From: an uncultured bacterium
Lineage (GTDB): Bacteria > Patescibacteriota > Minisyncoccia > Phycocordibacterales > Phycocordibacteraceae
Assembly: GCA_937879955.1 (NCBI GenBank)
Contig: CALFMK010000001.1
Span: forward strand, 442,356-506,355
Direction: 5' to 3'
DNA: 64,000 nucleotides
In this document: piece after piece, positions 1-64,000 of the stretch
Layout of the letters: each line of letters starts with the position of its first letter
How positions within the stretch are numbered: the stretch's first letter is position 1
Position numbers and translations under genes: made by a program
The notes under the pieces: generated by a model
Database searches by the model: none
What the model saw: the letters and a program-made list of their open reading frames with translations, nothing else
What the model was told of the DNA's origin: nothing

Positions 1-653
1 CTGGAAGATGAATGAGTCGGCCACTCGATCGAACATGGCCTCCTGACCGCTCGCGGTCTCGAGGACGTACACCATATCGTCCTTCATGAAGACGGCCGCG
101 CGGGTAGACTCCTCCTCCCCGTCCGGATAGCCCGAAACCTTGAGTACCTGGGCCTCCTGGCCGCCGATGCGACGCGTGGATTCCGCTATCTTTCCTGCCC
201 TGAACTCGGTCTTGAGCTCCTCGAGGGAACGGTCCGCGCTCACGTTCACGCCCTCCTTCTGGAGAAGGAGCGAGATGAGGCAGTCGCCCGTGCCCCCTTC
301 GGTCTTCACGCAGACGCGCGTATTGCCGTTACTCTGGCTCTGGGAGAGGACCCAGTTGTCCGGATACGCGAAGCTGAACGAGAACTCCGTGTTCTCGAAC
401 GTGCGGTAGGTGGTCGACGGGACGGTCGGGGAGCCTTCCGTAGGGATGACAGCTCCCGGGGTGCCTGCAGCGGGCTTCGCCGGCTGCGGGCGGATCACGG
501 CATTCGAGGCGCTGTCTGAGGCGTCACGGACGAATGGGACAGTGTCGAAGACGCCGTGGTCCGGAGTCTTGCTCCACCAGTAGAGGTAGGCGTACGCACC
601 GATAGCTACCAGTACTAGCACGCCGAGCATTATCTTGGTTCGTTTGGTGATCA
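1..653 (-). CDS. Hypothetical membrane-anchored secreted protein, 3'-partial (ATG at 651-653, runs off the window start)
   Basis: Own translation of the minus strand: MITKRTKIMLGVLVLVAIGAYAYLYWW... with an N-terminal TM helix; high-GC3 codon use; no stop before position 1; not in the ORF track because it is truncated. Confidence 0.45.
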
Positions 654-991
654 TATGTACTGACCCTACCACGCACCTAAGCCCTTGTTTCTAACTTGTG
701 TGTACAACAGGAAAGGCGGCCGCAGGTAACGGCCGCCTCAGAACCTATGCGTCACCTGGCCGCTCCCGGCCATCCCGGACACGCTGATGATGCCGCCAGA
801 GAGAGTCTTCCGAGATGCGCCGTTCTTCGTCCTGATGACGCCGTGCGACCGCGGACTCAAGGTTATGCGAGTAGCGGGTATCGTCACGTATATGTGACCC
901 TTCCCGATGACTGAGAACGAGCATGGCTTCCTCCCTTCTCCTGAGAAAACGATAGCACTGGGAAGGCGTAGCCAGGTACTCTCGGGTGGAT

Positions 992-1025
992 AAGGAAAGG
1001 GCCGTCTTTTGACGGCCTTTTCCTT
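992..1025 (-). terminator. Stem-loop immediately 3' of fusA
   Basis: aaggaaagggccgtc-ttttg-acggccttttcctt hairpin, 15 bp stem with one G-U. Confidence 0.55.
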
Positions 1026-1039
1026 ATTGTCCGTATGGA

Positions 1040-3187
1040 CTACTTCCTGCTCGCGATGATCTCGGCAGCGACGTTCTGCGGCACGACCTCGTAGTGGTCG
1101 AACTCCATCGTCATCGATCCGCGCCCCTCGGTCATGGAACGGAGCGTCGTGGTGTAGCCGAACATCTCGGAGAGTGGCACCTTGGCGTGAACCGCCTTGT
1201 TCATGCCGCGATCCTCCATGCTCTCGATAGCGCCGCGCTTTCCGGAGAGGTTTCCGGTGATGTCGCCCATGAACTGCTCCGGGATGACGACCTCGACGTT
1301 CATGATCGGCTCGAGGATGACCGGCTTCGCCTTCTGGGCAGCCTCCTGGAATGCCTGGGACGCCGCGATCTTGAAGGCGATCTCGGACGAGTCGACCTCG
1401 TGGAAGGATCCGTCGTAGAGGTCCACGGAGACGTCCACCATCTGGAAGCCGGCGAGCACGCCGCGGTTCATAGCCTCGCGGATACCCTTCTCGATCGGGT
1501 TGAAGTACTCCTGCGGGATGACGCCTCCCTTGATGTTGTTGATGAACTCGAAGTGGTCCTCGCGGGTCACGTTCTTGAGCACCTTCGCCTCAGGATCCAC
1601 CGGCTCAAGGTGCTTGACCCTGATCTTCACGTGGCCGTACTGACCCTTGCCGCCCGTCTGCTTGATGTACTTGTTGTCGACGTCGGCGGTGCCCATGATC
1701 GTCTCGCGGTATGCCACCTGCGGCTTTCCGACGTTCGCCTCGACGTTGAACTCGCGCTTCATGCGGTCCACGAGGATCTCGAGATGAAGCTCGCCCATGC
1801 CGGCCATGATGGTCTCGGCGGTCTCCTCGTCGGTCGTGATCTTGAAGGTAGGGTCCTCGTCCGCGAGCTTGCGGAGCGCGAGGCCCATCTTCTCCTGGTC
1901 GGCCTTGGTCTTCGGCTCGATGCGGAGCGACACCACCGGCTCAGGGAACTTGATCTCCTCGAGCATGATCGGGTTCGCCTCGTCGCAGAGCGTGTGCGAG
2001 GTCTTCGTGTCCTTGAGGCCCACGAACGCCGCGATCTCTCCGGTGAAGACCTGCTCCACCTCCTCGCGCTTGTCAGCCTGGAGGCGCACGATGCGGCCGA
2101 CGCGCTCCTTGGTGCCCGTGTTCGCGTTGTAGATGTAGGAACCTGCCGTGACCGATCCTGCGTATACGCGGAAGAAGGTCAGCGCTCCCACGAACGGGTC
2201 GGTCTGAAGCTTGAAGGCGAGCGCCGTGAACGGCTCGCTGTCGGACGCCTTGCGCTCGATCTCCTCGCCGGTCTTCGGATTGGTTCCCTTCACTGGCGGA
2301 AGGTCGAGTGGCGACGGGAGGTAGTCCACGACGGCGTCGAGGACGAGCTGCACGCCCTTGTTCTTGAGCGCGGAACCGGTGTAGACCGGGAAGATCTCGT
2401 TCGCGATGACCGCCTTGCGGAGGGTCTTCTTGAGGTCCTCGAGCGATGGCTCGACACCCTCGAAGTACGCATTCATCATCGCCTCGTCGTGCTCGACGAT
2501 GCGCTCGATGAACTCAGCGCGGTACTTCTTCGCCTCCTCGACGTACTGCGCAGGCACTTCTCCCTCGATGACGTTCTCGCCCATCGAGCCCGAGAAGGTG
2601 TACGCCTTCATGGAGAGGAGATCGACGACGCCCTCGAAGTCATTCTCGGCGCCCATCGGGATCTGCGCGCGGACGGCCTTCTTGGAGAGGCGGTCGAGGA
2701 TCGACTGGTACGAGGTCTCGAAGTTCGCGCCGGTGCGGTCGAGCTTGTTGATGAAACAGACGCGCGGCACGCTTGCCTCGTCGGCGTAGCGCCAGTTCGT
2801 CTCGGACTGCGGCTCGACGCCGGCAACGCCGTCGAACACGACAACCGCGCCGTCGAGCACGCGCATGGAGCGCTTCACCTCGGCGGTGAAGTCGATGTGT
2901 CCCGGGGTGTCGATCACGTTGAAGCGGTACTTCTTCGAGACGTCCTTCTTGTCAGCCTCGCTCGAGCGGGTCCAGAAGCAGGTGATGGCAGCGGCCGTGA
3001 TGGTGATGCCGCGCTCGCGCTCCTGCTCCATCCAGTCGGTCGTGGTCTCGCCCTCGTGCACCTCGCCGATCTTGTGCTGGGAACCGGTGTAGTAGAGCAC
3101 GCGTTCGGACGTCGTCGTCTTGCCGGCGTCCACGTGGGCGATGATGCCGAAGTTGCGCACTTTCTCGAGAGGATAATCGCGATTCAT
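1040..3187 (-). CDS. fusA: Translation elongation factor G
   Basis: 715 aa; N-terminus FGIIAHVDAGKTTT (G1 motif), DTPGHIDF, full EF-G length. Confidence 0.97.
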   Translation of the reverse strand: MNRDYPLEKVRNFGIIAHVDAGKTTTSERVLYYTGSQHKIGEVHEGETTTDWMEQERERGITITAAAITCFWTRSSEADKKDVSKKYRFNVIDTPGHIDFTAEVKRSMRVLDGAVVVFDGVAGVEPQSETNWRYADEASVPRVCFINKLDRTGANFETSYQSILDRLSKKAVRAQIPMGAENDFEGVVDLLSMKAYTFSGSMGENVIEGEVPAQYVEEAKKYRAEFIERIVEHDEAMMNAYFEGVEPSLEDLKKTLRKAVIANEIFPVYTGSALKNKGVQLVLDAVVDYLPSPLDLPPVKGTNPKTGEEIERKASDSEPFTALAFKLQTDPFVGALTFFRVYAGSVTAGSYIYNANTGTKERVGRIVRLQADKREEVEQVFTGEIAAFVGLKDTKTSHTLCDEANPIMLEEIKFPEPVVSLRIEPKTKADQEKMGLALRKLADEDPTFKITTDEETAETIMAGMGELHLEILVDRMKREFNVEANVGKPQVAYRETIMGTADVDNKYIKQTGGKGQYGHVKIRVKHLEPVDPEAKVLKNVTREDHFEFINNIKGGVIPQEYFNPIEKGIREAMNRGVLAGFQMVDVSVDLYDGSFHEVDSSEIAFKIAASQAFQEAAQKAKPVILEPIMNVEVVIPEQFMGDITGNLSGKRGAIESMEDRGMNKAVHAKVPLSEMFGYTTTLRSMTEGRGSMTMEFDHYEVVPQNVAAEIIASRK

Positions 3188-3630
3188 AAGGTATATAGAT
3201 AAATAAAAGCCGCTCGGGCCGTTATCCTCAAGATACGTTTCTGGAGGCCAAAACGCAAGAAAATCGCCGGCAGCGGCACCACTTCGTTCATCCTACCTAC
3301 AACCGGTACCTGGTACCCTGTCTGTCAGATTCAGGTCTTTTCGGGAACAGGTACATGTCTGGCAGTAAGCACATATCCCACCTTAAGAAGCAGGGGTTCT
3401 CGCTTCTGGCCCCTGGCGACGCGCACGGCCTCGATATCCATGACGTACGGACCTTGGCAGGGTTCAAGAGCCTCTGCTTCATGCGATTCGAAGAGCTCGC
3501 CATGACTCTCGCGCTGGATGCAGGTCAAGAAGTATGGGTCGCGCAGAAAGCTGTTGATCTTTCGCGATACGGGTTCCAGGAAGTGAGGCGGCAGCGTGTC
3601 GAGAAGGGACCGTCTGTTCACTGAACAGAC

Positions 3631-3660
3631 AAAGGGCGCCACGATGTGGCGCCCTTTTAT
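3631..3660 (-). terminator. Rho-independent-type hairpin 3' of rpsG, bidirectional
   Basis: aaagggcgcca-cgatg-tggcgcccttt followed by a T-run; a second IR gtctgttca-gtg-aacagac lies just 5'. Confidence 0.6.
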
Positions 3661-3677
3661 CTTGTATTCTCTTGGTT

Positions 3678-4142
3678 TTACCAGGCGAAGTGTGCGAATG
3701 CCTTGTTGGCGTCTGCCATGCGGTGCATGTCGTCCTTCTTCTTGATAGCGGAACCCTCGTTCTTGGCTGCCATGAGGATCTCGGACGCGAGGCGCTGTGC
3801 CATCGGCTTGCCCTTCTGAGCGCGAGCCGCGTTGATGAGCCAGCGGTACGCGAGCGCGATGCGGCGCTGCTGAGGAACCTCGCGAGGGACCTGGTAGTTC
3901 GCGCCACCGACGCGACGGGAACGGACCTCCATGAGCGGAGCGACGTTGCGGATGGCCGTCTCGAAGGTCTCGAGCGGATCCATCTCCTGCTCCTTGATAA
4001 TGTCGAGCGCGCCGTAGACGAGCTTGCGGGCGGTGTCCTTCTTGCCGTCCCACATGACGGTGTTGATGAAACGGGAGATTGCCTCAGAGCCGTACACGAG
4101 GTCCGGGCGGCGAGGATACTTGTTCTTGAGGGGATGTCGCAT
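3678..4142 (-). CDS. rpsG: 30S ribosomal protein S7
   Basis: 154 aa; [19 protein letters not shown]... typical S7 sequence. Confidence 0.95.
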
Positions 4143-4160
4143 GATTTCTGTACGTAAATA

Positions 4161-4571
4161 CTACGCCTTAGGCTTCTTAGCACCGTACTTCGAGCGACCG
4201 CGGCGGCGCTTGTCGAGACCGGCGGTATCGAGGCGACCGCGGACGATGGTGTACTGGACGCCGATGTCCTTCACGCGGCCACCACGGAGCATGACCACCG
4301 AGTGCTCCTGGAGGTTGTGTCCCTCACCCGGGATGTAGGCCGTGACCTCCATCTGGTTGGTGAGCTTCACGCGGGCGATCTTACGGATAGCGGAGTTAGG
4401 CTTGCGGGGAGTCTTCGTCGTCACCTTGACGCATACGCCGCGCTTGAATGGCGCTGGGTAGAACGTCGGGCGGTTCTTCAGCGTGTTGAAGCCGCGTCCA
4501 AGAGCCACGACCTTCGTCTTGCGGCTGGTGGTCTTGCGGGACTTCTTCGTGAGCTGATTGATTGTGGACAT
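4161..4571 (-). CDS. rpsL: 30S ribosomal protein S12
   Basis: 136 aa; [10 protein letters not shown]...PKKPNSA.RK motif region. Confidence 0.95.
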
Positions 4572-4728
4572 GTGTGAAGTAAAAACTCCCCGTGGGAGTC
4601 AAAAGCACTATATAAGAACAGGCTTATAAATGCAAACCGGGCGCAGGAAAGACCATTATCCACCGTCTCCAGCTTTCCTTGTACTCTTCTGCGGATTTTC
4701 CCTATCCCTCGGCTGGTATGGTCCCGGC

Positions 4729-6714
4729 ATGCGTACAATCATCCTGCCCTGCATCCTATATATAGGTATAGCCCTCGCCCCGTTCCTGGCCAGGGGCGAG
4801 GAGGCCATTCCGGAGCCTGTCCCGGAAACACCGGTCATGGCGGAGCTGGAGCCGCAGGCAACCAGCACCCCTCCGGCCCCAGAGATTAGTAGTAGTGGCC
4901 AGGAATGCCTGGAACGGTGCGCGTCGAACGTGCTTTTCCTTCCAGGTATCAAGGGTAGCCGCCTGTATACGGGAGAAACCGGGCAAGTCTGGGAGCCGTT
5001 CGGGGACCACGACATCGAAGCGCTCATGCTGGACGAGGATGGCACGAGCGTCAGGGAGGACATCCATACCCGGCCCGGGAAGCTCGTCGATTACGTCGCC
5101 CTCGTCCAGGATATCTACGGATCGTTCCGCATATACATGAACGGCCTTGTCGAGGACGGCACGATCCAGGACTGGGAGGATTTCGTCTATGACTGGCGCC
5201 TCTCGTTGCCTGCCATCGTGGGGCACGCATCAGAGGAGGGCGGGATACCTGACCTCGAACGGACGCTCCGCTCTCTCGCATCCTCCTCGAGGAACGGTCG
5301 CGTATCGATCGTCGCTCACAGCAACGGCGGACTCGTCGCGAAGGAGCTTATCCGGTCGCTCGGAGATGCCGAAGCCGCGCGTCTCATAGACCGGGTGATA
5401 TTCGTCGGCGTGCCGCAGTCCGGGGCACCCCAGGCACTCGCTGCCCTCCTCTACGGATACAAGGAAGGGCTGCCGTGGTGGTTCCCAGGAATCGTTTCCA
5501 CCGGCACGGCGCGGGCATTCGCGGAGAATGCCCCCATGAGCTATCACCTCCTCCCGTCCGACGCGTACTTCGCATCGGCAGGTGCGAGCGGACAGCCTGT
5601 CGCGAGCTTTGCCGGGACCTCCGGATACGCCGAGGAGCGGGGCGCCTACGGAGATATGCTCGACTCGTATGCCGAGCTGCGAGCGTTCGCGCTCGCGCAG
5701 GACGGCGGGCGCGAGAAGCCGCACATCAATCGCATCGACCTAGCGAATGTCCTGAACCCCGCACTCCTATCGTATGCATCGGACATGCACGCATCGCTCG
5801 ACGCGTGGACGCCGCCACTCGGTATCGATCTGTATCAGATCGCAGGATGGGGAGAAGAGACCGTGTCGGGTATCGAGTTCTACGAGCGCTGTGTCTTCTC
5901 TCTTTGCAAGGAGATGTATCGACCGACGTTCACCCAGGAAGGCGACGGGGTCGTACCCGTCTCGAGTGCACACCTGGTTCCTGAATTAGCTTCCACCACA
6001 AACCTATGGATTGATCTTCTTTCCTACAACGATCGATCACCCTTTAACAAGGATCATGGAAATCTTATGGCACTAACGGCAGTGAAGTCTCAAGTGAAAA
6101 ATATTCTTACCGGCGAGATATCGCTTCCTCAGTATTTCTTATCCGAGCCACCGGATATGAATTCACGGCCGAACATAATCCGCTACTTCCTCCACTCTCC
6201 TCTTACGCTCGAAATAATCGATGAGGAGAGCAGGCGGACAGGCGCAGATGAACTTGAGATACCCGGCGCCACTTACGGTGAGCTCGGAGAGACAAAGTAC
6301 ATATCCGCTCTTGAAGGCTCGCACGAGATCGTTGAGCTGCATGGATATGATTCGGGAACCTTCACACTCGAAATACAGAAAAGTGATTTGGATGGAGTTA
6401 CATCAGAAATGGCATTCGTAGACATTCCGGTCACACCTACGACGGTGGCAAAAATCAGTGTCGAAGATGTCGTGACCCTTGATTTAGATTCTGACGGAGA
6501 CGGTGAGATTGACCTCTCAATCGAAGCAGAGATTATTCAGATGATCGATTCGGAAATTCTCCCCGCCCAAGATACCGATTCGGCTCGAAAAAAATTATCG
6601 CAAAGACGTCAGGCAGTTTCGAAAACTCTCCATGACTTGTTTCTGGAGCTACGGCCGCTATTGTTGAGATTACTCCACCAGCTCGAAGCGGAAGCGCGTC
6701 TCGCAAGGCTATAG
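4729..6714 (+). CDS. Secreted alpha/beta-hydrolase-fold lipase/esterase (LCAT/PGAP1-like) with a low-GC C-terminal extension
   Basis: Signal-like MRTIILPCILYIGIALAPFLA; nucleophile elbow VAHSNGG (GxSxG), GDGVVP region; the ORF-track start at 4630 lies inside a TATAAA box, so 4729 is the preferred start. Confidence 0.7.
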   Translation: MRTIILPCILYIGIALAPFLARGEEAIPEPVPETPVMAELEPQATSTPPAPEISSSGQECLERCASNVLFLPGIKGSRLYTGETGQVWEPFGDHDIEALMLDEDGTSVREDIHTRPGKLVDYVALVQDIYGSFRIYMNGLVEDGTIQDWEDFVYDWRLSLPAIVGHASEEGGIPDLERTLRSLASSSRNGRVSIVAHSNGGLVAKELIRSLGDAEAARLIDRVIFVGVPQSGAPQALAALLYGYKEGLPWWFPGIVSTGTARAFAENAPMSYHLLPSDAYFASAGASGQPVASFAGTSGYAEERGAYGDMLDSYAELRAFALAQDGGREKPHINRIDLANVLNPALLSYASDMHASLDAWTPPLGIDLYQIAGWGEETVSGIEFYERCVFSLCKEMYRPTFTQEGDGVVPVSSAHLVPELASTTNLWIDLLSYNDRSPFNKDHGNLMALTAVKSQVKNILTGEISLPQYFLSEPPDMNSRPNIIRYFLHSPLTLEIIDEESRRTGADELEIPGATYGELGETKYISALEGSHEIVELHGYDSGTFTLEIQKSDLDGVTSEMAFVDIPVTPTTVAKISVEDVVTLDLDSDGDGEIDLSIEAEIIQMIDSEILPAQDTDSARKKLSQRRQAVSKTLHDLFLELRPLLLRLLHQLEAEARLARL

Positions 6715-6751
6715 TGGAACTAAGCATTGGCCGCCCCTCATCCGTCTTCTT

Positions 6752-7105
6752 ATGAAACTCTGGATCCTTACGCTCATCCTTGTGACATTCGCCCTGGGAG
6801 TTAGCCTCGACTATCTCAATTTCTTTGATCAAGAAATCGGCGAACCCCTCTACAGATTTTCCCTCTTCGCAGCTCTGCCCTTTTCCCTGATTCTCATATT
6901 ACGGAGTCCTGCGAAACTCCACTCATGGGTGAGATTCTCTGCCTGGTCTATTCCGCTGGCATTCTTTCTAATTGCAATCTCGCCATCGACGAACGGCACC
7001 TGGCTTCCCCTATTAAGCGTGACCAAAGAATCCATGACACTGATCACCGGAGGGCTTTTCACGGTTACCAGTATCCTGATTATTGTCCGTTCGAATCGGA
7101 CATAA
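6752..7105 (+). CDS. Small polytopic membrane protein, hypothetical
   Basis: 117 aa, about four hydrophobic helices; located in the low-GC segment. Confidence 0.45.
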   Translation: MKLWILTLILVTFALGVSLDYLNFFDQEIGEPLYRFSLFAALPFSLILILRSPAKLHSWVRFSAWSIPLAFFLIAISPSTNGTWLPLLSVTKESMTLITGGLFTVTSILIIVRSNRT

Positions 7106-7120
7106 CGGACAGAAGCGGAC

Positions 7121-8092
7121 CTAACGGACAAAGAGGCTCCGCGCGCCGAGCAGCACGTTCTCGACGAACATCCTCAGTTCCATGCTCCAGGTGGAACCTG
7201 CCTGCACAGGAAGCGCTCGTGCCTCTAACTGGGAAACCATCGCGAGCTGGATAGGTACCGACGTGTTGAGAGAGAAGGAAGGGACCGAAAATGTCGATGT
7301 CGCCATGGTCGAAGTGCTTCCTACAGACGTCGCTATCGTCGATTCGATCAGAGGCTTTATAACTTCTTTAACTTTTTCCTGTATAGAATCTGGCTTTTCG
7401 AAAGCGATTGGAACCGTTTCCCGGCCTGACGCTGCCTCTGGGGTGCTGGATGCGCGTGGAACGCTAGGCGCTACCTTGGTCTTTGCCGGAGCAGGGGTCT
7501 GCACAGGCCTCGTGGCACTTGAACTTTGTTTCACATTCTCTTTAGAACTTTGAGAGACTGCTGCTATAGCACGTGGATAGGGCGCCGCGAATATCTGTAC
7601 CGTAAAGGTCGCGTCCTTTCCCTTATAGACCCCGTTCGCGACGCCGACGCCGATCTCCGTAAAGTCCTTACGGAGGATGTTCGCTTTATGACCGGGAGAG
7701 CCCATGAACGCGTCGACGACCTGCTCGGCATCGGTGCGATTTACGACGAGGTTCTCGCCGATGATGAGGTACTTGTACCCGGCCTTCTCGACCCAGTACA
7801 TCGGAGTGACTCCGTCCGGAGAGACGTGTGCGTAGTACCCCTTCGCTGCCATGTCCTGCGCTTTCATCTGCGCAGCCTCATCGAGGAGCGCATTCCGCTG
7901 GAGCACCGGGACGCTCTCGTGCGCACGTTCCTCATTCGTGAGCGCAACGACCTCGGCCGCGTTCACCGCGGCGAGATTCTTTCCCGAATCGAGGAGCGGT
8001 TCGGTGACAATAGCGAGCACCACAAGCCCGCCCACGAGGATCGCGAGTCCGAAGAATGGGAATGCCTGGTCAGCGAGCTTCCTGAAATCCAT
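7121..8092 (-). CDS. CAP/SCP (PR-1-like, YkwD-type) domain protein with a C-terminal Ser/Thr/Pro-rich tail
   Basis: N-terminal TM anchor; HESVPVLQRN...YYAHVSPDG...GSPGHKANIL...IGVGVA motifs; start moved to MDFRKL. Confidence 0.75.
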   Translation of the reverse strand: MDFRKLADQAFPFFGLAILVGGLVVLAIVTEPLLDSGKNLAAVNAAEVVALTNEERAHESVPVLQRNALLDEAAQMKAQDMAAKGYYAHVSPDGVTPMYWVEKAGYKYLIIGENLVVNRTDAEQVVDAFMGSPGHKANILRKDFTEIGVGVANGVYKGKDATFTVQIFAAPYPRAIAAVSQSSKENVKQSSSATRPVQTPAPAKTKVAPSVPRASSTPEAASGRETVPIAFEKPDSIQEKVKEVIKPLIESTIATSVGSTSTMATSTFSVPSFSLNTSVPIQLAMVSQLEARALPVQAGSTWSMELRMFVENVLLGARSLFVR

Positions 8093-8214
8093 GGCTTGAA
8101 TACTACAACACAAAACATAAAAAGCAATAGTCAAGTTGTATATTGCGCGTGGGGTAAATACGTCGATACTTATGATAGACGTCCGACATGGAGTCAGATG
8201 TATAGGAGGACAGG

Positions 8215-8478
8215 ATGTCTATTCCGACAGGCACGAGCGACGACGAGCTTATCATCGAAGTCGCACTCAGGCTTCCGGAAGACGGAGACCCGAACCAGGA
8301 CTTTCTCTTCGACCTCGCACACGGCATGTCGCTCGAAGAGCTCGCCTCACGATATGCTTCCGGGAACATCACGAGTGTCCGGAGCCGGATAGCGATCCAA
8401 TACGAGAAGCTCGGCATACCCCTTCCTTTCACCGACCCGCGTGCGATGCACATTCTCAGAAGCGCGTTCGATCTCTAG
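8215..8478 (+). CDS. Small hypothetical protein (87 aa)
   Basis: Non-R-rich composition; followed directly by a hairpin plus T-run terminator. Confidence 0.5.
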   Translation: MSIPTGTSDDELIIEVALRLPEDGDPNQDFLFDLAHGMSLEELASRYASGNITSVRSRIAIQYEKLGIPLPFTDPRAMHILRSAFDL

Positions 8479-8512
8479 GGAGGTGTCTTAATTGCACCTC
8501 TCTTTTTTCTTT
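8478..8512 (+). terminator. Rho-independent terminator after the 8215 ORF, shared with the dinB 3' end
   Basis: gggaggtg-tcttaattg-cacctc then tcttttttcttt. Confidence 0.65.
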
Positions 8513-9806
8513 ATCGTGCGATCCCGAGGTATGGGATGTTGAGCGACTTCTTCCCATCCGCCGTCGCCGGTATGAATCCGCGTGTCATCCTTTTTCCATA
8601 TCCCGCTCCCGCGGCGTTCAGCGCCGTCATGCTCGAACCGAGGTACACGGTATTGCGTCCGTACTTCTTGTTCACCGAGTCGAGCGCGCGAAACGTCTCG
8701 CCCTTCTCATGCTCTATCTCATACGCTCCGAATATATCGGGTGTCACGAACGCGGAGTGGTTCAACGCACGGAGCGTGACCCCTGACGCGCGATACGGGA
8801 TCTCGGTCGCGTACACCTCATCGAAGCGATCGCGGATCCGCGCGAGCATCTCGACCGGCGTATCGATCGCGACCGGGAGGTCGAGCTGCACGCCGTGGTA
8901 CGTGAACTCCTGCGTCTTGAGATAGAAGCTTAGGGCGCTCGCTTTCATGCCTGCACGCCTGAGCTTCGCGCACGCGGCTTCAACATTCTTCGAGAGCTGA
9001 GAAAAGATGAACTCGCGATCGGTCGACGGCGGCGTGAACGTACGCGTCACCATCACGGAGTGCGGCTTGCTGTGCGAACCGGACGACACCCTCATCGCGG
9101 GATATCCCTGGAGCTCGAGCCACACGTCCCGCACGGCCTTCCCGAAGCCATGCTCCTTCAGCCAGGGGTCGGGCTTCCGTATGAAGTCGAGCGCCGACAT
9201 CACGCCGAGTCCCCGGAGCCTCGTCGAGAGCGCTCCCCCGAGTCCCCATATGTCGTATATCTCCGTGTCCGCGAGTATCTCCTCGATGGATTCCTTCGGG
9301 AGCAGGTTGAAGCTATCGGGCTTGTTACGCTTCGATGCGACCTTCGCGAGCGTCTTCGTCGGTGCGAGCCCGACGCCGAACGTGATACCGAGACTCTCCT
9401 GGAGCTTCCGCTTGATAGCGAGCGCGATCTCCTCGTAGGTAGTGCTACGGCTCTCGTCGAGGCCGGTGATGTCGGCGAAACACTCGTCGATACTGTACTC
9501 CTCGACCCTGGAGGTGAACCCTCTCGCGATCGCGTACATGCGCTGCGCGTAGATCGAGTACGCGGTATAGTCGCCAGCCACGATCACGGCCTCTGGACAG
9601 ACCCTGCGCACTTCCTGCATCGGCATCGCTCGATGGAGACCGAGCCTCTTTGCCTCTATGGAAAGCGACGTCGCCGCGCCACGCTCCCCGCCCGTCACGA
9701 CCGGCCTGCCGCGCAAGGTCCAATCCTTCGCCTGCTCCACGGAGGCGAAGAACGAATCGCCATCGAAGTGAACGATCGCCTGAGGATACGAGCTCTTCCT
9801 ATCCAT
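8511..9806 (-). CDS. dinB: Y-family DNA polymerase (DinB/UmuC/ImpB family)
   Basis: 431 aa; IVHFDGDSFFASVE, CPEAVIVAGDY, EEYSIDECFADITG motifs. Confidence 0.9.
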   Translation of the reverse strand: MDRKSSYPQAIVHFDGDSFFASVEQAKDWTLRGRPVVTGGERGAATSLSIEAKRLGLHRAMPMQEVRRVCPEAVIVAGDYTAYSIYAQRMYAIARGFTSRVEEYSIDECFADITGLDESRSTTYEEIALAIKRKLQESLGITFGVGLAPTKTLAKVASKRNKPDSFNLLPKESIEEILADTEIYDIWGLGGALSTRLRGLGVMSALDFIRKPDPWLKEHGFGKAVRDVWLELQGYPAMRVSSGSHSKPHSVMVTRTFTPPSTDREFIFSQLSKNVEAACAKLRRAGMKASALSFYLKTQEFTYHGVQLDLPVAIDTPVEMLARIRDRFDEVYATEIPYRASGVTLRALNHSAFVTPDIFGAYEIEHEKGETFRALDSVNKKYGRNTVYLGSSMTALNAAGAGYGKRMTRGFIPATADGKKSLNIPYLGIAR

Positions 9807-9809
9807 AGG

Positions 9810-10409
9810 CTAGTACTTCCGGAACGTGGAGGTAACCCTCCCAAGAATCTCGCCTTCTTTCGGATGGATGTCGGGATACCGGTCGTTGGCCGCCTCGAGG
9901 AAGAACGTCTGTCCCTTCTTACGAAGGTACTTGAGCGTATAGCCGTCCTCGGTGAGCGCGACCACAATGTCTCCCGGCTTGAAGCGCTGTGAGCGTTCGA
10001 ACACCACCATGTCCCCGCTCTGGATACCGGCGTCCTGCATGGAGTCGCCCTCGACCTGGAGCAGATAGCTCGCATTCGGGTCATCGATCAGATAGTCTCC
10101 GATCGTCACCGTGTCCGCGAGCTCCTCCTCGGCAGGCGCCGCGAAGCCGGCACGTATGTGCCCAAGGAGCGGGACCCTGAAGAGTCCCGGGGCCGGGACG
10201 AGCTTCCCGGTCCGATCCTTGTTCGCGTATCCTTCCTCTATGAGACGCTCTGACGCGTAGAACGCGGAGCTGCGGGATGAGAGACCGAACAGGTCCATCA
10301 TCTCGGTTATGTTCGGCATGCGCCGGTTCTTCCTATAGAAGGAGAGGAGCTTCCCGCGCCTCGACTCCGTTACGGCTTTCGATTCCATACTTGAAGCATA
10401 AACGAACAA
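9810..10409 (-). CDS. lexA: LexA-type SOS repressor (wHTH plus S24 peptidase domain)
   Basis: 199 aa; N-terminal HTH, C-terminal ...GDSMQDAGI..GD.VV (Ser-Lys dyad region); 4 nt upstream of dinB. Confidence 0.85.
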   Translation of the reverse strand: MFVYASSMESKAVTESRRGKLLSFYRKNRRMPNITEMMDLFGLSSRSSAFYASERLIEEGYANKDRTGKLVPAPGLFRVPLLGHIRAGFAAPAEEELADTVTIGDYLIDDPNASYLLQVEGDSMQDAGIQSGDMVVFERSQRFKPGDIVVALTEDGYTLKYLRKKGQTFFLEAANDRYPDIHPKEGEILGRVTSTFRKY

Positions 10410-10416
10410 TTGTTCG
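10403..10416 (-). promoter_or_regulatory. SOS (Cheo-type) box CGAACAATTGTTCG directly upstream of lexA
   Basis: Perfect palindrome matching the CGAAC-N4-GTTCG LexA operator consensus of Gram-positive-type LexA. Confidence 0.7.
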
Positions 10417-10458
10417 AATGCTACCGAACACTATCTAAACGTGTGTAGGTACGGTGGA

Positions 10459-11094
10459 TTACTCCGGGAATATGGCAGACATCATCTCCTCGCCCACCCT
10501 CTCCAGGAGCGTCATGGCGGCGGCCTGATCGCTTCCGTACCCCTCGCGGATCTTCGCGTGCTGATGATCGAGGAAGGCCTGTCCGCTCGTCCGGTCGTTG
10601 CCTTGTCGCCTGAACGTGACGCCGTCGTTGAATATGTTCACCATCTTCGGCAGCGTCTTATCCATGACCTTCACGAACCGCGCCTCGGGTGTCGCGAGGC
10701 TTTCATACGCGTCGATCGTCTCACCAATCCATGGGAGCTCCGTATCAAACTCGGCTCGTATGCGCGCGAGCGCAGCCGCCTCCCGCTCCTCCTTACCAGC
10801 ATGATCGGCAGCGGTCATGATGTGCGCCGTCGGGGTGTCTCCGGCATACGTTTCGACGAGATCATGCACGAGCGCGAACTGCGCGACCAGCCCTCGGTCG
10901 AGCTCGGGCACGAAGCGCTCCGCGAACGCGCAGGCCACGAGTCCGAGCATCACCGTATGGTCCGTATCGGACTCCGGCGTCATGCCGTCCGGGTGGCAGG
11001 TGACACGATCCACCCTCCCGAACGCGAGCGAGAGGTTCGCCAGATCCATGAGTGCCTTCACGGACGATGGCTCGAGTTCGGGCGTCTGTTCCAT
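10459..11094 (-). CDS. HD-domain phosphohydrolase (YfbR-like 5'-nucleotidase family)
   Basis: 211 aa; HTVMLG...LVHDLVETYAGD metal-binding motif. Confidence 0.8.
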   Translation of the reverse strand: MEQTPELEPSSVKALMDLANLSLAFGRVDRVTCHPDGMTPESDTDHTVMLGLVACAFAERFVPELDRGLVAQFALVHDLVETYAGDTPTAHIMTAADHAGKEEREAAALARIRAEFDTELPWIGETIDAYESLATPEARFVKVMDKTLPKMVNIFNDGVTFRRQGNDRTSGQAFLDHQHAKIREGYGSDQAAAMTLLERVGEEMMSAIFPE

Positions 11095-11101
11095 GTCGAG
11101 A

Positions 11102-11731
11102 CTAGACCCCTACGAGAACCTGGAACACGTATCGGATAAGGAGCCCGAACGGCGCCGAGAGGAAGTAGGAGAACAGGAAGAGCACGAGGACGAGCGAGAG
11201 GATGCCGCCAGCCTGGATCTTGTACTCGAGGTCGCGGAGCGCGAGCGATGCGCGGTACGGCAGTATCCCGCGAAGCACCGTGAACCCGTCGAGCGGCGGG
11301 ATCGGAACGAGGTTGAAGAGGCCGAGCGAGAGGTTCACGAGCACCACGAGCGACGCGAGGCTGCCGAAAGCGTCCATGCCCTCCGCGAACGCGAGGCGTG
11401 CAAGAACGGCGAAGATGACGGCGACGAGAAGATTCGTGGCGACGCCCGCAGCCCCGACGATGGCCTCGCCCCACCGCTGGTTCTTCAAATTGTACGGATT
11501 GTACGGAACCGGCTTAGCCCAGCCGAACAGGAAGCCAGAATTCGTGAGGACGAGGACTGCCGGGATGAGGATGGAGCCTACCGGATCCACGTGCTTTATA
11601 GGGTTCAGGGTCAAGCGGCCCTGCAGCTTTGCCGTAGGATCGCCGAGCGCGTTAGCAGCCCATCCGTGGGCTACTTCATGCAGGATGACCGAGATAATGA
11701 GCACTATGACGGTAAAAATAGTGGTTTCCAT
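11102..11731 (-). CDS. Site-2 protease family (M50) membrane metalloprotease
   Basis: 209 aa polytopic; HEVAH zinc motif at the N-terminus; LDG motif downstream. Confidence 0.8.
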   Translation of the reverse strand: METTIFTVIVLIISVILHEVAHGWAANALGDPTAKLQGRLTLNPIKHVDPVGSILIPAVLVLTNSGFLFGWAKPVPYNPYNLKNQRWGEAIVGAAGVATNLLVAVIFAVLARLAFAEGMDAFGSLASLVVLVNLSLGLFNLVPIPPLDGFTVLRGILPYRASLALRDLEYKIQAGGILSLVLVLFLFSYFLSAPFGLLIRYVFQVLVGV

Positions 11732-11777
11732 GGAGAAGTTGCTTAAAAACGCCCGTTTATGCTAGCATGCAGGAACT

Positions 11778-12023
11778 ATGGCACGCGAATGCGCAGTAAC
11801 AGGAAAGTCGACCCAGATTGGAGGGCGGTACTCTAACCGTACCCGCGCTACCCAGTTCAACCCTACCGGGAAGGTACGCCGCCAGGCGAACCTCACGAAG
11901 CGCCGCGTCTTCGTCGCAGAGCTCGGCAAGGCACTCCTCATCGACGTGAGCGCCAAGGGCATGCGCCACATCAAGAAGAACGGCGCCTTCGCCACCCTCA
12001 AGAAGGCAGGGGTCATCAAGTAA
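11778..12023 (+). CDS. rpmB: 50S ribosomal protein L28
   Basis: 81 aa; MARECAVTGKSTQIGG..SN..TQFNP. Confidence 0.9.
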   Translation: MARECAVTGKSTQIGGRYSNRTRATQFNPTGKVRRQANLTKRRVFVAELGKALLIDVSAKGMRHIKKNGAFATLKKAGVIK

Positions 12024-12055
12024 AAAGAGCCGGCTCGTCCGGCTCTTTTCTTTTA
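12023..12055 (+). terminator. Rho-independent terminator after rpmB, bidirectional
   Basis: aaaagagccgg-ctcgt-ccggctctttt plus ttttt. Confidence 0.75.
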
Positions 12056-12063
12056 TATCCGTA

Positions 12064-12957
12064 TTACTTGCGCGAGACCGTCTTCCCGTCCGAGACGAAG
12101 ATGATCGTGCCACTCTCTATCGTCGAGATGGCTGCCGCCCCCGAATCCCTGATTCGCTCGAGCACATCCGCGCTCGGATGACCGTACGAATTGTCCTTGC
12201 CTGCCGATATGACGACCGTATCCGGATCGACCGCACCGAGGAAGAGCGCGCCGGTCGAGGTCTTCGAGCCGTGATGCCCGGCCTTGAGCACATCGCTCCT
12301 CAGACCATCTCCGTATCCCTTCACGAGACGGTCCTCTACCCAGGACGGCGCGTCGCCCGTGAGCATGAACTCGGTATCGCCGTATACCAGCCGCATCACC
12401 ACCGACGCATCGTTCGTATCAGGAAGCTTCGCGACGTTGTCCTCGGGGTGAAGTACGTCCGCATAGGCCCCGCCGCCCAGATGGATGCGCATACCCTTCC
12501 GCGCGACTCCCCGCGCCATCCCGCGCTCACCTGTGGACGCTGCCTCGAGGCGATCGACGAATGAAGAGTCGGTCTCGCGTCCGGATGAGAGGAGGTGCGC
12601 TACCTGGTAGCGCGCGAGCACGTCCGGGAGCCCTCCGATATGATCCGCATCAGGGTGCGTCGCCACCATCAGGTCGATCGTGCGGTCGAGCGGACCCATG
12701 ACCTTAGGCAGCGCGCGTATGACCGAACGATCCTTCCCGCCGTCGATGAGTACCTGTATACCGGTCGGTCCTTTCACGAGGATGCTGTCTCCTTGCCCGA
12801 CATCGAGGAACGAGACCGTGAGGGTCGGCGCCGCATCATGCCTCAACGCGAGCGCATACGCCGCCGCGTTCCCTGCGAGCAGCAGGAACGTGAGCAGCGC
12901 GAGCACCGGATACGGGATGCGGGTCTTCATGAGCCAGGGACATAATCGCATGCTCAC
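12064..12957 (-). CDS. ComEC-type metallo-beta-lactamase-fold domain protein (stand-alone)
   Basis: 297 aa; TM anchor then VSFLDVGQGDSILV...ATHPDADHIGG...GDTEFMLTGD...AGHHGS motifs; alternative start at 12930. Confidence 0.8.
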   Translation of the reverse strand: MSMRLCPWLMKTRIPYPVLALLTFLLLAGNAAAYALALRHDAAPTLTVSFLDVGQGDSILVKGPTGIQVLIDGGKDRSVIRALPKVMGPLDRTIDLMVATHPDADHIGGLPDVLARYQVAHLLSSGRETDSSFVDRLEAASTGERGMARGVARKGMRIHLGGGAYADVLHPEDNVAKLPDTNDASVVMRLVYGDTEFMLTGDAPSWVEDRLVKGYGDGLRSDVLKAGHHGSKTSTGALFLGAVDPDTVVISAGKDNSYGHPSADVLERIRDSGAAAISTIESGTIIFVSDGKTVSRK

Positions 12958-13013
12958 GCGCTCCTCATGCCCTGAGGCGGTATACTCTGCCCAGGAACTA
13001 ACACCTCGAACCT

Positions 13014-13610
13014 ATGTCATACACCGCCCGCACGTTTGATCTCCCTACCTTGAAGGGCCTCTCCCCCGAGCAAATCGCCGTACACCTCGCGCTCTACGAG
13101 GGCTACGTGAAGCACACGAACCTCATCCTCGACACCATAAAGAGACTGCGCGACGCGGATGCCGAAGGCAACGCGTTCGTCATCAACGAGCTTCGCCGCC
13201 GCCTCGGGTTCGAGTTCGACGGGATGCGCATGCATGAGTACTACTTCGAGCAGTTCGAGGGCGGAGGCGCGGTCGCATCCGCCGAGGACAGCCTCCGGAA
13301 GGTCGCCATCGAGAAGTACGGCAGCTGGGACGGGTTCATCGCGCATATAAAAGAGGTTGCCGGGACCCGCGGCATCGGCTGGGTCGTCGTGTACTACGAC
13401 GCACGCACCGCGACGCTGCACACGGCGTTCGTGAACGATCACGAGCTCGGACAGCTCGCCGGACTCCCGATCATGCTCGCGATCGACCTCTGGGAGCACG
13501 CGTACATGGTCGACTACAGGCCGGCCGAGAAGAAGACCTACGTGGAAGCATTCCTCGAGAACGTGCACTGGCCGGTCGTCGAAGAACGCCTGAGAAAAGC
13601 GCTCGCATAG
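13014..13610 (+). CDS. sodA: Fe/Mn superoxide dismutase
   Basis: 198 aa; DLWEHAY motif and conserved N-terminal helix residues. Confidence 0.92.
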   Translation: MSYTARTFDLPTLKGLSPEQIAVHLALYEGYVKHTNLILDTIKRLRDADAEGNAFVINELRRRLGFEFDGMRMHEYYFEQFEGGGAVASAEDSLRKVAIEKYGSWDGFIAHIKEVAGTRGIGWVVVYYDARTATLHTAFVNDHELGQLAGLPIMLAIDLWEHAYMVDYRPAEKKTYVEAFLENVHWPVVEERLRKALA

Positions 13611-13612
13611 CG

Positions 13613-15094
13613 CTAGGCACGAAGCGCCCGGGAGGCCTCTGGCTTCCCGGGCGCTTTCGCTATGACCCATCCGAGAATGACATACGAAAGAATGGTGATT
13701 GCGAACGGGAACTGCGGAACCGCGAAGGACGCAAGCGGAAGCGTCGCTGTGAATCGCGCGGTCTCGATGACATACGAGAGAAGCACGTGCGCCGGGAACC
13801 CGAAGAGCGGCGCGGCAGCAGGCATGAGCATGCTCAGCACGCCCGCGAGCGCGGAGAGCGCCATTGCGAGCGGCACCACCGGGAGCACGAGCAGGTTCGC
13901 CGGGAGCGAGACCACGGAGAAGAGGCCGGTCTGATACAGGAGGAGCGGGAGCACGGCGACCTGGGCAGCGAGCGTCGCCGCGAGGAGATCGCGCCAGAAC
14001 GCGCTCGCGATCCACATGAAGCGAGCCTCGATGATCGGCGAGAGAAGGATGAGGCCGAGCGTGGCCAGGAAGGACAGCTGGAATCCAGGATCGTACGCGA
14101 GAAGGAGCGGATTCGCGACGAGCATCAGGAACGCGACGAACAGGAGCGCCCGGACGACCGCATACGTGCGGCCGGTTGCCCGAGCGAAGAGCGCGAGCCC
14201 TGCCATGAGTCCCGCGCGTATGCTCGCGCTTCCGGCTCCTGCGGCGAGCACGAAGAATCCTATGATGACGCCGGCCACCGATGCCGCCACCCGCTTCGGA
14301 AGGAAGCCGAGCGCGCGAAGCACGCTCTCCGCGACGATCATCACGTTATAACCGGACAGCACGACGATATGCACGAGCCCGGCGATGACGAACATTGCGA
14401 GGAGCTCCTCCCCGAGCCCCTGCTTCCCGCCCGTGATGAGCCCTGATGCGAGGGATGCGCCCGGCTCGGGTATGCCCGCGGCAAGCGCGTCCTGGAATGC
14501 GTGCTTCCCTTCGATCAGAAGCGCCATGGCATGCGCGGATATGCCGCGCGCGGAATCGATAGGATCGATATGCGCCTTGCTCACGAGCGCGAAGATACCG
14601 TCCTTCGAGAGGAAGCGGTCATAGCGGAAGGTGCGCCCCGTATCGGTCTCGAACGGCTCAGGGCGCTCGAGCCTTCCCTGGACCTCTACATGGTCCCCGT
14701 ACCTTACTTCAGGATAGAGCGGTGCCACCGCGAGCACCTTCGTCCTCTCACCGTCCTTCTCGACCTGGATGGTGACGCGTTGCGTCGTCTCGCGGATATC
14801 GGGCTCGGCGACCACGACGCCTTCGAACGACACCGTCGCGTCGAGGAGCGGGACGAACGGTTCGGGAAGATGCGCAGGCGCGAGCATCACGCGTCCGGCA
14901 CCGAGCACGCCTCCCATGAGCGCGACCGCGATGATGAGGTACCCGGTCCGTCTCTCGCGCTTCCATGCGAAAAGCGTGAGCGCAGCTATGAGAGATATGA
15001 ATACGAGATAGTGCCACGGTAAAACGAGAAGCGAGCGGCATAGTGTGCCGCTCGCGAATCCTGCGAACCCTGCAAGGAGGATCCTGTCCCTCAT
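13613..15094 (-). CDS. comEC: ComEC/Rec2 competence membrane channel domain protein (lacks the lactamase domain)
   Basis: Polytopic protein; start set at MRDRILLAG (15092-15094), which overlaps the rnhA stop (ATGA); the upstream R-rich ORF extension was rejected. Confidence 0.85.
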   Translation of the reverse strand: MRDRILLAGFAGFASGTLCRSLLVLPWHYLVFISLIAALTLFAWKRERRTGYLIIAVALMGGVLGAGRVMLAPAHLPEPFVPLLDATVSFEGVVVAEPDIRETTQRVTIQVEKDGERTKVLAVAPLYPEVRYGDHVEVQGRLERPEPFETDTGRTFRYDRFLSKDGIFALVSKAHIDPIDSARGISAHAMALLIEGKHAFQDALAAGIPEPGASLASGLITGGKQGLGEELLAMFVIAGLVHIVVLSGYNVMIVAESVLRALGFLPKRVAASVAGVIIGFFVLAAGAGSASIRAGLMAGLALFARATGRTYAVVRALLFVAFLMLVANPLLLAYDPGFQLSFLATLGLILLSPIIEARFMWIASAFWRDLLAATLAAQVAVLPLLLYQTGLFSVVSLPANLLVLPVVPLAMALSALAGVLSMLMPAAAPLFGFPAHVLLSYVIETARFTATLPLASFAVPQFPFAITILSYVILGWVIAKAPGKPEASRALRA

Positions 15095-15507
15095 GCCCCG
15101 CGATCCATCGCCTCGTTCGCGAGACGGTCCGCGTCCTTGTTGTGCTCGCGATACACGTGCTCGAACGATACCGATCCGAACAAGCGAACGAGCTCGCTGA
15201 CCTTCTCTGCCAGCGGCCTCATGTTCGGATGCTTGATCTTCCACTCGCCTTTCATCTGCCGTATCACGAGCATGCTGTCCATGCGGACGTGGACTTCCGC
15301 GTCTTTCGCCTTCTGTCCGAGCATGGTCGCGAGCATGGCGAGCCCGCGTAGCACGGCCGTATACTCGGCGACATTGTTGGTCGTGGTACCGAGGAACTCG
15401 GAGACCGTGCCCACGACCTCTCCCGCCTCGTTCCTTATGATCGCCCCGCTGCCCGCAGGCCCCGGATTCCCGCGCGAACCGCCGTCTCCGTATATCGTAA
15501 AGCGCAT
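15091..15507 (-). CDS. rnhA: Ribonuclease HI
   Basis: 138 aa; MRFTIYGDGGSRGNPGPAG...EYTAVLRGL...HNKDADRLAN. Confidence 0.9.
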   Translation of the reverse strand: MRFTIYGDGGSRGNPGPAGSGAIIRNEAGEVVGTVSEFLGTTTNNVAEYTAVLRGLAMLATMLGQKAKDAEVHVRMDSMLVIRQMKGEWKIKHPNMRPLAEKVSELVRLFGSVSFEHVYREHNKDADRLANEAMDRGA

Positions 15508-15524
15508 AGGAATCAGTATAGCAA

Positions 15525-17267
15525 TCAGCGGATCTCAACGATGCGCAGCCGGAGCGGCTGCCCGCGCGTGAACGTGTCCTCCTCGAGATGCGCGAGGAGC
15601 GCGACGACCTGCCCCTTCGCGAGCCTCTCCGCACGATTCCCGAGCTGGCGCTTCGCGTAGAAGGTCATGGCCTCAATCGGCGGCTCCGGGAACTCCTCAT
15701 GCCCGCGCCGTATCGCGAGGCGCAGATGCTCGTCCGCCTTCCCGAACCACGAGACGTGCTCGATGTACGCCTCATTGAACGCGATGGCCGGCTTCGGATT
15801 CATCATGCCGAACGGCGCGAGCCTCTCGATCCTCTTGAGGAGATCCTTCGAGACCTGGTCCGTATCCATGGCGAGGTCCGCACGCACGGCCTCGCGCTCG
15901 TCTTCCTTCGGAAGCGATGCGAGCGCGGCAGCGAGCCGCTCCTCGAGATCGAAGACCGCGTGAGGCGCGACGGAGAAGCCGCCGGAGGCCTTGTGCCCGC
16001 CGAAGCCGAGGAACGTATCCCCGGCCGCCTGCATGAGCTCGACCACGTTCGCGTTCCCCGGGCCCGAACGGCACGATCCCTTCATGGTGTCGTTCCCCTC
16101 GCGTCCCCAGAGGAAGACCGGCCGCCCGTACTCCTCGGCGATGCCGTTCGCCACGAGCCCGAGGAGCCCCGGACGCCAGTCCGGATCCCCCATCGCGATG
16201 ACCGAGGAGAGCTCCTTCCCTTCGCTCTTACGTTCCATGAGCCGGTCATGGACCGCGCGCGTTATGGCACCCGCCGTCGCGCGTCGGGAACGGTTGAGCG
16301 ACTCGAGCTTCTTCGCGAGCTCGTCTGCCTGCGACTCGTCGGTCGTCGAGAGCAGGAGGAATGCGTCTCTCGGATCGCCCATGCGCGACGCCGCATTGAT
16401 CCTTGGCGCGATCATGAAGCCGACATCGTCCTCGACGATCTTCCTCTGGTCGACCCGCGCGACCTTGCAGAGCTTCTGGAGGCCGAGACGCGGAGACTTC
16501 CGCATCACCATGAGCCCGTACGTCGCGATGACGCGGTTCTCGCCGGTAAGCGGGACCATGTCGGCGATAGTGGACATGCCTGCCATATCGAGAAGCCACT
16601 TCTCCCACCCCTCCGGTATCAGCTCGCGTCCCGGGAAACCGGCCGCAAGCGTTCCGCACACGAGCTTCCATGCGACACCAGCACCGCACAGTCCCTTATA
16701 GGGATAGGTCTCGTCTTCCCGCGCGTTCGGGTTGAGGACCGCGAACGCAGGAGGAAGGCCGTCAGCGCTCGGGAGGTGATGGTCGGTAACGATCACGTCC
16801 ATGCCGAGCTCGTTCGCCCGTGCCACCGCGACAGTGTCCGTGATACCGGAGTCGACCGTGATGACGAGCGTGACGCCTTCGCGCGCGAGCTTCTCGAGCC
16901 CTGGGATATTCACGCCGTACCCCTCGTTATGGCGGTGCGGGATGTAGTTCACGAAATTCGCCCCGGCCTTCTTGAGGAAATCGTGCATGAGCACGCCGCC
17001 AGGTATGCCGTCGCAGTCATAATCGCTCCAGACCGCGACCTTCTCGCTCGTTCCGATCGCCTGTGCAAGGCGCTCCGCCGCCTTCGGCATGTCGATCATC
17101 AGCATCGGGTCGTGTATGTGCTCGTCGTACGAGGGCGAGAGGAATGCCTCCGCCTCCGCGAGCGTCGTCACGCCGCGCCTCGCGAGGAGCGATGCCGTCA
17201 TGTCGTCATAAGCCTCGAGCGCTTTCCGCACGGTCTCGTCTATCGGGTCATGGAGGAGAAAGGCCAT
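15525..17267 (-). CDS. recJ: Single-stranded-DNA-specific exonuclease RecJ
   Basis: 580 aa; DHH motifs (SDYDCDG...TDHH) and DHHA1 region. Confidence 0.92.
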   Translation of the reverse strand: MAFLLHDPIDETVRKALEAYDDMTASLLARRGVTTLAEAEAFLSPSYDEHIHDPMLMIDMPKAAERLAQAIGTSEKVAVWSDYDCDGIPGGVLMHDFLKKAGANFVNYIPHRHNEGYGVNIPGLEKLAREGVTLVITVDSGITDTVAVARANELGMDVIVTDHHLPSADGLPPAFAVLNPNAREDETYPYKGLCGAGVAWKLVCGTLAAGFPGRELIPEGWEKWLLDMAGMSTIADMVPLTGENRVIATYGLMVMRKSPRLGLQKLCKVARVDQRKIVEDDVGFMIAPRINAASRMGDPRDAFLLLSTTDESQADELAKKLESLNRSRRATAGAITRAVHDRLMERKSEGKELSSVIAMGDPDWRPGLLGLVANGIAEEYGRPVFLWGREGNDTMKGSCRSGPGNANVVELMQAAGDTFLGFGGHKASGGFSVAPHAVFDLEERLAAALASLPKEDEREAVRADLAMDTDQVSKDLLKRIERLAPFGMMNPKPAIAFNEAYIEHVSWFGKADEHLRLAIRRGHEEFPEPPIEAMTFYAKRQLGNRAERLAKGQVVALLAHLEEDTFTRGQPLRLRIVEIR

Positions 17268-17313
17268 CGTCCGTGCATTGTATCAAAATCGGCTCGCGGG
17301 GTATCCTCTGCGT

Positions 17314-17727
17314 ATGGAGGACACCATTTTCATGAAGATCATCCGCCGGGAGGTTCCCGCGGACATCGTGTACGAGGACGACGAGACGCTCGCGTTCCTC
17401 GACATCGCCCCGAACGCGCCCGGCCACACGCTCGTGATCCCGAAGAGGCCGTTCCGGAACATCTTCGATGTCGACCAGGAGACCTTCGCCGCGGTCATGG
17501 AGACGGTGCGCAAGATCGCCCCGGCGGTCCGCGACGCGGTAGGCGCGTCGGGTGTGCACATAAACTCGAACCATGAGCCTGAGGCAGGACAGGAGGTGCC
17601 TCATCTCCATATGCATATCATCCCCCGCCACGACCGGAGCTATTTCGAGTTCCCGTGGCCGAAGCTTCCGTACGTCGAGCGCGAAGCTAAAGATATCGCG
17701 GAGAAGATCCGCAGCAGGATCGGCTAG
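17314..17727 (+). CDS. HIT-family (histidine triad) nucleotide hydrolase
   Basis: HLHMHIIPR triad; start at MEDTIFMKII. Confidence 0.85.
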   Translation: MEDTIFMKIIRREVPADIVYEDDETLAFLDIAPNAPGHTLVIPKRPFRNIFDVDQETFAAVMETVRKIAPAVRDAVGASGVHINSNHEPEAGQEVPHLHMHIIPRHDRSYFEFPWPKLPYVEREAKDIAEKIRSRIG

Positions 17728-18857
17728 TCGAGCGCCTTCAGGCCCGGCAGCGTCCCTTTCGCGAGATAGTCGAGCATCGCGCCGCCGCCGGTCGAGATGA
17801 ACGAGAAGTCATCGTTCAGCCTGAGCGACTCTATGGCCGCGACCGTATCGCCGCCACCGACGATCGATCGGGCATCGACATCCGCGATTACCCTCGCGAG
17901 CGCGATCGTCCCCTGCACGAATCCGTTCTCGTAGTTTCCGAGCGGCCCGTTCCAGAGGATGGTCTTCGCCTTCGACGCGTATCCCGCGAGCAGCGCGACC
18001 GTCTCCGGCCCGTTATCGAGGATCGCCTCGTCCGGCCTCACGTCGTTCACGTCGCAGACGCGTCCCGCGCTCACGTCCTTCCCTGCCGGCGCGACGACGT
18101 AGTCGACCGGGAGCAGGAGCTTCTTGCTCTTGGCCAGCACGCGCAGCTCATTCGCATCCGCCCCAGACACGAGCGATCTCCCGACCGGGAATCCTTTCGC
18201 CTGCATGAAATCGTTCGCGAGCGCGCCCCCAACGAACACCGCCTTATATGACTTCAGAAGCTTCTTCAGCACCGGCTCCTTCGTGGCAAACTTCGCGCCA
18301 CCGATGATCGCGAGCGACGGATGCTTCGGTCGCAGCGCCTTCGACAGCTGTCGCACCTCCTCCTGCACGAGGAAGCCTGCGTAGCTCGGGAGAAGCGCCG
18401 GCACGCCGACTACCGAGGCGTGCGCCCTATGGCACACGTCGAAGGAATCCTCGACGAACACGTCCGCGAGCGCGGCCAGGCTCGCCGCGAAGGCAGGGTC
18501 GTTCCCCTGCTCTCCCTTGTCGCGCCGCAGGTTCTCGAGCATGAGCACGCCGCCCGGCGGGAGCGCTTCGACGGCAGCGTGCGCCGCAGCATCGACCGTT
18601 GTCGGACAGAACGCGAGGTCTCGCACGAACCCCTTCATGGCTCGATAGACCGGCTCGAGCGTCTCCGTGCCCTTGTCGCCGATATGCCCGATGAGTATCA
18701 CGCGCGCATGGCGCTTCCGGAGGTATTCGATCGTCGGGAGCGCCTGGCGGAGACGGAAGGCGCCTGAGACCTCCCCGTCCTTCACGGGCACGTTGAGCGC
18801 GGCACGTACCAGGACCGGCACGTTCTCGAGCTTCTTTATTTTCTCGACGCTCCGCAT
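17724..18857 (-). CDS. pgk: Phosphoglycerate kinase
   Basis: 377 aa; LVRAALNVP, ILIGHIG, GGGA..LD motifs. Confidence 0.95.
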   Translation of the reverse strand: MRSVEKIKKLENVPVLVRAALNVPVKDGEVSGAFRLRQALPTIEYLRKRHARVILIGHIGDKGTETLEPVYRAMKGFVRDLAFCPTTVDAAAHAAVEALPPGGVLMLENLRRDKGEQGNDPAFAASLAALADVFVEDSFDVCHRAHASVVGVPALLPSYAGFLVQEEVRQLSKALRPKHPSLAIIGGAKFATKEPVLKKLLKSYKAVFVGGALANDFMQAKGFPVGRSLVSGADANELRVLAKSKKLLLPVDYVVAPAGKDVSAGRVCDVNDVRPDEAILDNGPETVALLAGYASKAKTILWNGPLGNYENGFVQGTIALARVIADVDARSIVGGGDTVAAIESLRLNDDFSFISTGGGAMLDYLAKGTLPGLKALD

Positions 18858-18859
18858 TG

Positions 18860-19609
18860 CTAGGAGACCACCTTCACGAGCGCGGAGAATCCGGCGACGT
18901 CGGTAGATGCGCGGCCGACGAGGAACCCGTCGATGCCGGTACCTGCCGCGAGCGCGCGAGCGTCGTCAGCGTCGACCGACCCGCCGTAGAGGATGCGGAC
19001 CTTCTGGTTCGCGCGCCCCGGCATGAAATCGGCGAGCACCTTCCGTATGTAGAGGACCATCTCGCTCAGGTCGGACGGCTGGATCGCCTCCGCATCCGTC
19101 TTCCCGATCGCCCAGATGGGCTCGTACGCGATGACCGCCGACAGGCGTTCCTTGGTCGAGAAGGACACGAACGCGGCGCTCACCTGCTGCCGGACCTTCT
19201 TGAGGTACTGTGCCTCGGGATCACGCTCGGCCTCGCCGACGCATATGATCGGCGTCATGCCGTGCGCGAGCGCATGACGCGCCTTCTCGACGACGATCTC
19301 ATCCGTCTCCCCGCGCGCCCTGCGCTCGGAATGCCCTACGATGACGTACGAGACGCCGAGCTCCTTCAGGAGCCCTGCCGTGACCTCGCCGGTTTGTGCC
19401 CCGCCGACCGTTATCGATACGTCCTGGGCGGCGAGCCAGGGCCCGTTCGCCGCAGGCTTCGAAGGCGCGAGCAGTCCGAGATACGGGAGCGGCGGCGCGA
19501 CCACGATCTCATGGTCGCCCTTCGCTGCAAGGCGCTTCGCGCCCGCGTAGAGCGCCATCGCCTTCGCCTTCGATTCCACGTACGCCTTCCAGTTTCCGAC
19601 GATGAGCAT
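18860..19609 (-). CDS. tpiA: Triosephosphate isomerase
   Basis: 249 aa; GNWKA, IVGHSERR, AYEPIWAIGTG motifs. Confidence 0.95.
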   Translation of the reverse strand: MLIVGNWKAYVESKAKAMALYAGAKRLAAKGDHEIVVAPPLPYLGLLAPSKPAANGPWLAAQDVSITVGGAQTGEVTAGLLKELGVSYVIVGHSERRARGETDEIVVEKARHALAHGMTPIICVGEAERDPEAQYLKKVRQQVSAAFVSFSTKERLSAVIAYEPIWAIGKTDAEAIQPSDLSEMVLYIRKVLADFMPGRANQKVRILYGGSVDADDARALAAGTGIDGFLVGRASTDVAGFSALVKVVS

Positions 19610-19649
19610 GCCTCTATAGTAGCAGGTAGGAATCGGCCCGGGAGCGATA

Positions 19650-20207
19650 TCAGGGCCGCTCGTGCCTCAGGATGGCATCGAGCGCTTCCGGGAACGCCGC
19701 CATGGGCGTGGGGTAGCCGAAATGCTGCCTGTCCGGAAATTCGGCATACTCGCTCCCGAGCTTCTCATGCACGAAACGGCTTTCTTTGATCGGTATCACC
19801 GGATCGTCCACGGAGCCGAACTGCGCGATCCATCCCTGGTTTTCTTTGATGGCGTCCCACTGCCACGGGTCCTTGTAGTAGCCGGAGACCTTCTCGAGCA
19901 GCGAGCCGAGGTCGGTATGGCAGGCACCGACGAGCACCGAACCCCTTATCTTATGGGTCTCCGCGTACCGCATCGCGGCGACAGCTCCGGACGAGTAGCC
20001 CACGAGTATCGTATGCTCGTCCGCACCGAGCTTCTCGATGTACGGGAGCCAGACCGACCTCCTCGCCATGAAGTTGTCGGGGAACGTAGGGCTCACCGCA
20101 GGGATGCCGCGCTTCCCGAGCTCTTCGGCGAGCCACCCGAGCCACTGCGTGTTGCCGGTGCCGCCGGCGTTCCCGTGGATGATGATGGCCTTGATGGAGG
20201 GTTCCAT
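19650..20207 (-). CDS. Small alpha/beta hydrolase (YdeN/RBBP9-like serine hydrolase)
   Basis: 185 aa; GYSSG nucleophile elbow. Confidence 0.7.
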   Translation of the reverse strand: MEPSIKAIIIHGNAGGTGNTQWLGWLAEELGKRGIPAVSPTFPDNFMARRSVWLPYIEKLGADEHTILVGYSSGAVAAMRYAETHKIRGSVLVGACHTDLGSLLEKVSGYYKDPWQWDAIKENQGWIAQFGSVDDPVIPIKESRFVHEKLGSEYAEFPDRQHFGYPTPMAAFPEALDAILRHERP

Positions 20208-20253
20208 CGCTCCATTCTACTGGCGAAGGCGCTCGCGTCCTGTGCATAGAGAA

Positions 20254-20281
20254 AGCCGCGCGACCACATGGTCGCGCGGCT
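20254..20281 (-). terminator. Perfect 11/12-bp-stem hairpin 3' of the DUF4406-like gene
   Basis: agccgcgcgacc-acat-ggtcgcgcggct followed by a U-rich tract on the minus transcript. Confidence 0.65.
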
Positions 20282-20288
20282 CTTACGC

Positions 20289-20810
20289 CTACGCAGCGCA
20301 CGGAGACAGCCAGGCCTCGGGATAGAGCTCGGCCGGAATGCCGCACGAACGGACGAACTCCCATTCCCAGCGCGCGCCGCGGGACGACTCCCATCCGGGC
20401 AGGAAGAGCGCCCGTGACACATGGCCGCATCCGAGGATCCTCCGATAGAAGACTTCCAGGATATCGGTGCAGTATGCGCCGCCATCATGGTGATCGGTCA
20501 CTCTGATGATCGCCTGCTGGAACGGGATCTGGTCGAACACCAGGAGGCCCTGTCCTCGCGCACGCTCTATGGCGAGCGCGAAGCGCTCCATGTTCTTCGG
20601 AAGCGTCCCGAGCCCTCCGGTCGTCATGGGCCCGCAGATCTGGATTATCTCCCGTCCCGTCACGCGCATGCGCTCGAGGATCGTCACGCCGACATGGCCT
20701 GCCTCTTCGAGCGTCCTTGCGGCTCGAAGAGATTCGATATGCGCTTCGGTCCAGTGCTCGTCGAACGATGTCACCGTCCTCTCCTTATTGTTATTGGTCC
20801 GTAGGGACAA
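20289..20810 (-). CDS. Hypothetical protein with a DUF4406-like (nucleoside 2-deoxyribosyltransferase-like) core
   Basis: IQICGPMTTGG..N...F motif reminiscent of DUF4406; a possible shorter start at 20669; 30 bp downstream of pilB. Confidence 0.4.
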   Translation of the reverse strand: MSLRTNNNKERTVTSFDEHWTEAHIESLRAARTLEEAGHVGVTILERMRVTGREIIQICGPMTTGGLGTLPKNMERFALAIERARGQGLLVFDQIPFQQAIIRVTDHHDGGAYCTDILEVFYRRILGCGHVSRALFLPGWESSRGARWEWEFVRSCGIPAELYPEAWLSPCAA

Positions 20811-20841
20811 TACGCGCGCGCAGGCGCGCTGTCGAGCGGAG

Positions 20842-22557
20842 CTACACGGCCCTGAGGACCTCCTCGATCGAAGTCATGCCTTGTGCGGACTTGTAGAGCC
20901 CGTCCTCGAGCATCGTCAGCATGCCCTCTTTCCGGGCCTGAGCCTCGAGCGCTTCCGGCGTGCCGCCATGCAGGATCAGCTCTCGGATCGCCGACGAGAC
21001 CGCGAGCACCTCGTGGATGCCGATGCGTCCGGCGTAGCCGTCCTCGCATGCAGGGGACGGGACCGGCCTATAGAACGGCATCGCATCGAGCGACATGCCT
21101 TCCTTGATGAGCTTCTCTTCCGAGAGCGCCGCGAGCACGCGGTCGAACCGGTCAGCGTCCGCGATCTCTGCCCGCTCCGTCCTGTCGAGCGCGTACTGCT
21201 CCTTATCGTCGCAGAGGCGACGGACCAGCCGCTGTCCCACCACCAGGCGCAGCGTGGAAGCGAGCAGGAACGGCTCGACGCCCATGTCGATGAGCCGCGC
21301 TATCGCGCCTGCGGCCGAGTCCGTATGGATCGCCGAGAGGACGAGATGGCCCGTGAGCGCCGCGTTGACCGCGAGCGACGCGGTCTCCGCATCGCGGATC
21401 TCCCCCACCATGATGATGTTCGGATCCTGCCGCAGGAGCGCGCGGAGCCCGTTCGCGAACGTGAGGCCGGCGGCCGGATTGACCTGCGTCTGGTTAACGC
21501 GCTTCATCTGGTACTCGATCGGATACTCGATGGTCGATATGTCGACGTCCGGCGTATTGAGTATGTCGAGGAGCGTATAGAGCGTCGTGGTCTTGCCCGC
21601 GTCGGTCGGCCCGGCGACGAGGATGATGCCTCCGGCCTGCTTCATCGCCGCATGCACGCGCTCGAGCCCGGCCCCGTGGAATCCGAGCGTATCGAGCGTG
21701 AAGCCCTCGCCGGTCTCGCGCAGGAGCCGCATCACGATCTTCTCCCCGAAGTAGGTCGGCAGCGTCGATACGCGGAATGAGACTTTTTCCGTCTCAGTCT
21801 CCATCTTGAAGCGCCCGTCCTGCGGCAGACGCACCTCGCCCACCTTCAGGTCAGCGAGCCCCTTTACGCGCGCCGCGATGCTCGGAGCGGCTGCGCGCGG
21901 GAGCGTCATGGCATCATGCAGCGCGCCGTCGATGCGATAGCGCACGAGCATCTCGCTTTCCATGGGCTCGAGATGGATGTCGGACGCCTTCTGGATGATG
22001 GCGTGACGCAGGAGCGTATCCACGATACGCACGGTCGGCAGGTCCTCGCGAACGGTATCCTTCTCGTCCATGAGATTGATGCGGCCGACCTCGGCCGAAA
22101 TGAGGTCGCCGAACTCATCCTTGAGGGACTTCTGATACTGCACGAGCGCGCCCTTGAGCGAGCTCTCGTCAGTGAGGCGCGGAAGGATGCGCAGGCCGGT
22201 CTTCTTCCGTACGGAATCGATCGCCGGAAGGTCCTCGGTATCGAGCATGGCGACTTCGAGCTCTTCTCCGTCCCTCTTATAGGCGACGATGCTGTGCGTG
22301 CGCGCGATAGGTTCCGGGATGAGCGAGAGGACATCGAGTCCTATCTTCCGTTCCTTGAGGCTCACGAACGGTATGCCGAGGACATAGGACTTTATGCGGC
22401 GGAGCGAATCGCTCGAGAGGAGGCCCTGCGCGATGAGTACGTCGCCCACCGATTGCTGCTTCTGCTTCGCGTCGATGTCCGCAGCGTCGACGTCCTTCCG
22501 GGACACGAGCCCAGAGTCGAGTATGAATGCCTTGAGTTCGCTTTCAGGGACTTGCAT
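20842..22557 (-). CDS. pilB: Type IV pilus / type II secretion assembly ATPase (PilB/GspE family)
   Basis: 571 aa; Walker A GPTDAGKTTT, GEIRD, His-box region. Confidence 0.9.
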   Translation of the reverse strand: MQVPESELKAFILDSGLVSRKDVDAADIDAKQKQQSVGDVLIAQGLLSSDSLRRIKSYVLGIPFVSLKERKIGLDVLSLIPEPIARTHSIVAYKRDGEELEVAMLDTEDLPAIDSVRKKTGLRILPRLTDESSLKGALVQYQKSLKDEFGDLISAEVGRINLMDEKDTVREDLPTVRIVDTLLRHAIIQKASDIHLEPMESEMLVRYRIDGALHDAMTLPRAAAPSIAARVKGLADLKVGEVRLPQDGRFKMETETEKVSFRVSTLPTYFGEKIVMRLLRETGEGFTLDTLGFHGAGLERVHAAMKQAGGIILVAGPTDAGKTTTLYTLLDILNTPDVDISTIEYPIEYQMKRVNQTQVNPAAGLTFANGLRALLRQDPNIIMVGEIRDAETASLAVNAALTGHLVLSAIHTDSAAGAIARLIDMGVEPFLLASTLRLVVGQRLVRRLCDDKEQYALDRTERAEIADADRFDRVLAALSEEKLIKEGMSLDAMPFYRPVPSPACEDGYAGRIGIHEVLAVSSAIRELILHGGTPEALEAQARKEGMLTMLEDGLYKSAQGMTSIEEVLRAV

Positions 22558-22675
22558 GCTGCGTAGTATCTAAAGTATAGCGTGTCGATGCGTCGCATCG
22601 TCTCACGTAACGGACCCGCGACGGGGAAAAGGCTCTTTCGTTCTCTAGCGATGCTGCATGCCGTAGAATGAAGAC

Positions 22676-23407
22676 ATGCACCGTCGCGCTTCGGAGAAAG
22701 GCTTCACGCTCATCGAGCTCCTCGTCGTGATCGCCATCATCGGCATCCTCTCGACCGTCGTGCTCGCGAGCCTCGCCACCGCGCGCGAGCGGGCGCGTAT
22801 CGCCGCGGCGAAGCAGCAGGATGCGTCCCTGTATCACGCGCTCGGGTCCGATCTCGTGGCGGCGTGGGATTTCGACGAGGGCAGCGGCACCGCCGTCTCC
22901 GACAGCTCCGGGGGCGGCAACAACGGCACGTATCCGACCCCGACATGGACGACCGCCTCGCCATATCCCTCCGGAAACGCGGCATCGTTCAACAACGGCA
23001 CGTACGCGACCTTTCCAGCGGTCCAGGGCCTTCCTTCGAATACCGTCACCGTGAGCGCGTGGGTATACCTAACGAATCATCGGAATTGGAACAATATCGT
23101 AAGAAACAACTGGATCGGTAATGGCTGGCTTCTCTTTACGGATGTGAACGGGAGTGCAATATTCGGCGTCGGACAGGGCAACACCCAATACACGACCAAG
23201 GGAAGGACCCAGATGTCACTGAATGCCTGGCATTTCATCGTCGGCACCTATGACGGCACGAAGGTCTCTATCTACGTAGACGGCGTGCTCGACGGCACCC
23301 CAACAACGATCACAGGCGCCGCACTTACTAATACCGGGTCCATAGAGGTGGGTCAGGGCACCATCGGATACGTCGATCGTGTACGCATCTACACCGGAAC
23401 TCCCTGA
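22676..23407 (+). CDS. Type IV pilin-like protein with a C-terminal LamG/concanavalin-like domain
   Basis: Prepilin N-methylation motif KGFTLIELLVVIAIIGIL; C-terminal LamG-like region (WHFIVGTYDG...IYVDG). Confidence 0.75.
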   Translation: MHRRASEKGFTLIELLVVIAIIGILSTVVLASLATARERARIAAAKQQDASLYHALGSDLVAAWDFDEGSGTAVSDSSGGGNNGTYPTPTWTTASPYPSGNAASFNNGTYATFPAVQGLPSNTVTVSAWVYLTNHRNWNNIVRNNWIGNGWLLFTDVNGSAIFGVGQGNTQYTTKGRTQMSLNAWHFIVGTYDGTKVSIYVDGVLDGTPTTITGAALTNTGSIEVGQGTIGYVDRVRIYTGTP

Positions 23408-23417
23408 TGCGCGAACA

Positions 23418-23446
23418 TTGACGCAATACCTATATATGGTAGATTC
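23418..23446 (+). promoter_or_regulatory. Candidate sigma70-type promoter for nusA (TTGACG-N16/17-TAGATT)
   Basis: Good -35/-10 match about 120 nt upstream of the nusA ATG. Confidence 0.45.
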
Positions 23447-23568
23447 TATCTAACTGGAATGTCCGCACCCGCGGGCATTTCCTTTTAGGGAGAGCCCTCC
23501 GCGTGCGAGAATGAGCAGGCAACCGGGCGAACAATTACATACTGTGCGGACAACTAAATACAGGACCT

Positions 23569-24960
23569 ATGTTGGATCTCAAGACAATCAATTCAGTGCT
23601 CACCGAGTTCGAGGAACGCGGCATCACCAAGGAGACCATGGTGGACGCGATCGAGCAGGCGATGGCCACCGCCTATAAGAAGGAATACGGCAAGCGCGGC
23701 CAGGTGGTGCGCGGCATGCTCGACATGAACACCGGCACCGTCTCCTTCGAGCAGGTGAAGACGATCGTCGACGAGACGATGGTCCGGTTCCCTGAGGAGG
23801 GCGAGGAGGTCGCAGAGCTCCCGTCCCACCATCCGCATTTCGACCGCGAGGAGGAGGTCGCCGAGGGCGAGCTCCCGCGCTATGACGCCGAGAAGCACAT
23901 CCTCCTCGAGGACGCGAAGCGCATGAAGCGCACCGCGGAGCTCGGCGAGGAGATCATCTTCCCGCTCGAGCCGCAGGACGACTTCGGCCGCATCGCCGCG
24001 CAGACCGCGAAGCAGGTCGTCATCCAGAAGATCCGCGAGGCAGAGAAGCTCTCCATCCTCGACGAGTTCGGCCACAAGAAGGGCGAGATCGTCACGGGTA
24101 TCGTGCAGCGCGCTGAGCGCGGCGCAATCTTCGTCGACCTCGGCCGCGCGACCGGTATCATCCCGTACGAGGAGCAGATCCCGGGCGAGCGCTACCGTCC
24201 AGGAGAGCGCATCAGCGCGTACCTCTACGCCGTCGATGAGGGCTTCCGCGGCGTCTACCTCCGCCTCTCCCGCAGCCATCCTCGCTTCCTCACTCGTCTC
24301 TTCGAGATGGAGGTACCGGAGCTCGCTTCCGGATCCATCGAGATCAAGGGCCTCGCGCGCGAGCCAGGAAGCCGCACGAAGATCGCTATCGCGTCGAACG
24401 ACCCGCATGTGGACCCGGTCGGATCCCTCGTGGGCCAGCGCGGCGTGCGCGTCTCGACCGTGATGGCGGCCCTCGGCGGCGAGCGCATCGACATCATCGA
24501 ATGGTCCGAGGACCAGGCGGCATACATCAAGGAGTCCCTCTCCCCTGCCACCGTCGTCGAGGTCGAGCTCGATGAGGAAGGTCATCGCGCGGCGGTGACC
24601 GTCACCGAGGACCAGCAGTCGCTCGCGATCGGCCGCGGTGGACAGAACGTCCGCCTCGCCGCAAAGCTCACTGGCTGGAACATCGACATCATGGCGATCG
24701 GCGGCGAGAGCGTCGCCGAGACCGAAGCGCCTGTCGAGGCCGCAGAAGGCGCATCCGACGAGTCCGTCGCCGCGCTCGAGGAGGCAGAGGATCTCGACCC
24801 AGCGGTCGCCGCAGGCATCGACCCGACCGAGTCCGAGTCCGTTATCACGGAGGACGACCAGGCGGACGGCGCCCTCACCGTCGAGGACGAGACCGCGTTC
24901 GACGATAACGGCCCGGTCGCGGACGCCGAAGAGGCGCGCGACGAGAAGGAATCCGCGTAA
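23569..24960 (+). CDS. nusA: Transcription termination/antitermination factor NusA with an acidic C-terminal tail
   Basis: 463 aa; N-terminal NusA domain, S1 and KH regions. Confidence 0.93.
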   Translation: MLDLKTINSVLTEFEERGITKETMVDAIEQAMATAYKKEYGKRGQVVRGMLDMNTGTVSFEQVKTIVDETMVRFPEEGEEVAELPSHHPHFDREEEVAEGELPRYDAEKHILLEDAKRMKRTAELGEEIIFPLEPQDDFGRIAAQTAKQVVIQKIREAEKLSILDEFGHKKGEIVTGIVQRAERGAIFVDLGRATGIIPYEEQIPGERYRPGERISAYLYAVDEGFRGVYLRLSRSHPRFLTRLFEMEVPELASGSIEIKGLAREPGSRTKIAIASNDPHVDPVGSLVGQRGVRVSTVMAALGGERIDIIEWSEDQAAYIKESLSPATVVEVELDEEGHRAAVTVTEDQQSLAIGRGGQNVRLAAKLTGWNIDIMAIGGESVAETEAPVEAAEGASDESVAALEEAEDLDPAVAAGIDPTESESVITEDDQADGALTVEDETAFDDNGPVADAEEARDEKESA

Positions 24961-24978
24961 GCTAACCTTGTACGAACC

Positions 24979-25500
24979 ATGAACCTCCTGCACGACATCA
25001 ATCCGGGCTCCAGGGACGAGATGAACGTTATCATCGAGATCCCGCGCGGCTCGCACAACAAGTACGAGATCGACAAGGAGACCGGCATCATCGCGCTTGA
25101 CCGCGTCCTGCACACCGCACAGACCTATCCGTTCGACTATGGCTTCGTGCCGCAGACGCTCTGGGACGACGGTGACGCGCTCGACGTAGTGCTGCTCACG
25201 ACCAACCCGCTCATGCCGGGCATCCTCGTGCGTGCACGCCCTATCGCGACGCTCCCGATGGTGGACGGCGGCGATTCCGACGAGAAGATCCTCGCGGTGC
25301 CGGTCGCCGACCCGCGCTTCGACGACATCAAGGACCTCGCAGACGTGAACAAGCACACGCTCAAGGAGATCGCGCACTTCTTCGAGACCTACAAGAAGAT
25401 CCAGAACAAGGAGGTCACGCTCTCCGCATGGGCCGACAAGGCCGCGGCGCAGTCAGCGTTCGACCGTTCCGTATCGCTGTACCAGGAGAAGAAGGCGTAA
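24979..25500 (+). CDS. ppa: Inorganic pyrophosphatase
   Basis: 173 aa; DGDPLDVL-type motifs (DGDALDVVLL). Confidence 0.93.
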   Translation: MNLLHDINPGSRDEMNVIIEIPRGSHNKYEIDKETGIIALDRVLHTAQTYPFDYGFVPQTLWDDGDALDVVLLTTNPLMPGILVRARPIATLPMVDGGDSDEKILAVPVADPRFDDIKDLADVNKHTLKEIAHFFETYKKIQNKEVTLSAWADKAAAQSAFDRSVSLYQEKKA

Positions 25501-25512
25501 GCCGCAGGCCTG

Positions 25513-25548
25513 AAAGCGCCTGGCTCCCAGGGAGCCAGGCGCTTTGCG
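25513..25548 (+). terminator. Hairpin terminator after ppa
   Basis: aaagcgcctggctcc-cag-ggagccaggcgcttt. Confidence 0.65.
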
Positions 25549-25618
25549 TATCCCCACGGAACGGGCGGCTTTCGCGTGCGTCGCCTATACTTGAGAGTAT
25601 TAGCTAACCCGACCATCC

Positions 25619-25900
25619 ATGGACAACGCACCAGACCAGACCGTTGAAAATTCCGCACCAGAATCGCAGGCGCCTTTCGCCGTAGAACCGAAGAAGGGGC
25701 CAGCATACGGCGCGATCCTCGGCATCATCCTCATCGTAGCCGTGCTCGTGGTCGGCGCGTTCTATGTCTGGGGCGAGCGCTTGAAGCAGAACGATGTCAC
25801 GATCCCGGAGGAGGGCGTCCCGTCCGAAGGCACGATGCCTCGCGGGGGCTCGGTGGATGGCAGCATCCAGATCGAGGCAGACGGCACAGAGGCGCAGTAG
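25619..25900 (+). CDS. Small single-pass membrane protein, hypothetical
   Basis: 93 aa; one TM helix; has its own downstream terminator. Confidence 0.5.
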
Positions 25901-25917
25901 CACAGGCCATTCATGGA

Positions 25918-25946
25918 AACGCCCCGCATGCGCGGGGCGTTTTTCG
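25918..25946 (+). terminator. Rho-independent terminator
   Basis: aaacgccccgc-atg-cgcggggcgttttt. Confidence 0.75.
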
Positions 25947-25979
25947 CATATCCCAGGTCTTTGGTACTATGACCTGACT

Positions 25980-26588
25980 ATGGAACACACACATACCAAT
26001 CCTCGTGCGACGCTCGTGCCGATGGTCGTCGAGAAGACGCAGTTCGGAGAGCGCGGCTATGACATCTACTCCCGCCTCCTCAAGGACCGCATCGTGTTCC
26101 TTACCGGAGGTATCGATGACGATATGGCGAACCTCGTGATCGCGCAGCTCCTCTTCCTCGAGTCCGAGGACCCGAAGAAGGACATCTCGCTCTACGTGAA
26201 CAGTCCGGGCGGCTCGGTGACGGCCGGCCTCGCCATCCTCGACACCATGAACCACGTGAAGCCGGACGTCTCTACGGTCGTGGTCGGCATGGCAGCGTCC
26301 GCGGCGGCGGTCATCCTCGCCGCAGGCGCCAAGGGCAAGCGCTACGCGCTCCCGAACTCAGAGGTGATGATCCATCAGCCATGGGGCGGCGCACAGGGCC
26401 AGGCGACCGATATCGAGATCACGGCGAAACACATCCTCGCGACGCGTGACCGCCTTAACAAGATCCTCGCGAAGGCGACCGGCCAGGAGCTCTCGAAGAT
26501 CGAGAAGGACGTCGAGCGCGATTACTTCATGATGGCGGACGAGGCGAAGAAGTACGGCCTCGTCGACCAGGTCTACAAGTCGAAATAG
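25980..26588 (+). CDS. clpP: ATP-dependent Clp protease proteolytic subunit
   Basis: Start at MEHTHTNP; GxS(A)AS region [11 protein letters not shown] and His/Asp triad region; the ORF-track N-terminal extension was rejected. Confidence 0.93.
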
Positions 26589-26602
26589 CCGCATCCTGAC
26601 GC

Positions 26603-26640
26603 GAAACGCCCCGGCCCAGCGTCCGGGGCGTTTCGTTTGC
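26603..26640 (+). terminator. Hairpin terminator after clpP
   Basis: gaaacgccccgg-cccagcgt-ccggggcgtttc then gttt. Confidence 0.7.
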
Positions 26641-26772
26641 GAAATAGCGAAAAAGTGTTATTTTATAAGGGTTCTGGGGCATCTGCACCTGCTGAAACGG
26701 CTGAAAATCTGAGCCCCGAGCCTAACCTGTCCATACCCCTTCCCGTACGCGGGAAGGTTCACCACCTGTTTT

Positions 26773-28302
26773 ATGTCCATAAAGATCGTACTGAGCCTCC
26801 TTGCCCTCTCGGGCCTCGCCGGCATCGCCCTGGGCTACGTGCTCCGTCTCTTGATCGCGCTCGGCCAGCGCGGCTCCCTCGAGCTCGAGGTCAAGCAGAA
26901 GATGCTCGAGGCGAAGGAGCGCGCGAGCCGCGTGCTCGAAGAGGCTGAGGAGCGCGCCAAGCGCCAGGAGGAGGAGCGCATCCTCCCGCTCAAGGAGCGC
27001 GAGGAGAAGGTTGCCAAGGCTGCCGAGCGCATCGCCAAGCGCGAAGAGTTCCTCGACGAGCGCGAGCGAGCGCTCGCGCTCGAGCTCGACGACGTGAAGA
27101 ATCGCGAGAACGAGGCCGCGAACATGAGACGCGAGGCTGAGAAGCTCCGCGAGGAGCGCAGGCACGAGCTCGCGCGCGTAAGCCGCCTCTCTGAGAAGGA
27201 CGCGAAGACGCTTCTCATCCGCGATCTCGAGGATTCACACGAAGAAAGCGTCCTTGCACGCCTCCAGAAGCTCGCCGCCAACGGACGCGAGCAGCTCGAG
27301 GACAAGGCCCGTTCCATACTCCTCGCGAGCATCCACCGCATGGCAGCGAACGTGAACAGCGAAGTCATGACGCTCTCCGTCACGATCCCGTCCGAGGAGA
27401 TGAAGGGGAAGATCATCGGCAAGGAAGGCCGCAACATAAAGGCCTTCGAGCGCGCGACCGGCGTCGATGTCATCATCGATGACGCGCCTGACAAGATAAC
27501 CCTGTCCTCGTTCGATCCGCTCCGCCGCCACACCGCGAAGATCGCGCTCGAGAACCTCATCGAGGACGGAAGGATCCAGCCGGCGAAGATCGAGGAGGCG
27601 GTCGAGAAGGCACGGGCCGACGTCCAGCAGTCCATCCAGCAGAAGGGCGAGGCGGCAGCGTACGAGGCCGGTGTCATCGGACTCGACCCGAGGCTCGTCG
27701 CGCTCCTCGGCCGCCTGCATTTCCGCACGAGCTACGGCCAGAACGTGCTCCAGCACTCGGTGGAGATGGCGCATATCGCCGGCATGCTCGCATCAGAGCT
27801 CGGCGCGAATGCGGACATCGCCAGGGCCGGCGCGCTCCTGCACGACATCGGGAAGGCCGTGGACCATGAGGTAGAGGGGACGCATGTCGAGATCGGGCGC
27901 CGCATCCTCGAGAAGTTCGGGGTCGAAAAGGCGGTCATCCAGGCCATGCAGTCGCATCACGAGGAATATCCGTACGAGACCCCTGAGTCCATGATCGTCC
28001 AAGCGGCTGACGCGCTCTCGGCAGGAAGGCCCGGCGCCCGGCGCGATACCGTAGAGCGCTACCTCGAGCGCCTTACGGATCTCGAGCGCATCGCGCGCGG
28101 GTACGAGGGCGTCGAGAAGGTTCATGCCATCTCTGCCGGCCGTGAGATCCGCATATTCGTGAACCCGGGGAAGGTCTCGGACCTCGCGATGCACCGCATG
28201 GCACGCGATATCGCCGAGCGCGTACAGCAGGAACTGAAATACCCGGGAGAGATTAAGGTGAACGTGATTCGCGAGAATCGCGTCGTCGAGTTCGCCCGCT
28301 AA
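26773..28302 (+). CDS. rny: Ribonuclease Y
   Basis: 509 aa; N-terminal TM helix, coiled coil, KH and HD (HSVEMAHIAGMLA...LLHDIGK) domains. Confidence 0.93.
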   Translation: MSIKIVLSLLALSGLAGIALGYVLRLLIALGQRGSLELEVKQKMLEAKERASRVLEEAEERAKRQEEERILPLKEREEKVAKAAERIAKREEFLDERERALALELDDVKNRENEAANMRREAEKLREERRHELARVSRLSEKDAKTLLIRDLEDSHEESVLARLQKLAANGREQLEDKARSILLASIHRMAANVNSEVMTLSVTIPSEEMKGKIIGKEGRNIKAFERATGVDVIIDDAPDKITLSSFDPLRRHTAKIALENLIEDGRIQPAKIEEAVEKARADVQQSIQQKGEAAAYEAGVIGLDPRLVALLGRLHFRTSYGQNVLQHSVEMAHIAGMLASELGANADIARAGALLHDIGKAVDHEVEGTHVEIGRRILEKFGVEKAVIQAMQSHHEEYPYETPESMIVQAADALSAGRPGARRDTVERYLERLTDLERIARGYEGVEKVHAISAGREIRIFVNPGKVSDLAMHRMARDIAERVQQELKYPGEIKVNVIRENRVVEFAR

Positions 28303-28317
28303 CCAGAATACTAATAC

Positions 28318-28350
28318 ACAAAGGCCCCGCACCTGCGGGGCCTTTGTGTA
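28318..28350 (+). terminator. Hairpin terminator after rny
   Basis: caaaggccccgc-acct-gcggggcctttg. Confidence 0.7.
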
Positions 28351-28351
28351 T

Positions 28352-28633
28352 CTAGCTATATTCTAGGCCGCGTCTTCGTACAGCTGGCCGTTTATGCGTT
28401 CCGCGCGCATGATACGTCGCTGCCTGCTCGCTTTTGAGCAGATTCTTCTCTTCCAGATGAAGAAGCTTGTCGTACGCGAACGTGAGCAGGAATTTCTGGG
28501 CACTGCGGCCCGTCTCTCCGCTCGCGAGACGGCTCTCGAGGTCGGCGAATTGCTGCTCGAGATCTCGCAGCTCATCCTTCTCATGCTCTTCTCGCGTCGG
28601 GTGCTTGCTCTGGAATGACGCTTCGAGACTCAT
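28352..28633 (-). CDS. Small charged hypothetical protein (93 aa)
   Basis: Non-R-rich coiled-coil-like composition; TATACT -10 box 6-7 nt before its ATG suggests a leaderless transcript; the opposite-strand ORF is the alternative. Confidence 0.4.
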   Translation of the reverse strand: MSLEASFQSKHPTREEHEKDELRDLEQQFADLESRLASGETGRSAQKFLLTFAYDKLLHLEEKNLLKSEQAATYHARGTHKRPAVRRRGLEYS

Positions 28634-28743
28634 GAGGATAGTATACCGAGACCGGAATGCGTGATTTCACCTTATCCACGTACTTTTTCAAGACCTATTG
28701 CACAAAACGGCTCATTTCCTATACTTCTTCACGTAGCCCTTAT

Positions 28744-28767
28744 GTAGGGCTTTACAAAAAGCCCTAC
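28744..28767 (+). promoter_or_regulatory. Perfect 10-bp inverted repeat gtagggcttt-acaa-aaagccctac in the hup 5' region
   Basis: Embedded in a patch of alternating TAGGGC/GCCCTA half-sites 25-60 nt upstream of the hup ATG. Confidence 0.4.
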
Positions 28768-28792
28768 TAGGGAATAACCCTCATTTACGATC

Positions 28793-29065
28793 ATGAACAA
28801 AGCAAACATCGCGGAGAAGGTGCAGGAGGTGCTCGGCGGCACGAAGGCTGACGCAGAGCGCGCAGTCGAGTGCGTCATCAGCAGCATCACCGACGGCCTC
28901 AAGAGCGGCGACGAGGTTTCGATCGCAGGGCTCGGCATCTTCAGCGCGAAGGCTCGCCCAGCACGCACCGGACGCAACCCACGCACCGGCGAGACCATCA
29001 AGATCGCCGCTACCCGCACACCGAAGTTCCGCGCTGCTAAGGCGCTCAAGGACGCGGTTAAGTAG
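28793..29065 (+). CDS. hup: Histone-like DNA-binding protein HU
   Basis: 90 aa; MNKANIAEKV...GLGIFSAKARPARTGRNPRTGETIKIAA. Confidence 0.9.
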   Translation: MNKANIAEKVQEVLGGTKADAERAVECVISSITDGLKSGDEVSIAGLGIFSAKARPARTGRNPRTGETIKIAATRTPKFRAAKALKDAVK

Positions 29066-29083
29066 TTTGAAGCGTTCCTAAGA

Positions 29084-29113
29084 AAAAGCCCCGCATCTGC
29101 GGGGCTTTTCCTT
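29084..29113. terminator. Bidirectional terminator between hup and rarA
   Basis: aaaaagccccgc-atct-gcggggctttt. Confidence 0.7.
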
Positions 29114-30323
29114 ATCCCTTCGGTGTCTCCGGGAAATACCGCTTCTTCTTGAGCTTCTCCGGCAAGTAGCTCTCTTCCGTGTACATCTCGTAGCCCTTCC
29201 CGTATCCCATCTCCTTCATGAGCTTCGTCGGCGCATTACGGATATGCTTCGGCACGGACAGGTTTCCGGTCTTACGGACGTCCTCCTGGGCACTCCGCAG
29301 CGCGTCGTACGCGGAACGGTCCTTCTTCGCGCTCGCGAGGTACGCGACGCCATGCGCAAGGCTTATGGCGCATTCCGGATACCCTATCGTCTCGCAGGCA
29401 CGGAATACTGCGTTTGCGACGACCAGTGCCGTGGGCTGGGCGAGGCCCACGTCCTCCGACGCGAATATGACCATCCTGCGCGCGATGAACAGCGGATCCT
29501 CACCTCCCTCGACCATCCGGGCGAGATAGTACATGGCCGCGTCCGGCTGGGATGCACGCATGCTCTTTATGAACGCGCTCACGGTATCGTAATGCTCCTC
29601 GCCCTTCTTGTCGTAGCGGAGGTGCGGGTCCTCGAGCGCCTTATTCAGGTTCGCGACGCTTATCTTCTTCCCGTAGAGCGCCATCACCCCGTCGAGCATC
29701 GTGAGCGCCTTCCTTGCGTCCCCATTGGCATAGCCCATGAGCCACTCGAACGCATCCTTCCCGAAGGTGGCCCCTGCGCGCTTCGTTATGGCACGGAGCG
29801 CCTCTTCCGATACGGGCTCGAGTACGAAGACCCGGGAGCGCGATAGGAGCGCCGGGATAACCTCGAAGGAGGGGTTCTCGGTGGTAGCACCGATGAGAGT
29901 CAGGTCCCCGCTCTCAACGTACGGTAAGAGAAAGTCTTGCTGCGCCTTATTGAAACGATGGATCTCATCGAGAAACAGGACCTTCGGCCGAAGTCCGAGC
30001 GTCCTCCCCTGCCCTACTGAGCCGACGATCTTCCTGATATCCTCCTTCCCTGCTGAGACCGCGGACAGCTCGTGCAGCTCAGCGTCGAGCGCCCGGGCAT
30101 AGATGCGGGCTATCGTCGTCTTCCCTGTCCCCGGAGGACCCCACAGGATGAATGAGAACAGGTGCTTCTTCTCTATCGCTACCCGAAGCGGCTTGCCCTC
30201 CCCCACCAGGTGCTCCTGCCCCACCACCTCTTCGAGGGTTTGAGGGCGTATGCGGTTCGCGAGCGGTTCCATGCCTGCATGGTACTCCTCTTTCCTATCC
30301 TCCGCATGAACGAAGAAAGGCAC
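29112..30323 (-). CDS. rarA: Replication-associated recombination protein A (MgsA/RarA AAA+ ATPase)
   Basis: Walker [19 protein letters not shown]; likely start at [10 protein letters not shown] (30272). Confidence 0.9.
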
Positions 30324-30358
30324 GGACCCGGGGTCCGTGCCTTTCCGCTCCCCCTTTT

Positions 30359-31564
30359 CTAGAGGGCGTCTATCGCGTCATCTGCGTAATCCTGCGCCTC
30401 ATCGGCAAAATCGACTGCGTCGCCATAGTCTCCGTCGTCATAGGCATCCTCGGCATCATCGAGGGCGTCGTAGGCCTTGTCGAGGAGGTCCTCCGCCTTG
30501 CTGATCTTCGAACTCGAGCTGTCTGAGTCGTCGATCTCATCCTCGGCGTCCTGAATGGCATCCTTCGCGTCTGCTATCGCCTCCTTGGCGTCGGCCTTAT
30601 CGCCACCCTTGCTGCTACTCTCACCAATATCGTCGAGCGCCTCATCTATCGCATCCATGGCCTCGTCGACGTAATCGACCGCATCGTCGTAGTCTCCGTC
30701 GTCATAGGCATCTTTCGCGTCGTTCAAGGCATCTTTCGCGTCAGAGAGGAGGTCGTCCGCCTTCCCGGCATCCTCACCGTCGTCATACGCCTCATCGACC
30801 TTATCCTTCGCGTCGTCATAGGCATCCTCGGCATCATCGATGGCATCCTTCGCATCCGTCTTATTTCCGCTGCTATGGCTGCTTCCCCCGAACTCATCGT
30901 ACGCGTCGTCGATCGAGGACTTCGCGTCATCCGCGAGGTCCTGTGCCTCGCTGTAATCCTCCTCCACGAAAGCATAGAGCGCGTCGATGATGCTCTCCTG
31001 CGCTTCAGCAAGGTAGGTCTTGGACTTTCCGAGACCATCGCCGTCATCCTTGGCTTCCTCGTAATCATCCATCGCGTCCTCGTACGCGTCGCGTACGTCG
31101 AGAATCGCGTTACGGGCGTTCTTCTGTGCCGTTGATTCAACAGGAGTCGTTGGAGTCGGTGTGGGGGTCGGTGTTGGCGCTGGGGTGGGCGTAGGGGTTG
31201 GTACGGACGTCCCGGACGTGAGCACGATGTACTTCGCGCGTGAGATAGGTCCAAACGTTCCTGTCGCCGGCGTGATACCGTTCGCGACCTGCCATTTCTT
31301 TACAGCGGCAGCTGTCTTCTCCTTATACTGCGTAGTTTCATGACCAGCCGATCCGACACCTGATGTCGAGACCGTGAACCCCTTTGAGTTCAGGTACTGC
31401 TGCAGGCAGCGCACCGCTTCGTTTTCTGTACCAATCTCGAGATTGGTCGTGAACGTGCAGGTCGCTGCGCGAGCACCGACGGGAATAAGAAGTGCGCCTG
31501 CCGCAAGGAGCAAGACGAGCGCAAGGAACGCAGCATTCGAGCGCTCGAGAGTAGTGGTATTCAT
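30359..31564 (-). CDS. Secreted protein: peptidoglycan-binding domain, (PT)n linker and a long acidic D/A/E/Y-rich imperfect-repeat region
   Basis: Signal peptide; PG_binding_1-like motif (CLQQYLNSKGF...AVKKWQVANGI..TG.FGP); PTPTPAPTPTPTPTPT; repeated DDAKDAxDDAEDAYDDGDYDDAVD units, mirrored by DNA-level repeats at 30436 and 30810. Confidence 0.7.
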   Translation of the reverse strand: MNTTTLERSNAAFLALVLLLAAGALLIPVGARAATCTFTTNLEIGTENEAVRCLQQYLNSKGFTVSTSGVGSAGHETTQYKEKTAAAVKKWQVANGITPATGTFGPISRAKYIVLTSGTSVPTPTPTPAPTPTPTPTPTTPVESTAQKNARNAILDVRDAYEDAMDDYEEAKDDGDGLGKSKTYLAEAQESIIDALYAFVEEDYSEAQDLADDAKSSIDDAYDEFGGSSHSSGNKTDAKDAIDDAEDAYDDAKDKVDEAYDDGEDAGKADDLLSDAKDALNDAKDAYDDGDYDDAVDYVDEAMDAIDEALDDIGESSSKGGDKADAKEAIADAKDAIQDAEDEIDDSDSSSSKISKAEDLLDKAYDALDDAEDAYDDGDYGDAVDFADEAQDYADDAIDAL

Positions 31565-31707
31565 ACGCGAGATGATCATGAGTAAACGTTCCGGACTCGT
31601 ACGCAGGTACGGTGGATATACATGAAAGGATAGCACGCACGCCAACATGAATTTCTTGAAGCAATCGCCCTTACAAGAAAGAGCCTTGTTTCAAGTATCA
31701 GTAAAAA

Positions 31708-31731
31708 GAAAAGCGCCATTCGGGCGCTTTT
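31708..31731 (-). terminator. Bidirectional hairpin 3' of the tRNA-Gly(UCC)/tRNA-Pro transcript
   Basis: aaaagcgcc-attcg-ggcgctttt flanked by an A-run and a T-run. Confidence 0.7.
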
Positions 31732-31744
31732 CTTTTTATTTGAG

Positions 31745-31815
31745 TGCGGGATAGGAGAATCGGACTCCTGCTCTCAGTTTGGAAAACTGATGTTCTACCA
31801 TTAAACTAATCCCGC
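31745..31815 (-). tRNA. tRNA-Gly (anticodon UCC)
   Basis: Manual cloverleaf: GCGGGAT acceptor, anticodon loop TTTCCAA, T-arm AGGAG-TCCGATT-CTCCT (atypical C55), 71 nt, CCA not encoded. Confidence 0.7.
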
Positions 31816-31840
31816 TTTTGCGCAGAGATCAGGTATTCGG

Positions 31841-31911
31841 TCGGGGTGCGGAGAATTGAACTCCGTCTACTTGTTCCCAAAACAAGCGTACTACCGGTAT
31901 ACGACACCCCG
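31841..31911 (-). tRNA. tRNA-Pro (anticodon UGG)
   Basis: Manual cloverleaf: C1-G72, anticodon loop TTTGGGA, T-loop TTCAATT, discriminator A, CCA not encoded. Confidence 0.75.
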
Positions 31912-32108
31912 ACTCAATACCCGATCCTGCAGCCTGGAAGGCTCGGATGGCACAGGACACACCTTCTCACAAATCTCCTGTCTTCGCTATCCTAACAGAT
32001 TTATTGGATTTGTGTCAGGTGGTCATGAGACCAAGGCTATGTCCTTAGGATTGCCTTTTATACTGGCATTATTCACATGCCTTGGGCGGTCCTACTTCCT
32101 CAAGTTTC

Positions 32109-32195
32109 TTAGACACATACCCTTCCTCTCAGATAAGGCCTTAAGAAATACATTATAAAATATAGGTTATTTAGGAAATATGAAATTTTCTTCAT
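32109..32195 (-). CDS. Candidate 28-aa hydrophobic/aromatic micro-ORF (MKKISYFLNNLYFIMYFLRPYLRGRVCV) with a perfect AGGAGG RBS
   Basis: AGGAGG 5 nt upstream of the ATG on the minus strand, in the low-GC spacer between tRNAs; not in the ORF track (<60 aa). Confidence 0.25.
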   Translation of the reverse strand: MKKISYFLNNLYFIMYFLRPYLRGRVCV

Positions 32196-32305
32196 AAAGA
32201 CCTCCTGTCCTTTATCCCCAATGTCCCCAAACTTATCCACTGTTTTCCACACGTGAAAGACACGGCAATTATGGGTGTCTTTTTATCCCTATTGCGAAGA
32301 TTTAT

Positions 32306-32338
32306 ATGACAAAGCGCCTCAGAAAGGCGCTTTGTCAT
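32306..32338 (-). terminator. Perfect 13-bp-stem hairpin 3' of the tRNA-Arg/tRNA-Gly(GCC) pair
   Basis: atgacaaagcgcc-tcagaaa-ggcgctttgtcat. Confidence 0.65.
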
Positions 32339-32350
32339 ATCTCATATCGG

Positions 32351-32421
32351 TGCGGATAGGGAGAATCGAACTCCCGACTCGTCCTTGGCAAGGACGCGTT
32401 TTACCACTAAACCATATCCGC
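32351..32421 (-). tRNA. tRNA-Gly (anticodon GCC)
   Basis: Manual cloverleaf: GCGGATA acceptor, anticodon loop TTGCCAA, T-loop TTCGATT, 71 nt, terminal CC encoded but not the A. Confidence 0.8.
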
Positions 32422-32461
32422 TTCGGGAGGATAATAGCATATCCTTTCCCTACTTTTCCAG

Positions 32462-32533
32462 TGCTCCCGCCAGGACTCGAACCTGGAACGACAGTTCCGA
32501 AGACTGTTGTGATATCCATTTCACCACAGGAGC
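32462..32533 (-). tRNA. tRNA-Arg (anticodon UCG)
   Basis: Manual cloverleaf: GCTCCTG acceptor (one G-U), anticodon loop CTTCGGA, T-loop TTCGAGT, 72 nt. Confidence 0.7.
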
Positions 32534-32635
32534 CCCATATCGGATCCGTACCCACGAAACATGGGTAAGCCGGCTCCTTACCCGATACTACGCCACCCCT
32601 AGGAGAATGGCCATCACCGTACTAGTATTTTCGCT

Positions 32636-34099
32636 ATGAGGTTCTCCATCCCCCTTGAGGTTTCCCGTGTAACCTCTGCCCTGCGTGAGGCTGGATTTGA
32701 GGCATATCTGGTCGGCGGATGCGTCCGCGACCTCTTTCTGAAGAGAACCCCGAAAGACTGGGATATCACCACGAATGCAAAGCCGGCCCAGATTCAGGCG
32801 GTATTCCCCGAATCCTTCTACGAGAACGACTTTGGGACCGTGGGAGTGAAGACCGGAAGCGAGGACCCTTCCCTTTCCATCATCGAGGTAACACCCTATC
32901 GCACGGAAACTGGGTATTCGGATAAGCGCCGCCCTGACGCAGTATCCTTTGGGGATAACCTTGAGGACGACCTTGCCCGTCGAGACTTCACGATCAATGC
33001 CATCGCGTTCGACGATTCTAAAGGACTTATTGTCGACCCATTTAAAGGACAAAAGGACATAGAATCTCGTGTATTAAGGACAGTCGGGATTGCAACTGAG
33101 CGCTTTGAGGAGGACGCGCTCCGCCTTATGCGTGCCGTACGACTTGTGGCCGAACTTGAATTCGCGCTCGATACCGATACGGCATCAGCAATCAAGGATA
33201 AGGGGCCTAATCTTGAGCACATTTCACGTGAAAGGATTCGGGACGAGTTCATTCGCATACTGAACTCAAGACAGCCAATGATGGCCCTTGTGCTCTCCCA
33301 TCAGCTTGGAATCCTTGGCTACATAGCCCCTGATCTCATCCGTGGAGTCGGTATTGAGCAGAACCAGGCGCACAGCTACGACGTTTTCGGTCATCTTATG
33401 CGCTCAATGCAGCACGCAGCGGATAAGGATTGGGATTTCGATATACGCCTTGCTGCGGTATTCCATGACGTATCAAAGCCAGAAACCCGCCGCTGGTCTG
33501 ATGAGAAACATGACTGGACATTCCACGGGCATGAAGTCGTTGGTTCACGTGTAACCAAGAGAGCCCTTGAAAACCTTAAGTTTCCACGTGAAACGATTGA
33601 TAGAGTGAGCAAGCTCGTGCGTTGGCACATGTTCTTCTCAGATCCAGACCAGATTACCCTTTCAGCGGTACGCCGTATGATTCGCAATGTCGGCGAAGAG
33701 AATATCTGGGACCTACTCAATCTGCGCATCTGCGATCGTATCGGCACAGGACGTCCAAAGGAGCAGCCATTCCGCTTCCGACGCTATAAGGCCATGGTGG
33801 AGGAGGCCCTCCGGGATCCGATATCCGTATCGATGCTTAAAACCGATGGTTCACGCATTATGACGAAGTTCCACGTGCAACCAGGACCGAAGATAGGATA
33901 TGCGCTCCACGCGTTGCTTGAGGAAGTGCTTGAGAACCCGAAACTTAACACGGAAACCTATCTAGACACTCGGACCGAAGAGCTTCTCTCCCTTCCTGAG
34001 AATGAACTCAAGGAGTTGGGTGAATCTGGAAAGAAAAGAAGGGAAGTCGAGGAAGAGCGCGAAATCAAAGAAATTCTCGAAAAACACCACGTTTGCTAG
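32636..34099 (+). CDS. cca: CCA-adding tRNA nucleotidyltransferase (class II head domain plus HD domain), compositionally atypical
   Basis: 487 aa; GGCVRDLFL...DWDITT nucleotidyltransferase motif; HD domain FHDVSK...GHE; GC near 50% against about 65% around it. Confidence 0.85.
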   Translation: MRFSIPLEVSRVTSALREAGFEAYLVGGCVRDLFLKRTPKDWDITTNAKPAQIQAVFPESFYENDFGTVGVKTGSEDPSLSIIEVTPYRTETGYSDKRRPDAVSFGDNLEDDLARRDFTINAIAFDDSKGLIVDPFKGQKDIESRVLRTVGIATERFEEDALRLMRAVRLVAELEFALDTDTASAIKDKGPNLEHISRERIRDEFIRILNSRQPMMALVLSHQLGILGYIAPDLIRGVGIEQNQAHSYDVFGHLMRSMQHAADKDWDFDIRLAAVFHDVSKPETRRWSDEKHDWTFHGHEVVGSRVTKRALENLKFPRETIDRVSKLVRWHMFFSDPDQITLSAVRRMIRNVGEENIWDLLNLRICDRIGTGRPKEQPFRFRRYKAMVEEALRDPISVSMLKTDGSRIMTKFHVQPGPKIGYALHALLEEVLENPKLNTETYLDTRTEELLSLPENELKELGESGKKRREVEEEREIKEILEKHHVC

Positions 34100-34127
34100 G
34101 TTTGTCGGCTGTGCGACCCTTTCACGT

Positions 34128-34161
34128 GTAACAAAAGGACCATTCAAGGTCCTTTTGTTAC
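34128..34161 (+). terminator. Perfect 14-bp-stem hairpin after cca
   Basis: gtaacaaaaggacc-attcaa-ggtccttttgttac. Confidence 0.7.
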
Positions 34162-34187
34162 ATTGAGACGTTACACGTGAAATACGA

Positions 34188-34210
34188 AAGGCCTGCGTAG
34201 CAGGCCTTTG
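34188..34210 (+). terminator. Second tandem hairpin after cca
   Basis: aaaggcctgc-gta-gcaggccttt. Confidence 0.55.
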
Positions 34211-34577
34211 GGTGTGGTCAGCGGTTCATCCAGAACAAGAGAGCAGGGGGATATGGGGAAGGGGGCTTGGGATGATTGCTCTCTAATAGAGTGGGAAGAA
34301 CTGAGCTGACGGAACTGATGATTGTGTGCTTTCACGTGGAACCGAGTCGGCTAGACCCAGTAGGTGTTAGGCAGATACGCTGCGATCCGTTGGACAGTCG
34401 GCGGTAACACGCTGATATGCACGTGATAGGGAACAAAGAGCTCGCAAAGAACATCGCCTCCTGAAAGGGAAGGCGCGTCTCTCACGAGCGTTGCCGACCC
34501 CCAGGTCTTCATAGATACTACGTGTCCTATAGGACAGAGTAAAGGACAACTCTGTGGATAGAGTGGATAAATGTCCT

Positions 34578-35372
34578 TTAAAGCGTTATGGACACCGGGC
34601 AGTGGTCAGAGCCGTATATATCGTCATGTATCTCGGCGTTCTTCACCTTGGACGCGAGCTTCTTCGATACGAAAATATAGTCGATACGCCATCCGACGTT
34701 CCTGTCGCGAGCCATCCGGAAAGGGCTCCACCATGAGTAGCGACCGCTTCCTTGAGTAAAGAGGCGGAACGTATCGATGAATCCAGCCTGTATCATCTGG
34801 TCGATTCCGCTGCGCTCCTCCTTCGTATACCCATGACCGCCCTCGTTCGCCTTCGGGTTCGCTAGGTCATCGGGGGTATGCGCCACGTTCAGATCCCCGC
34901 AGAATATTACCGGCTTTTCCTTCTCGAGCCGCTTCATATAGGCGAGGAAGGCCGGATCCCATTTGTCATGGCGAAGGCTGAGGCGAGAGAGGTCTTCTTT
35001 CGAATTCGGCGTATATACCGAAACGACCCAGAATGACCCCATGTCAGCCGCTATGATGCGACCCTCCTCGTTCGGATCGCCGTATCCATCATCAGATAGG
35101 CCGTATTCCTGAGCGATGTCCTCAGGCATGCCGAAGAGCACATCTTCAGGTACCTGCTTCGTGAAAATCGCGGTCCCGCTGTAGCCCTTCTTATTCCTTG
35201 CTGAATGCCAGTACTCCTCATAGCCCATAAGGTCGACAGGGGACTGGTGCTGCTCGGCCTTAGTCTCCTGCAGACAGATGATGTCTGGTTTCAGCTGCTT
35301 AACGAAGGGCTCGAACAGGCCCTTCTTATGCACAGCCCGAATGCCATTCACGTTCCAAGAGACGATCTTCAT
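34578..35372 (-). CDS. xth: Exodeoxyribonuclease III (AP endonuclease)
   Basis: 264 aa; MKIVSWNVNGIRA...CLQETK...GDLNVAH...SDHCPV. Confidence 0.92.
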   Translation of the reverse strand: MKIVSWNVNGIRAVHKKGLFEPFVKQLKPDIICLQETKAEQHQSPVDLMGYEEYWHSARNKKGYSGTAIFTKQVPEDVLFGMPEDIAQEYGLSDDGYGDPNEEGRIIAADMGSFWVVSVYTPNSKEDLSRLSLRHDKWDPAFLAYMKRLEKEKPVIFCGDLNVAHTPDDLANPKANEGGHGYTKEERSGIDQMIQAGFIDTFRLFTQGSGRYSWWSPFRMARDRNVGWRIDYIFVSKKLASKVKNAEIHDDIYGSDHCPVSITL

Positions 35373-35422
35373 TCCTCCATTCTATAGCAAAGCCTGAACG
35401 ATCCGATGCTAGCTGCTCAGGC

Positions 35423-36331
35423 CTATCCTCTCTTCGAATGAAACTTCTTATGCACGTCCCTCAGATGACTGTCCGTCACATGCGTATAGATCTGGGTCGT
35501 ATTTATGGAGGCATGGCCGAGGAGGGCCTGGACGGAGCGGATATCTGCGCCATTCGCCAGAAGGTCGGTAGCGAACGAGTGGCGCATGACGTGCGGCGTT
35601 ACCTTCTTCGTAATGCCGGCTTTCGCCGCGTAGGTCTTGATCAGGAGCTCGATGGAGCGCGGGGTGAGGCGGGTAGGGACGCGCTTCTTCGCCTCCTTCT
35701 TCCGCGCCACGCTCACGAAAAGCGCAGGCTCCATGTCCGTACGAACCTTTAAATAGGCCCTTACGGCATCCTTCGCGGCGTCCGAGAGGAATACCACGCG
35801 CACCTTCTCGCCCTTTCCACGTACGGAAAAGTCGTCACGCGAGAGATCGAGGTCGGAATCGAGGCTACAGAGCTCGGAAACGCGCAGGCCGGTCGAAAAA
35901 AGCAGCTCGAGGATCGCCTTATCGCGAAGCGAGCGCTCGTCGTTACCCTCGGTCGCCTTGAGCAGGCGATCGAGCTCTGCATTTGAGATGAGATCGAGAT
36001 GGCGCTCAGGAACCTTCGCGAGCTCTATCTTCTCCGGCGAAAGGGAAGGGATGTCGCGCTTCCTGAGGTATTTCAGATATGCCCGAAGCGCGATGAGGTA
36101 GTAGTTCTGAGTCCTGCGCTTCATCGAGTCCTTGTTCGTTCCGGGCTGACGGTTCAGCCACATGCGGAACTCGCGCACCTTCGTCTCGGTTATGTCTGAC
36201 GCGTCCTGTATCTCGGCCCAGTCGAGGAACCGCGTAAGGTAATGGTCATAGTTCTCGACCGTCTTAACGGCCCGTCCTCGTTCTATCTCTATATACTCGA
36301 GGAATTCACGCTTCATCTGCCCCGCATCCAT
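35423..36331 (-). CDS. Tyrosine site-specific recombinase (XerC/XerD-like)
   Basis: R..H..R..Y catalytic region (HVMRHSFAT...LLGHASINTTQIYTHV); N-terminal core-binding domain; start at MDAGQMKREF. Confidence 0.85.
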   Translation of the reverse strand: MDAGQMKREFLEYIEIERGRAVKTVENYDHYLTRFLDWAEIQDASDITETKVREFRMWLNRQPGTNKDSMKRRTQNYYLIALRAYLKYLRKRDIPSLSPEKIELAKVPERHLDLISNAELDRLLKATEGNDERSLRDKAILELLFSTGLRVSELCSLDSDLDLSRDDFSVRGKGEKVRVVFLSDAAKDAVRAYLKVRTDMEPALFVSVARKKEAKKRVPTRLTPRSIELLIKTYAAKAGITKKVTPHVMRHSFATDLLANGADIRSVQALLGHASINTTQIYTHVTDSHLRDVHKKFHSKRG

Positions 36332-36446
36332 GCAAAAAGGGTAGCATGCTGCTTCGCACAATATGCCAGGGCAGGTCCTCGGCCCTGAGGAAACGCCTAC
36401 TAGGAAACACTTGCGCTCTTAATCAAGGTGTGGTAAGGTGTGGCCA

Positions 36447-36713
36447 ATGCTTACGAAACGAGTAAAGACCGCCGTCATTAAGGATGCGGCACGCCATGAC
36501 ACCGACACCGGCTCTGCCGACGTCCAGGTCGCTATCCTTAGCCGCAAGATCGACGAGCTCACCAACCATCTCAAGAAGAACAAGAAGGATTTCCATTCCC
36601 GACGCGGACTTCTCCAGATGGTCGCTGACCGCCGCACGCACCTGCGCTACCTCGAGAAGAACGACAAGCGTCGCTACAGCGCGGTCGTGAAGAAGCTCGG
36701 ACTCAAGAAGTAG
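36447..36713 (+). CDS. rpsO: 30S ribosomal protein S15
   Basis: DTGSADVQVAILSRKI..L..HLK..KKDFHSRRGLL; AAGGTG SD 7 nt upstream of the ATG at 36447 (the track's GTG at 36438 is less likely). Confidence 0.9.
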   Translation: MLTKRVKTAVIKDAARHDTDTGSADVQVAILSRKIDELTNHLKKNKKDFHSRRGLLQMVADRRTHLRYLEKNDKRRYSAVVKKLGLKK

Positions 36714-36715
36714 GG

Positions 36716-36746
36716 AATCGCGGGGCACACAGCCCCGCGATTTTCG
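36716..36746 (+). terminator. Rho-independent terminator after rpsO
   Basis: aatcgcggggc-acaca-gccccgcgatttt. Confidence 0.75.
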
Positions 36747-36818
36747 TTCGTACGCAGGTGCTAGAATATCAAGACGGCTCCTCTGAGCCGCATTACACCC
36801 TTTTAATACAGAACCGCC

Positions 36819-37331
36819 ATGCCCGTGATCAAGCATCCGGCGCAGCGTGTGGGGGTTTTCATAGATACCCAGAACCTCTACCACAGCGCCAAGCATCTCT
36901 ATAAATCCCGCGTGAACTTCGCGAAGGTCCTCGAAGAGGCCGTCGGAGACCGCGTCCTCGTACGTGCTATCGCCTACGTCATCTCAACCGAAGGTGGTGA
37001 CGAGAGTGCCTTCTTCGACGCTCTCACCAAGATCGGCATCGAGACGAAGGTGAAGGGGCTCCAGATATTCTCTGACGGCGCCAAGAAGGCCGACTGGGAC
37101 GTCGGGCTCGCGATAGACGCCGTGAAGCTCGCACCGAAACTCGACACCGTCATCATCGCCTCGGGCGACGGGGATTTCGTTCCGCTCATCGAGTACCTGG
37201 ACATGAACCAGGGCTGCCAGGTAGAGGTCATATCCTTCGGCAAGTCGTCCTCCCAGAAGCTGAAGGAAGCCGCACATGCGTTCACCGACATGTGCGACAA
37301 CCCGAAGAAGTTCATCATCGGTCACCGATAG
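36819..37331 (+). CDS. NYN-domain (LabA-like) protein
   Basis: 170 aa; VGVFIDTQNLYHS...IIASGDGDFVPL. Confidence 0.8.
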   Translation: MPVIKHPAQRVGVFIDTQNLYHSAKHLYKSRVNFAKVLEEAVGDRVLVRAIAYVISTEGGDESAFFDALTKIGIETKVKGLQIFSDGAKKADWDVGLAIDAVKLAPKLDTVIIASGDGDFVPLIEYLDMNQGCQVEVISFGKSSSQKLKEAAHAFTDMCDNPKKFIIGHR

Positions 37332-37348
37332 AAATGATCGAAGGACTG

Positions 37349-37380
37349 TAAGAGCCGCACTCGCATGAGTGCGGCTCTTA
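37349..37380 (+). terminator. 14-bp-stem hairpin after the NYN gene (no U-run)
   Basis: taagagccgcactc-gcat-gagtgcggctctta. Confidence 0.45.
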
Positions 37381-37430
37381 CCCTATACACGGCCGCTTCG
37401 GTTCTTATGCCGTGCCCCGGGTATAATCGT

Positions 37431-39287
37431 ATGAGCGCTATGGCGAATACCATCGATCCTACGAAAGGGACTCTTCCACAGAAGACGACTCCCGAGCAGA
37501 CGGCCGCCGGGATGACGGCAGCATTGTCTGACCGCTCGCAGTACATCCGCACCATGGCGAAGGACATGGCCGCGCTCAGCGGTACGCAACCAGCACCCGC
37601 GCCCGCACGGCGTGAGGAGAAAAAGAAGAACGAGGAGACCTTCAGTGGCGTCACGACAGAGAAGCACGAAGAGCCGTTCTTCGAGCGCACGCGCCCGGCA
37701 TATGAAGACCGTCCGAAGGAATCCGTCGCGCTTCCAACGATGGAAGACGCCTCATCGATCGTGAGCAGCGAGTCCGCAACACCCACACCCCCTGCGCCTG
37801 CTACCTCCATGGCGCCGATAAAGCCCATCGCGCCGACAGCGAACGTCGAGGCGAGCAGGACCGCCATCCTCGAACGCCTGCGGCGGAAGGTCGAGGATAG
37901 TGCTCAGATATCGATCGAACGCACTCCCGAGCCGCTCAAGTCAGAGGTTCCGTCCGCAAGCGTTCCGGAAGAGCCGAAAGAGAAGCAGTGGCCGGATATT
38001 CCCACGCCGCCTCCGAGCTTCGCACCCATCGCTCCAAAGCAGAAGGCCGCGATTCCAGAGCCGATCGTGGCGGCGCCGGCCGCACCCAAGATTGTGGAGC
38101 CCGTTCCGGTTCCTCCGCCGATAGTTTCAGCTCCTGAACCGATTCCTGCGCAGCCCATGGCACCGAAGCCTGAGCCGCTTGCGCCACAGGCCGCACCCGA
38201 AGCAGCATGGCGTGACATCCCGTCGCCCGCACCTGCCTTCGCGCCGCTGTCCGAGCCTCAGCAGCCTGCGATTGCGACACCGAGAGAGACATACCGCGAA
38301 CCTATCGACGCATACGTCCCTGCGCGACCGATCCAGCCGCCAGCTGGCCCGACGCCATTCCATACCTATACCAGCGATTTCGCGAATCGCATCGACTCGC
38401 AAGGATCCTCGGCATTCTCCGTGCTCGCTGCCGAGCAGGATAGCGGCACCCCGGCCGCGCCCGTATCCAAGAGACGCGTCGCGCCCTCTCGCGCGGTCGT
38501 GATGGTCGCGACCGGCATCGTGCTCCTCGTGCTCGCCGGGGGCGGAGCGTTCGCGGCGTACCAGTTCGTGATGACGATGCGCAATACGCCGATCGCATCC
38601 ATAACCGTCCCCTCCATCGTCTTCGCAGACGAGTATCGCGAGCTCGAGGGGAGCGGAAACGCGCTCCTCGGGTCACTCGCCGCCGCGGGCAACGGCGCGC
38701 TCGTTCCCGGAAACGTGCTTGTCACGTACATGCTCGCGCCTGCCAGCGGCGAGGGCGAAGGGCTCATAACCGCGCCCGCAGGAGGGGACGTCTTCATGCG
38801 TGCGCTCCAGCTCCCGATGCCGGACATCCTGCTCCGGAATATCGCGAAGGAGAGCACGATAGGCGTCATCAACGCAGGCGACACGACCGCGCCATTCTTC
38901 GCGCTGCGCGTAGATTCCTACGAGCGCACCTACGCCGGCATGCTCACCTGGGAACCGCTCCTTGCGCGCGACCTCGCGCTCCTGTACCCGCTCTATCCGG
39001 TGATGGAGGCGCCTGTCCTTGACCCGACCCCGGCCGTCTCGACATCCACCGCGTCATCGACCCTCGCCGCGAGCCCGACCGTCCCTGCTGTAACATCAGC
39101 CCCCGTGCAGGCGACCGCCCGCACCCGCTTCGAAGACGCGATCGTCTCGAATCATGACGTGCGCGTCCTACGCGACACGGACGGACGATCGCTCATCCTC
39201 TACGGATATGCCGACAAGCGCACGCTCCTGATCGTCCGCGACGAGGCGAGCTTCGAGGCGCTCCTCGCACGCTTGAAAGCAGAGTAG
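37431..39287 (+). CDS. Pro/Ala-rich single-pass membrane protein, hypothetical
   Basis: Long PAP/PEP-rich low-complexity N-terminal half, TM helix VVMVATGIVLLVLAGGGAFAAYQFV, globular C-terminal half; the track start at 37365 lies inside the upstream hairpin; TATAAT at 37423. Confidence 0.55.
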   Translation: MSAMANTIDPTKGTLPQKTTPEQTAAGMTAALSDRSQYIRTMAKDMAALSGTQPAPAPARREEKKKNEETFSGVTTEKHEEPFFERTRPAYEDRPKESVALPTMEDASSIVSSESATPTPPAPATSMAPIKPIAPTANVEASRTAILERLRRKVEDSAQISIERTPEPLKSEVPSASVPEEPKEKQWPDIPTPPPSFAPIAPKQKAAIPEPIVAAPAAPKIVEPVPVPPPIVSAPEPIPAQPMAPKPEPLAPQAAPEAAWRDIPSPAPAFAPLSEPQQPAIATPRETYREPIDAYVPARPIQPPAGPTPFHTYTSDFANRIDSQGSSAFSVLAAEQDSGTPAAPVSKRRVAPSRAVVMVATGIVLLVLAGGGAFAAYQFVMTMRNTPIASITVPSIVFADEYRELEGSGNALLGSLAAAGNGALVPGNVLVTYMLAPASGEGEGLITAPAGGDVFMRALQLPMPDILLRNIAKESTIGVINAGDTTAPFFALRVDSYERTYAGMLTWEPLLARDLALLYPLYPVMEAPVLDPTPAVSTSTASSTLAASPTVPAVTSAPVQATARTRFEDAIVSNHDVRVLRDTDGRSLILYGYADKRTLLIVRDEASFEALLARLKAE

Positions 39288-39335
39288 GGGACAGGAAGGG
39301 CCTTTGGCGCCGGTATCCGTGGTACAGTACCGGCC

Positions 39336-39689
39336 ATGAATACTGACCATTTCCGCACCCGCCTTACCGAAGAGAAAGCGATGCTCGAAGCCGAGCTCGC
39401 GACGGTAGGTCGCAAGAATCCGAGCAACCCAGGAGACTGGGAGGCCGTGCCTGAAGACGCGAGCATGGAGGCCGACCCTAACGATCAGGCCGACCAGATG
39501 GAAGAGTTCGGCAACAACAACGCCATCCTCACGGATCTTGAGCTCAGGCTCGCAGACGTAAACGCCGCGCTCGCACGCCTCGATGAGGGTACGTATGGCA
39601 CCTGCATCGTATCGGGGGAGGAGATTGAGGAGGATCGCCTCGAGGCCGATCCTGCGGCGCCTACCTGCAAGGCTCACATGAACGGCTAG
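39336..39689 (+). CDS. DksA/TraR-family zinc-finger protein
   Basis: 117 aa; coiled-coil N-terminus with acidic tip (EADPNDQADQMEE), C-terminal C..I.GEEI...RL...P....C region. Confidence 0.75.
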   Translation: MNTDHFRTRLTEEKAMLEAELATVGRKNPSNPGDWEAVPEDASMEADPNDQADQMEEFGNNNAILTDLELRLADVNAALARLDEGTYGTCIVSGEEIEEDRLEADPAAPTCKAHMNG

Positions 39690-39690
39690 T

Positions 39691-40392
39691 ATGGAGAAGC
39701 TCTCGGTCAAATCCTGCATAGCGTACGGCTGGAAGACCTTTTGGTCCCGCCCATGGTTGTTCGTGCTCGCCGGCGCCATCACGTTCGCCGTGAACGCCAT
39801 CTTCTCGATCCCGGAAGAGATCCTAAACAGCGCATCGGAAGCGGCAGCTGGGGGCGCAGGCGCACAGCTCGCGCTGTTCTCCGTCGTCTTCAGCGTCATG
39901 AGCATCATCGTCTCCATCTATATACAGATAGGGACGACGAACTTCACGCTCAGGGCGCATGACGACGTCACGAACGCGCATGTGCGCGACCTGCTCATGC
40001 TCAAGGGATTCTGGCGCTATGTCGGCGCGAGCATCCTCGTCTTTCTCGCGGTGATCGCGGGCCTCATCCTGCTTATCGTGCCGGGCATCATTCTCGCGCT
40101 CGCGCTCTCGTTCGTGACGTACCTCGTCGTCGACAAGGGGCTCGGACCGGTCTCCGCATTCAAGGAGAGCATGGCTATCACGAAGGGGAACCGCTGGAGC
40201 CTCTTCGTCCTCGGGCTTGCGATCTTCGGCCTGAACCTGCTCGGCCTTCTCGCGCTCGTGATCGGACTCGTCGTTACGATCCCGGTCTCGATGCTCGCGA
40301 GCATCCATGCATATCGACTTCTCTCAGGAAGCCCGGTAGTGGCTGACACGGAAATCATCGTGGAGACTATTACCGAGACGGTTACCGCGTAG
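39691..40392 (+). CDS. Polytopic membrane protein, hypothetical
   Basis: 233 aa, 5-6 TM helices; start overlaps the preceding stop by 1 nt. Confidence 0.6.
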   Translation: MEKLSVKSCIAYGWKTFWSRPWLFVLAGAITFAVNAIFSIPEEILNSASEAAAGGAGAQLALFSVVFSVMSIIVSIYIQIGTTNFTLRAHDDVTNAHVRDLLMLKGFWRYVGASILVFLAVIAGLILLIVPGIILALALSFVTYLVVDKGLGPVSAFKESMAITKGNRWSLFVLGLAIFGLNLLGLLALVIGLVVTIPVSMLASIHAYRLLSGSPVVADTEIIVETITETVTA

Positions 40393-40409
40393 AACCGACA
40401 GTATCGAAT

Positions 40410-40439
40410 GAGAAAGGCCCGCATATGCGGGCCTTTCTC
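40410..40439. terminator. Perfect 30-nt palindromic bidirectional terminator
   Basis: gagaaaggcccgcatatgcgggcctttctc between convergent genes. Confidence 0.7.
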
Positions 40440-40456
40440 ATTCATATACCCGGCTT

Positions 40457-41629
40457 CTACGAGCCAAACGGGTTCTTCGCACCGCGGACCTCAAAATGGA
40501 GGTGGTAGCCGGTCGCCTGGCCGGTGTTCCCGACGGTACCGATGTTCTGGCCGCGCGAGACCGTCTCGCCGACCGATACGCCGTCGGTGCTCATGTGCGC
40601 GTAGAGCGTCTGGACGCCGTTGCCATGATCGATCACGACGTAGTTGCCGTATCCGCCGTTCCAGCCGCCGACGCGGGATACGATGACCGTACCAGCCGCC
40701 GCGGCATAGATAGGGGAGCCCTGCGGTGCCGCGAGATCGACGCCGTTCCAGCCATGGATGCTCTGGGAGAGGCGGCCTGCAGGCGCCGGGTTCGCGAACG
40801 AGCTCGAGAACGAGTCGTCAGACGTGTTGCCGGTAGCCTTTACCGCACCCATCGAGCCGCCTTGCTTGATCTTCGAGGCAGCAGCGCCCGTGGACTTGGC
40901 CTTCGCCGTGGTCTTTACAGGCGTTGCCGCGAGCTCGCCGCCCGGGATGATGACCGTCGCGCCCTTCACGAGGTCGTCCACGGAGCTCATGCCGTTATAG
41001 GAGGCGATCTCCTCGGCGTCGGAACCGTACTTCTTCGCGAGCGAGGCGAGCGTATCGCCGGAAGCCACGGTATGACGGATGCCGGACACCGGAAGGATGA
41101 TGAGGGTCATGCCCGGATGCACGGCTCCCTTGCTCGTGAGGTTGTTCGCCCAGAGGATCGTGTTCATCGAGACATCGAACATGTCCGCGATGCCAGAGAG
41201 GGAATCGCCCTCGCGCACGGTGTAGGTGGAAATGCGACCAGAACCGTTCGAGCGGTCGATATCGGCGATGGTGCCGTCAGGACCCGTGTAAGCGATGAGC
41301 GCAGAGCCGTCGGTAAGGCTGATGCCACCACGGCCCTTGGCAGGGTTCGGGTCAGGGTTAACCGCCGCCTGGAGGAGGTCCAGGCTGCTGTCATGAAGCA
41401 CAGGCACGGTCGAAGCGCCTTCCGAAGCGTTCGTTACGGAAAATGGCCAGAATGCGCCAGCGGCGCGTGGCATGAGGGTGATTCCTATCCCCAGAAGGAG
41501 GCTTGCGGCGATTAGAGCGCCAGGAATCCAGTATGCATTCCGGTCTGCTGCCGAGGCAGTTCGAACGGAAAGGTTCTGAGGGTCAATGATAGGGAACCAA
41601 GGGATCTTCAGCGTTTCTTCAGAATACAA
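40457..41629 (-). CDS. LysM-domain (x2) M23-family peptidoglycan endopeptidase
   Basis: Two LysM repeats (YTVREGDSLSGIA..., HTVASGDTLASLAKKYG); M23 motifs HxxxD...YAHMS...GYHLHFE. Confidence 0.88.
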   Translation of the reverse strand: MYSEETLKIPWFPIIDPQNLSVRTASAADRNAYWIPGALIAASLLLGIGITLMPRAAGAFWPFSVTNASEGASTVPVLHDSSLDLLQAAVNPDPNPAKGRGGISLTDGSALIAYTGPDGTIADIDRSNGSGRISTYTVREGDSLSGIADMFDVSMNTILWANNLTSKGAVHPGMTLIILPVSGIRHTVASGDTLASLAKKYGSDAEEIASYNGMSSVDDLVKGATVIIPGGELAATPVKTTAKAKSTGAAASKIKQGGSMGAVKATGNTSDDSFSSSFANPAPAGRLSQSIHGWNGVDLAAPQGSPIYAAAAGTVIVSRVGGWNGGYGNYVVIDHGNGVQTLYAHMSTDGVSVGETVSRGQNIGTVGNTGQATGYHLHFEVRGAKNPFGS

Positions 41630-41803
41630 AAATGGCTTACATAAGCCATTTCTTGAGTATCAGGCAATCAATCGATGAAGGTAGTATAAACGCTCCAGGG
41701 GCATGGTCAACCGCCCATTATGAAGACTGTTGAGAGTGCATTTTCAGAGTATTTTGGTCCGATTTCACGCATTTTAGGGGGACAGAAGGGTGCCGCGGTA
41801 TAG

Positions 41804-43720
41804 TTGCTTTCTATGCAGCACCTTGAAGGATTGAACCCGGCACAGAGAGAAGCGGTCCTCGCAACCTCAGGACCCGTATCGGTCCTCGCCGGCGCCGGAT
41901 CCGGCAAGACCCGGGTGCTCACGACCCGCATCTACCACCTCATCAAGGAAGGGGTGCCTGCCCACAAGATCCTGGCCGTCACCTTCACCAACAAGGCCGC
42001 CCGCGAGATGAAGGAGCGCCTCGCGCACCGCCTCGGGGACAGCCCGCTGCCGTTCGTCGCCACGTTCCACGGGCTCGGACGGGAGATCCTGCAGCGATAC
42101 GGCGAGCGCATCGGGATCCCGAAGTATTTCACGATATTCGACCGCGACGATTCGAAGGCGGCGATCCGCCAGGTTCTCAAGGAGATGGACATCGATCCGA
42201 AGGAGCTGAATCCGAACTTCGTGCTGTCCCGCATCTCGAAGGAGAAGGGGGAGGGGGGCACGCCGGCGAAGTTCCGCGAGCAGCACGCCCACAAGAGCTT
42301 CCAGTCCCGCGTCATCGCGGAGGTGTGGCCGCGCTACGAGGCGATCGTCCGGAAGGAGAAGGCACTCGACTTCGACGACCTCATATCGCTCCCCGTGCAT
42401 CTCCTGCGCGATCACGAGGACATCCGGAAGCAGGCGGAGCAGCTCTACAGCCACGTGCATGTCGACGAGTTCCAGGATACGAACGGGTTGCAGGGCAAGC
42501 TCGCCGGCTATCTCTCGAACGCGCACAAGAACCTCTTCGTCGTGGGCGACATCGACCAGACGATCTATACCTGGCGCGGCGCTACGATCGAGAACCTCCT
42601 CGATTTCGAGGAGACCTACCCTGACGCGAAGACCATCGTGCTCGCGCATAACTACCGCTCCACGAAGACCATCGTGGCGGCCGGGAACCAGATCATCGAG
42701 AAGAACCAGAACCGCAAGGCGAAGCACGCGATAACGGACAACCCGGACGGGGAGCCGATACGGCTGCATGTCGCGCGGAACGCGGAGAGCGAGGCGCGCT
42801 GGGTGGCGCGCGAGGCGAGGAAGGCCATGCGCGCGGGCGTCGCGCCCGAGGAAATCGCCGTGCTCTTCCGCACGAACTTCCAGTCGCGCGCGCTTGAGGA
42901 GGCGTTCCTTTCGGAAGGCATACCGTACAAGGTCCTCGGCACGCGCTTCCTCGACCGGAAAGAAGTGAAGGACGTGCTCGCATGGGTCAGGCTCGCGCTC
43001 GACCCGGAGCGGGAAGCGGACCGGGTGCGCGCGGTCCAGGCGCCGACCCGGGGCATCGGGAAAGTGACGCTCGGCAAGCTCGTAGAGGGACGCAGGGATG
43101 AGCTAAAGCCCGCAGAGCGTACGAAAGTAGCGGCTTTCGAGGCGATTGTCACCGAGCTCAACGAGCTCTCGAAGATCGCGATACCGTCCGAGTTCGTGAA
43201 GCTCGTGATCGAGAAATCCGGAATCGCGGCGAGCCTCCAGAAGGGCGGGGACGAGGACATGGAACGTCTTGAGAACGCGAAGGAGCTCGCCACCCTCGCG
43301 AGCCGCTATGACGGGCAGCCCGGGGAGGAGGGTATCGCCGCGTTCCTCGCGGAGTCCGCGCTCGCTGGCGACCAGGACGAGCTCGATGCGCCCGGGAAGA
43401 CGGGCGCGACGCTCATGACGGTCCACGCAGCTAAAGGGCTCGAGTTCGATACGGTCTTCGTGACCGGCATGGAGGAAGGGCTCTTCCCGCATCAGGGTCA
43501 CGAAGGAGAGAAGCGCGACGAGGAAGAGGAACGTCGCCTGTTCTACGTCGCCGTGACGCGCGCGAAACGGCGCCTCGCGCTCACCCTCGCGACGGTACGA
43601 CGCATCTACGGCACCGACTTCGTATCCGAGCCATCCTCGTTCATACGCGATATCGACGACGGCCTGATACAGTTCTCGGAAGGGGACGAGCTCTACGGAG
43701 AGCGGACCATCTACATATAG
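41804..43720 (+). CDS. pcrA: ATP-dependent DNA helicase PcrA/UvrD family
   Basis: 638 aa; Walker A GAGSGKT, DEFQDTN, remaining helicase motifs and 2B domain. Confidence 0.92.
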   Translation: MLSMQHLEGLNPAQREAVLATSGPVSVLAGAGSGKTRVLTTRIYHLIKEGVPAHKILAVTFTNKAAREMKERLAHRLGDSPLPFVATFHGLGREILQRYGERIGIPKYFTIFDRDDSKAAIRQVLKEMDIDPKELNPNFVLSRISKEKGEGGTPAKFREQHAHKSFQSRVIAEVWPRYEAIVRKEKALDFDDLISLPVHLLRDHEDIRKQAEQLYSHVHVDEFQDTNGLQGKLAGYLSNAHKNLFVVGDIDQTIYTWRGATIENLLDFEETYPDAKTIVLAHNYRSTKTIVAAGNQIIEKNQNRKAKHAITDNPDGEPIRLHVARNAESEARWVAREARKAMRAGVAPEEIAVLFRTNFQSRALEEAFLSEGIPYKVLGTRFLDRKEVKDVLAWVRLALDPEREADRVRAVQAPTRGIGKVTLGKLVEGRRDELKPAERTKVAAFEAIVTELNELSKIAIPSEFVKLVIEKSGIAASLQKGGDEDMERLENAKELATLASRYDGQPGEEGIAAFLAESALAGDQDELDAPGKTGATLMTVHAAKGLEFDTVFVTGMEEGLFPHQGHEGEKRDEEEERRLFYVAVTRAKRRLALTLATVRRIYGTDFVSEPSSFIRDIDDGLIQFSEGDELYGERTIYI

Positions 43721-43722
43721 CC

Positions 43723-44523
43723 ATGGCATTCGCCAAAAAATCCCTCGGACAGAACTTCCTCATGCATCGGCAGACCGCCGAGCGCATCGTGAAGGCAGCC
43801 GATCTTCCGGATGGCGCGCTCGTGCTCGAGGTGGGTCCCGGCACCGGCATGCTCACGAAGGAGCTGCTCGCTCTCGGCTATCGCGTGCTCGCGGTCGAGG
43901 CCGACTTCGCACTCATTCCTGAGCTCGAGAGCACGTTCGAGAAGGAGATAGGGGAGGGAAGAATCACCATCCTCGCCGCTGACATCCGCTCGTTCGATAC
44001 GGAGACGATACGGGAGCCGTACCATGTGGTAGCGAACATCCCGTACTACATCACCGGCGAGATCATCCGCCAGTTCCTCACCGCCCCGAACCAGCCAGCG
44101 TCCATGACCCTCCTCGTCCAGAAAGAAGTCGCCGAGCGCGTCGCTCGAGCGAACAAAGAGAGCCTGCTTTCACTGTCTGTGAAGGCCTATGGGACGCCGA
44201 AGTTCTGCTTCGTCGTGCCGCGCGGCGCCTTCGTACCAGCCCCGAACGTCGATTCGGCCGTACTCCGGATAAGTGCCATAAGCCGAACATCCTTCTCGGA
44301 CAAGGAAGAGGAGGACGCCTTCTTCGCCATGCTCCATGCCGGATTCGCCCATAAGAGGAAACGCCTGGCGAAAAATCTCGAGGAGTACGCACCAAAGGAG
44401 GAGATAGTGAGCGCGTTTTCCGAGATTGACCTCGACCAGAACGTGCGAGCCGAGGACCTCACGCTTCCGACCTGGTTCGCGCTTCTCGCACGGATCAGAC
44501 CCTCAGGAAAGAAAGGTATTTAA
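43723..44523 (+). CDS. rsmA: 16S rRNA (adenine1518/1519-N6)-dimethyltransferase
   Basis: 266 aa; LGQNFL...VLEVGPGTG...NIPY. Confidence 0.92.
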   Translation: MAFAKKSLGQNFLMHRQTAERIVKAADLPDGALVLEVGPGTGMLTKELLALGYRVLAVEADFALIPELESTFEKEIGEGRITILAADIRSFDTETIREPYHVVANIPYYITGEIIRQFLTAPNQPASMTLLVQKEVAERVARANKESLLSLSVKAYGTPKFCFVVPRGAFVPAPNVDSAVLRISAISRTSFSDKEEEDAFFAMLHAGFAHKRKRLAKNLEEYAPKEEIVSAFSEIDLDQNVRAEDLTLPTWFALLARIRPSGKKGI

Positions 44524-44527
44524 TGCA

Positions 44528-44549
44528 CACGTACCTATATAGGTACGTG
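44528..44549. promoter_or_regulatory. Perfect 22-bp palindrome cacgtacctatataggtacgtg in the leader of the T4SS-like operon
   Basis: Lies between the rsmA stop and the first operon gene; the centre is TATATA. Confidence 0.45.
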
Positions 44550-44591
44550 AAGGGGAGGTGAGCGTGCGTGCTATGATTTCGATACGAAACT

Positions 44592-45590
44592 ATGGCTCAT
44601 TCTACCCGCACACTCCGCATCGTCCTGGCATCGGTCATCGCCGTCCTCATGGTGGGGAGCGCATACGTGTTCTCCGGCCCGAACCCGTTCTTCGGGCTCG
44701 GCCGCATAGCCGAGGCGCAGTCTTCCGAGGAGCTCCTCAAGGAATACGCCGCGAAGGATAGCGATACGGACGGGCTTCCGGACTGGCAGGAGGCGCTCTA
44801 TGGCACCGATCCGCTCAATGCGGAATCGTTCAAGGCAGGAACCAAGGACGGGGACGCGGTAGCGCAGGGCCTCGTCGAGCCCAAGGTCGCCGTACGGCCT
44901 GAGGAAGAGCCGACCGACCTCAGCAGCATCCCGGGCACGCTCCCTGCAGCGAACTCCGTGACCGACCGGTTCGCCCAGACGCTCCTGAAGAAGTACCTGC
45001 TCGGCCGTGGCGAGACGCCGCCGACAAGCGCAGAGATAGTGGCATTCGTCACCGCAAGCATCGACGACCTCGCGAACGAGAGCACGTCTCCGGTCACGTT
45101 CAAGCCCTCGGACGTTCGCGCCGGATCCGGCACCGGCACCGCTGCCATGACTACCTATGCCGCTCAGATGGAGGCCGCGTTCGCCGCGAATACGGTGCCC
45201 GCGGACAGGAACGAGCTCTCGTACTTCGCGGACGCCGTGAAGGGCGATGATTCCGCACTGAAGAAGATCGGCGACATAAGCAAGGCATACAAGAACATTG
45301 CGAGCGCGATCATGAAGATCCAGGTCCCTGCGGAAGCGCGCCAGGCGCATCTCGCGATCGCGAACGCTCTCATGCACATGAGCGAGACCAGCGGAGACAT
45401 GTCGATGATGGAGACCGATCCGGTCCGTGCGCTCATGGGCATTGGGCTCTATGAGCGCTACGCGAACGAGGTGGTAGCGGCCTTCACGAACCTCAGCGGA
45501 ATCTTCGTCGCGCAGCAGGTATCGATCCCGAGCGGAACGGAGGGATACTTTATCGTAAAGACTGCAGCCGACGCAGCTGCTAGCAAATAA
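44592..45590 (+). CDS. Membrane-anchored hypothetical protein with a thrombospondin-type-3-like Ca-binding motif (DSDTDGLPDW)
   Basis: N-terminal TM helix; first gene of the co-directional cluster. Confidence 0.55.
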   Translation: MAHSTRTLRIVLASVIAVLMVGSAYVFSGPNPFFGLGRIAEAQSSEELLKEYAAKDSDTDGLPDWQEALYGTDPLNAESFKAGTKDGDAVAQGLVEPKVAVRPEEEPTDLSSIPGTLPAANSVTDRFAQTLLKKYLLGRGETPPTSAEIVAFVTASIDDLANESTSPVTFKPSDVRAGSGTGTAAMTTYAAQMEAAFAANTVPADRNELSYFADAVKGDDSALKKIGDISKAYKNIASAIMKIQVPAEARQAHLAIANALMHMSETSGDMSMMETDPVRALMGIGLYERYANEVVAAFTNLSGIFVAQQVSIPSGTEGYFIVKTAADAAASK

Positions 45591-45593
45591 GCC

Positions 45594-47105
45594 ATGGAAC
45601 ACGACTACAGGAGATTCTGGTTCCGCGCATCGAAGGCAATCATCGCGCTCGTACTCGCCGTATCCGTCGGCAGCACCGCGCTCCCGCAGCGCGCGCACGC
45701 CATTCTCGGCGTCGGAGACGTCGTTATCGACCCGACGAACCTCGTTCAGAACACGGTCAATGCCGTGTCTTCCGCGGCAACCCACGTTAAGGAATACGTC
45801 CTCGATACGCTCGCGTGGCAGGTCGGCAACCTCGCCATCCAGTCGATGACCAAGAGCCTCGTGAACTGGATCAATTCCGGCTTCAAGGGCTCTCCCGCAT
45901 TCGTCACCGACCTCAACAGGAATCTCCAGGGGGTAGGGGACAAGGTCGCATCCGAATTCTTCGAGTCGCTCTCGAGCAATCTCGACGGCATCACGACGAC
46001 GCCGTTCCAGGACAAGGTCATCGATGCCGTGCGTCTCGGCTACTATCTCCGCACGAGCCCGGAATCGTTCTATACGAAGTATCCGTACACGCTCAACCAG
46101 GTGAGCAGCAATGATAAGGAGTTCCTGAAGGGTAAGTTCACCGAGGGCGGCTTCAACGCGTGGTTCCAGGCTACGCTCGTGCCGCAGAACAACCCGTACG
46201 GCGCGCGCGAGCTCGCGGAGAAGGTACTCTCCGAGCAGGTCGGGACCCAGGTGCAGATCCGCACGCGTGAGCTCGACTGGGGCAAGGGGTTCCTCTCATG
46301 GAGAGGGGACTGCGTCGCGACGACGCGCTCCGTGAGCGCCGCGGCTGACGCCATGAACGCTACCGGCGACGAGGAGCCGGTCGACCTCAGCGGCGAGGAC
46401 GAGTGCCTCGGCTATGAGGTGAAGACCCCGGGCTCGGTCATCATGGAAGCGATCCCGAACAGCATGCAGGCGAATATGAACCGGCTCGTGTCGGCTGATG
46501 AGCTCAATGAGATCGTCGGCGCGCTCATGAACCAGCTCATCGGCCAGGTGCTCGGCAGCGGCAGCGGGGGAGGAGGGCTCAGCGGCCTATCGCGCCCTTC
46601 GGCAGGCGGCGGCGCATCCGTTCTCGATCAGGCCACTGATTCCTCTCAGGCAGGAAGCACCCAGGGTATCAGCAGTACTTTCGCCGCGACCCTCAGCAAC
46701 CAGCGCAAGTACGTCGCGGAGTATCAGGCAGGATGGGATACGATCCGCACGGCGGCCCAGGCCGTGCCGCAGCGCTGCTCGACGAGCGGTTCCCCGTCCC
46801 CGCAGGATCTCATAGCGCGCTCGGGAGAAGCGCTCGTGCAGGCCGCGAACGGACTCGCCGCGCTCGACGCGCTCCAGACTCGCCTTACTGCAGCCCTCGA
46901 CGCAGGCGGCAGCCAGACTACGACCCTCCTCGCGATATCGGAGGACTATAACGAGCTCACCAGTTCGGATACGCTCCCGAGCGCCGAGGCTATTGCCGAA
47001 GCGCAGACAGAATCGAAGGACAGCGGGCAAAGCGAGCAGGTATCCTTCTACACCCAGATGACGCGTCTCGCATCGAGCCGCACCTGCGACGTCTCGGACG
47101 AATAA
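45594..47105 (+). CDS. Secreted hypothetical protein (503 aa) with a Gly/Ser-rich segment
   Basis: Signal peptide ...ALPQRAHA; no recognisable motif; 3 nt after the upstream gene. Confidence 0.55.
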   Translation: MEHDYRRFWFRASKAIIALVLAVSVGSTALPQRAHAILGVGDVVIDPTNLVQNTVNAVSSAATHVKEYVLDTLAWQVGNLAIQSMTKSLVNWINSGFKGSPAFVTDLNRNLQGVGDKVASEFFESLSSNLDGITTTPFQDKVIDAVRLGYYLRTSPESFYTKYPYTLNQVSSNDKEFLKGKFTEGGFNAWFQATLVPQNNPYGARELAEKVLSEQVGTQVQIRTRELDWGKGFLSWRGDCVATTRSVSAAADAMNATGDEEPVDLSGEDECLGYEVKTPGSVIMEAIPNSMQANMNRLVSADELNEIVGALMNQLIGQVLGSGSGGGGLSGLSRPSAGGGASVLDQATDSSQAGSTQGISSTFAATLSNQRKYVAEYQAGWDTIRTAAQAVPQRCSTSGSPSPQDLIARSGEALVQAANGLAALDALQTRLTAALDAGGSQTTTLLAISEDYNELTSSDTLPSAEAIAEAQTESKDSGQSEQVSFYTQMTRLASSRTCDVSDE

Positions 47106-47109
47106 CGCC

Positions 47110-49371
47110 ATGAGGAGCCCTCTCTCATTCGTACGGACAGCGATCCTCTCGGCCGCCCTGGTCCTGACACTGTTCGTAGGCGCATTTCCTGCAAATGCTC
47201 AGGTAACATATACCGACAAGCGCGGAGCGTCCTGCACCAGCTCCAGCCGGACGGTGAGCACGACGAACATCTCTACGACTGTATGTACCTTCCCGGACGG
47301 CACGAAAGAGACATGCGAGGTATCAGGATCTTCTGAGATGGGACCGAGTCCCGCGACCTGCGAGACCGTCTATCCGGACGGAAGGACGGTCTCCGGAACC
47401 TATACCGGCATCGTCGATACGAGCTGCGAGAAGGACGCGGACGGGAAGTGCAAGGAGGGCACGACGCAGGTGAACTCTCCAGCCCTAGGAGCTGCCGTGA
47501 ATGCGGTCGTGGACACCGCGAGCGACATAGTCGTGAAGCCGGTTATCTCGTTCGTTCTCGGCTTCGCTACTTTCATGCTCGGTATCGCGGGCGTGTTCTT
47601 CAACCAGGTCATGATAAAGACGGTGTTCCAGTTCAGCACGTACTTCGGCTCCTCCGAAGGACTCCTGACCGCATGGGGCGTCATGCGCGACGTCGCGAAC
47701 ATCGGCCTCCTGTTCGGTTTCATATTCATGGGAGTCCTGCTAATACTCAATGTCGACGGGGGAGGGCATGGCCACGGGCATGGCGGCGGCATCAGCGCGA
47801 AGCGCGCCATCCCGCGCCTCATTATCTTCGCCGTCCTCCTGAACTTCAGTCTCTTCGCGTCCCAGGCGGTCATCGACGTCTCGAACGCGTTCGCGTCCAC
47901 CTTCACGACCCTCGCCGGCGCAGCCTGCGATGATAATGCATCCGCGACAGACGGGGACAACGCCTGCGCGAATGTCGGTATCGCAGGAAAGGTGATGCAG
48001 CTGGCCGGCATAGCCACCATCTGGAACCCTGACATCGATGCAAGCCCTACGGTACTTCTCGGGCTTACCATATTCGTCCTAATAACGATGGTCGTGCTCC
48101 TTGCGGCAGGTCTCATGCTCGTATTCCGCGTCGTGGTACTCACCATGCTCATGGTCACGTCTCCGATCGGCTTCGCCGGCATGGTCATACCGGGCCTACA
48201 AGGGCTCGCGAGCCGCTGGTGGCACATGCTCATATCGCAGTCCTTCTTCGCCCCGGTGATGCTCCTCCTCGTGTTCATAAGCCTCAAGATGGCAGAGTCC
48301 CTGAATCCGAACGGCGCGCCGCTCGTGGACGCGTTCGCCGGAGCGAACACCACCATGGCCGGGAACCTCGAGGTGCTCGTCGTATTCGCGGTCGTCATCG
48401 GTCTCATGATCAGCTCGCTCATCGTTGCCGCGAAGATGGGCGCGACAGGCGCATCGTTTGCGACCAATACGGCAAGCGCGGTCACGTTCGGCGCCCTTAC
48501 GCGCGTCACGAATGCCAGTGTCGGAGGCACCGCGCGCGGGCTGCGTGCAGCGCAGCAGAGCCAGTGGGCAAGCAGGGTAGGGACCCGCGTGCTCGGCGTA
48601 CGCGGCGCTGCCGTAGCGGGCAAGGTTGGCGAAGTCGCCGTGAACCGGGTGCTCCGTCCGGTCGAGAAGGCGAACATGGATGTGCGGCGCGCGCCTGGCA
48701 TGGGGGCGATCCTCGGCGCAGCCGGCGTTACCGCAGGCGCGAAGCCCGCAGAGCACGCGACATACGGCGACATGGCGCATCAGGTCACCGATATCCGCGG
48801 CGGCGCAGGCGGCAAGAAGCTTGAGGCCGAATACAAGAAGGAGGTCAAGTACGCATCGCTCGAGGGCCTCGCACACGATGACAAGCTCAATGAGGATACC
48901 GCAGAGGCGAAGGAGGCCCGGAAGCTCCTCACGTCGCTCTCGACGAAGGAGCTCGAGGCGCTCCACGGCATCCAGGAGGGTGTCTCTCAGATGGCACAGA
49001 ACCTCACGCCCGAGCAGCTCGAGAATCTCCAGAAGAGCGACAAGCTCGATGACGGACAGAAGCGTACGCTCAAGGAGAAGTACGAGGAGAAGTTCGCCGG
49101 CGACAACGCGAAGCGAACGATTCCAGGTATGAATGCCGAAGGTATCGCGAAGCTCGGCGGGGGTACCGTTTCGAAAACAGAGGTACTTGGGACCATGACT
49201 GGCCGTCAGCTCGCCGCGATCAATCCGGACAAGCTGAACGCTACTCAACTCGCGACTGTACAGGCATATATCAAGAGTCAGCGCACAGCGGGCACTCCTG
49301 CCGGGAAGGAATTCGAAATGCTCCTTATCGGGAACCCAAAGACGAAGGAGCGGTGGGGAGGCTTGGTATAA
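47110..49371 (+). CDS. VirB6/TrbL-like polytopic membrane protein with an N-terminal secreted Cys-containing domain, a GGGHGHGHGGG loop and a long charged cytoplasmic tail
   Basis: 753 aa; signal peptide, about 6-8 TM helices in the middle, K/E-rich C-terminal 250 aa. Confidence 0.5.
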   Translation: MRSPLSFVRTAILSAALVLTLFVGAFPANAQVTYTDKRGASCTSSSRTVSTTNISTTVCTFPDGTKETCEVSGSSEMGPSPATCETVYPDGRTVSGTYTGIVDTSCEKDADGKCKEGTTQVNSPALGAAVNAVVDTASDIVVKPVISFVLGFATFMLGIAGVFFNQVMIKTVFQFSTYFGSSEGLLTAWGVMRDVANIGLLFGFIFMGVLLILNVDGGGHGHGHGGGISAKRAIPRLIIFAVLLNFSLFASQAVIDVSNAFASTFTTLAGAACDDNASATDGDNACANVGIAGKVMQLAGIATIWNPDIDASPTVLLGLTIFVLITMVVLLAAGLMLVFRVVVLTMLMVTSPIGFAGMVIPGLQGLASRWWHMLISQSFFAPVMLLLVFISLKMAESLNPNGAPLVDAFAGANTTMAGNLEVLVVFAVVIGLMISSLIVAAKMGATGASFATNTASAVTFGALTRVTNASVGGTARGLRAAQQSQWASRVGTRVLGVRGAAVAGKVGEVAVNRVLRPVEKANMDVRRAPGMGAILGAAGVTAGAKPAEHATYGDMAHQVTDIRGGAGGKKLEAEYKKEVKYASLEGLAHDDKLNEDTAEAKEARKLLTSLSTKELEALHGIQEGVSQMAQNLTPEQLENLQKSDKLDDGQKRTLKEKYEEKFAGDNAKRTIPGMNAEGIAKLGGGTVSKTEVLGTMTGRQLAAINPDKLNATQLATVQAYIKSQRTAGTPAGKEFEMLLIGNPKTKERWGGLV

Positions 49372-49383
49372 TCGGTAGCATCC

Positions 49384-50214
49384 ATGCACACCGATCAGGA
49401 AGTCAGTAGAGCATATGATCTCGCGCCGAAGGCGATACAGGACGCATTGAGCGACGGGCCTGCCGTCGACTTCATGGTGAACCTGCAGTCGCGCTACGGT
49501 CTTCATGTCGATGTCGCAGGAAGCATCGTGAGCCGTATACGCGATCTGCTTCTCGGGCTCGCGAACCCTACGGAGTTCCTCGGCGAGCTCATACAGCTCG
49601 GTCTCACCGATACGGTCGCGCGCGCTATCGTAGCCGACCTGAACAAGGAGGTATTCGTCCCGCTTCGCGAGGCGATGCGGAATGCGCCCGAAGAGCCGAA
49701 GGCGGCGGTCGAGCCCATTTCCGTACCTCAGCAATCACTGAGCCCTAAGGAGACCGTTCCTGCACCGACGCTCGCGTACGAGCCTAGGCCTGCGCCCGTA
49801 ACGCTTCCAGGCTCTCCGGTAGAAGCGCCGATGCCTGCAGCTCCTGCGTCGTTGCCGACCTATTCAGTGCCGGAGTCCGCACCTGTCGCACCATCCGTGC
49901 CGCATCCTGCATATCCTGCGCCAAGTGCGCCGCAGCCAGGATGGCATTCCGCCGCTGCCGTCCATATCTACGTGCCGAGCCACGGCGTCCCGTTCGAGCA
50001 GATGCATACCCCAGTGCCTATCGAAGCGAAGGAAATAGCTCCTGTTACGGCTCCGCTGTCGTCTGCGCCTACACCCGTTCCCCAGGCCTACGTACCAGCT
50101 CCGGCCATAGCAGCGCCCGAGCCAGTATCTGCTCCCATACCTGCGGCAACTACGCTGGCTCCGGCTCCAATAACCAAGGATTACGCCGCCGATCCGTATC
50201 GCGAACCGATCTAG
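49384..50214 (+). CDS. Pro-rich hypothetical protein
   Basis: 276 aa; globular N-terminal 90 aa then PAP/PVP low-complexity. Confidence 0.45.
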   Translation: MHTDQEVSRAYDLAPKAIQDALSDGPAVDFMVNLQSRYGLHVDVAGSIVSRIRDLLLGLANPTEFLGELIQLGLTDTVARAIVADLNKEVFVPLREAMRNAPEEPKAAVEPISVPQQSLSPKETVPAPTLAYEPRPAPVTLPGSPVEAPMPAAPASLPTYSVPESAPVAPSVPHPAYPAPSAPQPGWHSAAAVHIYVPSHGVPFEQMHTPVPIEAKEIAPVTAPLSSAPTPVPQAYVPAPAIAAPEPVSAPIPAATTLAPAPITKDYAADPYREPI

Positions 50215-50277
50215 GGCGCGCTCGCGCCTGTCCACACGCCAGGTGCCCGCGATTGTCGGAGCTGCTATGCTTTCCGC

Positions 50278-50874
50278 ATGAACGGATACGAATCAGTAGC
50301 GAGGAGGGAGGAGCGCGAACCCTCCGAGAGGGAGGAAGAAGCGGTCGGAACGGGCTCGTTCGAGCCGGTATATCCGCCACCACCCACATCCGAGGAGATA
50401 GCGAGGAAGGAAGCGCTCATAGCCGGCATGCACAGGCCTGAGGCGGCTAACGACAACCAGTTCGCTGCGAATGATAACGAGACGGCGATACATCCGACAC
50501 AGGCGAGCGAGCGCGGACACGCGGAGATTCATGAGGAGCACGGGAAGCAGGAAACCGCCCATTCTCATGAGGCGGCCGGCGGGGGCGCGGGGGGCAGCGG
50601 AGGAGACCACGGAAGCGAGCACGGCGGTGATAATCACGGAGGGAATGAAGGTGGCGGCCACGGCGGGGACCATGGTCATCATGGCGGACATCACCACGAG
50701 AATCCGTGGATCAAATGGGGGGTGAAGCAGCCGATCGCGATCTTCGGCTTCCTCATCTCGCTCGTCGTCCAGGGCGTGAAGCGCTGGGGCGAGATGGCTG
50801 GGAAGGGCGGAGGTGGCGGAGGGGGTGGCCACGGTGGGGGAGGTGGTGGTCACGGAGGAGGTGGCCATCACTAG
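50278..50874 (+). CDS. Gly/His-rich (GGGHG)n protein with one TM helix
   Basis: 198 aa; acidic N-terminus, HGGDNHGGNEGGGHGGDHGHHGGHHHE, TM helix PIAIFGFLISLVVQGV, C-terminal GGGGGGGGHGGGGGGHGGGGHH. Confidence 0.5.
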   Translation: MNGYESVARREEREPSEREEEAVGTGSFEPVYPPPPTSEEIARKEALIAGMHRPEAANDNQFAANDNETAIHPTQASERGHAEIHEEHGKQETAHSHEAAGGGAGGSGGDHGSEHGGDNHGGNEGGGHGGDHGHHGGHHHENPWIKWGVKQPIAIFGFLISLVVQGVKRWGEMAGKGGGGGGGGHGGGGGGHGGGGHH

Positions 50875-50938
50875 CGTCCACACGATTCTCATATGCGAAC
50901 AGGCAGCCGGCATCCGCCGGCTGCTATACTTATAGGCA

Positions 50939-51349
50939 ATGGAGTACCAGGTACCGCAGTTCATCGAGGTTGAGGACAAGATCTTCGGGCCGTTCACGCT
51001 CAAGCAGTTCATCTATATCGCCGGCGGGGTAGGGCTCTGCGCCATCCTCCTCCTCTATCTTCCGCTCATTCTGGGCATCGTACTCGCCGTCCCGGTCGCC
51101 GTGCTCACTGCAGCGCTCGCGTTCTACAAGGTGAACAACAAGCCGTTCGTCGAGATAATCGAGGCCGCTTTCACCTATTACATCGGCGACCGCCTCTATC
51201 TCTGGAAGAAGGAGAAGAACGCTCCGTCCGCTCCTGCGCCCGTGACAAAGCCGGCCGATCCGACGAAGCTCGGTCTCACCCAGAGCAAGCTCAAGGACCT
51301 CGCCTGGTCCCTCGACATCAAGGACCGGGAAGGGAATAACACGCCGTAG
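50939..51349 (+). CDS. PrgI/VirB3-like small membrane protein
   Basis: 136 aa; MEYQVPQFIEVEDKIFGPFTLKQFIYI plus two TM helices; sits immediately 5' of the VirB4-like gene. Confidence 0.65.
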   Translation: MEYQVPQFIEVEDKIFGPFTLKQFIYIAGGVGLCAILLLYLPLILGIVLAVPVAVLTAALAFYKVNNKPFVEIIEAAFTYYIGDRLYLWKKEKNAPSAPAPVTKPADPTKLGLTQSKLKDLAWSLDIKDREGNNTP

Positions 51350-51352
51350 ACC

Positions 51353-51982
51353 ATGGCAGCCACCAAGACAACGCAATCGTTCGTACCCGTGAAGGAAGTC
51401 CGCAACGGCGTCATCGTCCTCAAGGATGACGGCTATCGCGGCGTCCTCATGTGCTCGTCCATAAACTTCGCGCTCAAGGGCGAGGACGAGCAGCGCGCGA
51501 TCATCGGCGGGTTCCAGAGCCTCCTGAACACGCTCGATTTCTCGATACAGATCGTGGTGCATTCCCGCAAGACCGACATCCGGCCGTATCTCGCCCTGCT
51601 CGAGACGCGCATGCAGGATCAGACCACCGAGCTCATGCGGCTCCAGCTGCGCGAGTACATCGCCTTCATCCGGAACTTCATCGACTCGAGCGACATCATG
51701 ACCAAGATGTTCTACGTCGTCGTGCCGTACGCGCCGAGCGCGGGAGTCTCGATAAAGAACGCACCCTTCCTTGGCGGACGCCCGTCGGGCGTCTCGAGCA
51801 CGAGCAGCGACCCGTTCGAGGAGCATCGCGTGCAGCTCGAGCAGCGCATGGCGCTCGTGGTGTCCGGACTCGCGTCAAGCGGCGTGCGCGCCGTGCCGCT
51901 CGGCACCGAGGAGGTCATCGAGCTCCTGTACCGCTCCTTCAACCTCTCGGAGCTCGAGAACCCTATCCACCTCAACGCATAA
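51353..51982 (+). CDS. virB4: VirB4/TrbE-like ATPase, N-terminal domain fragment (ends at an in-frame TAA)
   Basis: 209 aa; FVPVKEVRNGVIVLKDDGYRGVL...SSINFALKGEDEQ pattern typical of the VirB4 N-terminal domain; same reading frame as the next ORF. Confidence 0.65.
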   Translation: MAATKTTQSFVPVKEVRNGVIVLKDDGYRGVLMCSSINFALKGEDEQRAIIGGFQSLLNTLDFSIQIVVHSRKTDIRPYLALLETRMQDQTTELMRLQLREYIAFIRNFIDSSDIMTKMFYVVVPYAPSAGVSIKNAPFLGGRPSGVSSTSSDPFEEHRVQLEQRMALVVSGLASSGVRAVPLGTEEVIELLYRSFNLSELENPIHLNA

Positions 51983-51985
51983 CCT

Positions 51986-53812
51986 ATGGCGCTCCTCGAT
52001 TTCCTCGGAAAGAACAAGAAGGACGACGCGGCTCCGTCGGTGGCGCCCGTGCTGCCGAAGGACATCTACGCGGAAGGGGAGCTGCGTCTCGCGGACGCCA
52101 TCGCGCCGGCGGCGCTCAAGGTCGGCGCGCGCGAGCTCGAGCTGGGCGAGAAGGTCTCGCGCTCGTTCTACACGATCTCGTACCCGCGCTTCCTCGTGGA
52201 CAGCTGGTTCACCCCGATCATCAACCTCGACAAGGTCTTCGACGTCTCCATCTTCGTGCATCCGGTAGAGACCGGGTCCGCGCTCCGCGGCTTCCAGAAG
52301 AAGGTGGCCGAGATCGAGAGCCAGATAGCCGACAGGGAAGAGAAGGGGTTAGTGCGCGACCCGATGCTTGATACCGCGTACCGCGACCTCGAGCAGCTGC
52401 GCGACCAGCTCCAGCAAGCGGAGGAGCACATCTTCGAGGTAGGTCTCTACATAACCCTCTACGGGAACAATAAGGATGAGCTCGACAAGATCGAGGCGGA
52501 CGTGCGCGGCATCCTCGACTCGAAGCTCGTGTATACGAAGCCGGCCCTCTTCCAGCAGGAGCAGGGCTTCCGCTCCACGCTCCCGATCGCGACCGACGAG
52601 CTCCAGGTGACGAGCAAGCTCAATTCCTCGCCGCTCTCCTCCATATTCCCGTTCGTCTCCTTCGACCTCACGAGCGACCGCGGCATCCTCTACGGCATCA
52701 ACCGCCATAACGCGTCGCTTATCCTTTTCGACCGGTTCTCCCTCGAGAACTACAACTCCGTGGTCTTCGCGAAGTCCGGATCCGGAAAGTCCTACGCCGT
52801 GAAACTCGAGGTGCTCCGCTCGCTCATGTTCGGCACGGACGTGATCGTCATCGACCCTGAGCGCGAGTACGAGAACCTCGCTGCCGCCACCGGAGGCCGC
52901 ACCTTCAACATCTCGCTCTCATCCGAGCACCACATCAACCCGTTCGACCTGCCGCCGGTGAAGGAGGACGAGGAGCCGTCCGACATCCTCCGCTCGAGCA
53001 TTATCAACCTCGTCGGCCTCTTCCGCCTCATGCTCGGCGGGCTCACGCCCGAGGAGGACGCCATCATCGACCGCGCCATCACGGAGACCTACGCGCTCAA
53101 GGATATCACCGGAGACAGCGACTTCACCGGCATCGAGCCGCCGCTCCTCTCCGATTTCGAGAACGTGCTCTCGGGCATGGAGGGTTCCGAGTCGCTCGTC
53201 ATCCGCCTTTCCAAATACACGCACGGGACCTGGGCCGGATTCATAAACCAGCCGACCAACGTCGATATCAACAAGCAGTTCATCGTCTTCTCGGTGCGCG
53301 ACATGGAGGACGAGCTCAAGCCGATCGCGATGTACATCATCACGCACTACATCTGGAACGCGGTCCGCCACGAGCTCAGGAAGCGACTCCTCGTCATCGA
53401 CGAGGCATGGTGGATGATGAAGTCGGAGGACACCGCGTCCTTCCTCTACAGCCTCGCCAAGCGCGGCCGCAAGTACTATCTCGGCGTCGCGACCATCACC
53501 CAGGATGTGGAGGACTTCCTTCGCTCGCCGTACGGCCGTCCGATCCTCACGAACTCATCGATGCAGCTCCTCCTCAAGCAGTCCCCGACGACGATCAACG
53601 TCCTCAAGGAGACGTTCAACCTCACCGAGGAGGAGAAGTTCCTCCTGCTCGAGTCCGGGGTGGGGGAGGGTCTCTTCTTCGCGGGCCTCAAGCACGTCGC
53701 CATCAAGGTCGTCGCGTCCTATACCGAGGACCAGATCATCACGTCGGACCCGAGCCAGCTCCTGCAGATAAAGCGCGAGAAGGAGCGCAACGACGCAGGG
53801 CTCGCGGTCTAG
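51986..53812 (+). CDS. virB4: VirB4/TrbE/CagE-like T4SS ATPase, ATPase domain fragment
   Basis: 608 aa; Walker A AKSGSGKS, Walker B LLVIDEAW, conserved C-terminal region. Confidence 0.85.
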   Translation: MALLDFLGKNKKDDAAPSVAPVLPKDIYAEGELRLADAIAPAALKVGARELELGEKVSRSFYTISYPRFLVDSWFTPIINLDKVFDVSIFVHPVETGSALRGFQKKVAEIESQIADREEKGLVRDPMLDTAYRDLEQLRDQLQQAEEHIFEVGLYITLYGNNKDELDKIEADVRGILDSKLVYTKPALFQQEQGFRSTLPIATDELQVTSKLNSSPLSSIFPFVSFDLTSDRGILYGINRHNASLILFDRFSLENYNSVVFAKSGSGKSYAVKLEVLRSLMFGTDVIVIDPEREYENLAAATGGRTFNISLSSEHHINPFDLPPVKEDEEPSDILRSSIINLVGLFRLMLGGLTPEEDAIIDRAITETYALKDITGDSDFTGIEPPLLSDFENVLSGMEGSESLVIRLSKYTHGTWAGFINQPTNVDINKQFIVFSVRDMEDELKPIAMYIITHYIWNAVRHELRKRLLVIDEAWWMMKSEDTASFLYSLAKRGRKYYLGVATITQDVEDFLRSPYGRPILTNSSMQLLLKQSPTTINVLKETFNLTEEEKFLLLESGVGEGLFFAGLKHVAIKVVASYTEDQIITSDPSQLLQIKREKERNDAGLAV

Positions 53813-53815
53813 CGT

Positions 53816-54289
53816 ATGCAGCAGCGGATAGGGAACGTCACGGCAGGAGCGATCATCGCGATCGCCCTGATCATCGACGGCCTCCAGTTCCTGCTCACCC
53901 TCACGGTCGTAGGGTCCATCATCGCCGCGGCCATGACCTTCCTCGCCGGATTCGGCTTCTGGCTCTGGTTCTCCATCCTCGGCGTGAAGTACATGGGCAA
54001 GGAAGGGAACAAGAAGCTCCTCATAAGCCTCACGGCGTTCATCACGGAGCTTATTCCTATCGTGGACGCGCTCCCCGCGACCACGCTCGGCGTCGTACTG
54101 ATCATCATCCAGACGCGCATTGAGGACGCCCGGGCGAACGCTGGGAAGAAGGTGACGCAGCGGACCGCGCTCGCGGCGGTACGCAGCCAGAAGATGCAAG
54201 CCGCGAGGGCCCAGAGAGCGGACGCGGCACGCGCATCTAGGGAAGAGGCGCAGCAGGCGCGCCACGCGCCAGCGAACGAGACTGCGTAG
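53816..54289 (+). CDS. Small polytopic membrane protein, hypothetical
   Basis: 157 aa; 3-4 TM helices then an R/A/Q-rich tail. Confidence 0.5.
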   Translation: MQQRIGNVTAGAIIAIALIIDGLQFLLTLTVVGSIIAAAMTFLAGFGFWLWFSILGVKYMGKEGNKKLLISLTAFITELIPIVDALPATTLGVVLIIIQTRIEDARANAGKKVTQRTALAAVRSQKMQAARAQRADAARASREEAQQARHAPANETA

Positions 54290-54343
54290 CCATACCCACG
54301 CCCAGTGAGGGAAGTAGCGCATCGCACGGTATATACTGTGTCC

Positions 54344-55330
54344 ATGACACGTACCGTGCTTCTCATGCTGCTCCTGCTCGCGGGCTCCGTCGCGCCGGTC
54401 GCGCTCGCGCAGGGCCTCCCAAGCGACGACCCGCTCACGGTATCCATAGCCCCGTCGTATCCGCGCCCGTACCAGACCGTCACCGTGACCCCAGGAAGCA
54501 CGCTTCTCGATCTCTCGTCGAGCAAGGTGAAGGTGTCCGTGAACGGCACGAACGTGTATGAAGGGAGCGGCACCCAGCCGACGAACGTGCGGGCGGGCGG
54601 GCTCGGCGAGAAAACGACCGTCGTCGTGACGGTGACCGATCCTGCGGGCGGGACCTACACGAAGACGCAGGTCATCCGGCCTGCCGAGGTGTCCCTCGTC
54701 ATGGAACCGGCGTCGACCGTGCATCCCTTCTATCAGGGAGGGGCACTCGTCGCGTCCGAGGGCCGCGTGCGTCTCGTAGCGGTCGCGGACCTGAGGAGCG
54801 CGCCGGGTACCCGTCTCCCGGCTTCCTCGCTCGTCTATACCTGGCGACTCGGCGACCGCGTCCTTACGGATGCCTCGGGAATCGGGCGCACGACCCTCAT
54901 AGCGACTGCGCCCGTACGCTATCGCAACGCCGACATCACCGTGACCGTGACGAGTCCGGACAGCGCGCTCGTAGGAGAGGCCGTGACGCGCATCGCGGCC
55001 ACCGACCCGGTCGTACGCATCTACCGCAACGACCCGCTGCTCGGCCCGAACTTCGACGTCGCGCTCTCTAATCGATTCTCCATGCCTGATACCGAGGCCA
55101 CCTTCCGCGCCGTCGGCTACTTCTTCGCCGTGCCGCCCGCGTTCGCCTGGGCGGTGAACGGTACCCCGAACGGGACCGATAAGGACATCACGGTCCGCGC
55201 GACCGGAAGTGGGCAGGGGACCGCGCGTCTCGATCTCACGGCGACCGAGACGGCGAGCCGCCGTAACGCGGAGAGCCAGGTCACAATCGACTTCGGCTCC
55301 GCTACCGGCTTCGGGTTCTTCGGCCTCTAA
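54344..55330 (+). CDS. Secreted beta-rich hypothetical protein
   Basis: Signal peptide MTRTVLLMLLLLAGSVAPVALAQ (the track start at 54305 is the alternative); T/V-rich, probably beta-sandwich repeats. Confidence 0.5.
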   Translation: MTRTVLLMLLLLAGSVAPVALAQGLPSDDPLTVSIAPSYPRPYQTVTVTPGSTLLDLSSSKVKVSVNGTNVYEGSGTQPTNVRAGGLGEKTTVVVTVTDPAGGTYTKTQVIRPAEVSLVMEPASTVHPFYQGGALVASEGRVRLVAVADLRSAPGTRLPASSLVYTWRLGDRVLTDASGIGRTTLIATAPVRYRNADITVTVTSPDSALVGEAVTRIAATDPVVRIYRNDPLLGPNFDVALSNRFSMPDTEATFRAVGYFFAVPPAFAWAVNGTPNGTDKDITVRATGSGQGTARLDLTATETASRRNAESQVTIDFGSATGFGFFGL

Positions 55331-55335
55331 TACCT

Positions 55336-56250
55336 ATGAAATACCTCTCTTTCCTTACGCTCCTCATCCTGTTCCCGGCGCTCGCGCTCGCCGCGACGAC
55401 GACGGACACCTCCTTCGTACCGCTCACCAATATCCCGGCCCTATTCGAGACCGGCAACCAGTTCAATCTCCAGGATTTCCTCAACGGCCTGTACCGGATA
55501 TGCATCGGCGCAGCGGCCGTCATCGCGGTCCTCCAGATCATGCGCGCGGGCATCATGTACATGGGAGGGGACAGCGTCACCGAGAAGAAGGAGGCGCGCA
55601 ACCTCATCGGCCTCGCCATCGGCGGTCTCATCCTCGTGCTGTCGCCGGTTATCGTCTTCTCGATAATCAATCCTGAGATCCTGTCGCTTCAGATCGGCGG
55701 CATCGACAAGCTGCAGACCGCTGACGACATGGGTGGATCGAACGTCTGTACCCCCGCATGCACGGGAGGGAACAGGTGCATGAGCGGACAGTGCGTCCCG
55801 CCCAACGACGGGGACGGCACCTGCAAGGCGGACTGCGTCGCCGGACGGGTCTGCAAGGCAGGCGCCTGCGTCGCGGTATCCGCCGAGAGCTGCACGTCTA
55901 CCATAGCGAACGGCGCGCCGGTGAAGACCATAGCGCAGCAGAACTGCTGCGCTATACAGACCGGGTGCAAGGTAACCATAGGTACCGGAGGCGCGTTCGC
56001 GGATCCAGTATGCTCCTGCTCGCCGACCGGCGCGATAGAATACGGATGGAGGTACACCGCCTTGTATAACGATAATGGCAGCCTCAAGACGGGAACCTTC
56101 AAGAAGGGACCCTTCACGTCTAACGAGAGCTGCGTGGCGTCGCTCACCGCATTCAAGAAGGAATACGACCCGAAGACCGGGGATAATTACACGAGAGAGT
56201 GCGACTGCGGACGCCCGCTCTCCGACCAGCAAGGATGCAGTCCTTTCTAG
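55336..56250 (+). CDS. VirB2/TrbC-like pilin-architecture protein fused to a C-terminal Cys-rich domain
   Basis: Signal peptide plus two hydrophobic helices (ICIGAAAVIAVLQIM, LIGLAIGGLILVLSPVIVFSII), then about 20 Cys in 180 aa. Confidence 0.5.
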   Translation: MKYLSFLTLLILFPALALAATTTDTSFVPLTNIPALFETGNQFNLQDFLNGLYRICIGAAAVIAVLQIMRAGIMYMGGDSVTEKKEARNLIGLAIGGLILVLSPVIVFSIINPEILSLQIGGIDKLQTADDMGGSNVCTPACTGGNRCMSGQCVPPNDGDGTCKADCVAGRVCKAGACVAVSAESCTSTIANGAPVKTIAQQNCCAIQTGCKVTIGTGGAFADPVCSCSPTGAIEYGWRYTALYNDNGSLKTGTFKKGPFTSNESCVASLTAFKKEYDPKTGDNYTRECDCGRPLSDQQGCSPF

Positions 56251-56253
56251 ACC

Positions 56254-57474
56254 ATGAACCGACGCATACTCATCATCATCGCAAGCATCATCGTCGTCCT
56301 CGGACTCGTCGTTGGAGCGTACTACCTGTTCTTCAGCAAAGGCGCGACGCTCACGGTAGGGAACCCGGGAGACCTCTTCGGGGGAAGCGGGGACCGTCCG
56401 ACGACCCTCCTCGGCCCGGACGGCGCGCCGATACAGGGCGCAGGCACCGTCGTGGCGCCGAAGCTCATCCGCATCAGCGACGCGCCGGTGGCGAAGGGCG
56501 CCATCGCGCTCTTCATCCCGGCGACCGAGCCCGCTGCCTCCTCGACCGAGCTCGCCACGCCGGCAGATACCGAGATCCGCTTCATCGAGCGCCAGAGCGG
56601 CAACGTATACGCGTTCCGCCTCCATGACCGCGTCCTTACGCGCATCTCGAACCGCACGATCCCGGGTATACAGGAAGCGACTTGGACCCTGGACGGCACG
56701 CGCGCGTTCGTGCGGTATCTCACCCGAGCCACCGACGGCACCGAGCACATCGATACGTACATGCTCCCGGCGAACGGCGGGGAAGGGTACTTCCTCGAGC
56801 AGGGGCTCGAGCAGGTCGCCGTCCAAGGGACGAGCACCGTGCTTTCCGTGCTGCCGAACACCTCCGGCTCGATCGGCTCGCTCTCGAACCCTGACGGCAC
56901 GAACCTGCGCACGCTCTTCACGTCGCCGCTCTCGCGCCTGAGCGCCGACTTCTCCGGAAGCGACATCCTCGCGACCACCAAGGGCTCGGTGACGCTCGAC
57001 GGGTACGCATTCCTCGTCTCTCGCGCGACAGGCGCCTTCACGCGCATCCTGGGACCGTACAGGGGCCTCTCCGCGGTAGCGAACCCTGAAGGGACCTCCG
57101 TCCTCTACAGCTACGCGGATCGCGGCCGCATCTACCTGCAGGTGCTCGACCTCGCGACCAGGACCGCGACCGCGCTGCCGCTGTCGACGTTCGCGGAGAA
57201 GTGCGCGTGGGCGCCCGGAGGACGCGCCGTCTACTGCGGCGTCCCGACCGCGCTCGCGGGGAACATGCCGGACGACTGGTACCAGGGCGCGGCCACGTTC
57301 TCGGACCGCATCTGGCGCATCGACCTCGATACCCGCCTCGCGACGCTCGTGGTCGATCCGGGGCAGGTAGGGGACGTCGCCATCGACGCGGTCTCGCTCA
57401 CGGTAGACCCTATCTCCGACGCGCTCGTGTTCACCAACAAGAAGGACGGATCGCTCTGGGCGTACGATCTTTAG
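56254..57474 (+). CDS. N-terminally membrane-anchored hypothetical protein, probably beta-propeller-like
   Basis: 406 aa; TM helix IIIASIIVVLGLVVGAYYLFF; last gene of the cluster. Confidence 0.5.
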   Translation: MNRRILIIIASIIVVLGLVVGAYYLFFSKGATLTVGNPGDLFGGSGDRPTTLLGPDGAPIQGAGTVVAPKLIRISDAPVAKGAIALFIPATEPAASSTELATPADTEIRFIERQSGNVYAFRLHDRVLTRISNRTIPGIQEATWTLDGTRAFVRYLTRATDGTEHIDTYMLPANGGEGYFLEQGLEQVAVQGTSTVLSVLPNTSGSIGSLSNPDGTNLRTLFTSPLSRLSADFSGSDILATTKGSVTLDGYAFLVSRATGAFTRILGPYRGLSAVANPEGTSVLYSYADRGRIYLQVLDLATRTATALPLSTFAEKCAWAPGGRAVYCGVPTALAGNMPDDWYQGAATFSDRIWRIDLDTRLATLVVDPGQVGDVAIDAVSLTVDPISDALVFTNKKDGSLWAYDL

Positions 57475-57486
57475 TGAGTTATGGAT

Positions 57487-57520
57487 AAGAAAAGAGCCCG
57501 TATATACGGGCTCTTTTCTT
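57487..57520. terminator. Palindromic bidirectional terminator between the T4SS-like operon and yidC
   Basis: aagaaaagagcccgta-ta-tacgggctcttttctt. Confidence 0.7.
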
Positions 57521-57522
57521 AT

Positions 57523-58266
57523 CTAGGCCGAAGCCTCTGGAAGAGGGGTGACCTTCTTCCTCCGCACGATGTACTCCTGCAGTATCCCGACCAAATTGCT
57601 CGTTATGAAGTAGAGGGAGATGGCGACGGAGGTGTAGTACGCGGCGATGCCGATGAATACCGGGAGAATGAAGCGCATCTGGGTCGCCATGGCGCGACCA
57701 AAGTCGGCCTGCATGTCGGTCCCTTCCTTCTTCGTGCTCTTCTCAGGAACCGGTATCGCGTAGAGGCCGTACAGGAACTGGGTGAGGGCGGCAAGGAAGG
57801 CGAGCGTGATGCTCGCACCCAGGATAGCGAACGTGCCGAGGAAGAGAGGGGAGATGGCGTCAGGCACCGGCACGAACGAGTAGAGGACGGACGTGTCCAC
57901 GGTAAGGAGCGTCTTGCTCTTGAAGACCCAGTAGAGCGAGATGACGACCGGGAGCTGGATGAGGAGGGTGAGGATGCCGGCGAACGGATTCACGCCGTAC
58001 TTCTTGTAGAGCGCGAACATCTGCTTCGCCTGCTCCTCCTTGTCGTCCTTCAGCGTCTCGCGGATCTGCTTCATCTCGGGCTCGATGGCCTTGATGGCGC
58101 GCTGGGTGCGGAGCGCCGCGAAGGAGAGCGGCATGATGATGACCTTCACGATCAGGGTCGCCGCGATAACGGCGAGCCCGATATCCTGTCCGGGCAGGAT
58201 ATCCGTGAGGCCCATGAGAAGGTTATAGATCGGCGTATAGAGAACGGTATGGAAGAAGGACGTCAT
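57523..58266 (-). CDS. yidC: Membrane protein insertase YidC (short, Gram-positive/CPR type)
   Basis: 247 aa; 5 TM helices, conserved YidC/Oxa1 core. Confidence 0.88.
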   Translation of the reverse strand: MTSFFHTVLYTPIYNLLMGLTDILPGQDIGLAVIAATLIVKVIIMPLSFAALRTQRAIKAIEPEMKQIRETLKDDKEEQAKQMFALYKKYGVNPFAGILTLLIQLPVVISLYWVFKSKTLLTVDTSVLYSFVPVPDAISPLFLGTFAILGASITLAFLAALTQFLYGLYAIPVPEKSTKKEGTDMQADFGRAMATQMRFILPVFIGIAAYYTSVAISLYFITSNLVGILQEYIVRRKKVTPLPEASA

Positions 58267-58301
58267 GGAAGCCAGTCTACCGTATTTCGGCCGAACCTAC
58301 C

Positions 58302-58622
58302 TTACCGGGGAAGCGTGCGCTCGAGGAGCCCGGTGAGCTCCTTCGCGAGGGCAGGGTAGTCGAGCGAGGCCGCGCCGGGGCGAGCATAGACGATGAGGAC
58401 CCGGGTAGGGGAGCACCAGGGGGCGATGACCGAGAGGGCCCGGCGCTTCAAGAGATGACGCCCGACCGAGAGCTTCGAGACCTTCTTCGAGATGACCACG
58501 GCGCAGCCCCCTTTTTCAGGGGTTTCCCGTACGGACAAGGAGAAATGGGGGCTCGCAACCCGTTTTTCGGGCCCAGAAGGCGCAAAATGCGCCCGAGTGA
58601 GGCGCATTTTCCGGTTCAACAT
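58302..58622 (-). CDS. rnpA: RNase P protein component
   Basis: [13 protein letters not shown]...ISKKVSKLSVGRHLLKRRA; its ATG overlaps the rpmH stop (TAATG); only the last 106 codons of the 320-aa track ORF are real. Confidence 0.85.
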   Translation of the reverse strand: MLNRKMRLTRAHFAPSGPEKRVASPHFSLSVRETPEKGGCAVVISKKVSKLSVGRHLLKRRALSVIAPWCSPTRVLIVYARPGAASLDYPALAKELTGLLERTLPR

Positions 58623-58759
58623 TAGACGGTGAGCTTCGCGCGTCCCTTGCGGCGGCGGCGCAGGAGGACTGCACGGCCGGTCGGGGTAGCGGTGCGGGCA
58701 CGGAATCCGTGCGTACGCGCGCGCTTGCGCTTCTTCGGCTGGTAGGTGCGCTTTGGCAT
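58622..58759 (-). CDS. rpmH: 50S ribosomal protein L34
   Basis: Own translation: [45 protein letters not shown] (45 aa); not in the ORF track. Confidence 0.9.
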
Positions 58760-58859
58760 ATGCACAGGATACTAACAGGTTGACGGGAAGGTAGCAAGGA
58801 AACGCCTCACGAGGGGACCGGTCGCGCATTTTCGAAACGCCCGTATACTTACCCTCACG

Positions 58860-60209
58860 ATGAACCGTCTCGATGCGCGCGAACTCTGGGAATACACGCT
58901 CACGCAGGTAGAGCTCTCCATCTCTCCCGCGAATTTCAACACCTGGTTCCGCGACAGCTCCATCGTGAAGATCGAGGACGGGATCGTCTATATCGGCGTC
59001 CCGAGCCAGTTCTTCCGCGACTGGTACCTCAAGAAGTTCAATATGCTCCTCCTGAAGATAATCAGGGGCGTCTCCCACGAGTACCGCAACATCGAGTACA
59101 TGATCGTGAAGGACGACCGCCGCCGCCCGAAGGAGGTGCGCCGACAGCCTCAAGCCACGGTTGAGATGCCGCTCGACGAGTTCTACATAAACAAGAGCGA
59201 CGGCCTGAATCCTCGCTATACGTTCGACACGTTCGTCGTGGGTTCCTTCAACGAGCTCGCTCATACGGCGGCGCAGGCAGCCTTAAAGCGCCCCGGTATC
59301 ATGTACAACCCGCTCTTCATCTATGGGGACACCGGAAGAGGGAAGACTCACCTGATCCAGGCCATCGGCAACCAGTTCAAGAAGCTATACCCGGGCCGCA
59401 AGGTCTACTACCTCACGGCCGAGACGTTCGGCCAGGACTACACGAACGCCATCCAGGCGGGGACGATGAACCGGTTCAAGGACAAGTACCGCCAGTACGA
59501 CCTCCTGATCATGGACGACATCCAGTTCTTCGCGAAGAAGGAGAAGACCCAGGAGGAGCTCTTCCACCTCTTCAACGCGCTCTATGACAACAACAAGCAG
59601 ATCCTCTTCTCGTCCGATAGGGCGCCGGCGGCTATCCCGGACATCGCGGATAGGCTCCGCGGCCGCTTCTCGGCCGGCATGTCCATCGACATCGGCGAGC
59701 CGGATACCGAGAGCCGCATGGCCATCGTCCGCAAGAAGGCGGCGTCCCAGGGCGTCTATCTCTCGGAAGAGGTTATCGAGCATATCGCCACGTCCATCTC
59801 AGGCTCCATCCGCGAGCTCGAGGGCGTCATAAACAGCGTCGTCTGCCACACGCAGGTGAAGGGCGTCCCGCCGGACCTCGCGGAAGTACGCCATTCCCTG
59901 CGTTCCTTCGCCCGCCCGCAGAAGACCGTGTCCGTGAAGCACGTGGTCTCGAAGGTGGCCGAGTTCTATGGCATCGACGAGGAGAGCATCTACGAGAAGA
60001 CTCGCAGAAGGGAGGTGGTGCGCCCGCGCCAGGTCATCATGTACATCCTCAGGGAGGACTTCAGCGTCTCGTACCCGACCATCGGCTCGAAGCTCGGCGG
60101 CCGCGACCACACCACGGTTATTCACTCGTGCGAGAAGGTGAAGCGGGAAGTGCAGGCGGACCCTGACCTCGCGAAGGAGATTCAGGACATCCGCAGCCTG
60201 TTGGTATAG
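58860..60209 (+). CDS. dnaA: Chromosomal replication initiator DnaA
   Basis: 449 aa; Walker A GDTGRGKTHL, domain IV helix-turn-helix at the C-terminus. Confidence 0.95.
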   Translation: MNRLDARELWEYTLTQVELSISPANFNTWFRDSSIVKIEDGIVYIGVPSQFFRDWYLKKFNMLLLKIIRGVSHEYRNIEYMIVKDDRRRPKEVRRQPQATVEMPLDEFYINKSDGLNPRYTFDTFVVGSFNELAHTAAQAALKRPGIMYNPLFIYGDTGRGKTHLIQAIGNQFKKLYPGRKVYYLTAETFGQDYTNAIQAGTMNRFKDKYRQYDLLIMDDIQFFAKKEKTQEELFHLFNALYDNNKQILFSSDRAPAAIPDIADRLRGRFSAGMSIDIGEPDTESRMAIVRKKAASQGVYLSEEVIEHIATSISGSIRELEGVINSVVCHTQVKGVPPDLAEVRHSLRSFARPQKTVSVKHVVSKVAEFYGIDEESIYEKTRRREVVRPRQVIMYILREDFSVSYPTIGSKLGGRDHTTVIHSCEKVKREVQADPDLAKEIQDIRSLLV

Positions 60210-60421
60210 CTGGGGAAAACCTATGTATAACCTTCGAAGAACCGCGGGGATATGTAGGGGAAAGCTGGGTGTAAGAAGAACTCGATTTCCGCTATCCCCA
60301 GATCGTCTCGGTGAGACGAGACCGTCATCAACAGGATGTTTTCGGGTGAAGCGCCAGGAAGCATTGAAAACAGAGGGCGGGAGGGGTTGTCCCCGGTGTC
60401 CACACCCCTAATAATAAGGAC

Positions 60422-61522
60422 ATGATCATAACTTTAGATAAGAAAGAATTCTCAGAAGGGGTGCAGACCGTCGCACGCTTCGCGGAACGAAGGAGTGGTA
60501 CGCTCCCGGTGCTCGCCGGCATCGCGATCATCGCGGGGGACGACGGCATCAAGCTGCGCGCTACGAACCTCGAGACGGGGATCGACCTCAAGGTGGATGG
60601 AACCATCAAGAGCGACGGCGTCGTCGCGCTCCAGGCCTCCACGCTCCGTGACATCGCCTCCTCGTTGTCAGGCTCCGGCACGCTCACCCTCGAGCACTCG
60701 GGCGATACGGTCCTCGTCACGACCGGGAACGGCCGCAGTACGCTCAAGACCCTTCCGTACGAGGATTTCCCTACGCTCCCGCTCCCTGAGGCGCCACGGG
60801 CGAAATTCGAGCTTCCAGGAGCGCTCCTGCGCGGCCTCGTGAATGCGGTATCGCCCTATGCGTCGGTATCCACGGTCCGCCCCGAGCTCGCGTCCGTGCT
60901 CTTGAAGAGCGAAGGCAGCAACCTCACGGCCGTCGCGACCGACTCCTTCCGTCTCGCCGAGAAGAAGATATCCCTCTCGAAGTCGGTGGAGCCGTTCTCG
61001 ATGCTCATTCCGGCGAAGAACGCGATCGATATCATGCAGACCCTGCCTGACGAGTCGATCGAGATCTCCGTGGACGAGCACCAGTGCGCGTTCTTCTGGA
61101 AGAAGGGCGTCCTCACGACCCGTCTCGTGACGGCGAACTACCCGGACTACACCCAGATCATCCCGAAGAGCTTCGTATCCGAGGCTACGGTCCTCAAGAA
61201 GGACTTCGAGGCGGCGCTCCGCCGTACGGCCATCTTCTCGGACTCGTTCCAGAAGGTGCGTCTCGGGCTCGATGCGGGTGCGAAGTCAGTGGCGCTCTCG
61301 GCGCAGAACGCGGACGTGGGCGACTCGAACGAGTCCATCCCGGCTGCGATCACGGGCGACGCGGTGGAGCTCTCGTTCAACCACCGCTATCTCTCCGCTC
61401 CTATCGGAAGCATCGCAACCGAGAGCATCACGCTTTCCGCGAGCGGCATCGGCAGGGCCATGGTCATGCGGGGCGCAGGGGATACCTCGTTCCTGTACCT
61501 CGTGATGCCGATGAATCAGTAG
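60422..61522 (+). CDS. dnaN: DNA polymerase III beta sliding clamp
   Basis: 366 aa; three-domain clamp length, immediately after dnaA. Confidence 0.93.
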   Translation: MIITLDKKEFSEGVQTVARFAERRSGTLPVLAGIAIIAGDDGIKLRATNLETGIDLKVDGTIKSDGVVALQASTLRDIASSLSGSGTLTLEHSGDTVLVTTGNGRSTLKTLPYEDFPTLPLPEAPRAKFELPGALLRGLVNAVSPYASVSTVRPELASVLLKSEGSNLTAVATDSFRLAEKKISLSKSVEPFSMLIPAKNAIDIMQTLPDESIEISVDEHQCAFFWKKGVLTTRLVTANYPDYTQIIPKSFVSEATVLKKDFEAALRRTAIFSDSFQKVRLGLDAGAKSVALSAQNADVGDSNESIPAAITGDAVELSFNHRYLSAPIGSIATESITLSASGIGRAMVMRGAGDTSFLYLVMPMNQ

Positions 61523-61541
61523 GTTCGATTCCGGTATCATA

Positions 61542-61575
61542 CAGAAAAGCCGCACCAAAGGGTGCGGCTTTTCTG
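61542..61575. terminator. Bidirectional hairpin terminator between dnaN and the PBP gene
   Basis: cagaaaagccgcacc-aaag-ggtgcggcttttctg. Confidence 0.7.
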
Positions 61576-61587
61576 TGATTTGAGCGA

Positions 61588-63798
61588 CTAATTATTCTCC
61601 TCGCGCTGCCTCCGCCGCTCGTCGCGCTCGAGCTCGCGCAGCTCCCGTTCGGTGAGCTCGGCCTGTTCGCCGCCGGCAGAGGTAGGCGTCGTGGTCGATC
61701 CGAGGTTCTGGATGCCCTGGCCCCATGCGAGAATCGGCGTCTCCCAGTAATTGAGCTGAGGGTCGCTGTACGGGTTGAGCGGCGGGCCGCCTTGCGGATT
61801 GTCTTTGTTCGTGAGGAGGAGGAGCGAGTGGTAGATAACCTGGCCACGGAGCACCGCAGGGGCGCTGTCAGGTATCGCTGGCGGCTCGTCGAAGTACTCC
61901 TTCGGCATCTTCGCGAGCGCGACGTCCATGAACTCGCGCCACATAGGCGCCACGATGTAGCCGGCGATTTCCTTCACCATCGGGCTGTTGTCGTTGTTTC
62001 CGGCCCAGGCAGCGACCGAGATGGTAGGGGAGTAGCCGACGGTCCATGCGTCGCGCGACTCGTTCGTGGTACCGGTCTTCGCGGCCACGTCATAGTCGGT
62101 GAAGGCGAGCGGGTTTACGGGATTGTAGGACGGGATGCGCGCCTGATTGTCCGACATGATGTCTGCCATGGTGCGCGCGACCTCGGGGCTTATGGCCTGC
62201 TCGGGCTTCGCTTCGAACTTCTTTATGACCTTGCCCTTCATGTCGCGTATCTCGAGGATGCCGGTGGGCGGGTTGCGGACGCCGTCATTCGCGAAGACGC
62301 CCATCGCGCTCGCCATCTCGAGCGGCGAGACCTCGGCCGCGCCGAGCGCGAACGAGAGGCCGTAGTCCTTGGCGCTCCCGAGGGTCGTGAAGCCCATGCG
62401 GGTGGCGAGTCCGATCACGTTGTCGATGCCGGCGAGGTAGAGCACCTTCACGGCCGGGATGTTGATCGACTGCGCGAGCGCGGTGCGGAAGGTCATCGGT
62501 CCGCGGAACTTCAGGTCGTAGTTCTGCGGCGCGTAGCAGGGAGCCGTCGAATTCGTGACGTCAGACGGCGCGCAGGCGGTCGAGAACTGCGTCGGTACGT
62601 CGAAGATGACCGTCTCCGAGGTGTAGCCCTTCTCGATGGCGGTCGCGTATACGAACGGCTTGAACGAGGAGCCTGGCTGGCGGGGCGCGACGGCGACGTT
62701 GTAGCTGCCCGGGATCTCGGTGTCGAAGTAGTCGCGGGAACCGACCATCGCGAGGATCTGGCCTGTCTTCGGGTCGATCGCGACGAGCGCGGCATTCGAA
62801 GCGTTGAACTTGGAGGTGTTCACGATCGCGTTGTCATGCACGATGGTCTGCGCCGCGTTCTGGAGCTCGGTGTCGAGCGTCGTTATGACGGTGAGGCCCT
62901 GCGTCACCACCTCAGGCCCGTACATGTCCTCGAGCTGCTGCTCGATGTAGAAGACGAAGTGCGGCGCGATGATGGTGTTGTTCTGCTGGCGGCTGAAGGT
63001 CACCTTCGTCTTCTGTGCCGCTACCTTCTCCTCCTCGGTTATGTAGCCGAGGACCTGCATGCGCTCGAGCACGTAGTCCTTGCGGGCGTCGAGGTCCTCG
63101 CGGTTGTTGCCGTACGGGGAGTAGTAGGTAGGGAGCTGCGGGATCGCAGCGAGGTACGCGGCCTCGGGGAGCGTGAGGTCGCTCGCGTCCTTCCCGAAGA
63201 AGGCGCGGGATGCCACCTCGGCGCCATAGAGCGTGCCGCCGTAGGGCGTCACGTTGAAGTAGAACTCGAGGATCTGGTCCTTCGAGTACCGCTGCTCGAG
63301 CTTCCAGGAGAGCACCCATTCCTGGAACTTGCGGATAGGGCTCTTCTTGCCCGAGAGGATCGTGTTCTTCACGACCTGCTGGGTGATGGTTGAGCCGCCC
63401 TGCGCGAACGACATGGTCTTGATGTCGACGATGATGGCGCGCGCGATCGCGGTGAAGGAGACGCCGCCGTGCTTGTAGAAATCGGAGTCCTCGATCGCGA
63501 TGGCCGCCTTCTGGAGATTCGGAGAGATCTCAGAGAGCGGGACCACGTTCCGGCGGACGTCATGGTTGAGGTCGTAGAGGACCGTCTTCCCCTCGCGGTC
63601 GTAGATCTTCGTGGACTGGGCTACCTTCCGGGAGTCGAACGAGTTCAGGTCGGGAATAGGGGTCAGCGCCGCCCAGAGTATGCCGATGCCAGCGAGGAGC
63701 ATGCCTGCGCCGACGAGCAGGAACAGGGCGCGCAGGAACGGGTGCGGGTGCTCGAGATACGAGCTGAGGTCGACCTTCTTTTTATGTTTTTTCGGCAT
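61588..63798 (-). CDS. Class A penicillin-binding protein (bifunctional transglycosylase/transpeptidase, PBP1A-like)
   Basis: 736 aa; GT51 motifs EDSDFYKHGG, QGGSTITQQ; transpeptidase SxxK/SxN/KTG region; C-terminal Glu/Arg-rich tail. Confidence 0.9.
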   Translation of the reverse strand: MPKKHKKKVDLSSYLEHPHPFLRALFLLVGAGMLLAGIGILWAALTPIPDLNSFDSRKVAQSTKIYDREGKTVLYDLNHDVRRNVVPLSEISPNLQKAAIAIEDSDFYKHGGVSFTAIARAIIVDIKTMSFAQGGSTITQQVVKNTILSGKKSPIRKFQEWVLSWKLEQRYSKDQILEFYFNVTPYGGTLYGAEVASRAFFGKDASDLTLPEAAYLAAIPQLPTYYSPYGNNREDLDARKDYVLERMQVLGYITEEEKVAAQKTKVTFSRQQNNTIIAPHFVFYIEQQLEDMYGPEVVTQGLTVITTLDTELQNAAQTIVHDNAIVNTSKFNASNAALVAIDPKTGQILAMVGSRDYFDTEIPGSYNVAVAPRQPGSSFKPFVYATAIEKGYTSETVIFDVPTQFSTACAPSDVTNSTAPCYAPQNYDLKFRGPMTFRTALAQSINIPAVKVLYLAGIDNVIGLATRMGFTTLGSAKDYGLSFALGAAEVSPLEMASAMGVFANDGVRNPPTGILEIRDMKGKVIKKFEAKPEQAISPEVARTMADIMSDNQARIPSYNPVNPLAFTDYDVAAKTGTTNESRDAWTVGYSPTISVAAWAGNNDNSPMVKEIAGYIVAPMWREFMDVALAKMPKEYFDEPPAIPDSAPAVLRGQVIYHSLLLLTNKDNPQGGPPLNPYSDPQLNYWETPILAWGQGIQNLGSTTTPTSAGGEQAELTERELRELERDERRRQREENN

Positions 63799-63821
63799 GA
63801 TTTTTCCATGCTATCACGAAG

Positions 63822-63843
63822 AACGGCCCCGTACGGGGCCGTT
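63822..63843 (-). terminator. Hairpin between a small acidic ORF and the PBP gene
   Basis: aacggccccg-ta-cggggccgtt. Confidence 0.45.
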
Positions 63844-63846
63844 TCA

Positions 63847-63978
63847 TTAGATCATCGTAGGATCCTCTTCCTCTTCTTCGGAGTCCTCCTCGTCATCGAG
63901 GTCCTCGTCATCGAGCATATCCTCCTCATCCTCGTCTTCGAGAGGAAGGATCGCTTCTGGGTCCAGCTCGTCGTCCAT
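63847..63978 (-). CDS. Candidate 43-aa hyper-acidic peptide (MDDELDPEAILPLEDEDEEDMLDDEDLDDEEDSEEEEEDPTMI)
   Basis: Own translation; not in the track (<60 aa); strong composition bias could be real or an artefact of a GAG/GAC-rich stretch. Confidence 0.25.
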   Translation of the reverse strand: MDDELDPEAILPLEDEDEEDMLDDEDLDDEEDSEEEEEDPTMI

Positions 63979-64000
63979 AATTATGTACGGAAATTACGCG

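Follow-up and report, generated by a model that had tools for sequence, protein, structure and literature searches.

Compact array of probable parS sites within a candidate replication origin at the cca locus of an uncultured Patescibacteria family

The B. subtilis-type partition system, composed of parS, ParB (Spo0J) and ParA (Soj), has multiple parS copies near the origin, many of them intragenic; in B. subtilis itself about ten parS sites are spread over hundreds of kilobases. Caulobacter crescentus, Myxococcus xanthus and Corynebacterium glutamicum carry several to ~20 parS sites within 5-35 kb near parAB. These clusters adjoin parAB a few kb from oriC, and their closely spaced sites constitute one centromere with a single large ParB complex. 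Origin-proximal clustering of parS is reportedly the hallmark of ParABS systems (Lin and Grossman 1998 and Livny et al. 2007, cited in PMC7383237). On chromosome 2 of Vibrio cholerae the origin region contains a parS2 site, and ParB2 has a modulating effect on the initiator; there, as in low-copy plasmid origins, the centromere is interleaved with initiator sites, the replicons being of the RctB or Rep type with replicon-specific parS variants. Among origins, oriC of B. subtilis is bipartite, two DnaA-box clusters enclosing a gene (incAB-dnaA-incC), and that of E. coli is unlinked to dnaA. The oriC of Helicobacter pylori is reportedly bipartite as well (oriC1-dnaA-oriC2; PMC3479198). The canonical chromosomal parS consensus, the binding site of ParB/Spo0J, is TGTTTCAC-GTGAAACA, and Noc, a ParB paralogue restricted to Firmicutes, binds a similar 16-bp palindrome, TATTTCCC-GGGAAATA (PMC7383237). 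The Patescibacteria (CPR) account for a large share of bacterial diversity and are mostly uncultured and ultra-small. Our literature search returned nothing on chromosome replication and segregation in Patescibacteria (CPR), and no report of ParB, parS or oriC for Patescibacteria, Parcubacteria or CPR.

The tRNA-cca-xthA locus analyzed here, which belongs to an uncultured Patescibacteria family for which the search found no description of parS, has the same palindrome core as the near-universal B. subtilis-type consensus TGTTNCACGTGAAACA, likewise in multiple copies, many of them intragenic, near a probable origin. Its density of 7-8 sites in 1.7 kb is far above that of B. subtilis and, unlike in the canonical system, parAB adjoins neither the sites, dnaA nor the origin-like region in the loci searched. 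The array resembles the C. crescentus, M. xanthus and C. glutamicum clusters in that close sites would form one centromere; however, it spans only ~1-1.7 kb and is found between or beside DnaA-box modules rather than beside parAB. Interleaving with initiator sites is shared with V. cholerae chromosome 2 and low-copy plasmid origins, which makes crosstalk of segregation and initiation possible, but here the sites are of the canonical chromosomal parS type beside DnaA boxes on the main chromosome. The arrangement of two oppositely oriented DnaA-box clusters around a gene, one cluster being adjoined by an AT-rich element, is reminiscent of a bipartite oriC. The gene between them, however, is cca and not dnaA, which lies 25 kb from the candidate origin, and cca itself bears parS-like sites together with copies of a second motif, denoted motif X. 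A parS array alone is ordinary biology; it is a known element type in an unusually compact setting.

The window, that is the whole 64-kb stretch of DNA analyzed, contains 18 CACGTG sites (13.7 expected from shuffles), and CACGTG is thus not enriched window-wide. Half of the sites are confined to 32250-34425; the remaining nine are outside, where a preliminary description of this sequence had counted four. The extended 14-mer GTTTCACGTGAAAC, allowing up to two mismatches, yielded eight matches, all in 32660-34342 and none in the rest of the 64 kb, compared with 0.13 expected; eight was reached in 0 of 100 shuffles. The local enrichment noted in the preliminary description is thereby confirmed. 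Each of these sites has two mismatches to the 14-bp core and conforms to the 16-bp inverted repeat TGTTNCACGTGAAACA with 3-4 mismatches. All eight palindromes quoted in that description exist, although their positions were off by 0-14 nt; the 13-14-mers start at 32246, 33222, 33543, 33582, 33869, 34120, 34170 and 34330. The cluster as such was correctly recognized, but the first listed copy (32246) is only a half-site, and two sites, at 32660 and 34420, were omitted. The CACGTG at 34420 is without conserved flanks. The unit repeated at the locus measures only ~15 nt; longer repeats, terminal inverted repeats and target duplications are absent.

Four parS-like sites are located within cca, which encodes the CCA-adding tRNA nucleotidyltransferase (32636-34099, + strand; Pfam PolyA_pol, PolyA_pol_RNAbd, HD and tRNA_NucTran2_2; homologs with 78-100% identity in Patescibacteria). 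We compared the locus with 80 species-level representative loci of Paceibacteria/Kaiserbacteria, 62 of which belong to clade A. These relatives contain 401 sites beside or inside cca (median of 5 per locus) as opposed to 8 in 930 kb of flanking DNA. The four intragenic sites sit at fixed cca offsets, each occupied in 44-54 of the 62 clade-A relatives. Site 1 (33221-33234, ATTTCACGTGAAAG; codons 196-200, ISRER; two mismatches to the GTTTCACGTGAAAC core) is occupied in 48 relatives at offset +585, its codons TCA/CGT/GAA being fixed at 87-96% among synonymous choices. Sites 2 (33542-33555, GGTTCACGTGTAAC; codons 303-307) and 3 (33581-33594, TTTCCACGTGAAAC; codons 316-320) are each occupied in 44, at +906 and +945, respectively; the codons GGT/TCA/CGT/GTA of site 2 are constrained, and site 3 is additionally present in some outgroup members. 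Site 4 (33868-33881, GTTCCACGTGCAAC; codons 412-416), at +1232, is the most frequently occupied with 54, and here V414 is encoded by GTG in 98% and H413 by CAC in 86%. Three more sites follow cca: site 5 (34119-34132, CTTTCACGTGTAAC) begins 20 nt 3' of the stop codon, and sites 6 (34170-34183, GTTACACGTGAAAT) and 7 (34329-34342, CTTTCACGTGGAAC) occupy the cca-xthA spacer. Like the intragenic copies, all three were identified in the GTTTCACGTGAAAC scan, and they have counterparts in relatives at +1464 to +1483, +1523 to +1560 and +1645 to +1750, respectively.

The intragenic copies are under purifying selection at the DNA level. In the carrier clade, synonymous codon entropy drops from 1.50 bits in the rest of cca to 0.66 bits in the parS cores (Mann-Whitney p = 2e-7), whereas the outgroup clade, which is devoid of intragenic sites, displays 1.48 and 1.33 bits, respectively (p = 0.24). 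This constraint had been proposed on the grounds that the four copies fall in the different amino-acid contexts SRE, SRV, PRE and HVQ, which we found to be correct. In the outgroup the array precedes cca by 0.4-3.4 kb, with the same tRNAs around it and the same DnaA-box pair beside it. Such turnover of sites within one address is typical of a functional cluster and not of a sequence relic. We rejected the idea that the CCA enzyme is unusually conserved as a consequence of the embedded sites: with a mean identity of 76% it does not stand out from its neighbours (NYN, 88%; rpsO, 81%; mgsA, 80%; rny, 77%). A constant GC content of cca irrespective of that of the genome was likewise discarded, as across the relatives the former follows the latter with a slope of 0.67, and an RNA-structure explanation was dismissed on finding that the four tRNAs are the only Rfam matches.

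The position frequency matrix derived from the 320 clustered CACGTG sites of the relatives has the consensus GTTTCACGTGnAAC, which corresponds to the core of the parS consensus TGTTTCAC-GTGAAACA over all informative positions of the 14 bp; the T/A at either end of the 16-mer is only weakly conserved. The flanks of the 214 isolated CACGTG sites, by comparison, carry no information, so that the conservation of extended flanks remarked on earlier holds for the clustered copies. Judged from this consensus and its genomic context, the palindromes are very probably parS sites, the chromosomal centromere of a ParABS segregation system. The preliminary description had suggested that a dimeric DNA-binding protein occupies the array and had listed a partition protein among the options; that reading stands and can be made specific, parS itself having gone unrecognized.

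The most serious competing explanation is that the sites are operators of a different dimeric DNA-binding protein, such as a transcription factor or an origin-specific regulator, which would control cca, the tRNAs or replication initiation and recognize a CACGTG-centred palindrome by chance. Searches by tblastn and phmmer with Pfam-validated probes for Spo0J and Soj recovered no gene for ParB or ParA from the 64-kb window, from 82 loci centred on cca (~1.3 Mb) or from four dnaA loci, nor did Pfam identify parAB among ~60 window ORFs on both strands. As parB was not located in the DNA searched, the existence of the binding protein is inferred. The absence of its gene from these loci, the weak conservation of the outer positions of the 16-mer, and the interleaving of the sites with DnaA boxes and motif X, which indicates that origin-associated factors other than ParB bind the region, all favour a different protein. 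Against it stand the identity of the 14-bp consensus with the parS core at every informative position, the arrangement of 5-12 sites over ~1 kb, mostly in coding sequence and the 3' spacer, which is unlike promoter regulation, and the origin-proximal clustering of exactly the parS sequence (8 sites in 1.7 kb beside DnaA-box clusters in the window, with relatives in agreement). We consider operators of this kind improbable.

Binding by Noc, for nucleoid occlusion, or by another ParB paralogue rather than by a segregation protein is very unlikely. Noc does bind a palindrome similar to parS, and the site at 32660, with its CCCGTG core, is half NBS-like. At the positions that discriminate the two, however, the sites are of the parS type: the centre is CAC|GTG and not CCC|GGG, and position 2 is G in 56% and A in 10% of the 320 clustered sites. 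Furthermore, parS-type 16-mers outnumber NBS-type ones by 304 to 13 in 1.42 Mb, and the island contains no TATTTCCCGGGAAATA-type NBS palindrome, the best one in the window (at 51998) having 4 mismatches. NBS sites are scattered genome-wide, which fits the schematic in Figure 1 of the Noc/parS paper, whereas those described here form one tight origin cluster. The known occurrence of Noc only in Firmicutes argues in the same direction (PMC7383237).

Just as unlikely is the earlier suggestion of a restriction-modification or methylation target; on this view the cluster would result from selection or avoidance linked to such a system. CACGTG is indeed a 6-bp palindrome of the kind recognized by type II enzymes, but it is neither depleted nor enriched across the window, the 4-bp flanks on each side are conserved in clustered copies only, and the position of the cluster is kept across species with genomic GC contents from 39% to 65%, which is not expected from strain-variable restriction-modification. 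The least plausible proposal, a remnant of a repeat-bearing mobile element, also raised in the preliminary description, or a horizontally acquired island, could draw on a GC content 10 points below that of the remaining window, taken as a sign of foreign DNA, and on the tyrosine recombinase and tRNA genes that adjoin the array as in a typical island, but is contradicted by the synteny of the block of tRNAs, cca, xthA, xerC-like, rpsO and NYN in 80 species, by repeats of only ~15 nt, by synonymous constraint on copies that recur at the same codons of an essential gene in different species and by the dependence of cca GC content on that of the genome.

The parS-like array is embedded in a low-GC island, which the preliminary description had noted while overlooking its DnaA boxes and AT-rich element. 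DnaA boxes (TTATCCACA-like, at most one mismatch) occur 13 times in the window (4.45 expected; 13 reached in 0 of 100 shuffles), and eight of them fall within 32069-35334. The upstream module (32206-32251, + strand) consists of TGTCCTTTATCCCCA, 12 nt, TTATCCACT, g and TTTTCCACA, with boxes at 32212, 32233 and 32243; a further box is located at 32069. It is interleaved with four tRNA genes (Gly-TCC, Pro-TGG, Gly-GCC and Arg-TCG; 31744-32533, - strand), and the same tRNA set precedes cca in the relatives, the outgroup parS array lying between these genes. Over 81 loci, boxes are 4-6 times as dense upstream of cca as in the background, and a same-orientation pair with 21-bp spacing and conserved flanks is found in 34 of them at the 1-mismatch threshold. 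The downstream module (34523-34580, - strand) abuts the xthA stop codon and reads TGTCCTATAGGACA, TAAAGGACA, actc, TGTGGATAG, AGTGGATAA, a, TGTCCTTTA. It is kept in nearly all relatives, in which the +1500 to +2000 bin contains 73 boxes, 27 of them perfect, or 1.85 per kb over a background of ~0.18. Taking both sides of cca in the 81 loci, boxes are enriched 4-10 times, with their orientation and pairing conserved. A candidate DNA-unwinding element at 32141-32200 (17% GC over 60 nt) has the highest AT content in the window at segment lengths of 40, 60 and 100 nt. It is 12 nt from the upstream box module, and in the relatives an AT-rich tract is seen at the same place, preceding the DnaA-box pair. 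Inspection by eye revealed no convincingly recognizable DnaA-trios beside the boxes.

The dnaA gene (58860-60209, + strand), assigned by Pfam, lies in the classical rpmH-rnpA-yidC / dnaA-dnaN arrangement 25 kb from the array, which is about 4% of the 591-kb contig. Neither a DnaA-box cluster nor a nearby parS was detected in the dnaA neighbourhood of the window or of the relatives L083-L085 (four genomes). In these three relatives, located by DnaA homology search, the dnaA neighbourhoods have the same synteny and no parAB. Gene orientation is best fitted by a switch at 32.5-36.4 kb, with 43-45 of 58 genes co-oriented, compared with 31 of 58 when the switch is placed at dnaA. Across the loci the sign of the GC skew flips at cca (p = 1e-11). 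The raw cumulative GC skew of the window has its minimum near 57-61 kb, by dnaA and not near 33 kb; after correction for the coding strand, GC3 skew favours 30-38 kb and all-position skew is ambiguous, the raw and GC3 skews of the window being dominated by the coding-strand effect and the result varying with the positions used. Taken together, the DnaA-box clusters, the AT-rich segment, the orientation switch and a box-less dnaA 25 kb away suggest that the low-GC island is probably oriC, with the parS array embedded in it.

The downstream module also exposes a second conserved element. The 9-mer TGTCCTTTA/TAAAGGACA abuts or brackets DnaA boxes, and 333 of its 338 exact copies in 1.35 Mb are found within 2.5 kb of the cca start. 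Within cca, four direct copies of motif X (WAAGGACW; 33019-33082, - strand) start at 33019, 33043, 33051 and 33074, the one at 33043 being an exact TAAAGGACA. Apart from the parS sites, synonymous-codon entropy in cca is lowest at these copies, as reflected in the codons K129 (AAA, 98%), G130 (GGA, 93%), Q139 (CAA, 95%), K140 (AAG, 96%) and D141 (GAC, 95%).

By analogy with established ParABS biology, ParB and ParA would be present, and binding, CTP-driven spreading and SMC recruitment would proceed as follows. The helix-turn-helix domains of a Spo0J-type ParB dimer would recognize each inverted repeat of 14-16 bp, and parS-stimulated CTP binding would close the dimer into a clamp that slides onto neighbouring DNA. 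Loading at 7-8 sites in 1.7 kb would build up a dense ParB partition complex over the tRNA-cca-xthA locus. A ParA ATPase gradient would then move this complex and so separate newly replicated origins, and the complex would probably load SMC. With the array embedded in a likely origin, the centromere would be copied and captured as soon as replication begins.

We give an even chance to a more far-reaching interpretation, in which the tRNA-cca-xthA locus combines origin and centromere in one module that is specific to this Patescibacteria family. Its oriC would be bipartite and unlinked to dnaA, with cca taking the place of dnaA between the two DnaA-box modules; parS sites would be interspersed among those of the initiator, in some species within 100 bp of them; and TGTCCTTTA/TAAAGGACA would be bound by a further origin factor or non-canonically by DnaA. 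If this is true, initiation, ParB loading and segregation would be mechanically coupled within ~2.5 kb in ultra-small cells. 

For one large family the locus provides a probable, sequence-defined centromere of ~five canonical parS sites within ~1 kb, and a strong candidate origin that is not beside dnaA. Positions of origins and centromeres become predictable in hundreds of MAGs, which helps to rotate genomes, to estimate replication rates from coverage slopes and to check assemblies. The locus also supplies defined DNA substrates for the biochemistry of CPR ParB and DnaA, and flags TGTCCTTTA as an additional conserved 9-mer.

Three further details concern individual sites. The right half of site 5 forms the left arm of an inverted repeat, the terminator-like hairpin of cca at 34127-34162. 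The degenerate half-parS at 32246-32259 (TCCACACGTGAAAG; five mismatches as a 16-mer) overlaps the DnaA box at 32243-32251. Outgroup loci have perfect parS sites at this position, just after the DnaA-box pair, and the half-site is probably what remains of an array placed upstream, as in the outgroup. At the 5' end of cca, the parS-like site 32660-32673 (GTTTCCCGTGTAAC; core CCCGTG, not CACGTG) is weak or young: its codons are unconstrained across the clade, and among the relatives examined only the closest one (L003) has it.

The hexanucleotide CACGTG is not enriched across the window as a whole (18 sites versus 13.7 from shuffles); 9 of the 18 fall between 32250 and 34425. When the 14-bp palindrome GTTTCACGTGAAAC was used as the site criterion, with up to two mismatches allowed, eight matches were found in the window, all within 32660–34342, against an expectation of 0.13; none of 100 shuffles of the window reached this number. 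All eight palindrome sequences listed in the preliminary description are present, at coordinates that proved to be 0–14 nt off. The first of these (32246) is only a half-site, and the match at 32660, which has the core CCCGTG, was absent from that list. The ninth CACGTG of the low-GC island, at 34420, carries no conserved flanks.

The consensus sequence of parS, the chromosomal ParB binding site, is TGTTTCAC-GTGAAACA, and that of the related Noc site is TATTTCCC-GGGAAATA (Jalal et al., PMC7383237). The same work defines the positions at which a ParB of parS-type specificity carries the residues R-T-A-G. In the cca-centred loci of relatives, the clustered CACGTG sites (n=320) yielded the consensus GTTTCACGTGnAAC, with four informative flanking positions per side, whereas flank information was nil for the isolated sites (n=214) of the same loci; the earlier proposal that conservation extends beyond CACGTG is thereby borne out. 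The array consensus matches the core of chromosomal parS. Because 16-mers of the parS type outnumber those of the Noc type by 304 to 13 in 1.42 Mb, the array sites are parS-type, and an assignment as Noc-type sites is contradicted.

The relatives' set comprised 80 cca loci from species-representative genomes (61–87% protein identity, up to 10 kb of flank each), in which we took the cca zone to begin 3.5 kb before cca and to finish 1.2 kb past its end. In this zone, the density of 16-mers that differ from parS at no more than three positions is 25 times that of the flanks, and the 14-mer criterion gave 401 sites inside it and just 8 in the 930 kb outside. By the same criterion, a locus contains a median of five parS-like sites spanning about 0.75–1 kb. 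The carrier clade (62 relatives with at least 69% CCA identity) shows sites at the recurrent offsets +585, +906, +945 and +1232 from the cca start, each in 44–54 of the 62 genomes, and one to four further sites in the cca 3′ spacer. In the more distant outgroup the array lies 0.4–3.4 kb upstream of cca, amid the same tRNA genes, and the +945 or +1232 sites also occur in a few genomes. The tRNAs–cca–xthA position is held in both clades and the offsets differ: the address is thus conserved, and single sites come and go inside a stretch of about 4 kb.

To assess selection on the DNA of cca (32636–34099, plus strand), we aligned 81 cca genes by codon and took as test columns the codons with their third position in a parS core. 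In the carrier clade, synonymous codon entropy was 0.66 bits at these codons versus 1.50 bits in the rest of cca (Mann-Whitney p = 2e-7); in the outgroup, the same columns gave 1.33 versus 1.48 bits (p = 0.24). Examples of codons preferred under the parS cores are TCA for serine (87–96%), CGT for arginine (82–96%), GTG for V414 (98%) and GAA for glutamate (87–88%). The CCA protein displays no unusual conservation relative to neighbouring gene products. The difference between the clades confirms that the constraint is on DNA and not on protein, as had been supposed from the amino-acid contexts of the four intragenic copies, which were themselves read correctly.

Arrays of parS are well known, and intragenic parS sites are ordinary. 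New here are the lineage bearing the array; its compactness, with seven to eight sites packed into 1.7 kb and half of these within cca under measurable synonymous constraint; and the fact that it is interspersed with the DnaA-box modules of a probable origin not linked to dnaA and accompanied by an extra conserved motif. In the literature searched, ParB and parS turned up in no paper on Patescibacteria. In the best-supported reading, which draws on established ParABS biology, ParB dimers would bind the array and be loaded there as sliding clamps that depend on CTP, and the loaded ParB would assemble into one dense partition complex covering the origin region, on which ParA, and probably also SMC, would act. 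The weak point of this mechanism is that a ParB gene was not located in the window, in the relatives' cca loci or in their dnaA loci; by Pfam, neither parA nor parB is among the window genes. That the palindromes serve a regulator other than ParB is possible but unparsimonious, since their consensus is exactly parS and the sites cluster origin-proximally. The near-expected CACGTG count, and flanks that are informative in the clustered copies alone, contradict a role as restriction or methylation target. A mobile-element remnant is contradicted by the synonymous constraint in cca, the syntenic locus and a repeat unit of only about 15 nt. A structured RNA is contradicted because the Rfam matches are four tRNAs only.

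DnaA boxes (TTATCCACA, up to one mismatch) number 13 in the window versus 4.45 expected; eight lie within 32069–35334 and none in the rpmH–dnaA spacer. Over 81 loci, the 2 kb ahead of cca contain 0.75–1.19 boxes per kb, and the density reaches 1.85 per kb in the bin from +1.5 to +2 kb, where 27 boxes are perfect, versus a background of about 0.18. The boxes of the window form conserved modules at 32069–32251 and 34523–34580, oriented oppositely on either side of cca, and also occupy 32950–32958. The upstream module reads, in relatives, AT-rich tract, TGTCCTTTATCCCCA, 12 nt, TTATCCACA/T, the boxes being 21 bp apart start-to-start; the downstream module is inverted and touches the xthA stop codon. 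The AT-richest 40-, 60- and 100-nt segments of the window all fall at ~32100–32200, 12 nt from the upstream module, and include a candidate DNA-unwinding element at 32141–32200 (17% GC over 60 nt, the most AT-rich in the 64 kb). No DnaA-trios were convincingly recognisable beside it.

Around dnaA, in the window as in three relatives, there is no DnaA-box cluster, no parS and no copy of the conserved 9-mer TGTCCTTTA/TAAAGGACA (motif X). The cca–dnaA distance is 25 kb, identically so in GCA_002398375.1, and the opposed modules flanking cca, with no cluster at dnaA, suggest a dnaA-unlinked bipartite oriC. Gene orientation switches best at 32.5–36.4 kb (43–45 of 58 genes co-oriented with replication, versus 31 of 58 at dnaA), and 82% of the loci have negative GC skew on the left side of cca, 65% positive skew on the right (p = 1e-11). 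The raw cumulative GC skew of the window has its minimum near 57–61 kb, a signal against an origin at cca. On the coding strand, third codon positions of all window genes are richer in C than in G (coefficient about −0.09 to −0.11), a skew strong enough to mask that of replication, so that raw GC-skew origin calls are unreliable in this genome; once the coding-strand effect was separated, GC3 skew favoured 30–38 kb and all-position skew was ambiguous. We regard it as fairly likely that oriC is situated at the cca island; alternatively, the island boxes would belong to a promoter region under DnaA control or to a cluster that titrates DnaA. The rpmH–dnaA spacer (58760–58860; ~9880–10000 in the dnaA loci of the three relatives) contains a conserved TGTCCACAGGATA / TGCACAGGATA element with one weak DnaA-box-like sequence, as well as TTGAC...TATACT promoter-like hexamers; this element probably serves dnaA autoregulation and not an origin.

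Motif X is present in 338 exact copies over 1.35 Mb of loci: 333 lie no more than 2.5 kb away from the cca start, and the remaining 957 kb contains 5. The copy at 32206 overlaps the first DnaA box of the upstream module, and at 34523–34580 the motif forms an inverted repeat around the downstream boxes. Inside cca, three to four direct copies occupy 33019–33082 (codons 128–147), where synonymous sites are nearly fixed, the strongest constraint outside the parS cores. Directly 3′ of cca, a hairpin at 34127–34162 has a perfect 15-bp stem (TGTAACAAAAGGACC / GGTCCTTTTGTTACA); its left arm overlaps the fifth parS-like site (34119–34132), and the AAGGAC/GTCCTT core of motif X is present in each arm.

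The homologs found for DnaA and for the CCA enzyme carry the labels Patescibacteria, Paceibacterota, Parcubacteria or Kaiserbacteria. By Pfam, the left part of the window contains, in order, fusA-rpsG-rpsL, lexA-dinB, comEC, recJ, pgk, tpi, pilB, pilin, nusA, ppa, clpP, rny and mgsA, among them an SOS-like pair of a LexA-type S24 peptidase beside a Y-family polymerase (8511–10409) and the DNA-uptake/pilus set comEC, recJ, pilB and pilin (13613–23407). Four tRNAs (31744–32533, minus strand) separate mgsA from cca, which is followed by xthA and an xerC-like recombinase gene (both minus), rpsO, an NYN-domain gene, uvrD and ksgA. Beyond these, a conserved cluster of ~11 genes (44592–57474, plus strand), most without a Pfam match, resembles a type IV secretion/conjugation system in its PrgI-like, TraC-like and VirB4/TraG-type P-loop ATPase genes; it is syntenic in all relatives examined (L083–L085, dnaA loci) and is therefore no recent insertion. 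It lies upstream of yidC-rnpA-rpmH (minus strand), which diverges from dnaA (58860–60209) and dnaN. The low-GC island (31000–37000; 49–53% versus about 62%) extends over the four tRNA genes as well as cca, xthA, the xerC-like gene and rpsO. In the relatives, the GC content of cca follows that of the genome (slope 0.67), and we estimate from the GC profile and this regression that the window cca is roughly 4–5 points under the predicted value of about 56%. A second, smaller dip (48%) is seen at 6001–7000, around the end of an LCAT-like gene and a small ORF (6752–7105).

Follow-up and report, generated by a model that had tools for sequence, protein, structure and literature searches.

A VirB4-centred type IV secretion gene block between rsmA and yidC, probably a member of the Patescibacteria clade

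Introduction

A clade of type IV secretion systems (T4SS) has been described from the ultrasmall Patescibacteria. In this Patescibacteria clade TrsD, PrgI, VirB6 and VirB2-like pilins are encoded beside virB4, while a relaxase is almost always absent and the coupling protein (T4CP) usually distant (Quinonero-Coronel et al. 2025, PMC12102498). The Paceibacteria T4SS is located near dnaA, dnaN, rnpA, ksgA and rpmH, and VirD4-like genes were reported elsewhere in most patescibacterial genomes (PMC12102498). The Saccharimonadia system of Southlakia epibionticum (SEML1_0006-0019), in which neither a coupling protein nor a relaxase is recognisable, was essential for epibiotic growth in one strain (Wang et al. 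2023, PMC10633639). That the pilus serves as a conduit for uptake is a speculation raised in a review (PMC12857230), and a preprint describes tubular structures where parasite and host meet, together with acquisition of host RNA (10.64898/2026.06.21.733656).

Here we compare with these systems a gene block in a 64-kb stretch of DNA (the window, to which all positions refer). The block is very probably the native chromosomal T4SS of a Patescibacteria genome of the Paceibacteria type and a member of the published clade, which in the same reading goes back to conjugation machinery of the monoderm (MPF_FATA) type and is no longer linked to conjugation. Because this type of locus was already described in papers from 2023 to 2025, the block is a rediscovery and not a new system.

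Results

Layout and genomic setting

The block comprises twelve tightly packed genes on the + strand (g1 to g12) spanning 44592-57474. Their ORF starts agree exactly with those listed earlier. The initial annotation had described an eleven-gene operon; the dense co-directional packing was confirmed but the count was not, as the list itself held twelve starts. Eleven is the size of the conserved core, because g5 is present only in some close relatives. The intergenic gaps from g1 to g12 measured 3, 4, 12, 63, 64, 3, 3, 3, 15, 5 and 3 nt, the 15 nt between g9 and g10 becoming 54 nt if g10 starts at the ATG at 54344.

The conserved left neighbour is rsmA/ksgA (43723-44523, +; Pfam RrnaAD, 160 bits), preceded by uvrD/pcrA (41804-43720; UvrD-helicase, 266 bits). 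On the right follow the conserved yidC (57523-58266, -; 60KD_IMP), rnpA and rpmH (about 58302-58761, -; Ribonuclease_P), dnaA (58860-60209, +; Bac_DnaA) and dnaN (60422-61522, +; DNA_pol3_beta). The block had been placed next to the origin. This holds for the synteny with dnaA and dnaN, but a cluster of DnaA boxes adjoining dnaA was not found in the window.

Of 80 Paceibacteria genomes, each representing a species, most kept the order uvrD-rsmA-[g1..g12]-yidC-dnaA-dnaN, among them Kaiser-, Nomura-, Taylor-, Adler- and Campbellbacteria; the position of rnpA and rpmH between yidC and dnaA was confirmed in the window and two relatives (L001 and L002). Thus we concluded that the block is native and vertically inherited, as had been proposed from its position beside yidC-rnpA-rpmH-dnaA. 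Its base composition and GC3 were indistinguishable from those of the housekeeping flanks. By codon position, GC3 was 0.77-0.91 in ten block genes, which matches the flanks, and 0.62 and 0.68 in g4 and g5, the two low-complexity genes.

The alternative to be weighed against these data is an integrated conjugative element, or the decayed remnant of one, with relaxase, coupling protein and oriT just beyond the ends of the block. The VirB4 family to which g8 belongs (CD1110/CTn2) is one that typifies conjugation by plasmids and ICEs. Upstream, at a distance of 9-13 kb, are a gene for a tyrosine recombinase (35423-36361; Pfam Phage_integrase and SAM-like N-terminal domain) and a tRNA cluster (31744-32533), and a gene for a DksA/TraR-type zinc finger is present at 39336-39689. 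Yet neither a relaxase nor VirD4 was found anywhere in the 64 kb, the insertion point between rsmA and yidC/dnaA is the same in most of the 80 genomes, and the block has the composition and GC3 of its housekeeping flanks. Moreover, the interval from the recombinase to the block is occupied by housekeeping genes (uvrD, rsmA, M23 peptidase), and the recombinase looks by its sequence like an ordinary XerC/D. A conjugative element is therefore very improbable.

A Pfam search of 54 window ORFs, including all ORFs of at least 400 aa, detected no VirD4, relaxase or VirB9/10/11, so that their reported absence held for the 64-kb window. A VirD4-like gene may nevertheless be present in another part of the 591-kb genome. 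VirB8-like and VirB1-like components were not found in the block. The window does contain a gene for a LysM + M23 peptidoglycan hydrolase (40457-41629, - strand), 3 kb upstream of the block. The protein is no VirB1 homologue, but to call the window free of any cell-wall hydrolase would be too strong.

Palindromes at the edges of the block

Both palindromes noted in the initial annotation are present. The perfect 22-bp palindrome CACGTACCTATATAGGTACGTG (44528-44549) lies directly behind the rsmA stop, ahead of g1. Its predicted hairpin was weak (-13.7 kcal/mol, z = -2.1) and lacks a T-run. A shorter core, ACCTAT(T)ATAGGT, occurred only in the close relatives L003 and L006 and was missing at most other loci compared, i.e. 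it is not broadly conserved. The element could act as an operator or weakly terminate rsmA transcription.

The terminator placed at 57487 proved to be a perfect 40-bp palindrome (57484-57523), composed of GATAAGAAAAGAGCCCGTAT and ATACGGGCTCTTTTCTTATC, 3' of g12. It folded stably on both strands (-34.5 and -34.0 kcal/mol; z -8.9 and -8.5) and is a bidirectional intrinsic terminator common to g12 (+) and yidC (-). About 17 of the 51 relatives compared also carry a palindrome there with arms of at least 11 bases. The retained palindromes mostly follow the same design of A-run, GC-stem and T-run with differing sequence.

The core machinery

The ATPase assignment of g8 (51986-53812, +, 608 aa) was tested against curated family models. 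g8 carries a Walker A motif GSGKS at aa 265 (52778-52792) and a Walker B motif DEAW at aa 472 (53399-53410). It scored 86 bits with Pfam P-loop_TraG (cutoff 25.8), was likewise above cutoff with AAA_10 and DUF87, and reached 371 bits with NCBIfam conju_CD1110 (cutoff 325) over model positions 183-733 of 752. Thus the VirB4 assignment passed the Pfam and NCBIfam thresholds, with CD1110 (CTn2, MPF_FATA) as the best-matching family. At an E-value of 1e-10 or better g8 has at least 8000 homologues. The best 120 of these were 85-100% identical, and those named by taxon belonged to Patescibacteria or Paceibacterota. The placement of g8 in the Patescibacteria clade was judged from these best matches and the family models.

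The gene before virB4, g7 (51353-51982, +, 209 aa), had been left without assignment. It encodes a stand-alone VirB4 N-terminal domain of the TrsD/TraC-like type. It matched the NCBIfam models VirB4_plasma (positions 102-233, E 2.9e-8), conju_CD1110 (positions 2-104, E 1.5e-5) and TrsD (E 0.006), and its orthologue in L002 bears PF26593 (TraC-like). Because g7 matches the N-terminus of the model and g8 begins at model position 183, VirB4 is split over the two genes. g7 was found in all 82 loci (median identity 58%). Directly upstream g6 (50939-51349, +, 136 aa) encodes a PrgI-family, VirB3-like membrane protein, as annotated; it scored 41.2 bits with PF12666 (cutoff 27) and was found in 78 of the 82 loci (median identity 53%).

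For the other two core components the evidence came by way of orthologues. After a signal, g3 (47110-49371, +, 753 aa) has about 6-7 TM segments and then a C-terminal tail that is long and hydrophilic ('extended VirB6'). The window copy had no Pfam match above the gathering threshold, but 4 of 25 syntenic orthologues matched PF04610 TrbL/VirB6 (best E 2.1e-7), which supports the proposed VirB6/TrbL-like nature of this polytopic protein transitively. g11 (55336-56250, +, 304 aa) begins with a signal and two hydrophobic helices (aa 1-120), followed by an additional hypervariable, Cys-rich C-terminal domain (19 Cys); in the alignment the N-terminus was conserved and the C-terminus unalignable. 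The window copy stayed below cutoff with TrbC (19.4 bits, cutoff 27.9) and gave 15.9 bits with T4SS_pilin, itself sub-threshold. Yet 21 of 25 orthologues matched PF18895 T4SS_pilin (best E 3e-11) and 12 of 25 TrbC. Again transitively, the assignment as a VirB2/TrbC-like pilin is supported.

The median identity of VirB4 was 77% compared with 57% for DnaA and 55% for PBP1 at the same loci, whereas the surface parts of the block reached only 28-35%. A motor more conserved than DnaA and PBP1 alongside divergent surface parts is in keeping with an essential motor and with rapid evolution of the parts that face the host.

Accessory genes

The seven other products are anchored or secreted proteins or have no assignment. 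g1 (44592-45590, +, 332 aa) has a membrane anchor or signal with one hydrophobic segment (aa 10-28), a single Ca-binding TSP3_bac repeat (aa 56-77) and a domain of about 230 aa. The TSP3-like motif reported earlier scored 23.2 bits in the window copy, i.e. below the cutoff of 25, but the repeat occurs at the same position in orthologues, one of which scored 31.1 bits. Orthologues were detected in 34 loci (median identity 28%), and the family profile had no match in the PDB.

g2 (45594-47105, +, 503 aa) is anchored or secreted and mostly helical. Weak matches to Pfam DUF4141 (E 0.0026) and NCBIfam TrbJ (E 0.0019) suggest that its N-terminal motif weakly resembles TrbJ/VirB5-type proteins. Several homologues carry a precomputed PF13605 annotation. 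The AF2 model (mean pLDDT 62) contained a confident C-terminal helical bundle (about aa 355-495). Foldseek found nothing below E 0.4 in the PDB, and a PDB profile search gave nothing significant.

The Pro-rich g4 (49384-50214, +, 276 aa), without TM segment or signal, is a lineage-specific component with no Pfam match and no meaningful PDB match. An alignment of 26 orthologues showed an N-terminal domain (about 110 aa) that is conserved, a Pro-rich linker that varies and, at the C-terminus, the invariant motif DPYRE. A search for DPY[RH]E at most 6 aa from a stop gave a single occurrence in each of 52 of the 82 loci; in the window the only one is in g4. The Gly/His-rich low-complexity protein g5 (50278-50874, +, 198 aa), with one TM-like hydrophobic segment (aa 149-167), is an optional component: tblastn gave no match, and similar Gly-rich ORFs were present in L003, L006 and L019 and missing in L002, L004, L005, L007 and L013. 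g9 (53816-54289, +, 157 aa) encodes a small, fast-evolving membrane protein (17 orthologues aligned) with about 4 TM segments, a basic C-terminal tail and no Pfam or NCBIfam match. A relationship to the pilin family was rejected by hhalign profile comparison (probability 2.8%).

The beta-rich secreted protein of the initial annotation is g10 (54305-55330, +; 341 aa with GTG 54305 as start, 328 aa with ATG 54344), found in 80 of 82 loci. Behind an N-terminal anchor or signal helix the AF2 model (mean pLDDT 81) predicts three Ig-like beta-sandwiches in tandem (all-beta domains at about aa 30-122, 142-217 and 223-317). Foldseek matched it to tandem Ig/FnIII proteins in the PDB (E about 1e-6), including phage Hoc, SGBP-B, SbsB S-layer and SiiE. 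On the model g10 is a predicted surface stalk or adhesin-like protein. A VirB8-like identity was rejected, since the fold is Ig-like and not NTF2-like. The last gene, g12 (56254-57474, +, 406 aa; 69 loci), has a TM anchor (aa 5-23) in agreement with the membrane-anchored propeller-like protein described before. The 12 best PDB matches of its family profile were all TolB, albeit weak (best E 0.006); thus by its sequence the C-terminal region is probably a TolB-like beta-propeller.

Several of these features would suit a pure attachment organelle, a VirB2-type adhesive fibre with accessory adhesins that translocates no substrate: the hypervariable Cys-rich surface domain of the g11 pilin, the three Ig-like domains of g10, a fold of many adhesins, the TSP3 repeat of g1, the fast evolution of the surface parts and the lack of a coupling protein in the window. 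However, adhesion is already served in these genomes by type IV pili, of which the window has pilB and a pilin-like gene (20842-23407), and the very high conservation of VirB4 together with the retained VirB6-like channel protein suggests an active translocon. We regard a pure attachment organelle as improbable.

Discussion

The block is a VirB4-centred, monoderm-type apparatus with no relaxase or coupling protein in its neighbourhood, in accord with the initial annotation of a reduced, probably non-conjugative T4SS-like system. That interpretation is not new, as PMC12102498 and PMC10633639 had already reached the same conclusions. The present analysis adds details, namely the split VirB4, the triple-Ig protein g10, the weak TolB similarity of g12, the DPYRE tail of g4 and the 40-bp terminator. 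In PMC12102498 the accessory set of DPYRE-tail, triple-Ig, TolB-like and TSP3 proteins apparently figures as unannotated 'grey genes'.

How might the apparatus work? g6, g3 and g7/g8 may constitute the translocon of the cytoplasmic membrane, where ATP hydrolysis by VirB4 would drive assembly of a g11 pilus or tube across the thin wall. g10, g12, g1 and g2 could form a scaffold that spans the wall and contacts the host. The role would then be contact-dependent exchange with the host cell of the epibiont rather than plasmid transfer. With respect to substrates we give a slight preference to a conduit through which host macromolecules are acquired. It ranks just ahead of effector export, which is a reasonable possibility, and both rank above a pure attachment pilus.

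A more specific proposal is a dedicated nucleic-acid uptake machine in the manner of H. pylori ComB or archaeal Ced, which imports host DNA or RNA; here a VirB4-powered pilus and channel would feed a nucleotide-auxotrophic epibiont. As in ComB, VirB4, VirB3, VirB6 and VirB2-like parts occur without VirD4 or relaxase. g8 has weak partial NCBIfam matches to CedB (E 5.6e-10), comEC lies directly upstream of prgI in some Kaiserbacteria relatives (L018), and comF, recG and radA are found beside the T4SS in class ABY1 (PMC12102498). Furthermore, a cultivated relative is reported to acquire host RNA with T4SS-like tubes (10.64898/2026.06.21.733656). On the other hand, the CedB match is confined to the shared P-loop region and no DNA-binding or nuclease component was recognisable in the block. 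As relayed in the review, deletion of comEC in S. epibionticum abolished transformation but not viability while the T4SS was essential, so that the essentiality is not due to ComEC-dependent DNA uptake (PMC10633639 via PMC12857230). A machine dedicated to nucleic acids thus seems rather unlikely to us.

Among the known systems Agrobacterium VirB/VirD4 (MPF_T) shares with the block the VirB2/TrbC-type pilin architecture and possibly the VirB5/TrbJ-like N-terminal motif of g2, a weak likeness (E about 0.002). In contrast, the block VirB4 scored only 123 bits with TIGR00929 VirB4_CagE (cutoff 643), VirB7-11 and VirD4 are lacking, and the pilin has a large extra C-terminal domain.

ComB of H. pylori takes up DNA, while Bordetella Ptl and Brucella VirB export proteins. 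Like the block, these systems are driven by VirB4, have VirB2-, VirB3- and VirB6-like parts and are encoded at loci without VirD4 or relaxase. They differ in being diderm, with a VirB7-10 core complex and a VirB4 of the MPF_T clade.

Another group is that of the monoderm MPF_FATA systems, represented by pCF10 Prg/Pcf, CTn2 CD1110, pGO1 Trs and pIP501 Tra. The block VirB4 is above the cutoff of the CD1110 family, a PrgI-family VirB3 is present, the TrsD-like stand-alone VirB4 N-domain has its counterpart in pGO1, and outer-membrane core proteins (VirB7/9/10) are absent from both. Yet the block lacks a relaxase, T4CP, oriT and PrgB-type adhesin as well as genes for VirB8-like (PrgL/TraM) and VirB1-like (PrgK/TraG) proteins, and it is fixed at one chromosomal locus, while MPF_FATA systems are carried on mobile elements. 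A further difference is the VirB2-like pilin of the block; to our knowledge Gram-positive systems are without one.

The Patescibacteria clade, finally, shares with the block a VirB4 of MPF_FATA ancestry whose gene is directly preceded by TrsD-like and PrgI genes, the presence in the cluster of a VirB2-like pilin and a VirB6-like protein, and the absence of a relaxase and a nearby T4CP. The site beside dnaA/dnaN/rnpA/rpmH/ksgA is that reported for the class Paceibacteria. While Saccharimonadia and Microgenomatia have multi-pilin arrays, the block has a single pilin gene, whose product varies in its C-terminal domain. Taken together, there is no essential difference between the block and the Patescibacteria clade.

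Layout and composition of the gene block

The T4SS-like block consists of twelve ORFs on the plus strand, g1 to g12, with starts at 44592, 45594, 47110, 49384, 50278, 50939, 51353, 51986, 53816, 54305/54344, 55336 and 56254. The intergenic gaps from g1 to g12 are 3, 4, 12, 63, 64, 3, 3, 3, 15, 5 and 3 nt. The initial annotation had listed exactly these starts, yet its title counted eleven genes, which we correct to twelve in line with its own list. GC3 of the block genes was 0.77-0.91, with 0.62 and 0.68 for two low-complexity genes, and resembled that of the surrounding housekeeping genes; the GC content of the window was 62%.

A recognisable Shine-Dalgarno sequence was found in none of the twelve genes in the 20 nt upstream of each start (44571-57474), and seven genes start at most 5 nt past the preceding stop. 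The close-packed starts suggest coupled or leaderless-like initiation. A consensus promoter scan from 43500 to 59000 returned one site versus 3.5 expected, and that site lies inside g6.

The 22-bp palindrome claimed at 44528 is present in the sequence (CACGTACCTATATAGGTACGTG, 44528-44549, directly past the rsmA stop). It folds weakly (z = -2.1), carries no T-run, and a shortened core of it was seen in only two close relatives. Because it is not kept beyond these two, it was dropped as a defining boundary of the block. The palindromic terminator described at the 3' end turned out stronger than reported. It is a 40-bp perfect palindrome (57484-57523) composed of an A-run, a GC stem and a T-run, which folds with about -34 kcal/mol and a z of about -8.7 on either strand. 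Its structure is that of a bidirectional intrinsic terminator, predicted to be common to g12 and the convergent yidC. Of 51 relatives compared, about 17 have a palindrome at the same site whose arms are at least 11 bases long, mostly with the same design in another sequence. The terminator scan was not above chance and did not pick up the 40-bp palindrome; folding was used to check it instead.

The VirB4 motor and PrgI

The product of g8 (51986-53812) exceeded the Pfam cutoffs for P-loop_TraG (86.2 bits, cutoff 25.8), AAA_10 (42.3, cutoff 27.5) and DUF87 (33.6, cutoff 23.2), and scored 371 bits, with a cutoff of 325, against the NCBIfam model conju_CD1110 for VirB4-like conjugal transfer ATPases of the CD1110 family. 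The Walker motifs are intact, with GSGKS at residue 265 and DEAW at residue 472. By its sequence g8 is a VirB4 ATPase, as initially annotated. At least 8000 homologues were found at E<=1e-10. The best 120 listed were 85-100% identical, and those among them with a named taxon came from Patescibacteria, Paceibacterota or Parcubacteria. The best NCBIfam family, CD1110, is an MPF_FATA prototype, and by best hits and family models g8 appears nested in MPF_FATA, grouping with patescibacterial VirB4.

The assignment of a PrgI/VirB3-like protein was also borne out: g6 matched PF12666 PrgI with 41.2 bits (cutoff 27) and is classified as a PrgI-family, VirB3-like protein. Its gene lies two genes upstream of virB4, with g7 in between. 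This intervening gene encodes 209 residues that matched the NCBIfam models VirB4_plasma at positions 102-233 (E 2.9e-8), CD1110 at positions 2-104 (E 1.5e-5) and TrsD (E 0.006), and the g7 orthologue of one relative matched PF26593 TraC-like. A direct BLASTP comparison of g7 with g8 showed no similarity; the relation of TrsD to the VirB4 N-terminus was visible only with family HMMs. Because g7 matches the N-terminal part of the model and the match of g8 to CD1110 starts only at position 183, VirB4 is split into g7 and g8. By these family matches the gene next to virB4 codes for a TrsD-like homologue of the VirB4 N-terminus.

Pilin and candidate VirB6-like protein

The 753 residues of g3 had no Pfam match at E<=0.1, and a PDB profile search gave chance or coiled-coil matches only. 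That it may be a VirB6/TrbL-like polytopic protein, as described initially, is suggested by its multiple TM segments and by four of 25 syntenic orthologues, which matched PF04610 TrbL/VirB6 (best E 2.1e-7). Similarly, the VirB2-like pilin architecture proposed earlier was recovered through orthologues of g11, the window copy being under threshold for both TrbC/VirB2 and T4SS_pilin. PF18895 T4SS_pilin was matched by 21 of 25 orthologues (best E 3e-11) and TrbC by 12. Their alignment showed a conserved signal and two-helix pilin core of about 120 residues, throughout which the window copy aligns, followed by an unalignable Cys-rich C-terminal domain. Via its orthologues g11 is thus assigned as a VirB2-like pilin near virB4, which is unusual in a monoderm system.

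Accessory proteins

Of the remaining proteins g10 could be modelled with confidence. Its AF2 model (pLDDT 81) comprises an N-terminal helix and three Ig-like beta-sandwich domains, and Foldseek returned generic tandem Ig/FnIII surface proteins. Therefore g10 as a TcpC/VirB8-like protein was ruled out, and the earlier description of a beta-rich secreted protein agrees with the all-beta model. Structure and fold searches, which the initial annotation had called for, were uninformative for g2: the AF2 model was of low confidence (pLDDT 62) except for a C-terminal helical bundle, and Foldseek and PDB profile searches yielded nothing. The N-terminus of g2 matched TrbJ and DUF4141 weakly (E about 0.002), which makes g2 no more than a tentative candidate for a VirB5/TrbJ homologue.

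g12 has an N-terminal anchor, in accord with the membrane-anchored propeller-like protein described before. The propeller itself is tentative, as the 12 best PDB matches of the family profile were all TolB beta-propellers, yet weak ones (best E 0.006). g1 combines an N-terminal anchor with one bacterial TSP3 repeat. The TSP3-like motif noted initially scored 23 bits in the window copy, under the cutoff of 25, and 31 bits in one orthologue; the PDB profile search of g1 gave chance or coiled-coil matches only.

g4 (49384-50214) is Pro-rich and has neither a TM segment nor a signal peptide. Across 26 orthologues it consists of a helical N-terminal domain of about 110 residues, a Pro-rich linker that varies and a C-terminal DPYRE that is invariant. 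In 52 of 82 loci exactly one gene encodes DPYRE near the C-terminus, and in the window it is g4 only. We regard the C-terminal DPYRE as a candidate docking or secretion motif. Several g4 orthologues contain an internal RTMAxDMxAxK motif, and the PDB profile search of g4 was limited to chance or coiled-coil matches. The Gly/His-rich g5 has counterparts in some but not all close relatives. The membrane protein encoded by g9 is small, evolves fast and has about four TM segments; a relation to the pilin family was considered and rejected by profile comparison.

Synteny and conservation

The block is flanked directly upstream by rsmA/ksgA and directly downstream by yidC, rnpA, rpmH, dnaA and dnaN. 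Besides these the window carries fusA, dinB, a lexA-like gene, recJ, pgk, tpiA, pilB, nusA, clpP, rny, mgsA, cca, xth, a xerC-like gene, uvrD, the gene of a class A PBP and four tRNAs. Judged by gene content it is ordinary chromosome outside the block.

For synteny we used the best 80 of 556 loci, with one genome per species scanned, from Kaiser-, Nomura-, Taylor-, Adler- and Campbellbacteria and other Paceibacteria. In tblastn searches with the window proteins most loci with enough flank showed the order uvrD-rsmA-g1-g2-g3-g4-g6-g7-g8-(g9)-g10-g11-g12-yidC-dnaA-dnaN-PBP. Parcubacteria bacterium C7867-007 had the gene order of the window, with rnpA and rpmH called between yidC and dnaA. The locus is thus fixed in most of the 80 species-level genomes, which upholds the proposal of a chromosomal, vertically kept system.

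One subgroup deviates. In the Kaiserbacteria locus L018 (1-9362), for example, g1-g4 are replaced by tpiA-pgk-recJ-rnhA-comEC-M50 protease, which precede prgI, so that comEC adjoins the T4SS in this subgroup. The counterparts of these housekeeping genes in the window are located at 11102-19609, 33-40 kb upstream, and are inverted. The block is therefore composed of two modules that can be separated, and a rearrangement breakpoint directly precedes prgI: by gene order, g6-g12 are always beside yidC/dnaA, and g1-g4(5) can sit elsewhere. The module break falls in the region with both 63-64 nt gaps around g5.

The genes differ strongly in conservation. Median identity across the 82 loci was 77% for VirB4, 58% for g7 and 53% for PrgI; the neighbours DnaA, PBP1, RsmA and UvrD had 57%, 55%, 52% and 50%, and the anchored or secreted g1, g2, g3, g10 and g12 only 28-35%. 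The loci were picked by VirB4 similarity, which somewhat inflates the VirB4 value, yet the within-genome contrast is still large. It fits an essential motor combined with fast-evolving host-facing parts.

As to the replication origin, GC skew was dropped as evidence because it tracks gene strand within the window. Four of the 13 one-mismatch DnaA-box matches of the window (TTATTCACA, TTATCCCCA, TTATCCACT and TTTTCCACA) are located in the 437 bp that separate tRNA-Pro from tRNA-Gly (31912-32348), a gene-free and AT-rich spacer with an AT-rich run at about 32140-32200. The rpmH-dnaA and dnaA-dnaN spacers had no one-mismatch boxes. The tRNA spacer, which is about 26 kb away from dnaA, could possibly be oriC, or else just contain tRNA promoters.

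Conjugation genes and other genes of the window

Pfam scans covered 54 window ORFs, among them every ORF of at least 400 residues, and detected no VirD4/T4CP, relaxase, VirB8, VirB9, VirB10 or VirB11, in agreement with the initial report of a window devoid of VirD4, relaxase and VirB9/10/11. A VirB8-like protein of the NTF2 fold was matched neither by Pfam nor by NCBIfam in the 12 block proteins, the best architectural candidate being the Ig-like g10. It is very unlikely that the block is an integrated conjugative element or a remnant of one. It occupies one locus in dozens of species, with a site constant in most of the 80 species-level genomes; its base composition is native, with GC and GC3 like those of the flanks; and the 64-kb window holds no relaxase, no T4CP and no integrase adjoining the block. 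The view of a probably non-conjugative T4SS is supported by the lack of conjugation genes in these 64 kb.

A VirB1 homologue was likewise not found in the block, in line with the initial report, but a LysM + Peptidase_M23 cell-wall hydrolase, itself not a VirB1 homologue, is encoded on the minus strand at 40457-41629, 3 kb upstream of the block on the opposite strand. M23 and LysM domains go with VirB1-like proteins in Patescibacteria, and other hydrolases may take the VirB1 role (PMC12102498). The enzyme might substitute for the missing VirB1 in opening the cell wall.

A PilB/T2SSE ATPase with an MshEN domain (20842-22557, minus strand) and a prepilin-type protein with an N-terminal methylation motif and a lectin-like Laminin_G_3 domain (22676-23407, plus strand) are, according to these domains, type IV pilus genes and would constitute a second surface-filament system in the window (20842-23407). 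At 37365-39287 (plus strand), between an NYN-domain gene and a DksA/TraR zinc-finger gene, there is an ORF of 640 residues with a coding-like GC3 of 0.74 and no Pfam family at E<=0.001. Finally, the region 4630-8134 is of lower GC (52% at 6-8 kb, about 62% elsewhere; GC3 only 0.57-0.64) and encodes a secreted-type LCAT-like lipase or acyltransferase (694 residues) and a CAP/SCP-domain protein (337 residues). It may be horizontally acquired host-interaction cargo.

Proposed function

Patescibacteria account for much of the diversity of bacteria and depend on host cells, to which they are attached. T4SSs are among their few conserved envelope machines and essential in the one species tested, which makes their mode of action an important question. 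The locus in hand has the parts list of a T4SS, is fixed in the chromosome and has no conjugation genes nearby. In our model PrgI (g6), the VirB6-like g3 and the split VirB4 (g7 and g8) would form a membrane translocon. A short pilus or tube would be assembled from the g11 pilin with energy from VirB4, and the Ig stalk g10, the propeller g12, g1 with its Ca-binding repeat and the helical g2 would serve as a wall-spanning and host-contact scaffold. g4 may serve as an adaptor or substrate recognised via its DPYRE tail. The system would mediate contact-dependent exchange with a host cell rather than DNA conjugation.

Among the possible directions of this exchange we see import of host macromolecules slightly ahead of effector export and of a purely adhesive pilus, because of ComB-type precedents lacking a T4CP, the nucleotide auxotrophy of the phylum and a preprint on host RNA acquisition (10.64898/2026.06.21.733656). 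A dedicated uptake machine of the ComB/Ced type and an adhesion-only organelle are both possible as functional variants of the same T4SS. In favour of the former g8 has a weak partial match to CedB, confined to the P-loop region, and comEC is a neighbour of the T4SS in some relatives. A point against it is that deletion of comEC abolished competence and left viability intact (PMC12857230).

A bolder proposal, to which we give little credence at present, is that Paceibacteria possess a 'reverse' T4SS, i.e. a host-piercing tube importing host RNA, nucleotides or other macromolecules. Its lineage-specific parts would be the split VirB4, the pilin tipped by a hypervariable Cys-rich domain, g10 with three Ig-like domains, the TolB-like propeller g12 and g4, the Pro-rich protein of the cytoplasm. 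In place of the missing coupling protein, the invariant DPYRE tail would dock onto or gate the VirB4/TrsD motor.

Comparison with known Patescibacteria T4SSs

The T4SS interpretation of the initial annotation is supported, yet it was already published (PMC12102498, PMC10633639). Quinonero-Coronel et al. 2025 (PMC12102498) reported VirB4 in 2,417 of 3,035 genomes; these VirB4 proteins are monophyletic and branch within MPF_FATA. According to the same study TrsD is the commonest associated component; PrgI/VirB3, VirB6 and VirB2-like pilins are encoded near virB4; relaxases occur in only 103 genomes; and T4CP homologues are mostly far from virB4, and most genomes of the phylum carry such a copy at a distance. 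In Paceibacteria and Microgenomatia virB4 is close to dnaA, dnaN, rnpA, ksgA and rpmH, which its authors read as an origin-proximal dosage effect (PMC12102498). In Southlakia epibionticum a homologous cluster, SEML1_0006-0019, was essential for epibiotic growth by Tn-seq (Wang et al. 2023, PMC10633639); it includes essential pilins and no recognisable coupling protein or relaxase (PMC10633639). A 2025 review puts forward, as speculation, that the pilus might channel signals or serve uptake from the host (PMC12857230), and a 2026 preprint describes tubular structures at the parasite-host interface, maybe T4SS pili, and acquisition of host RNA (10.64898/2026.06.21.733656).

Our additions are modest. 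They comprise the anatomy of the Paceibacteria cluster at the level of single genes, its division into two modules and the contrast in conservation between motor and surface parts. Such details may be of use in designing experiments with cultivated relatives. The window locus agrees point by point with the 'Patescibacteria clade' T4SS, its position at dnaA included (PMC12102498), and is a known kind of system, one of thousands in an already catalogued clade.

Follow-up and report, generated by a model that had tools for sequence, protein, structure and literature searches.

Results

A chromosomal T4SS operon near oriC

The window, a stretch of 64,000 nucleotides (64 kb) from an uncultured bacterium, carries a chromosomal, oriC-proximal T4SS operon typical of Patescibacteria, with VirB6-like, PrgI/VirB3, TrsD-like, VirB4 and VirB2-like genes (Table 1). 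As expected of a Patescibacteria-type (MPF-FATA-related) T4SS, a VirB4 gene is present, PrgI/VirB3 adjoins VirB4 and the TrsD/TraC-like gene, and the chromosomal site lies near dnaA. Each of the 56 related genome loci belongs to a MAG assigned to Patescibacteria, Paceibacterota or Parcubacteria. The secreted 503-aa protein (NCBIfam TrbJ, E = 1.9e-3; Pfam DUF4141, E = 2.6e-3) recurs in 54 of 55 related loci, and synteny extends to a LysM-M23 peptidase gene in 42 of 55. The gene for the Pro/Ala-rich 276-aa protein always lies between VirB6 and either the small protein or PrgI. Seven copies were used to build an HMM, which matches 63 ORFs and reaches nearly every locus whose sequence extends that far. 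Orthologues of the 209-aa TrsD/TraC-like protein carry PF26593 (TraC-like). The genes around the operon that were scanned against Pfam (39.7-63.8 kb) include no recognisable metal transporter or metallochaperone.

Table 1. Genes and features of the T4SS operon and its surroundings (positions in the window).
Feature	Position	Strand	Basis or remark
Secreted 503-aa protein, upstream of VirB6	45594..47105	+	weak TrbJ/VirB5-like N-terminus
VirB6-like polytopic membrane protein, 753 aa	47110..49371	+	ORF, homologue alignment, AF2 and Foldseek
Gly/His loop of VirB6	47755..47790	+	sequence; conservation
Pro/Ala-rich 276-aa protein	49384..50214	+	conserved helical N-terminal part; C-terminal ...DPYREPI motif
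Small His-terminated protein, 198 aa	50278..50874	+	homologues, profile search, synteny
G/H/D/E expansion, aa 100-133, AGGGAGGSGGDHGSEHGGDNHGGNEGGGHGGDHG	50575..50676	+	lineage-specific
His cluster HHGGHHH, aa 134-140	50677..50697	+	conserved; just before hydrophobic helix
Single hydrophobic helix, aa 150-173, KQPIAIFGFLISLVVQGVKRWGEM	50725..50796	+	hydropathy, AF2
Flexible tail GKGGGGGGGGHGGGGGGHGGGGHH-COOH of 198-aa protein	50800..50871	+	alignment A1
PrgI (VirB3-like)	50939..51349	+	Pfam PF12666, E = 2.5e-10, above gathering score
TrsD/TraC-like protein, 209 aa, resembling VirB4 N-terminal region	51353..51982	+	weak NCBIfam matches: VirB4_plasma, CD1110, TrsD
VirB4-type ATPase, 608 aa	51986..53812	+	Pfam P-loop_TraG, E = 2.3e-24; AAA_10; DUF87
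VirB2/TrbC-like pilin candidate, 304 aa, Cys-rich C-terminal extension	55336..56250	+	Pfam TrbC, E = 1.3e-3, below gathering score
DnaA	58860..60209	+	Pfam Bac_DnaA, E = 2e-63
DnaN	60422..61522		Pfam DNA_pol3_beta

Gly/His tracts are confined to two genes of the operon

Scanned in all six frames, the window shows G/H tracts at three places only (47752-47796, 50647-50700 and 50818-50871), all within two genes of the T4SS operon. None appeared in 100 mononucleotide and 100 triplet shuffles of the window. The initial annotation had placed Gly/His tracts in both proteins, at positions that we confirm. It had also called the 198-aa product essentially a polymer of such units, a description that must be abandoned: Gly makes up 25% of the protein and His 11%, and the N-terminal stretch of about 100 residues is acidic and non-G/H. 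As to the matching DNA repeats that it reported, TRF does find a 21-bp unit in 2.1 copies at 50812-50855 and two weaker rows, but these do not make the DNA a simple repeat. This tandem duplication within the tail would suit a neutral, slippage-made expansion, filling disordered regions without any specific role; the codons, however, are mixed rather than repeated. Gly and His are each encoded by several synonymous codons in the tracts, and Gly in the tail of the 198-aa protein is encoded by 7 GGT, 5 GGA, 4 GGC and 2 GGG.

The VirB6-like protein and its loop

The VirB6-like protein combines a hydrophobic helical core with a signal peptide, a Cys-rich ectodomain at its N-terminus and a charged C-terminal domain of about 300 aa. 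It has no match in Pfam; TrbL weakly matches 2 of 15 homologues (best E = 1.5e-4), and PF19590 (TrbL_3) is precomputed on one homologue, P0011. The VirB6-like label of the initial annotation is backed by fold. The AF2 model, of moderate confidence (pLDDT 61), has TrwI/VirB6 chains as its top Foldseek matches, in keeping with a polytopic hydrophobic helical protein encoded in a T4SS operon. The best is TrwI/VirB6 of R388 (7o3v_J; E = 1.9e-3, probability 1.0, TM-score 0.53 on the target; PDB 7o3v, 8rtd; Mace et al. 2022, PMC9259494). Both proteins are bundles of long hydrophobic helices, whereas their sequence similarity is barely detectable, and the window protein, at about three times the length, adds the signal peptide, the ectodomain, the G/H loop and the charged C-terminal domain. 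Only two of the predicted TM helices of R388 VirB6 actually cross the membrane (PMC9259494), so that its topology cannot be transferred to the window protein with confidence.

The Gly/His loop (...ILNV-D216GGGHGHGHGGG227-ISAKRAIPRL) directly follows a hydrophobic helix, separates the second hydrophobic helix from the third and is disordered in the AF2 model (pLDDT below 50 at 217-225). About 20 species-level genomes retain it as GGGHGH(GH)GGG although their codons differ at many synonymous positions, an identity at the protein level that argues against neutral expansion. In more distant VirB6 homologues the loop is short and most often contains just one His, and the clade bearing the full loop is monophyletic in the VirB6 tree.

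A small His-terminated protein family

In the 198-aa protein, HHGGHHH precedes a single hydrophobic helix, and the protein closes with the tail K176GGGGGGGGHGGGGGGHGGGGHH198. AF2 predicts two helices only (38-51 and 150-173, the latter at pLDDT 72-74) and disorder elsewhere. The helix at 150-173, flanked by Trp and Lys/Arg, is probably a membrane anchor; KD17 peaks at 1.82 in the window protein, against a family mean of 1.45. A single hydrophobic helix near the C-terminus and the absence of a signal peptide predict a single-pass, tail-anchored protein. About 25 aa follow the helix in the window protein (AF2), against a family mean of 32 aa (hydropathy window). A sortase/exosortase-type sorting signal was considered and rejected: the segment after the helix measures about 25-40 aa in most members, is G/H-rich and ends in HH, and no LPXTG, PEP or GlyGly signature precedes the helix.

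Sequence searching yielded six homologues (E = 6e-50 to 2e-3). When 1.84 billion representatives were screened with a profile, 39 cluster representatives with the same architecture emerged, and inclusion of locus copies brings the family to 53 distinct sequences. Neither the protein nor its relatives match Pfam or NCBIfam. The gene lies just upstream of PrgI in every copy with a readable neighbourhood, its homologues directly preceding PrgI, TraC-like and VirB4 genes. The initial annotation had left the standing of ORF 50278 to a search for homologues; these exist, in conserved synteny. Because of the homologues and the fixed operon synteny, we judge the ORF to be a genuine gene of an unannotated family. 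A chance ORF in GC-rich DNA, or a true gene on the opposite strand (50293..51012), might be suspected from the codon-usage score, weak by itself (+0.075 in the forward frame, -0.077 in the best reverse frame), and from the absence of a strong Shine-Dalgarno sequence or promoter upstream of 50278. Against this stand the close homologues, conservation at the protein level and a fixed position and orientation in dozens of genomes; the reverse ORF, which runs over the start of PrgI, lacks support. Homologues and synteny already refute such a reading, which is virtually inconceivable.

The homologues share a non-repetitive core, VKWGVKQPxAIFG...QGxKRWGEMAGKGGGG. In alignment A1, H128, H139, GKGGGG and the C-terminal GGGGHH are invariant, and the family consensus of the His cluster before the helix is HHH[ED][NS]. 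The last residue is His in all 53 distinct sequences, and 44 end in HH. The initial annotation had made conservation of the tracts in orthologues a test of its observation. Besides GKGGGG and the terminal HH, the VirB6 loop and the HHH cluster are conserved, but the longest tract (aa ~100-133) is not. That tract occurs only in the window protein and its nearest relative, P0001, with gaps in P0002-P0006, and the alignment marks it as a lineage-specific expansion. Its lack of conservation counts against a metal-binding role.

The His-ended tail is supplied in cis or in trans

The VirB6-like protein of the window ends in ...KERWGGLV, without a His tail. Among the related loci, VirB6 lacks a His tail in all 12 that have the small gene, ending there in a Trp motif; where the small gene is absent, VirB6 is His-tailed in 27 loci and not in 11. 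No locus has the tail on both proteins (Fisher p = 1.1e-5, ignoring phylogeny). VirB6 proteins without the small partner have His as exactly the last residue in 23 of 38 cases, as against 1.4% of other ORFs of at least 200 aa. In rough NJ trees of VirB6 and VirB4, the in-cis and in-trans states are interleaved. The window operon is the in-trans form, with an extra, non-conserved G/H/D expansion.

Tail spacers drift between Gly, Ala/Pro and Asp/Lys while His stays, and Asp beside His is common (KKDDHGGGGHH, DDHGDDHGHD). Many in-cis tails hold only one or two His (...PPAH, ...PAPH, ...AGTH, ...PTIH); these resemble a short C-terminal docking motif more than a multi-His site, an observation that counts against metal binding.

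Discussion

The G/H segments very probably constitute a selected, interchangeable T4SS module, carried in cis on VirB6 or in trans on the small protein. We speak of the same module because of the shared architecture and the complementary distribution; hhalign, applied to the small-protein module and the VirB6 tail, does not support homology (probability below 7%). Neutral low-complexity expansion could draw on the restriction of the aa 100-133 tract to the window and its nearest relative and on the wide variation of tail length and composition among lineages. It accounts neither for a terminal His in 53 of 53 distinct sequences nor for the complementary in-cis/in-trans distribution. As a general explanation it is very unlikely: it appears to hold for the extra internal tract only, and the comparisons between homologues already refute it for the loop, the HHH cluster and the terminal His.

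What might such a module do? Strict conservation of His amid drifting spacers is what a ligand role predicts, and metal binding is compatible with it; by analogy, Zn, Ni or Cu binding would fit the chemistry of the His tracts best. We propose that the selected, interchangeable module places His residues as metal ligands at the VirB6 platform, a proposal to which, taken whole, we assign a probability of roughly 0.4. A disordered His-bearing loop follows the second VirB6 helix, and a disordered, Gly-spaced, always His-ended tail is supplied either by the VirB6 C-terminus or by a one-helix small protein encoded just before PrgI. His, the free C-terminal carboxylate and neighbouring Asp would then act as ligands on a flexible leash, most likely for a divalent metal ion (Zn2+, Ni2+ or Cu2+) or for a partner protein's metal site. 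A VirB6 oligomer (a pentamer in R388) would gather many imidazoles, and their cluster could cross-link or gate assembly, or retain metal there. The clustering of His, often with Asp/Glu, in a disordered segment is borne out by conservation and by the disorder that AF2 predicts.

Precedents for such chemistry are unrelated to the proteins described here, and searches of Pfam and NCBIfam revealed no homology of the small protein and its relatives to known His-rich metal-binding families. HG repeats in the loops of ZIP/CDF transporters bind metal. Like the VirB6 loop, those of IRT1/ZIP ((HG)n), the ZnT His loops and the ZnuA loop are short, disordered, Gly-spaced segments of the HGHGHG type beside membrane helices or on a metal-handling protein; VirB6, however, is neither homologous to these proteins nor a transporter of that kind, and its metal binding is only putative. 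The D/H-rich C-terminal tails of SlyD, HspA, UreE and HypB also bind metal, and are likewise disordered, His/Asp-rich, often His-ended and conserved in composition rather than exact sequence. They belong to soluble Ni-enzyme chaperones, whereas the far Gly-richer window tail belongs to a membrane T4SS component; Ni enzymes are not in evidence here. Metal binding is known, too, from the HGGG units of the prion octarepeat. In the octarepeat (PHGGGWGQ) and in snake-venom pHpG peptides, units of the HGGG type recall the window tail, and the His imidazole with the following Gly amides can chelate Cu2+, Ni2+ or Zn2+; with an unrelated origin and context, the analogy is chemical only.

One could envision a dedicated metal-handling ring at the channel base, where the His tails (at least five per VirB6 oligomer) would join the GHGHG loops of VirB6 in chelating Zn, Ni or Cu, gating assembly or secretion or capturing host metal. 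We hold this to be doubtful. If it were true, the apparatus itself might capture host-cell metal for biosynthetically minimal epibionts, and a ligand set shifting between VirB6 and an anchored protein would mark a self-contained functional module.

The strictly universal feature is the terminal His alone, and this, with the minimal in-cis tails noted above, suggests a C-terminal docking motif. The last His and its carboxylate, on a leash, would enter a pocket of a T4SS component without freely bound metal, the remaining Gly/His being mere linker. Candidates for the pocket include VirB4, the TrsD-like protein and PrgI, whose genes the small gene adjoins, and the syntenic LysM-M23 peptidase. M23 enzymes cleave Gly-Gly bonds and carry an active-site Zn, a site that a poly-Gly-His tail could fill. 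However, M23 synteny is common to the housekeeping genes uvrD and ksgA and may reflect conserved gene order near oriC, and the multi-His clusters and the separate GHGHG loop of VirB6 are conserved beyond the needs of a linker. Docking of this kind is unlikely though worth keeping in mind.

It is also worth considering a pH switch. His is the only residue that titrates near neutral pH. Below about pH 6.5, Gly-spaced His would become polycationic and bind anionic lipid, cell-wall polymers or the host surface, and the apparatus might be toggled by local pH at the contact between epibiont and host. The segments are disordered, His-rich and next to membrane helices, and Lys/Arg residues cluster near the tail (KR...GK...KK), all of which would suit this role. 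Bulk charge, however, does not predict a strict His at the last position or Asp beside His, and single-His tails would yield almost no change in charge. We regard both the switch and its toggling at the host contact as improbable.

The module is an accessory to a known secretion system. The Patescibacteria (CPR) T4SS described by Quinonero-Coronel et al. (2025; PMC12102498), which is MPF-FATA-related, has the same gene set (VirB4, PrgI/VirB3, VirB6, TrsD-like and VirB2-like pilin), the same chromosomal site by dnaA and Patescibacterial hosts. A search of the text of that study found no mention of glycine, His-rich segments or metal, its single "histidine" referring to the VirB1 amidase domain, and the study describes neither the small protein family nor the His-terminated VirB6 tail nor the in-cis/in-trans alternation. 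The His-ended tail and the small protein family represent an undescribed, possibly metal-binding accessory part of this system.

Finally, the slot of the small gene is occasionally occupied by J-domain proteins. A role of the family as J-domain co-chaperones can be set aside, as no J-domain/HPD motif is present in the window protein or in any of the 39 cluster representatives. Two loci provide examples, and a search for more in this slot found none. In one (L048) the J-domain protein has no His tail. In the other (L031), the composition-corrected similarity to the small family is not significant; the protein combines a J-domain (Pfam DnaJ, 33.3 bits, above gathering score) with a His cluster, a hydrophobic helix and a ...GGGHGGGGHH tail, and, reminiscent of membrane-anchored J-domain proteins of the DjlA type, shares its slot, its helix and the layout of its His tail with the window protein.

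Gly/His tracts in a Patescibacteria T4SS operon

The same-strand gene run that extends from ~44.6 to 57.5 kb of the window (~62% G+C) includes the chromosomal, oriC-proximal Patescibacteria T4SS of Quinonero-Coronel et al. 2025 (PMC12102498), and the related genome loci (56/56) all belong to MAGs of Patescibacteria, Paceibacterota or Parcubacteria. According to work by others that this article cites, the T4SS is among the few systems known to be necessary for the epibiotic growth of a Patescibacterium.

Features of the window and of related loci
Feature	Coordinates	Strand	Remarks
Four tRNA genes	31744-32533	-	Gly-TCC, Pro-TGG, Gly-GCC, Arg-TCG
LysM + M23 peptidase	40457-41629	-	
uvrD/pcrA	41804-43720		
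ksgA	43723-44523		
orf332	44592-45590		repeat DTDGLPDWQEALYGTDP
VirB6-like ORF	47110..49371		753 aa
VirB6 N-terminal ectodomain	47200-47520		aa ~31-135; six Cys
VirB6 loop peptide	47755-47790	+	NVDGGGHGHGHGGGISAK
VirB6 loop after helix 3	47900-48040		aa ~257-312; Cys pair
Pro/Ala-rich protein	49384-50214		L001 749-1525; L006 8537-9409; L010 2200-3048
Mini-ORF	50267-50281		ATG CTT TCC GCA TGA
Small gene	50278..50874		198-aa product
TRF unit	50812-50855		21 bp x 2.1
PrgI/VirB3	50939..51349		Pfam E = 2.5e-10
TrsD/TraC-like ORF	between PrgI and VirB4		209 aa; PF26593 on orthologues
VirB4 ATPase	51986..53812		Pfam P-loop_TraG E = 2.3e-24
TrbC/VirB2-like protein (weak)	55336-56250		304 aa; downstream of VirB4
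DnaA + DnaN	58.9-61.5 kb		
J-domain protein	L031 11183-11947		slot before PrgI
J-domain protein	L048 4556-5536		slot before PrgI

The initial annotation had described Gly/His tracts in two proteins of the operon, and both are present in the translated ORFs. The VirB6-like ORF contains ILNVDGGGHGHGHGGGISAKRAIPRL, with the G/H stretch immediately 3' of the codons for a hydrophobic helix. In the product of the small gene (hereafter the small protein), an acidic N-terminal portion of ~100 residues is followed by a G/H/D/E-rich stretch ending in HHGGHHH, a single hydrophobic helix and the tail GKGGGGGGGGHGGGGGGHGGGGHH. Scanned in six frames, the whole 64 kb has such tracts at only three places, and 200 shuffled sequences contained none. 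Calling the small protein essentially a Gly/His polymer was an overstatement, as its composition is 25% Gly and 11% His; the same is true of the matching DNA repeats, TRF detecting only one short unit at the small gene, where Gly and His codons are mixed.

The 753-aa protein is identified as VirB6-like by its predicted fold. The AF2 model is of moderate confidence (pLDDT 61), and its top PDB matches are TrwI/VirB6 chains of the R388 T4SS (7o3v_J, E = 1.9e-3, probability 1.0). The relationship is barely visible to sequence profiles: when the VirB6 alignment was run as a profile against PDB sequences, coiled-coil noise from the C-terminal domain was all that came back. The loop has the consensus ILNV[DE]GGGHGH(GH)GGG[ILMV]SAK[KR]AIP in ~20 species-level genomes, among which its Gly and His codons vary freely; the peptide is thus indicated to be under purifying selection and not a product of DNA slippage, a reading rejected on anatomy and codon evidence. 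In more distant homologues the loop is shorter and usually has one His (ILNTHALDEF, ILDLHSYPWKK), and the loop-bearing clade is monophyletic in the VirB6 tree.

A family of small His-terminated proteins

Codon-usage and GC3 scoring gave a weak signal for the 50278 ORF. Its status, on which the initial annotation had been cautious, is settled by homologues: a search yielded six proteins (E = 6e-50 to 2e-3) that have in common the core VKWGVKQPxAIFG...QGxKRWGEMAGKGGGG, which is not repetitive, and a C-terminus that is invariably GGGGHH, and whose genes (6/6) lie directly 5' of those for PrgI, the TraC-like protein and VirB4. By sequence comparison, then, the ORF is a real gene of a real family. 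A profile search covering 1.84 billion cluster representatives recovered 39 clusters of 49-185 aa with a single architecture: an N-terminal MSE(H/N/R)PP(R/S) motif precedes an acidic, disordered stretch, after which come the His cluster HHH[ED][NS], a single helix of moderate hydrophobicity, K(R)xxEMAGKGGGG and finally a (H)AKKDDHGGGGHH-type tail, typically GKGGGGHAKKDDHGGGGHH. The C-terminal residue is His in 53/53 distinct sequences, and 44/53 end in HH. AF2 predicts only two helices in the small protein (38-51 and 150-173), the remainder being disordered, and Pfam and NCBIfam hold zero models matching the family. Reading the C-terminus as a sorting signal was ruled out by the anatomy of the protein.

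Conservation of the tracts, on which the metal-binding idea of the initial annotation had been made to depend, holds for the VirB6 loop, the family His cluster and the terminal His. It does not hold for the tract at aa 100-133, which is restricted to the window protein and its nearest relative and is thus a lineage-specific expansion; neutral expansion is a rival explanation for this extra internal tract and for it alone.

The tail is carried in cis or in trans

Scanning the genome collection with the small-protein alignment gave 131 pattern matches, 0 of them confirmed by tblastn. The VirB6 alignment was used instead to collect loci, and small genes were then located by a purpose-built HMM; the survey covered all loci with HMMs made for VirB6, the Pro-rich ORF, the small protein and PrgI. 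The two forms were never found together (0 loci). In 12 loci, including the window, the small gene is present before PrgI and VirB6 lacks a His tail, ending in a Trp-containing motif (...GGAMW, ...GDFWK, ...ERWGGLV). In 27 loci that lack the small gene, VirB6 itself has a tail rich in G/H/D/A/P with His in the last four residues (...GGDHH, ...GGDTGHH, ...GGGGGH, ...PPAH). Neither form occurs in 11 loci, mostly distant, at least one of which (L044) has a divergent His-terminated protein in the slot before PrgI; the L031 protein in this slot likewise has ...GGGGHH at its end. The association is significant (Fisher p = 1.1e-5, uncorrected for phylogeny), and exact C-terminal His is found in 23/38 VirB6 proteins without a small partner versus 1.4% of other ORFs of >=200 aa.

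The in-cis and in-trans forms interleave in NJ trees, both rough, that were made for the VirB6 core and for VirB4: the in-cis locus L026 falls within the in-trans group to which the window belongs, and another in-cis locus, L041, within the L016/17/19/20 group. It seems, therefore, that there were at least three or four switches, or that recombination moves the region as a cassette. A motif common to in-cis VirB6 proteins is G.H[AIV][ND]HEA..I.K, an HxxHE-like pair on a predicted helix 45-60 residues ahead of the tail; VirB6 proteins with a separate small partner lack it and have the Trp motif at their end. The in-cis VirB6 end mirrors the layout of the small protein, with His cluster, helix, linker and terminal His. 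A longer form of the motif, G.H[AIV][ND]HEA..I.K...SK.DK..D..K, occurs in L006, L007, L022, L025, L026 and others. Comparison by hhalign of the small protein C-terminal module with the C-terminus of His-tailed VirB6 did not support homology, so the equivalence of the two modules is functional and architectural rather than proven common descent. Overall, we consider it very probable (roughly 85%) that the tail is a selected, interchangeable module of the T4SS.

In L031 and L048 the slot is occupied by J-domain proteins with an HPD motif, which pass the gathering score of Pfam DnaJ. Beyond its J-domain, the L031 protein has a His cluster, then a hydrophobic helix, then a tail ...GGGHGGGGHH. Homology of this protein to the small family lacks statistical support: the similarity is composition-driven only, the family HMM missed it, and a database search with it detected no homologues. 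J-domain proteins in this slot hint that DnaK may be recruited to this T4SS in some lineages.

On which side of the membrane?

Nearly all VirB6 proteins have a signal peptide with an AxA|Q site, which places the N-terminal domain outside; as two helices lie ahead of the loop, parity would put the loop outside too. TrwI in the solved R388 complex spans the membrane with helices 1-2 only, and the remainder forms a periplasmic dome (PMC9259494); by analogy, the G/H loop and the later Cys-pair loop would both be outside. The conserved KK/KR cluster after the loop, on the other hand, favours a cytoplasmic location under the positive-inside rule. A strongly basic segment (net +5.65), the usual cytoplasmic signature, lies beyond the last helix. 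The loop after helix 3 is acidic, has a Cys pair and looks extracytoplasmic, which would put the G/H loop inside, provided that all hydrophobic helices span the membrane; the same evidence would be compatible with an outside G/H loop if only helices 1-2 cross, as in R388. In the small proteins, the C-side flank of the helix is the more basic in 27 sequences and the less basic in 11, which favours a cytoplasmic tail. The J-domain of the L031 protein implies a cytoplasmic N-terminus and, if the helix spans the membrane, an outside tail.

Cysteines are a further feature of VirB6: six lie in the N-terminal ectodomain and a conserved pair, of variable spacing (C-x10-17-CAN.GI[AS]G), in the loop after helix 3. 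Cys is absent from all other VirB6 loops, a distribution that suggests disulfides outside the cell and is relevant to the topology.

Possible role of the module

Our results show a module tethered to the VirB6 platform, covalently or via its own anchor. The G/H segments are disordered; the His positions, including the free C-terminal His, are strictly conserved, the spacers are variable, and Asp often adjoins His in the tails. We infer that the histidines act as ligands, the best fit being a divalent metal or the metal site of a partner protein; many imidazoles would thereby be gathered together in oligomeric VirB6. The analogies behind this proposal are the HG loops of ZIP/CDF transporters, the His/Asp tails of SlyD, HspA, UreE and HypB, and the HGGG Cu sites of the prion octarepeat. 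We regard metal coordination as a tentative model, at somewhat under even odds. Minimal ...PAH tails would instead favour a C-terminal docking motif that does not involve metal, and a pH-titratable electrostatic switch is another rival.

The T4SS itself was already known. The text of PMC12102498, searched for glycine, His-rich and metal, has nothing on His/Gly tracts, and nothing relevant was found in the literature on His-rich tracts in VirB6 or Patescibacteria. The literature searched contains neither the small His-terminated family nor the VirB6 tail with its terminal His, nor the complementary way in which the two are distributed, and they are covered by no Pfam or NCBIfam model. A strictly conserved accessory module, able to sit on either of two proteins, is added to the known system, and the parts list of the apparatus gains a small protein family (39 cluster representatives, 53 distinct sequences). 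The module, whose function is inferred, is a short element through which a machine important to Patescibacterial biology can be put to the test: a 20-30 residue peptide, e.g. KGGGGGGGGHGGGGGGHGGGGHH, for metal binding, a single terminal residue for mutation, and a small protein for tagging or pull-down.

Other features of the region

The position between VirB6 and the small protein or PrgI is always taken by a Pro/Ala-rich protein of 200-310 aa, whose helical N-terminal part (...YGLHVD.AG...) is conserved and whose C-terminal ...DPYREPI(Q/E/T) does not vary; zero models in Pfam or NCBIfam match it. The four-codon mini-ORF that follows it in the window overlaps the small gene at its start codon, in the sequence ATGA; it may be a chance occurrence, or a coupling device where a clear Shine-Dalgarno sequence is absent. 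The VirB2/TrbC-like candidate is unusually long, its Cys-rich C-terminal extension containing CTPACTGGNRCMSGQCVPP and then CKADCVAGRVCKAGAC.

The block LysM-M23 peptidase (minus strand)/UvrD/KsgA/orf332/orf503/VirB6 is syntenic in 42-54/55 loci, the first three genes being in fixed order in 42-50/55. M23 is a Gly-Gly endopeptidase family. The enzyme could serve this T4SS as its cell-wall hydrolase, or the poly-Gly tails could even have it as a partner; the synteny may simply be gene order kept near oriC. The product of orf332 (332 aa), first in its block, has a bacterial thrombospondin type-3 repeat, a Ca2+-binding motif, which is kept in relatives (Pfam TSP3_bac E = 6e-5, just under the cut-off). 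Farther upstream, G+C falls to 50-58% at 30000-38000, the stretch with the four tRNA genes, versus ~62% elsewhere.
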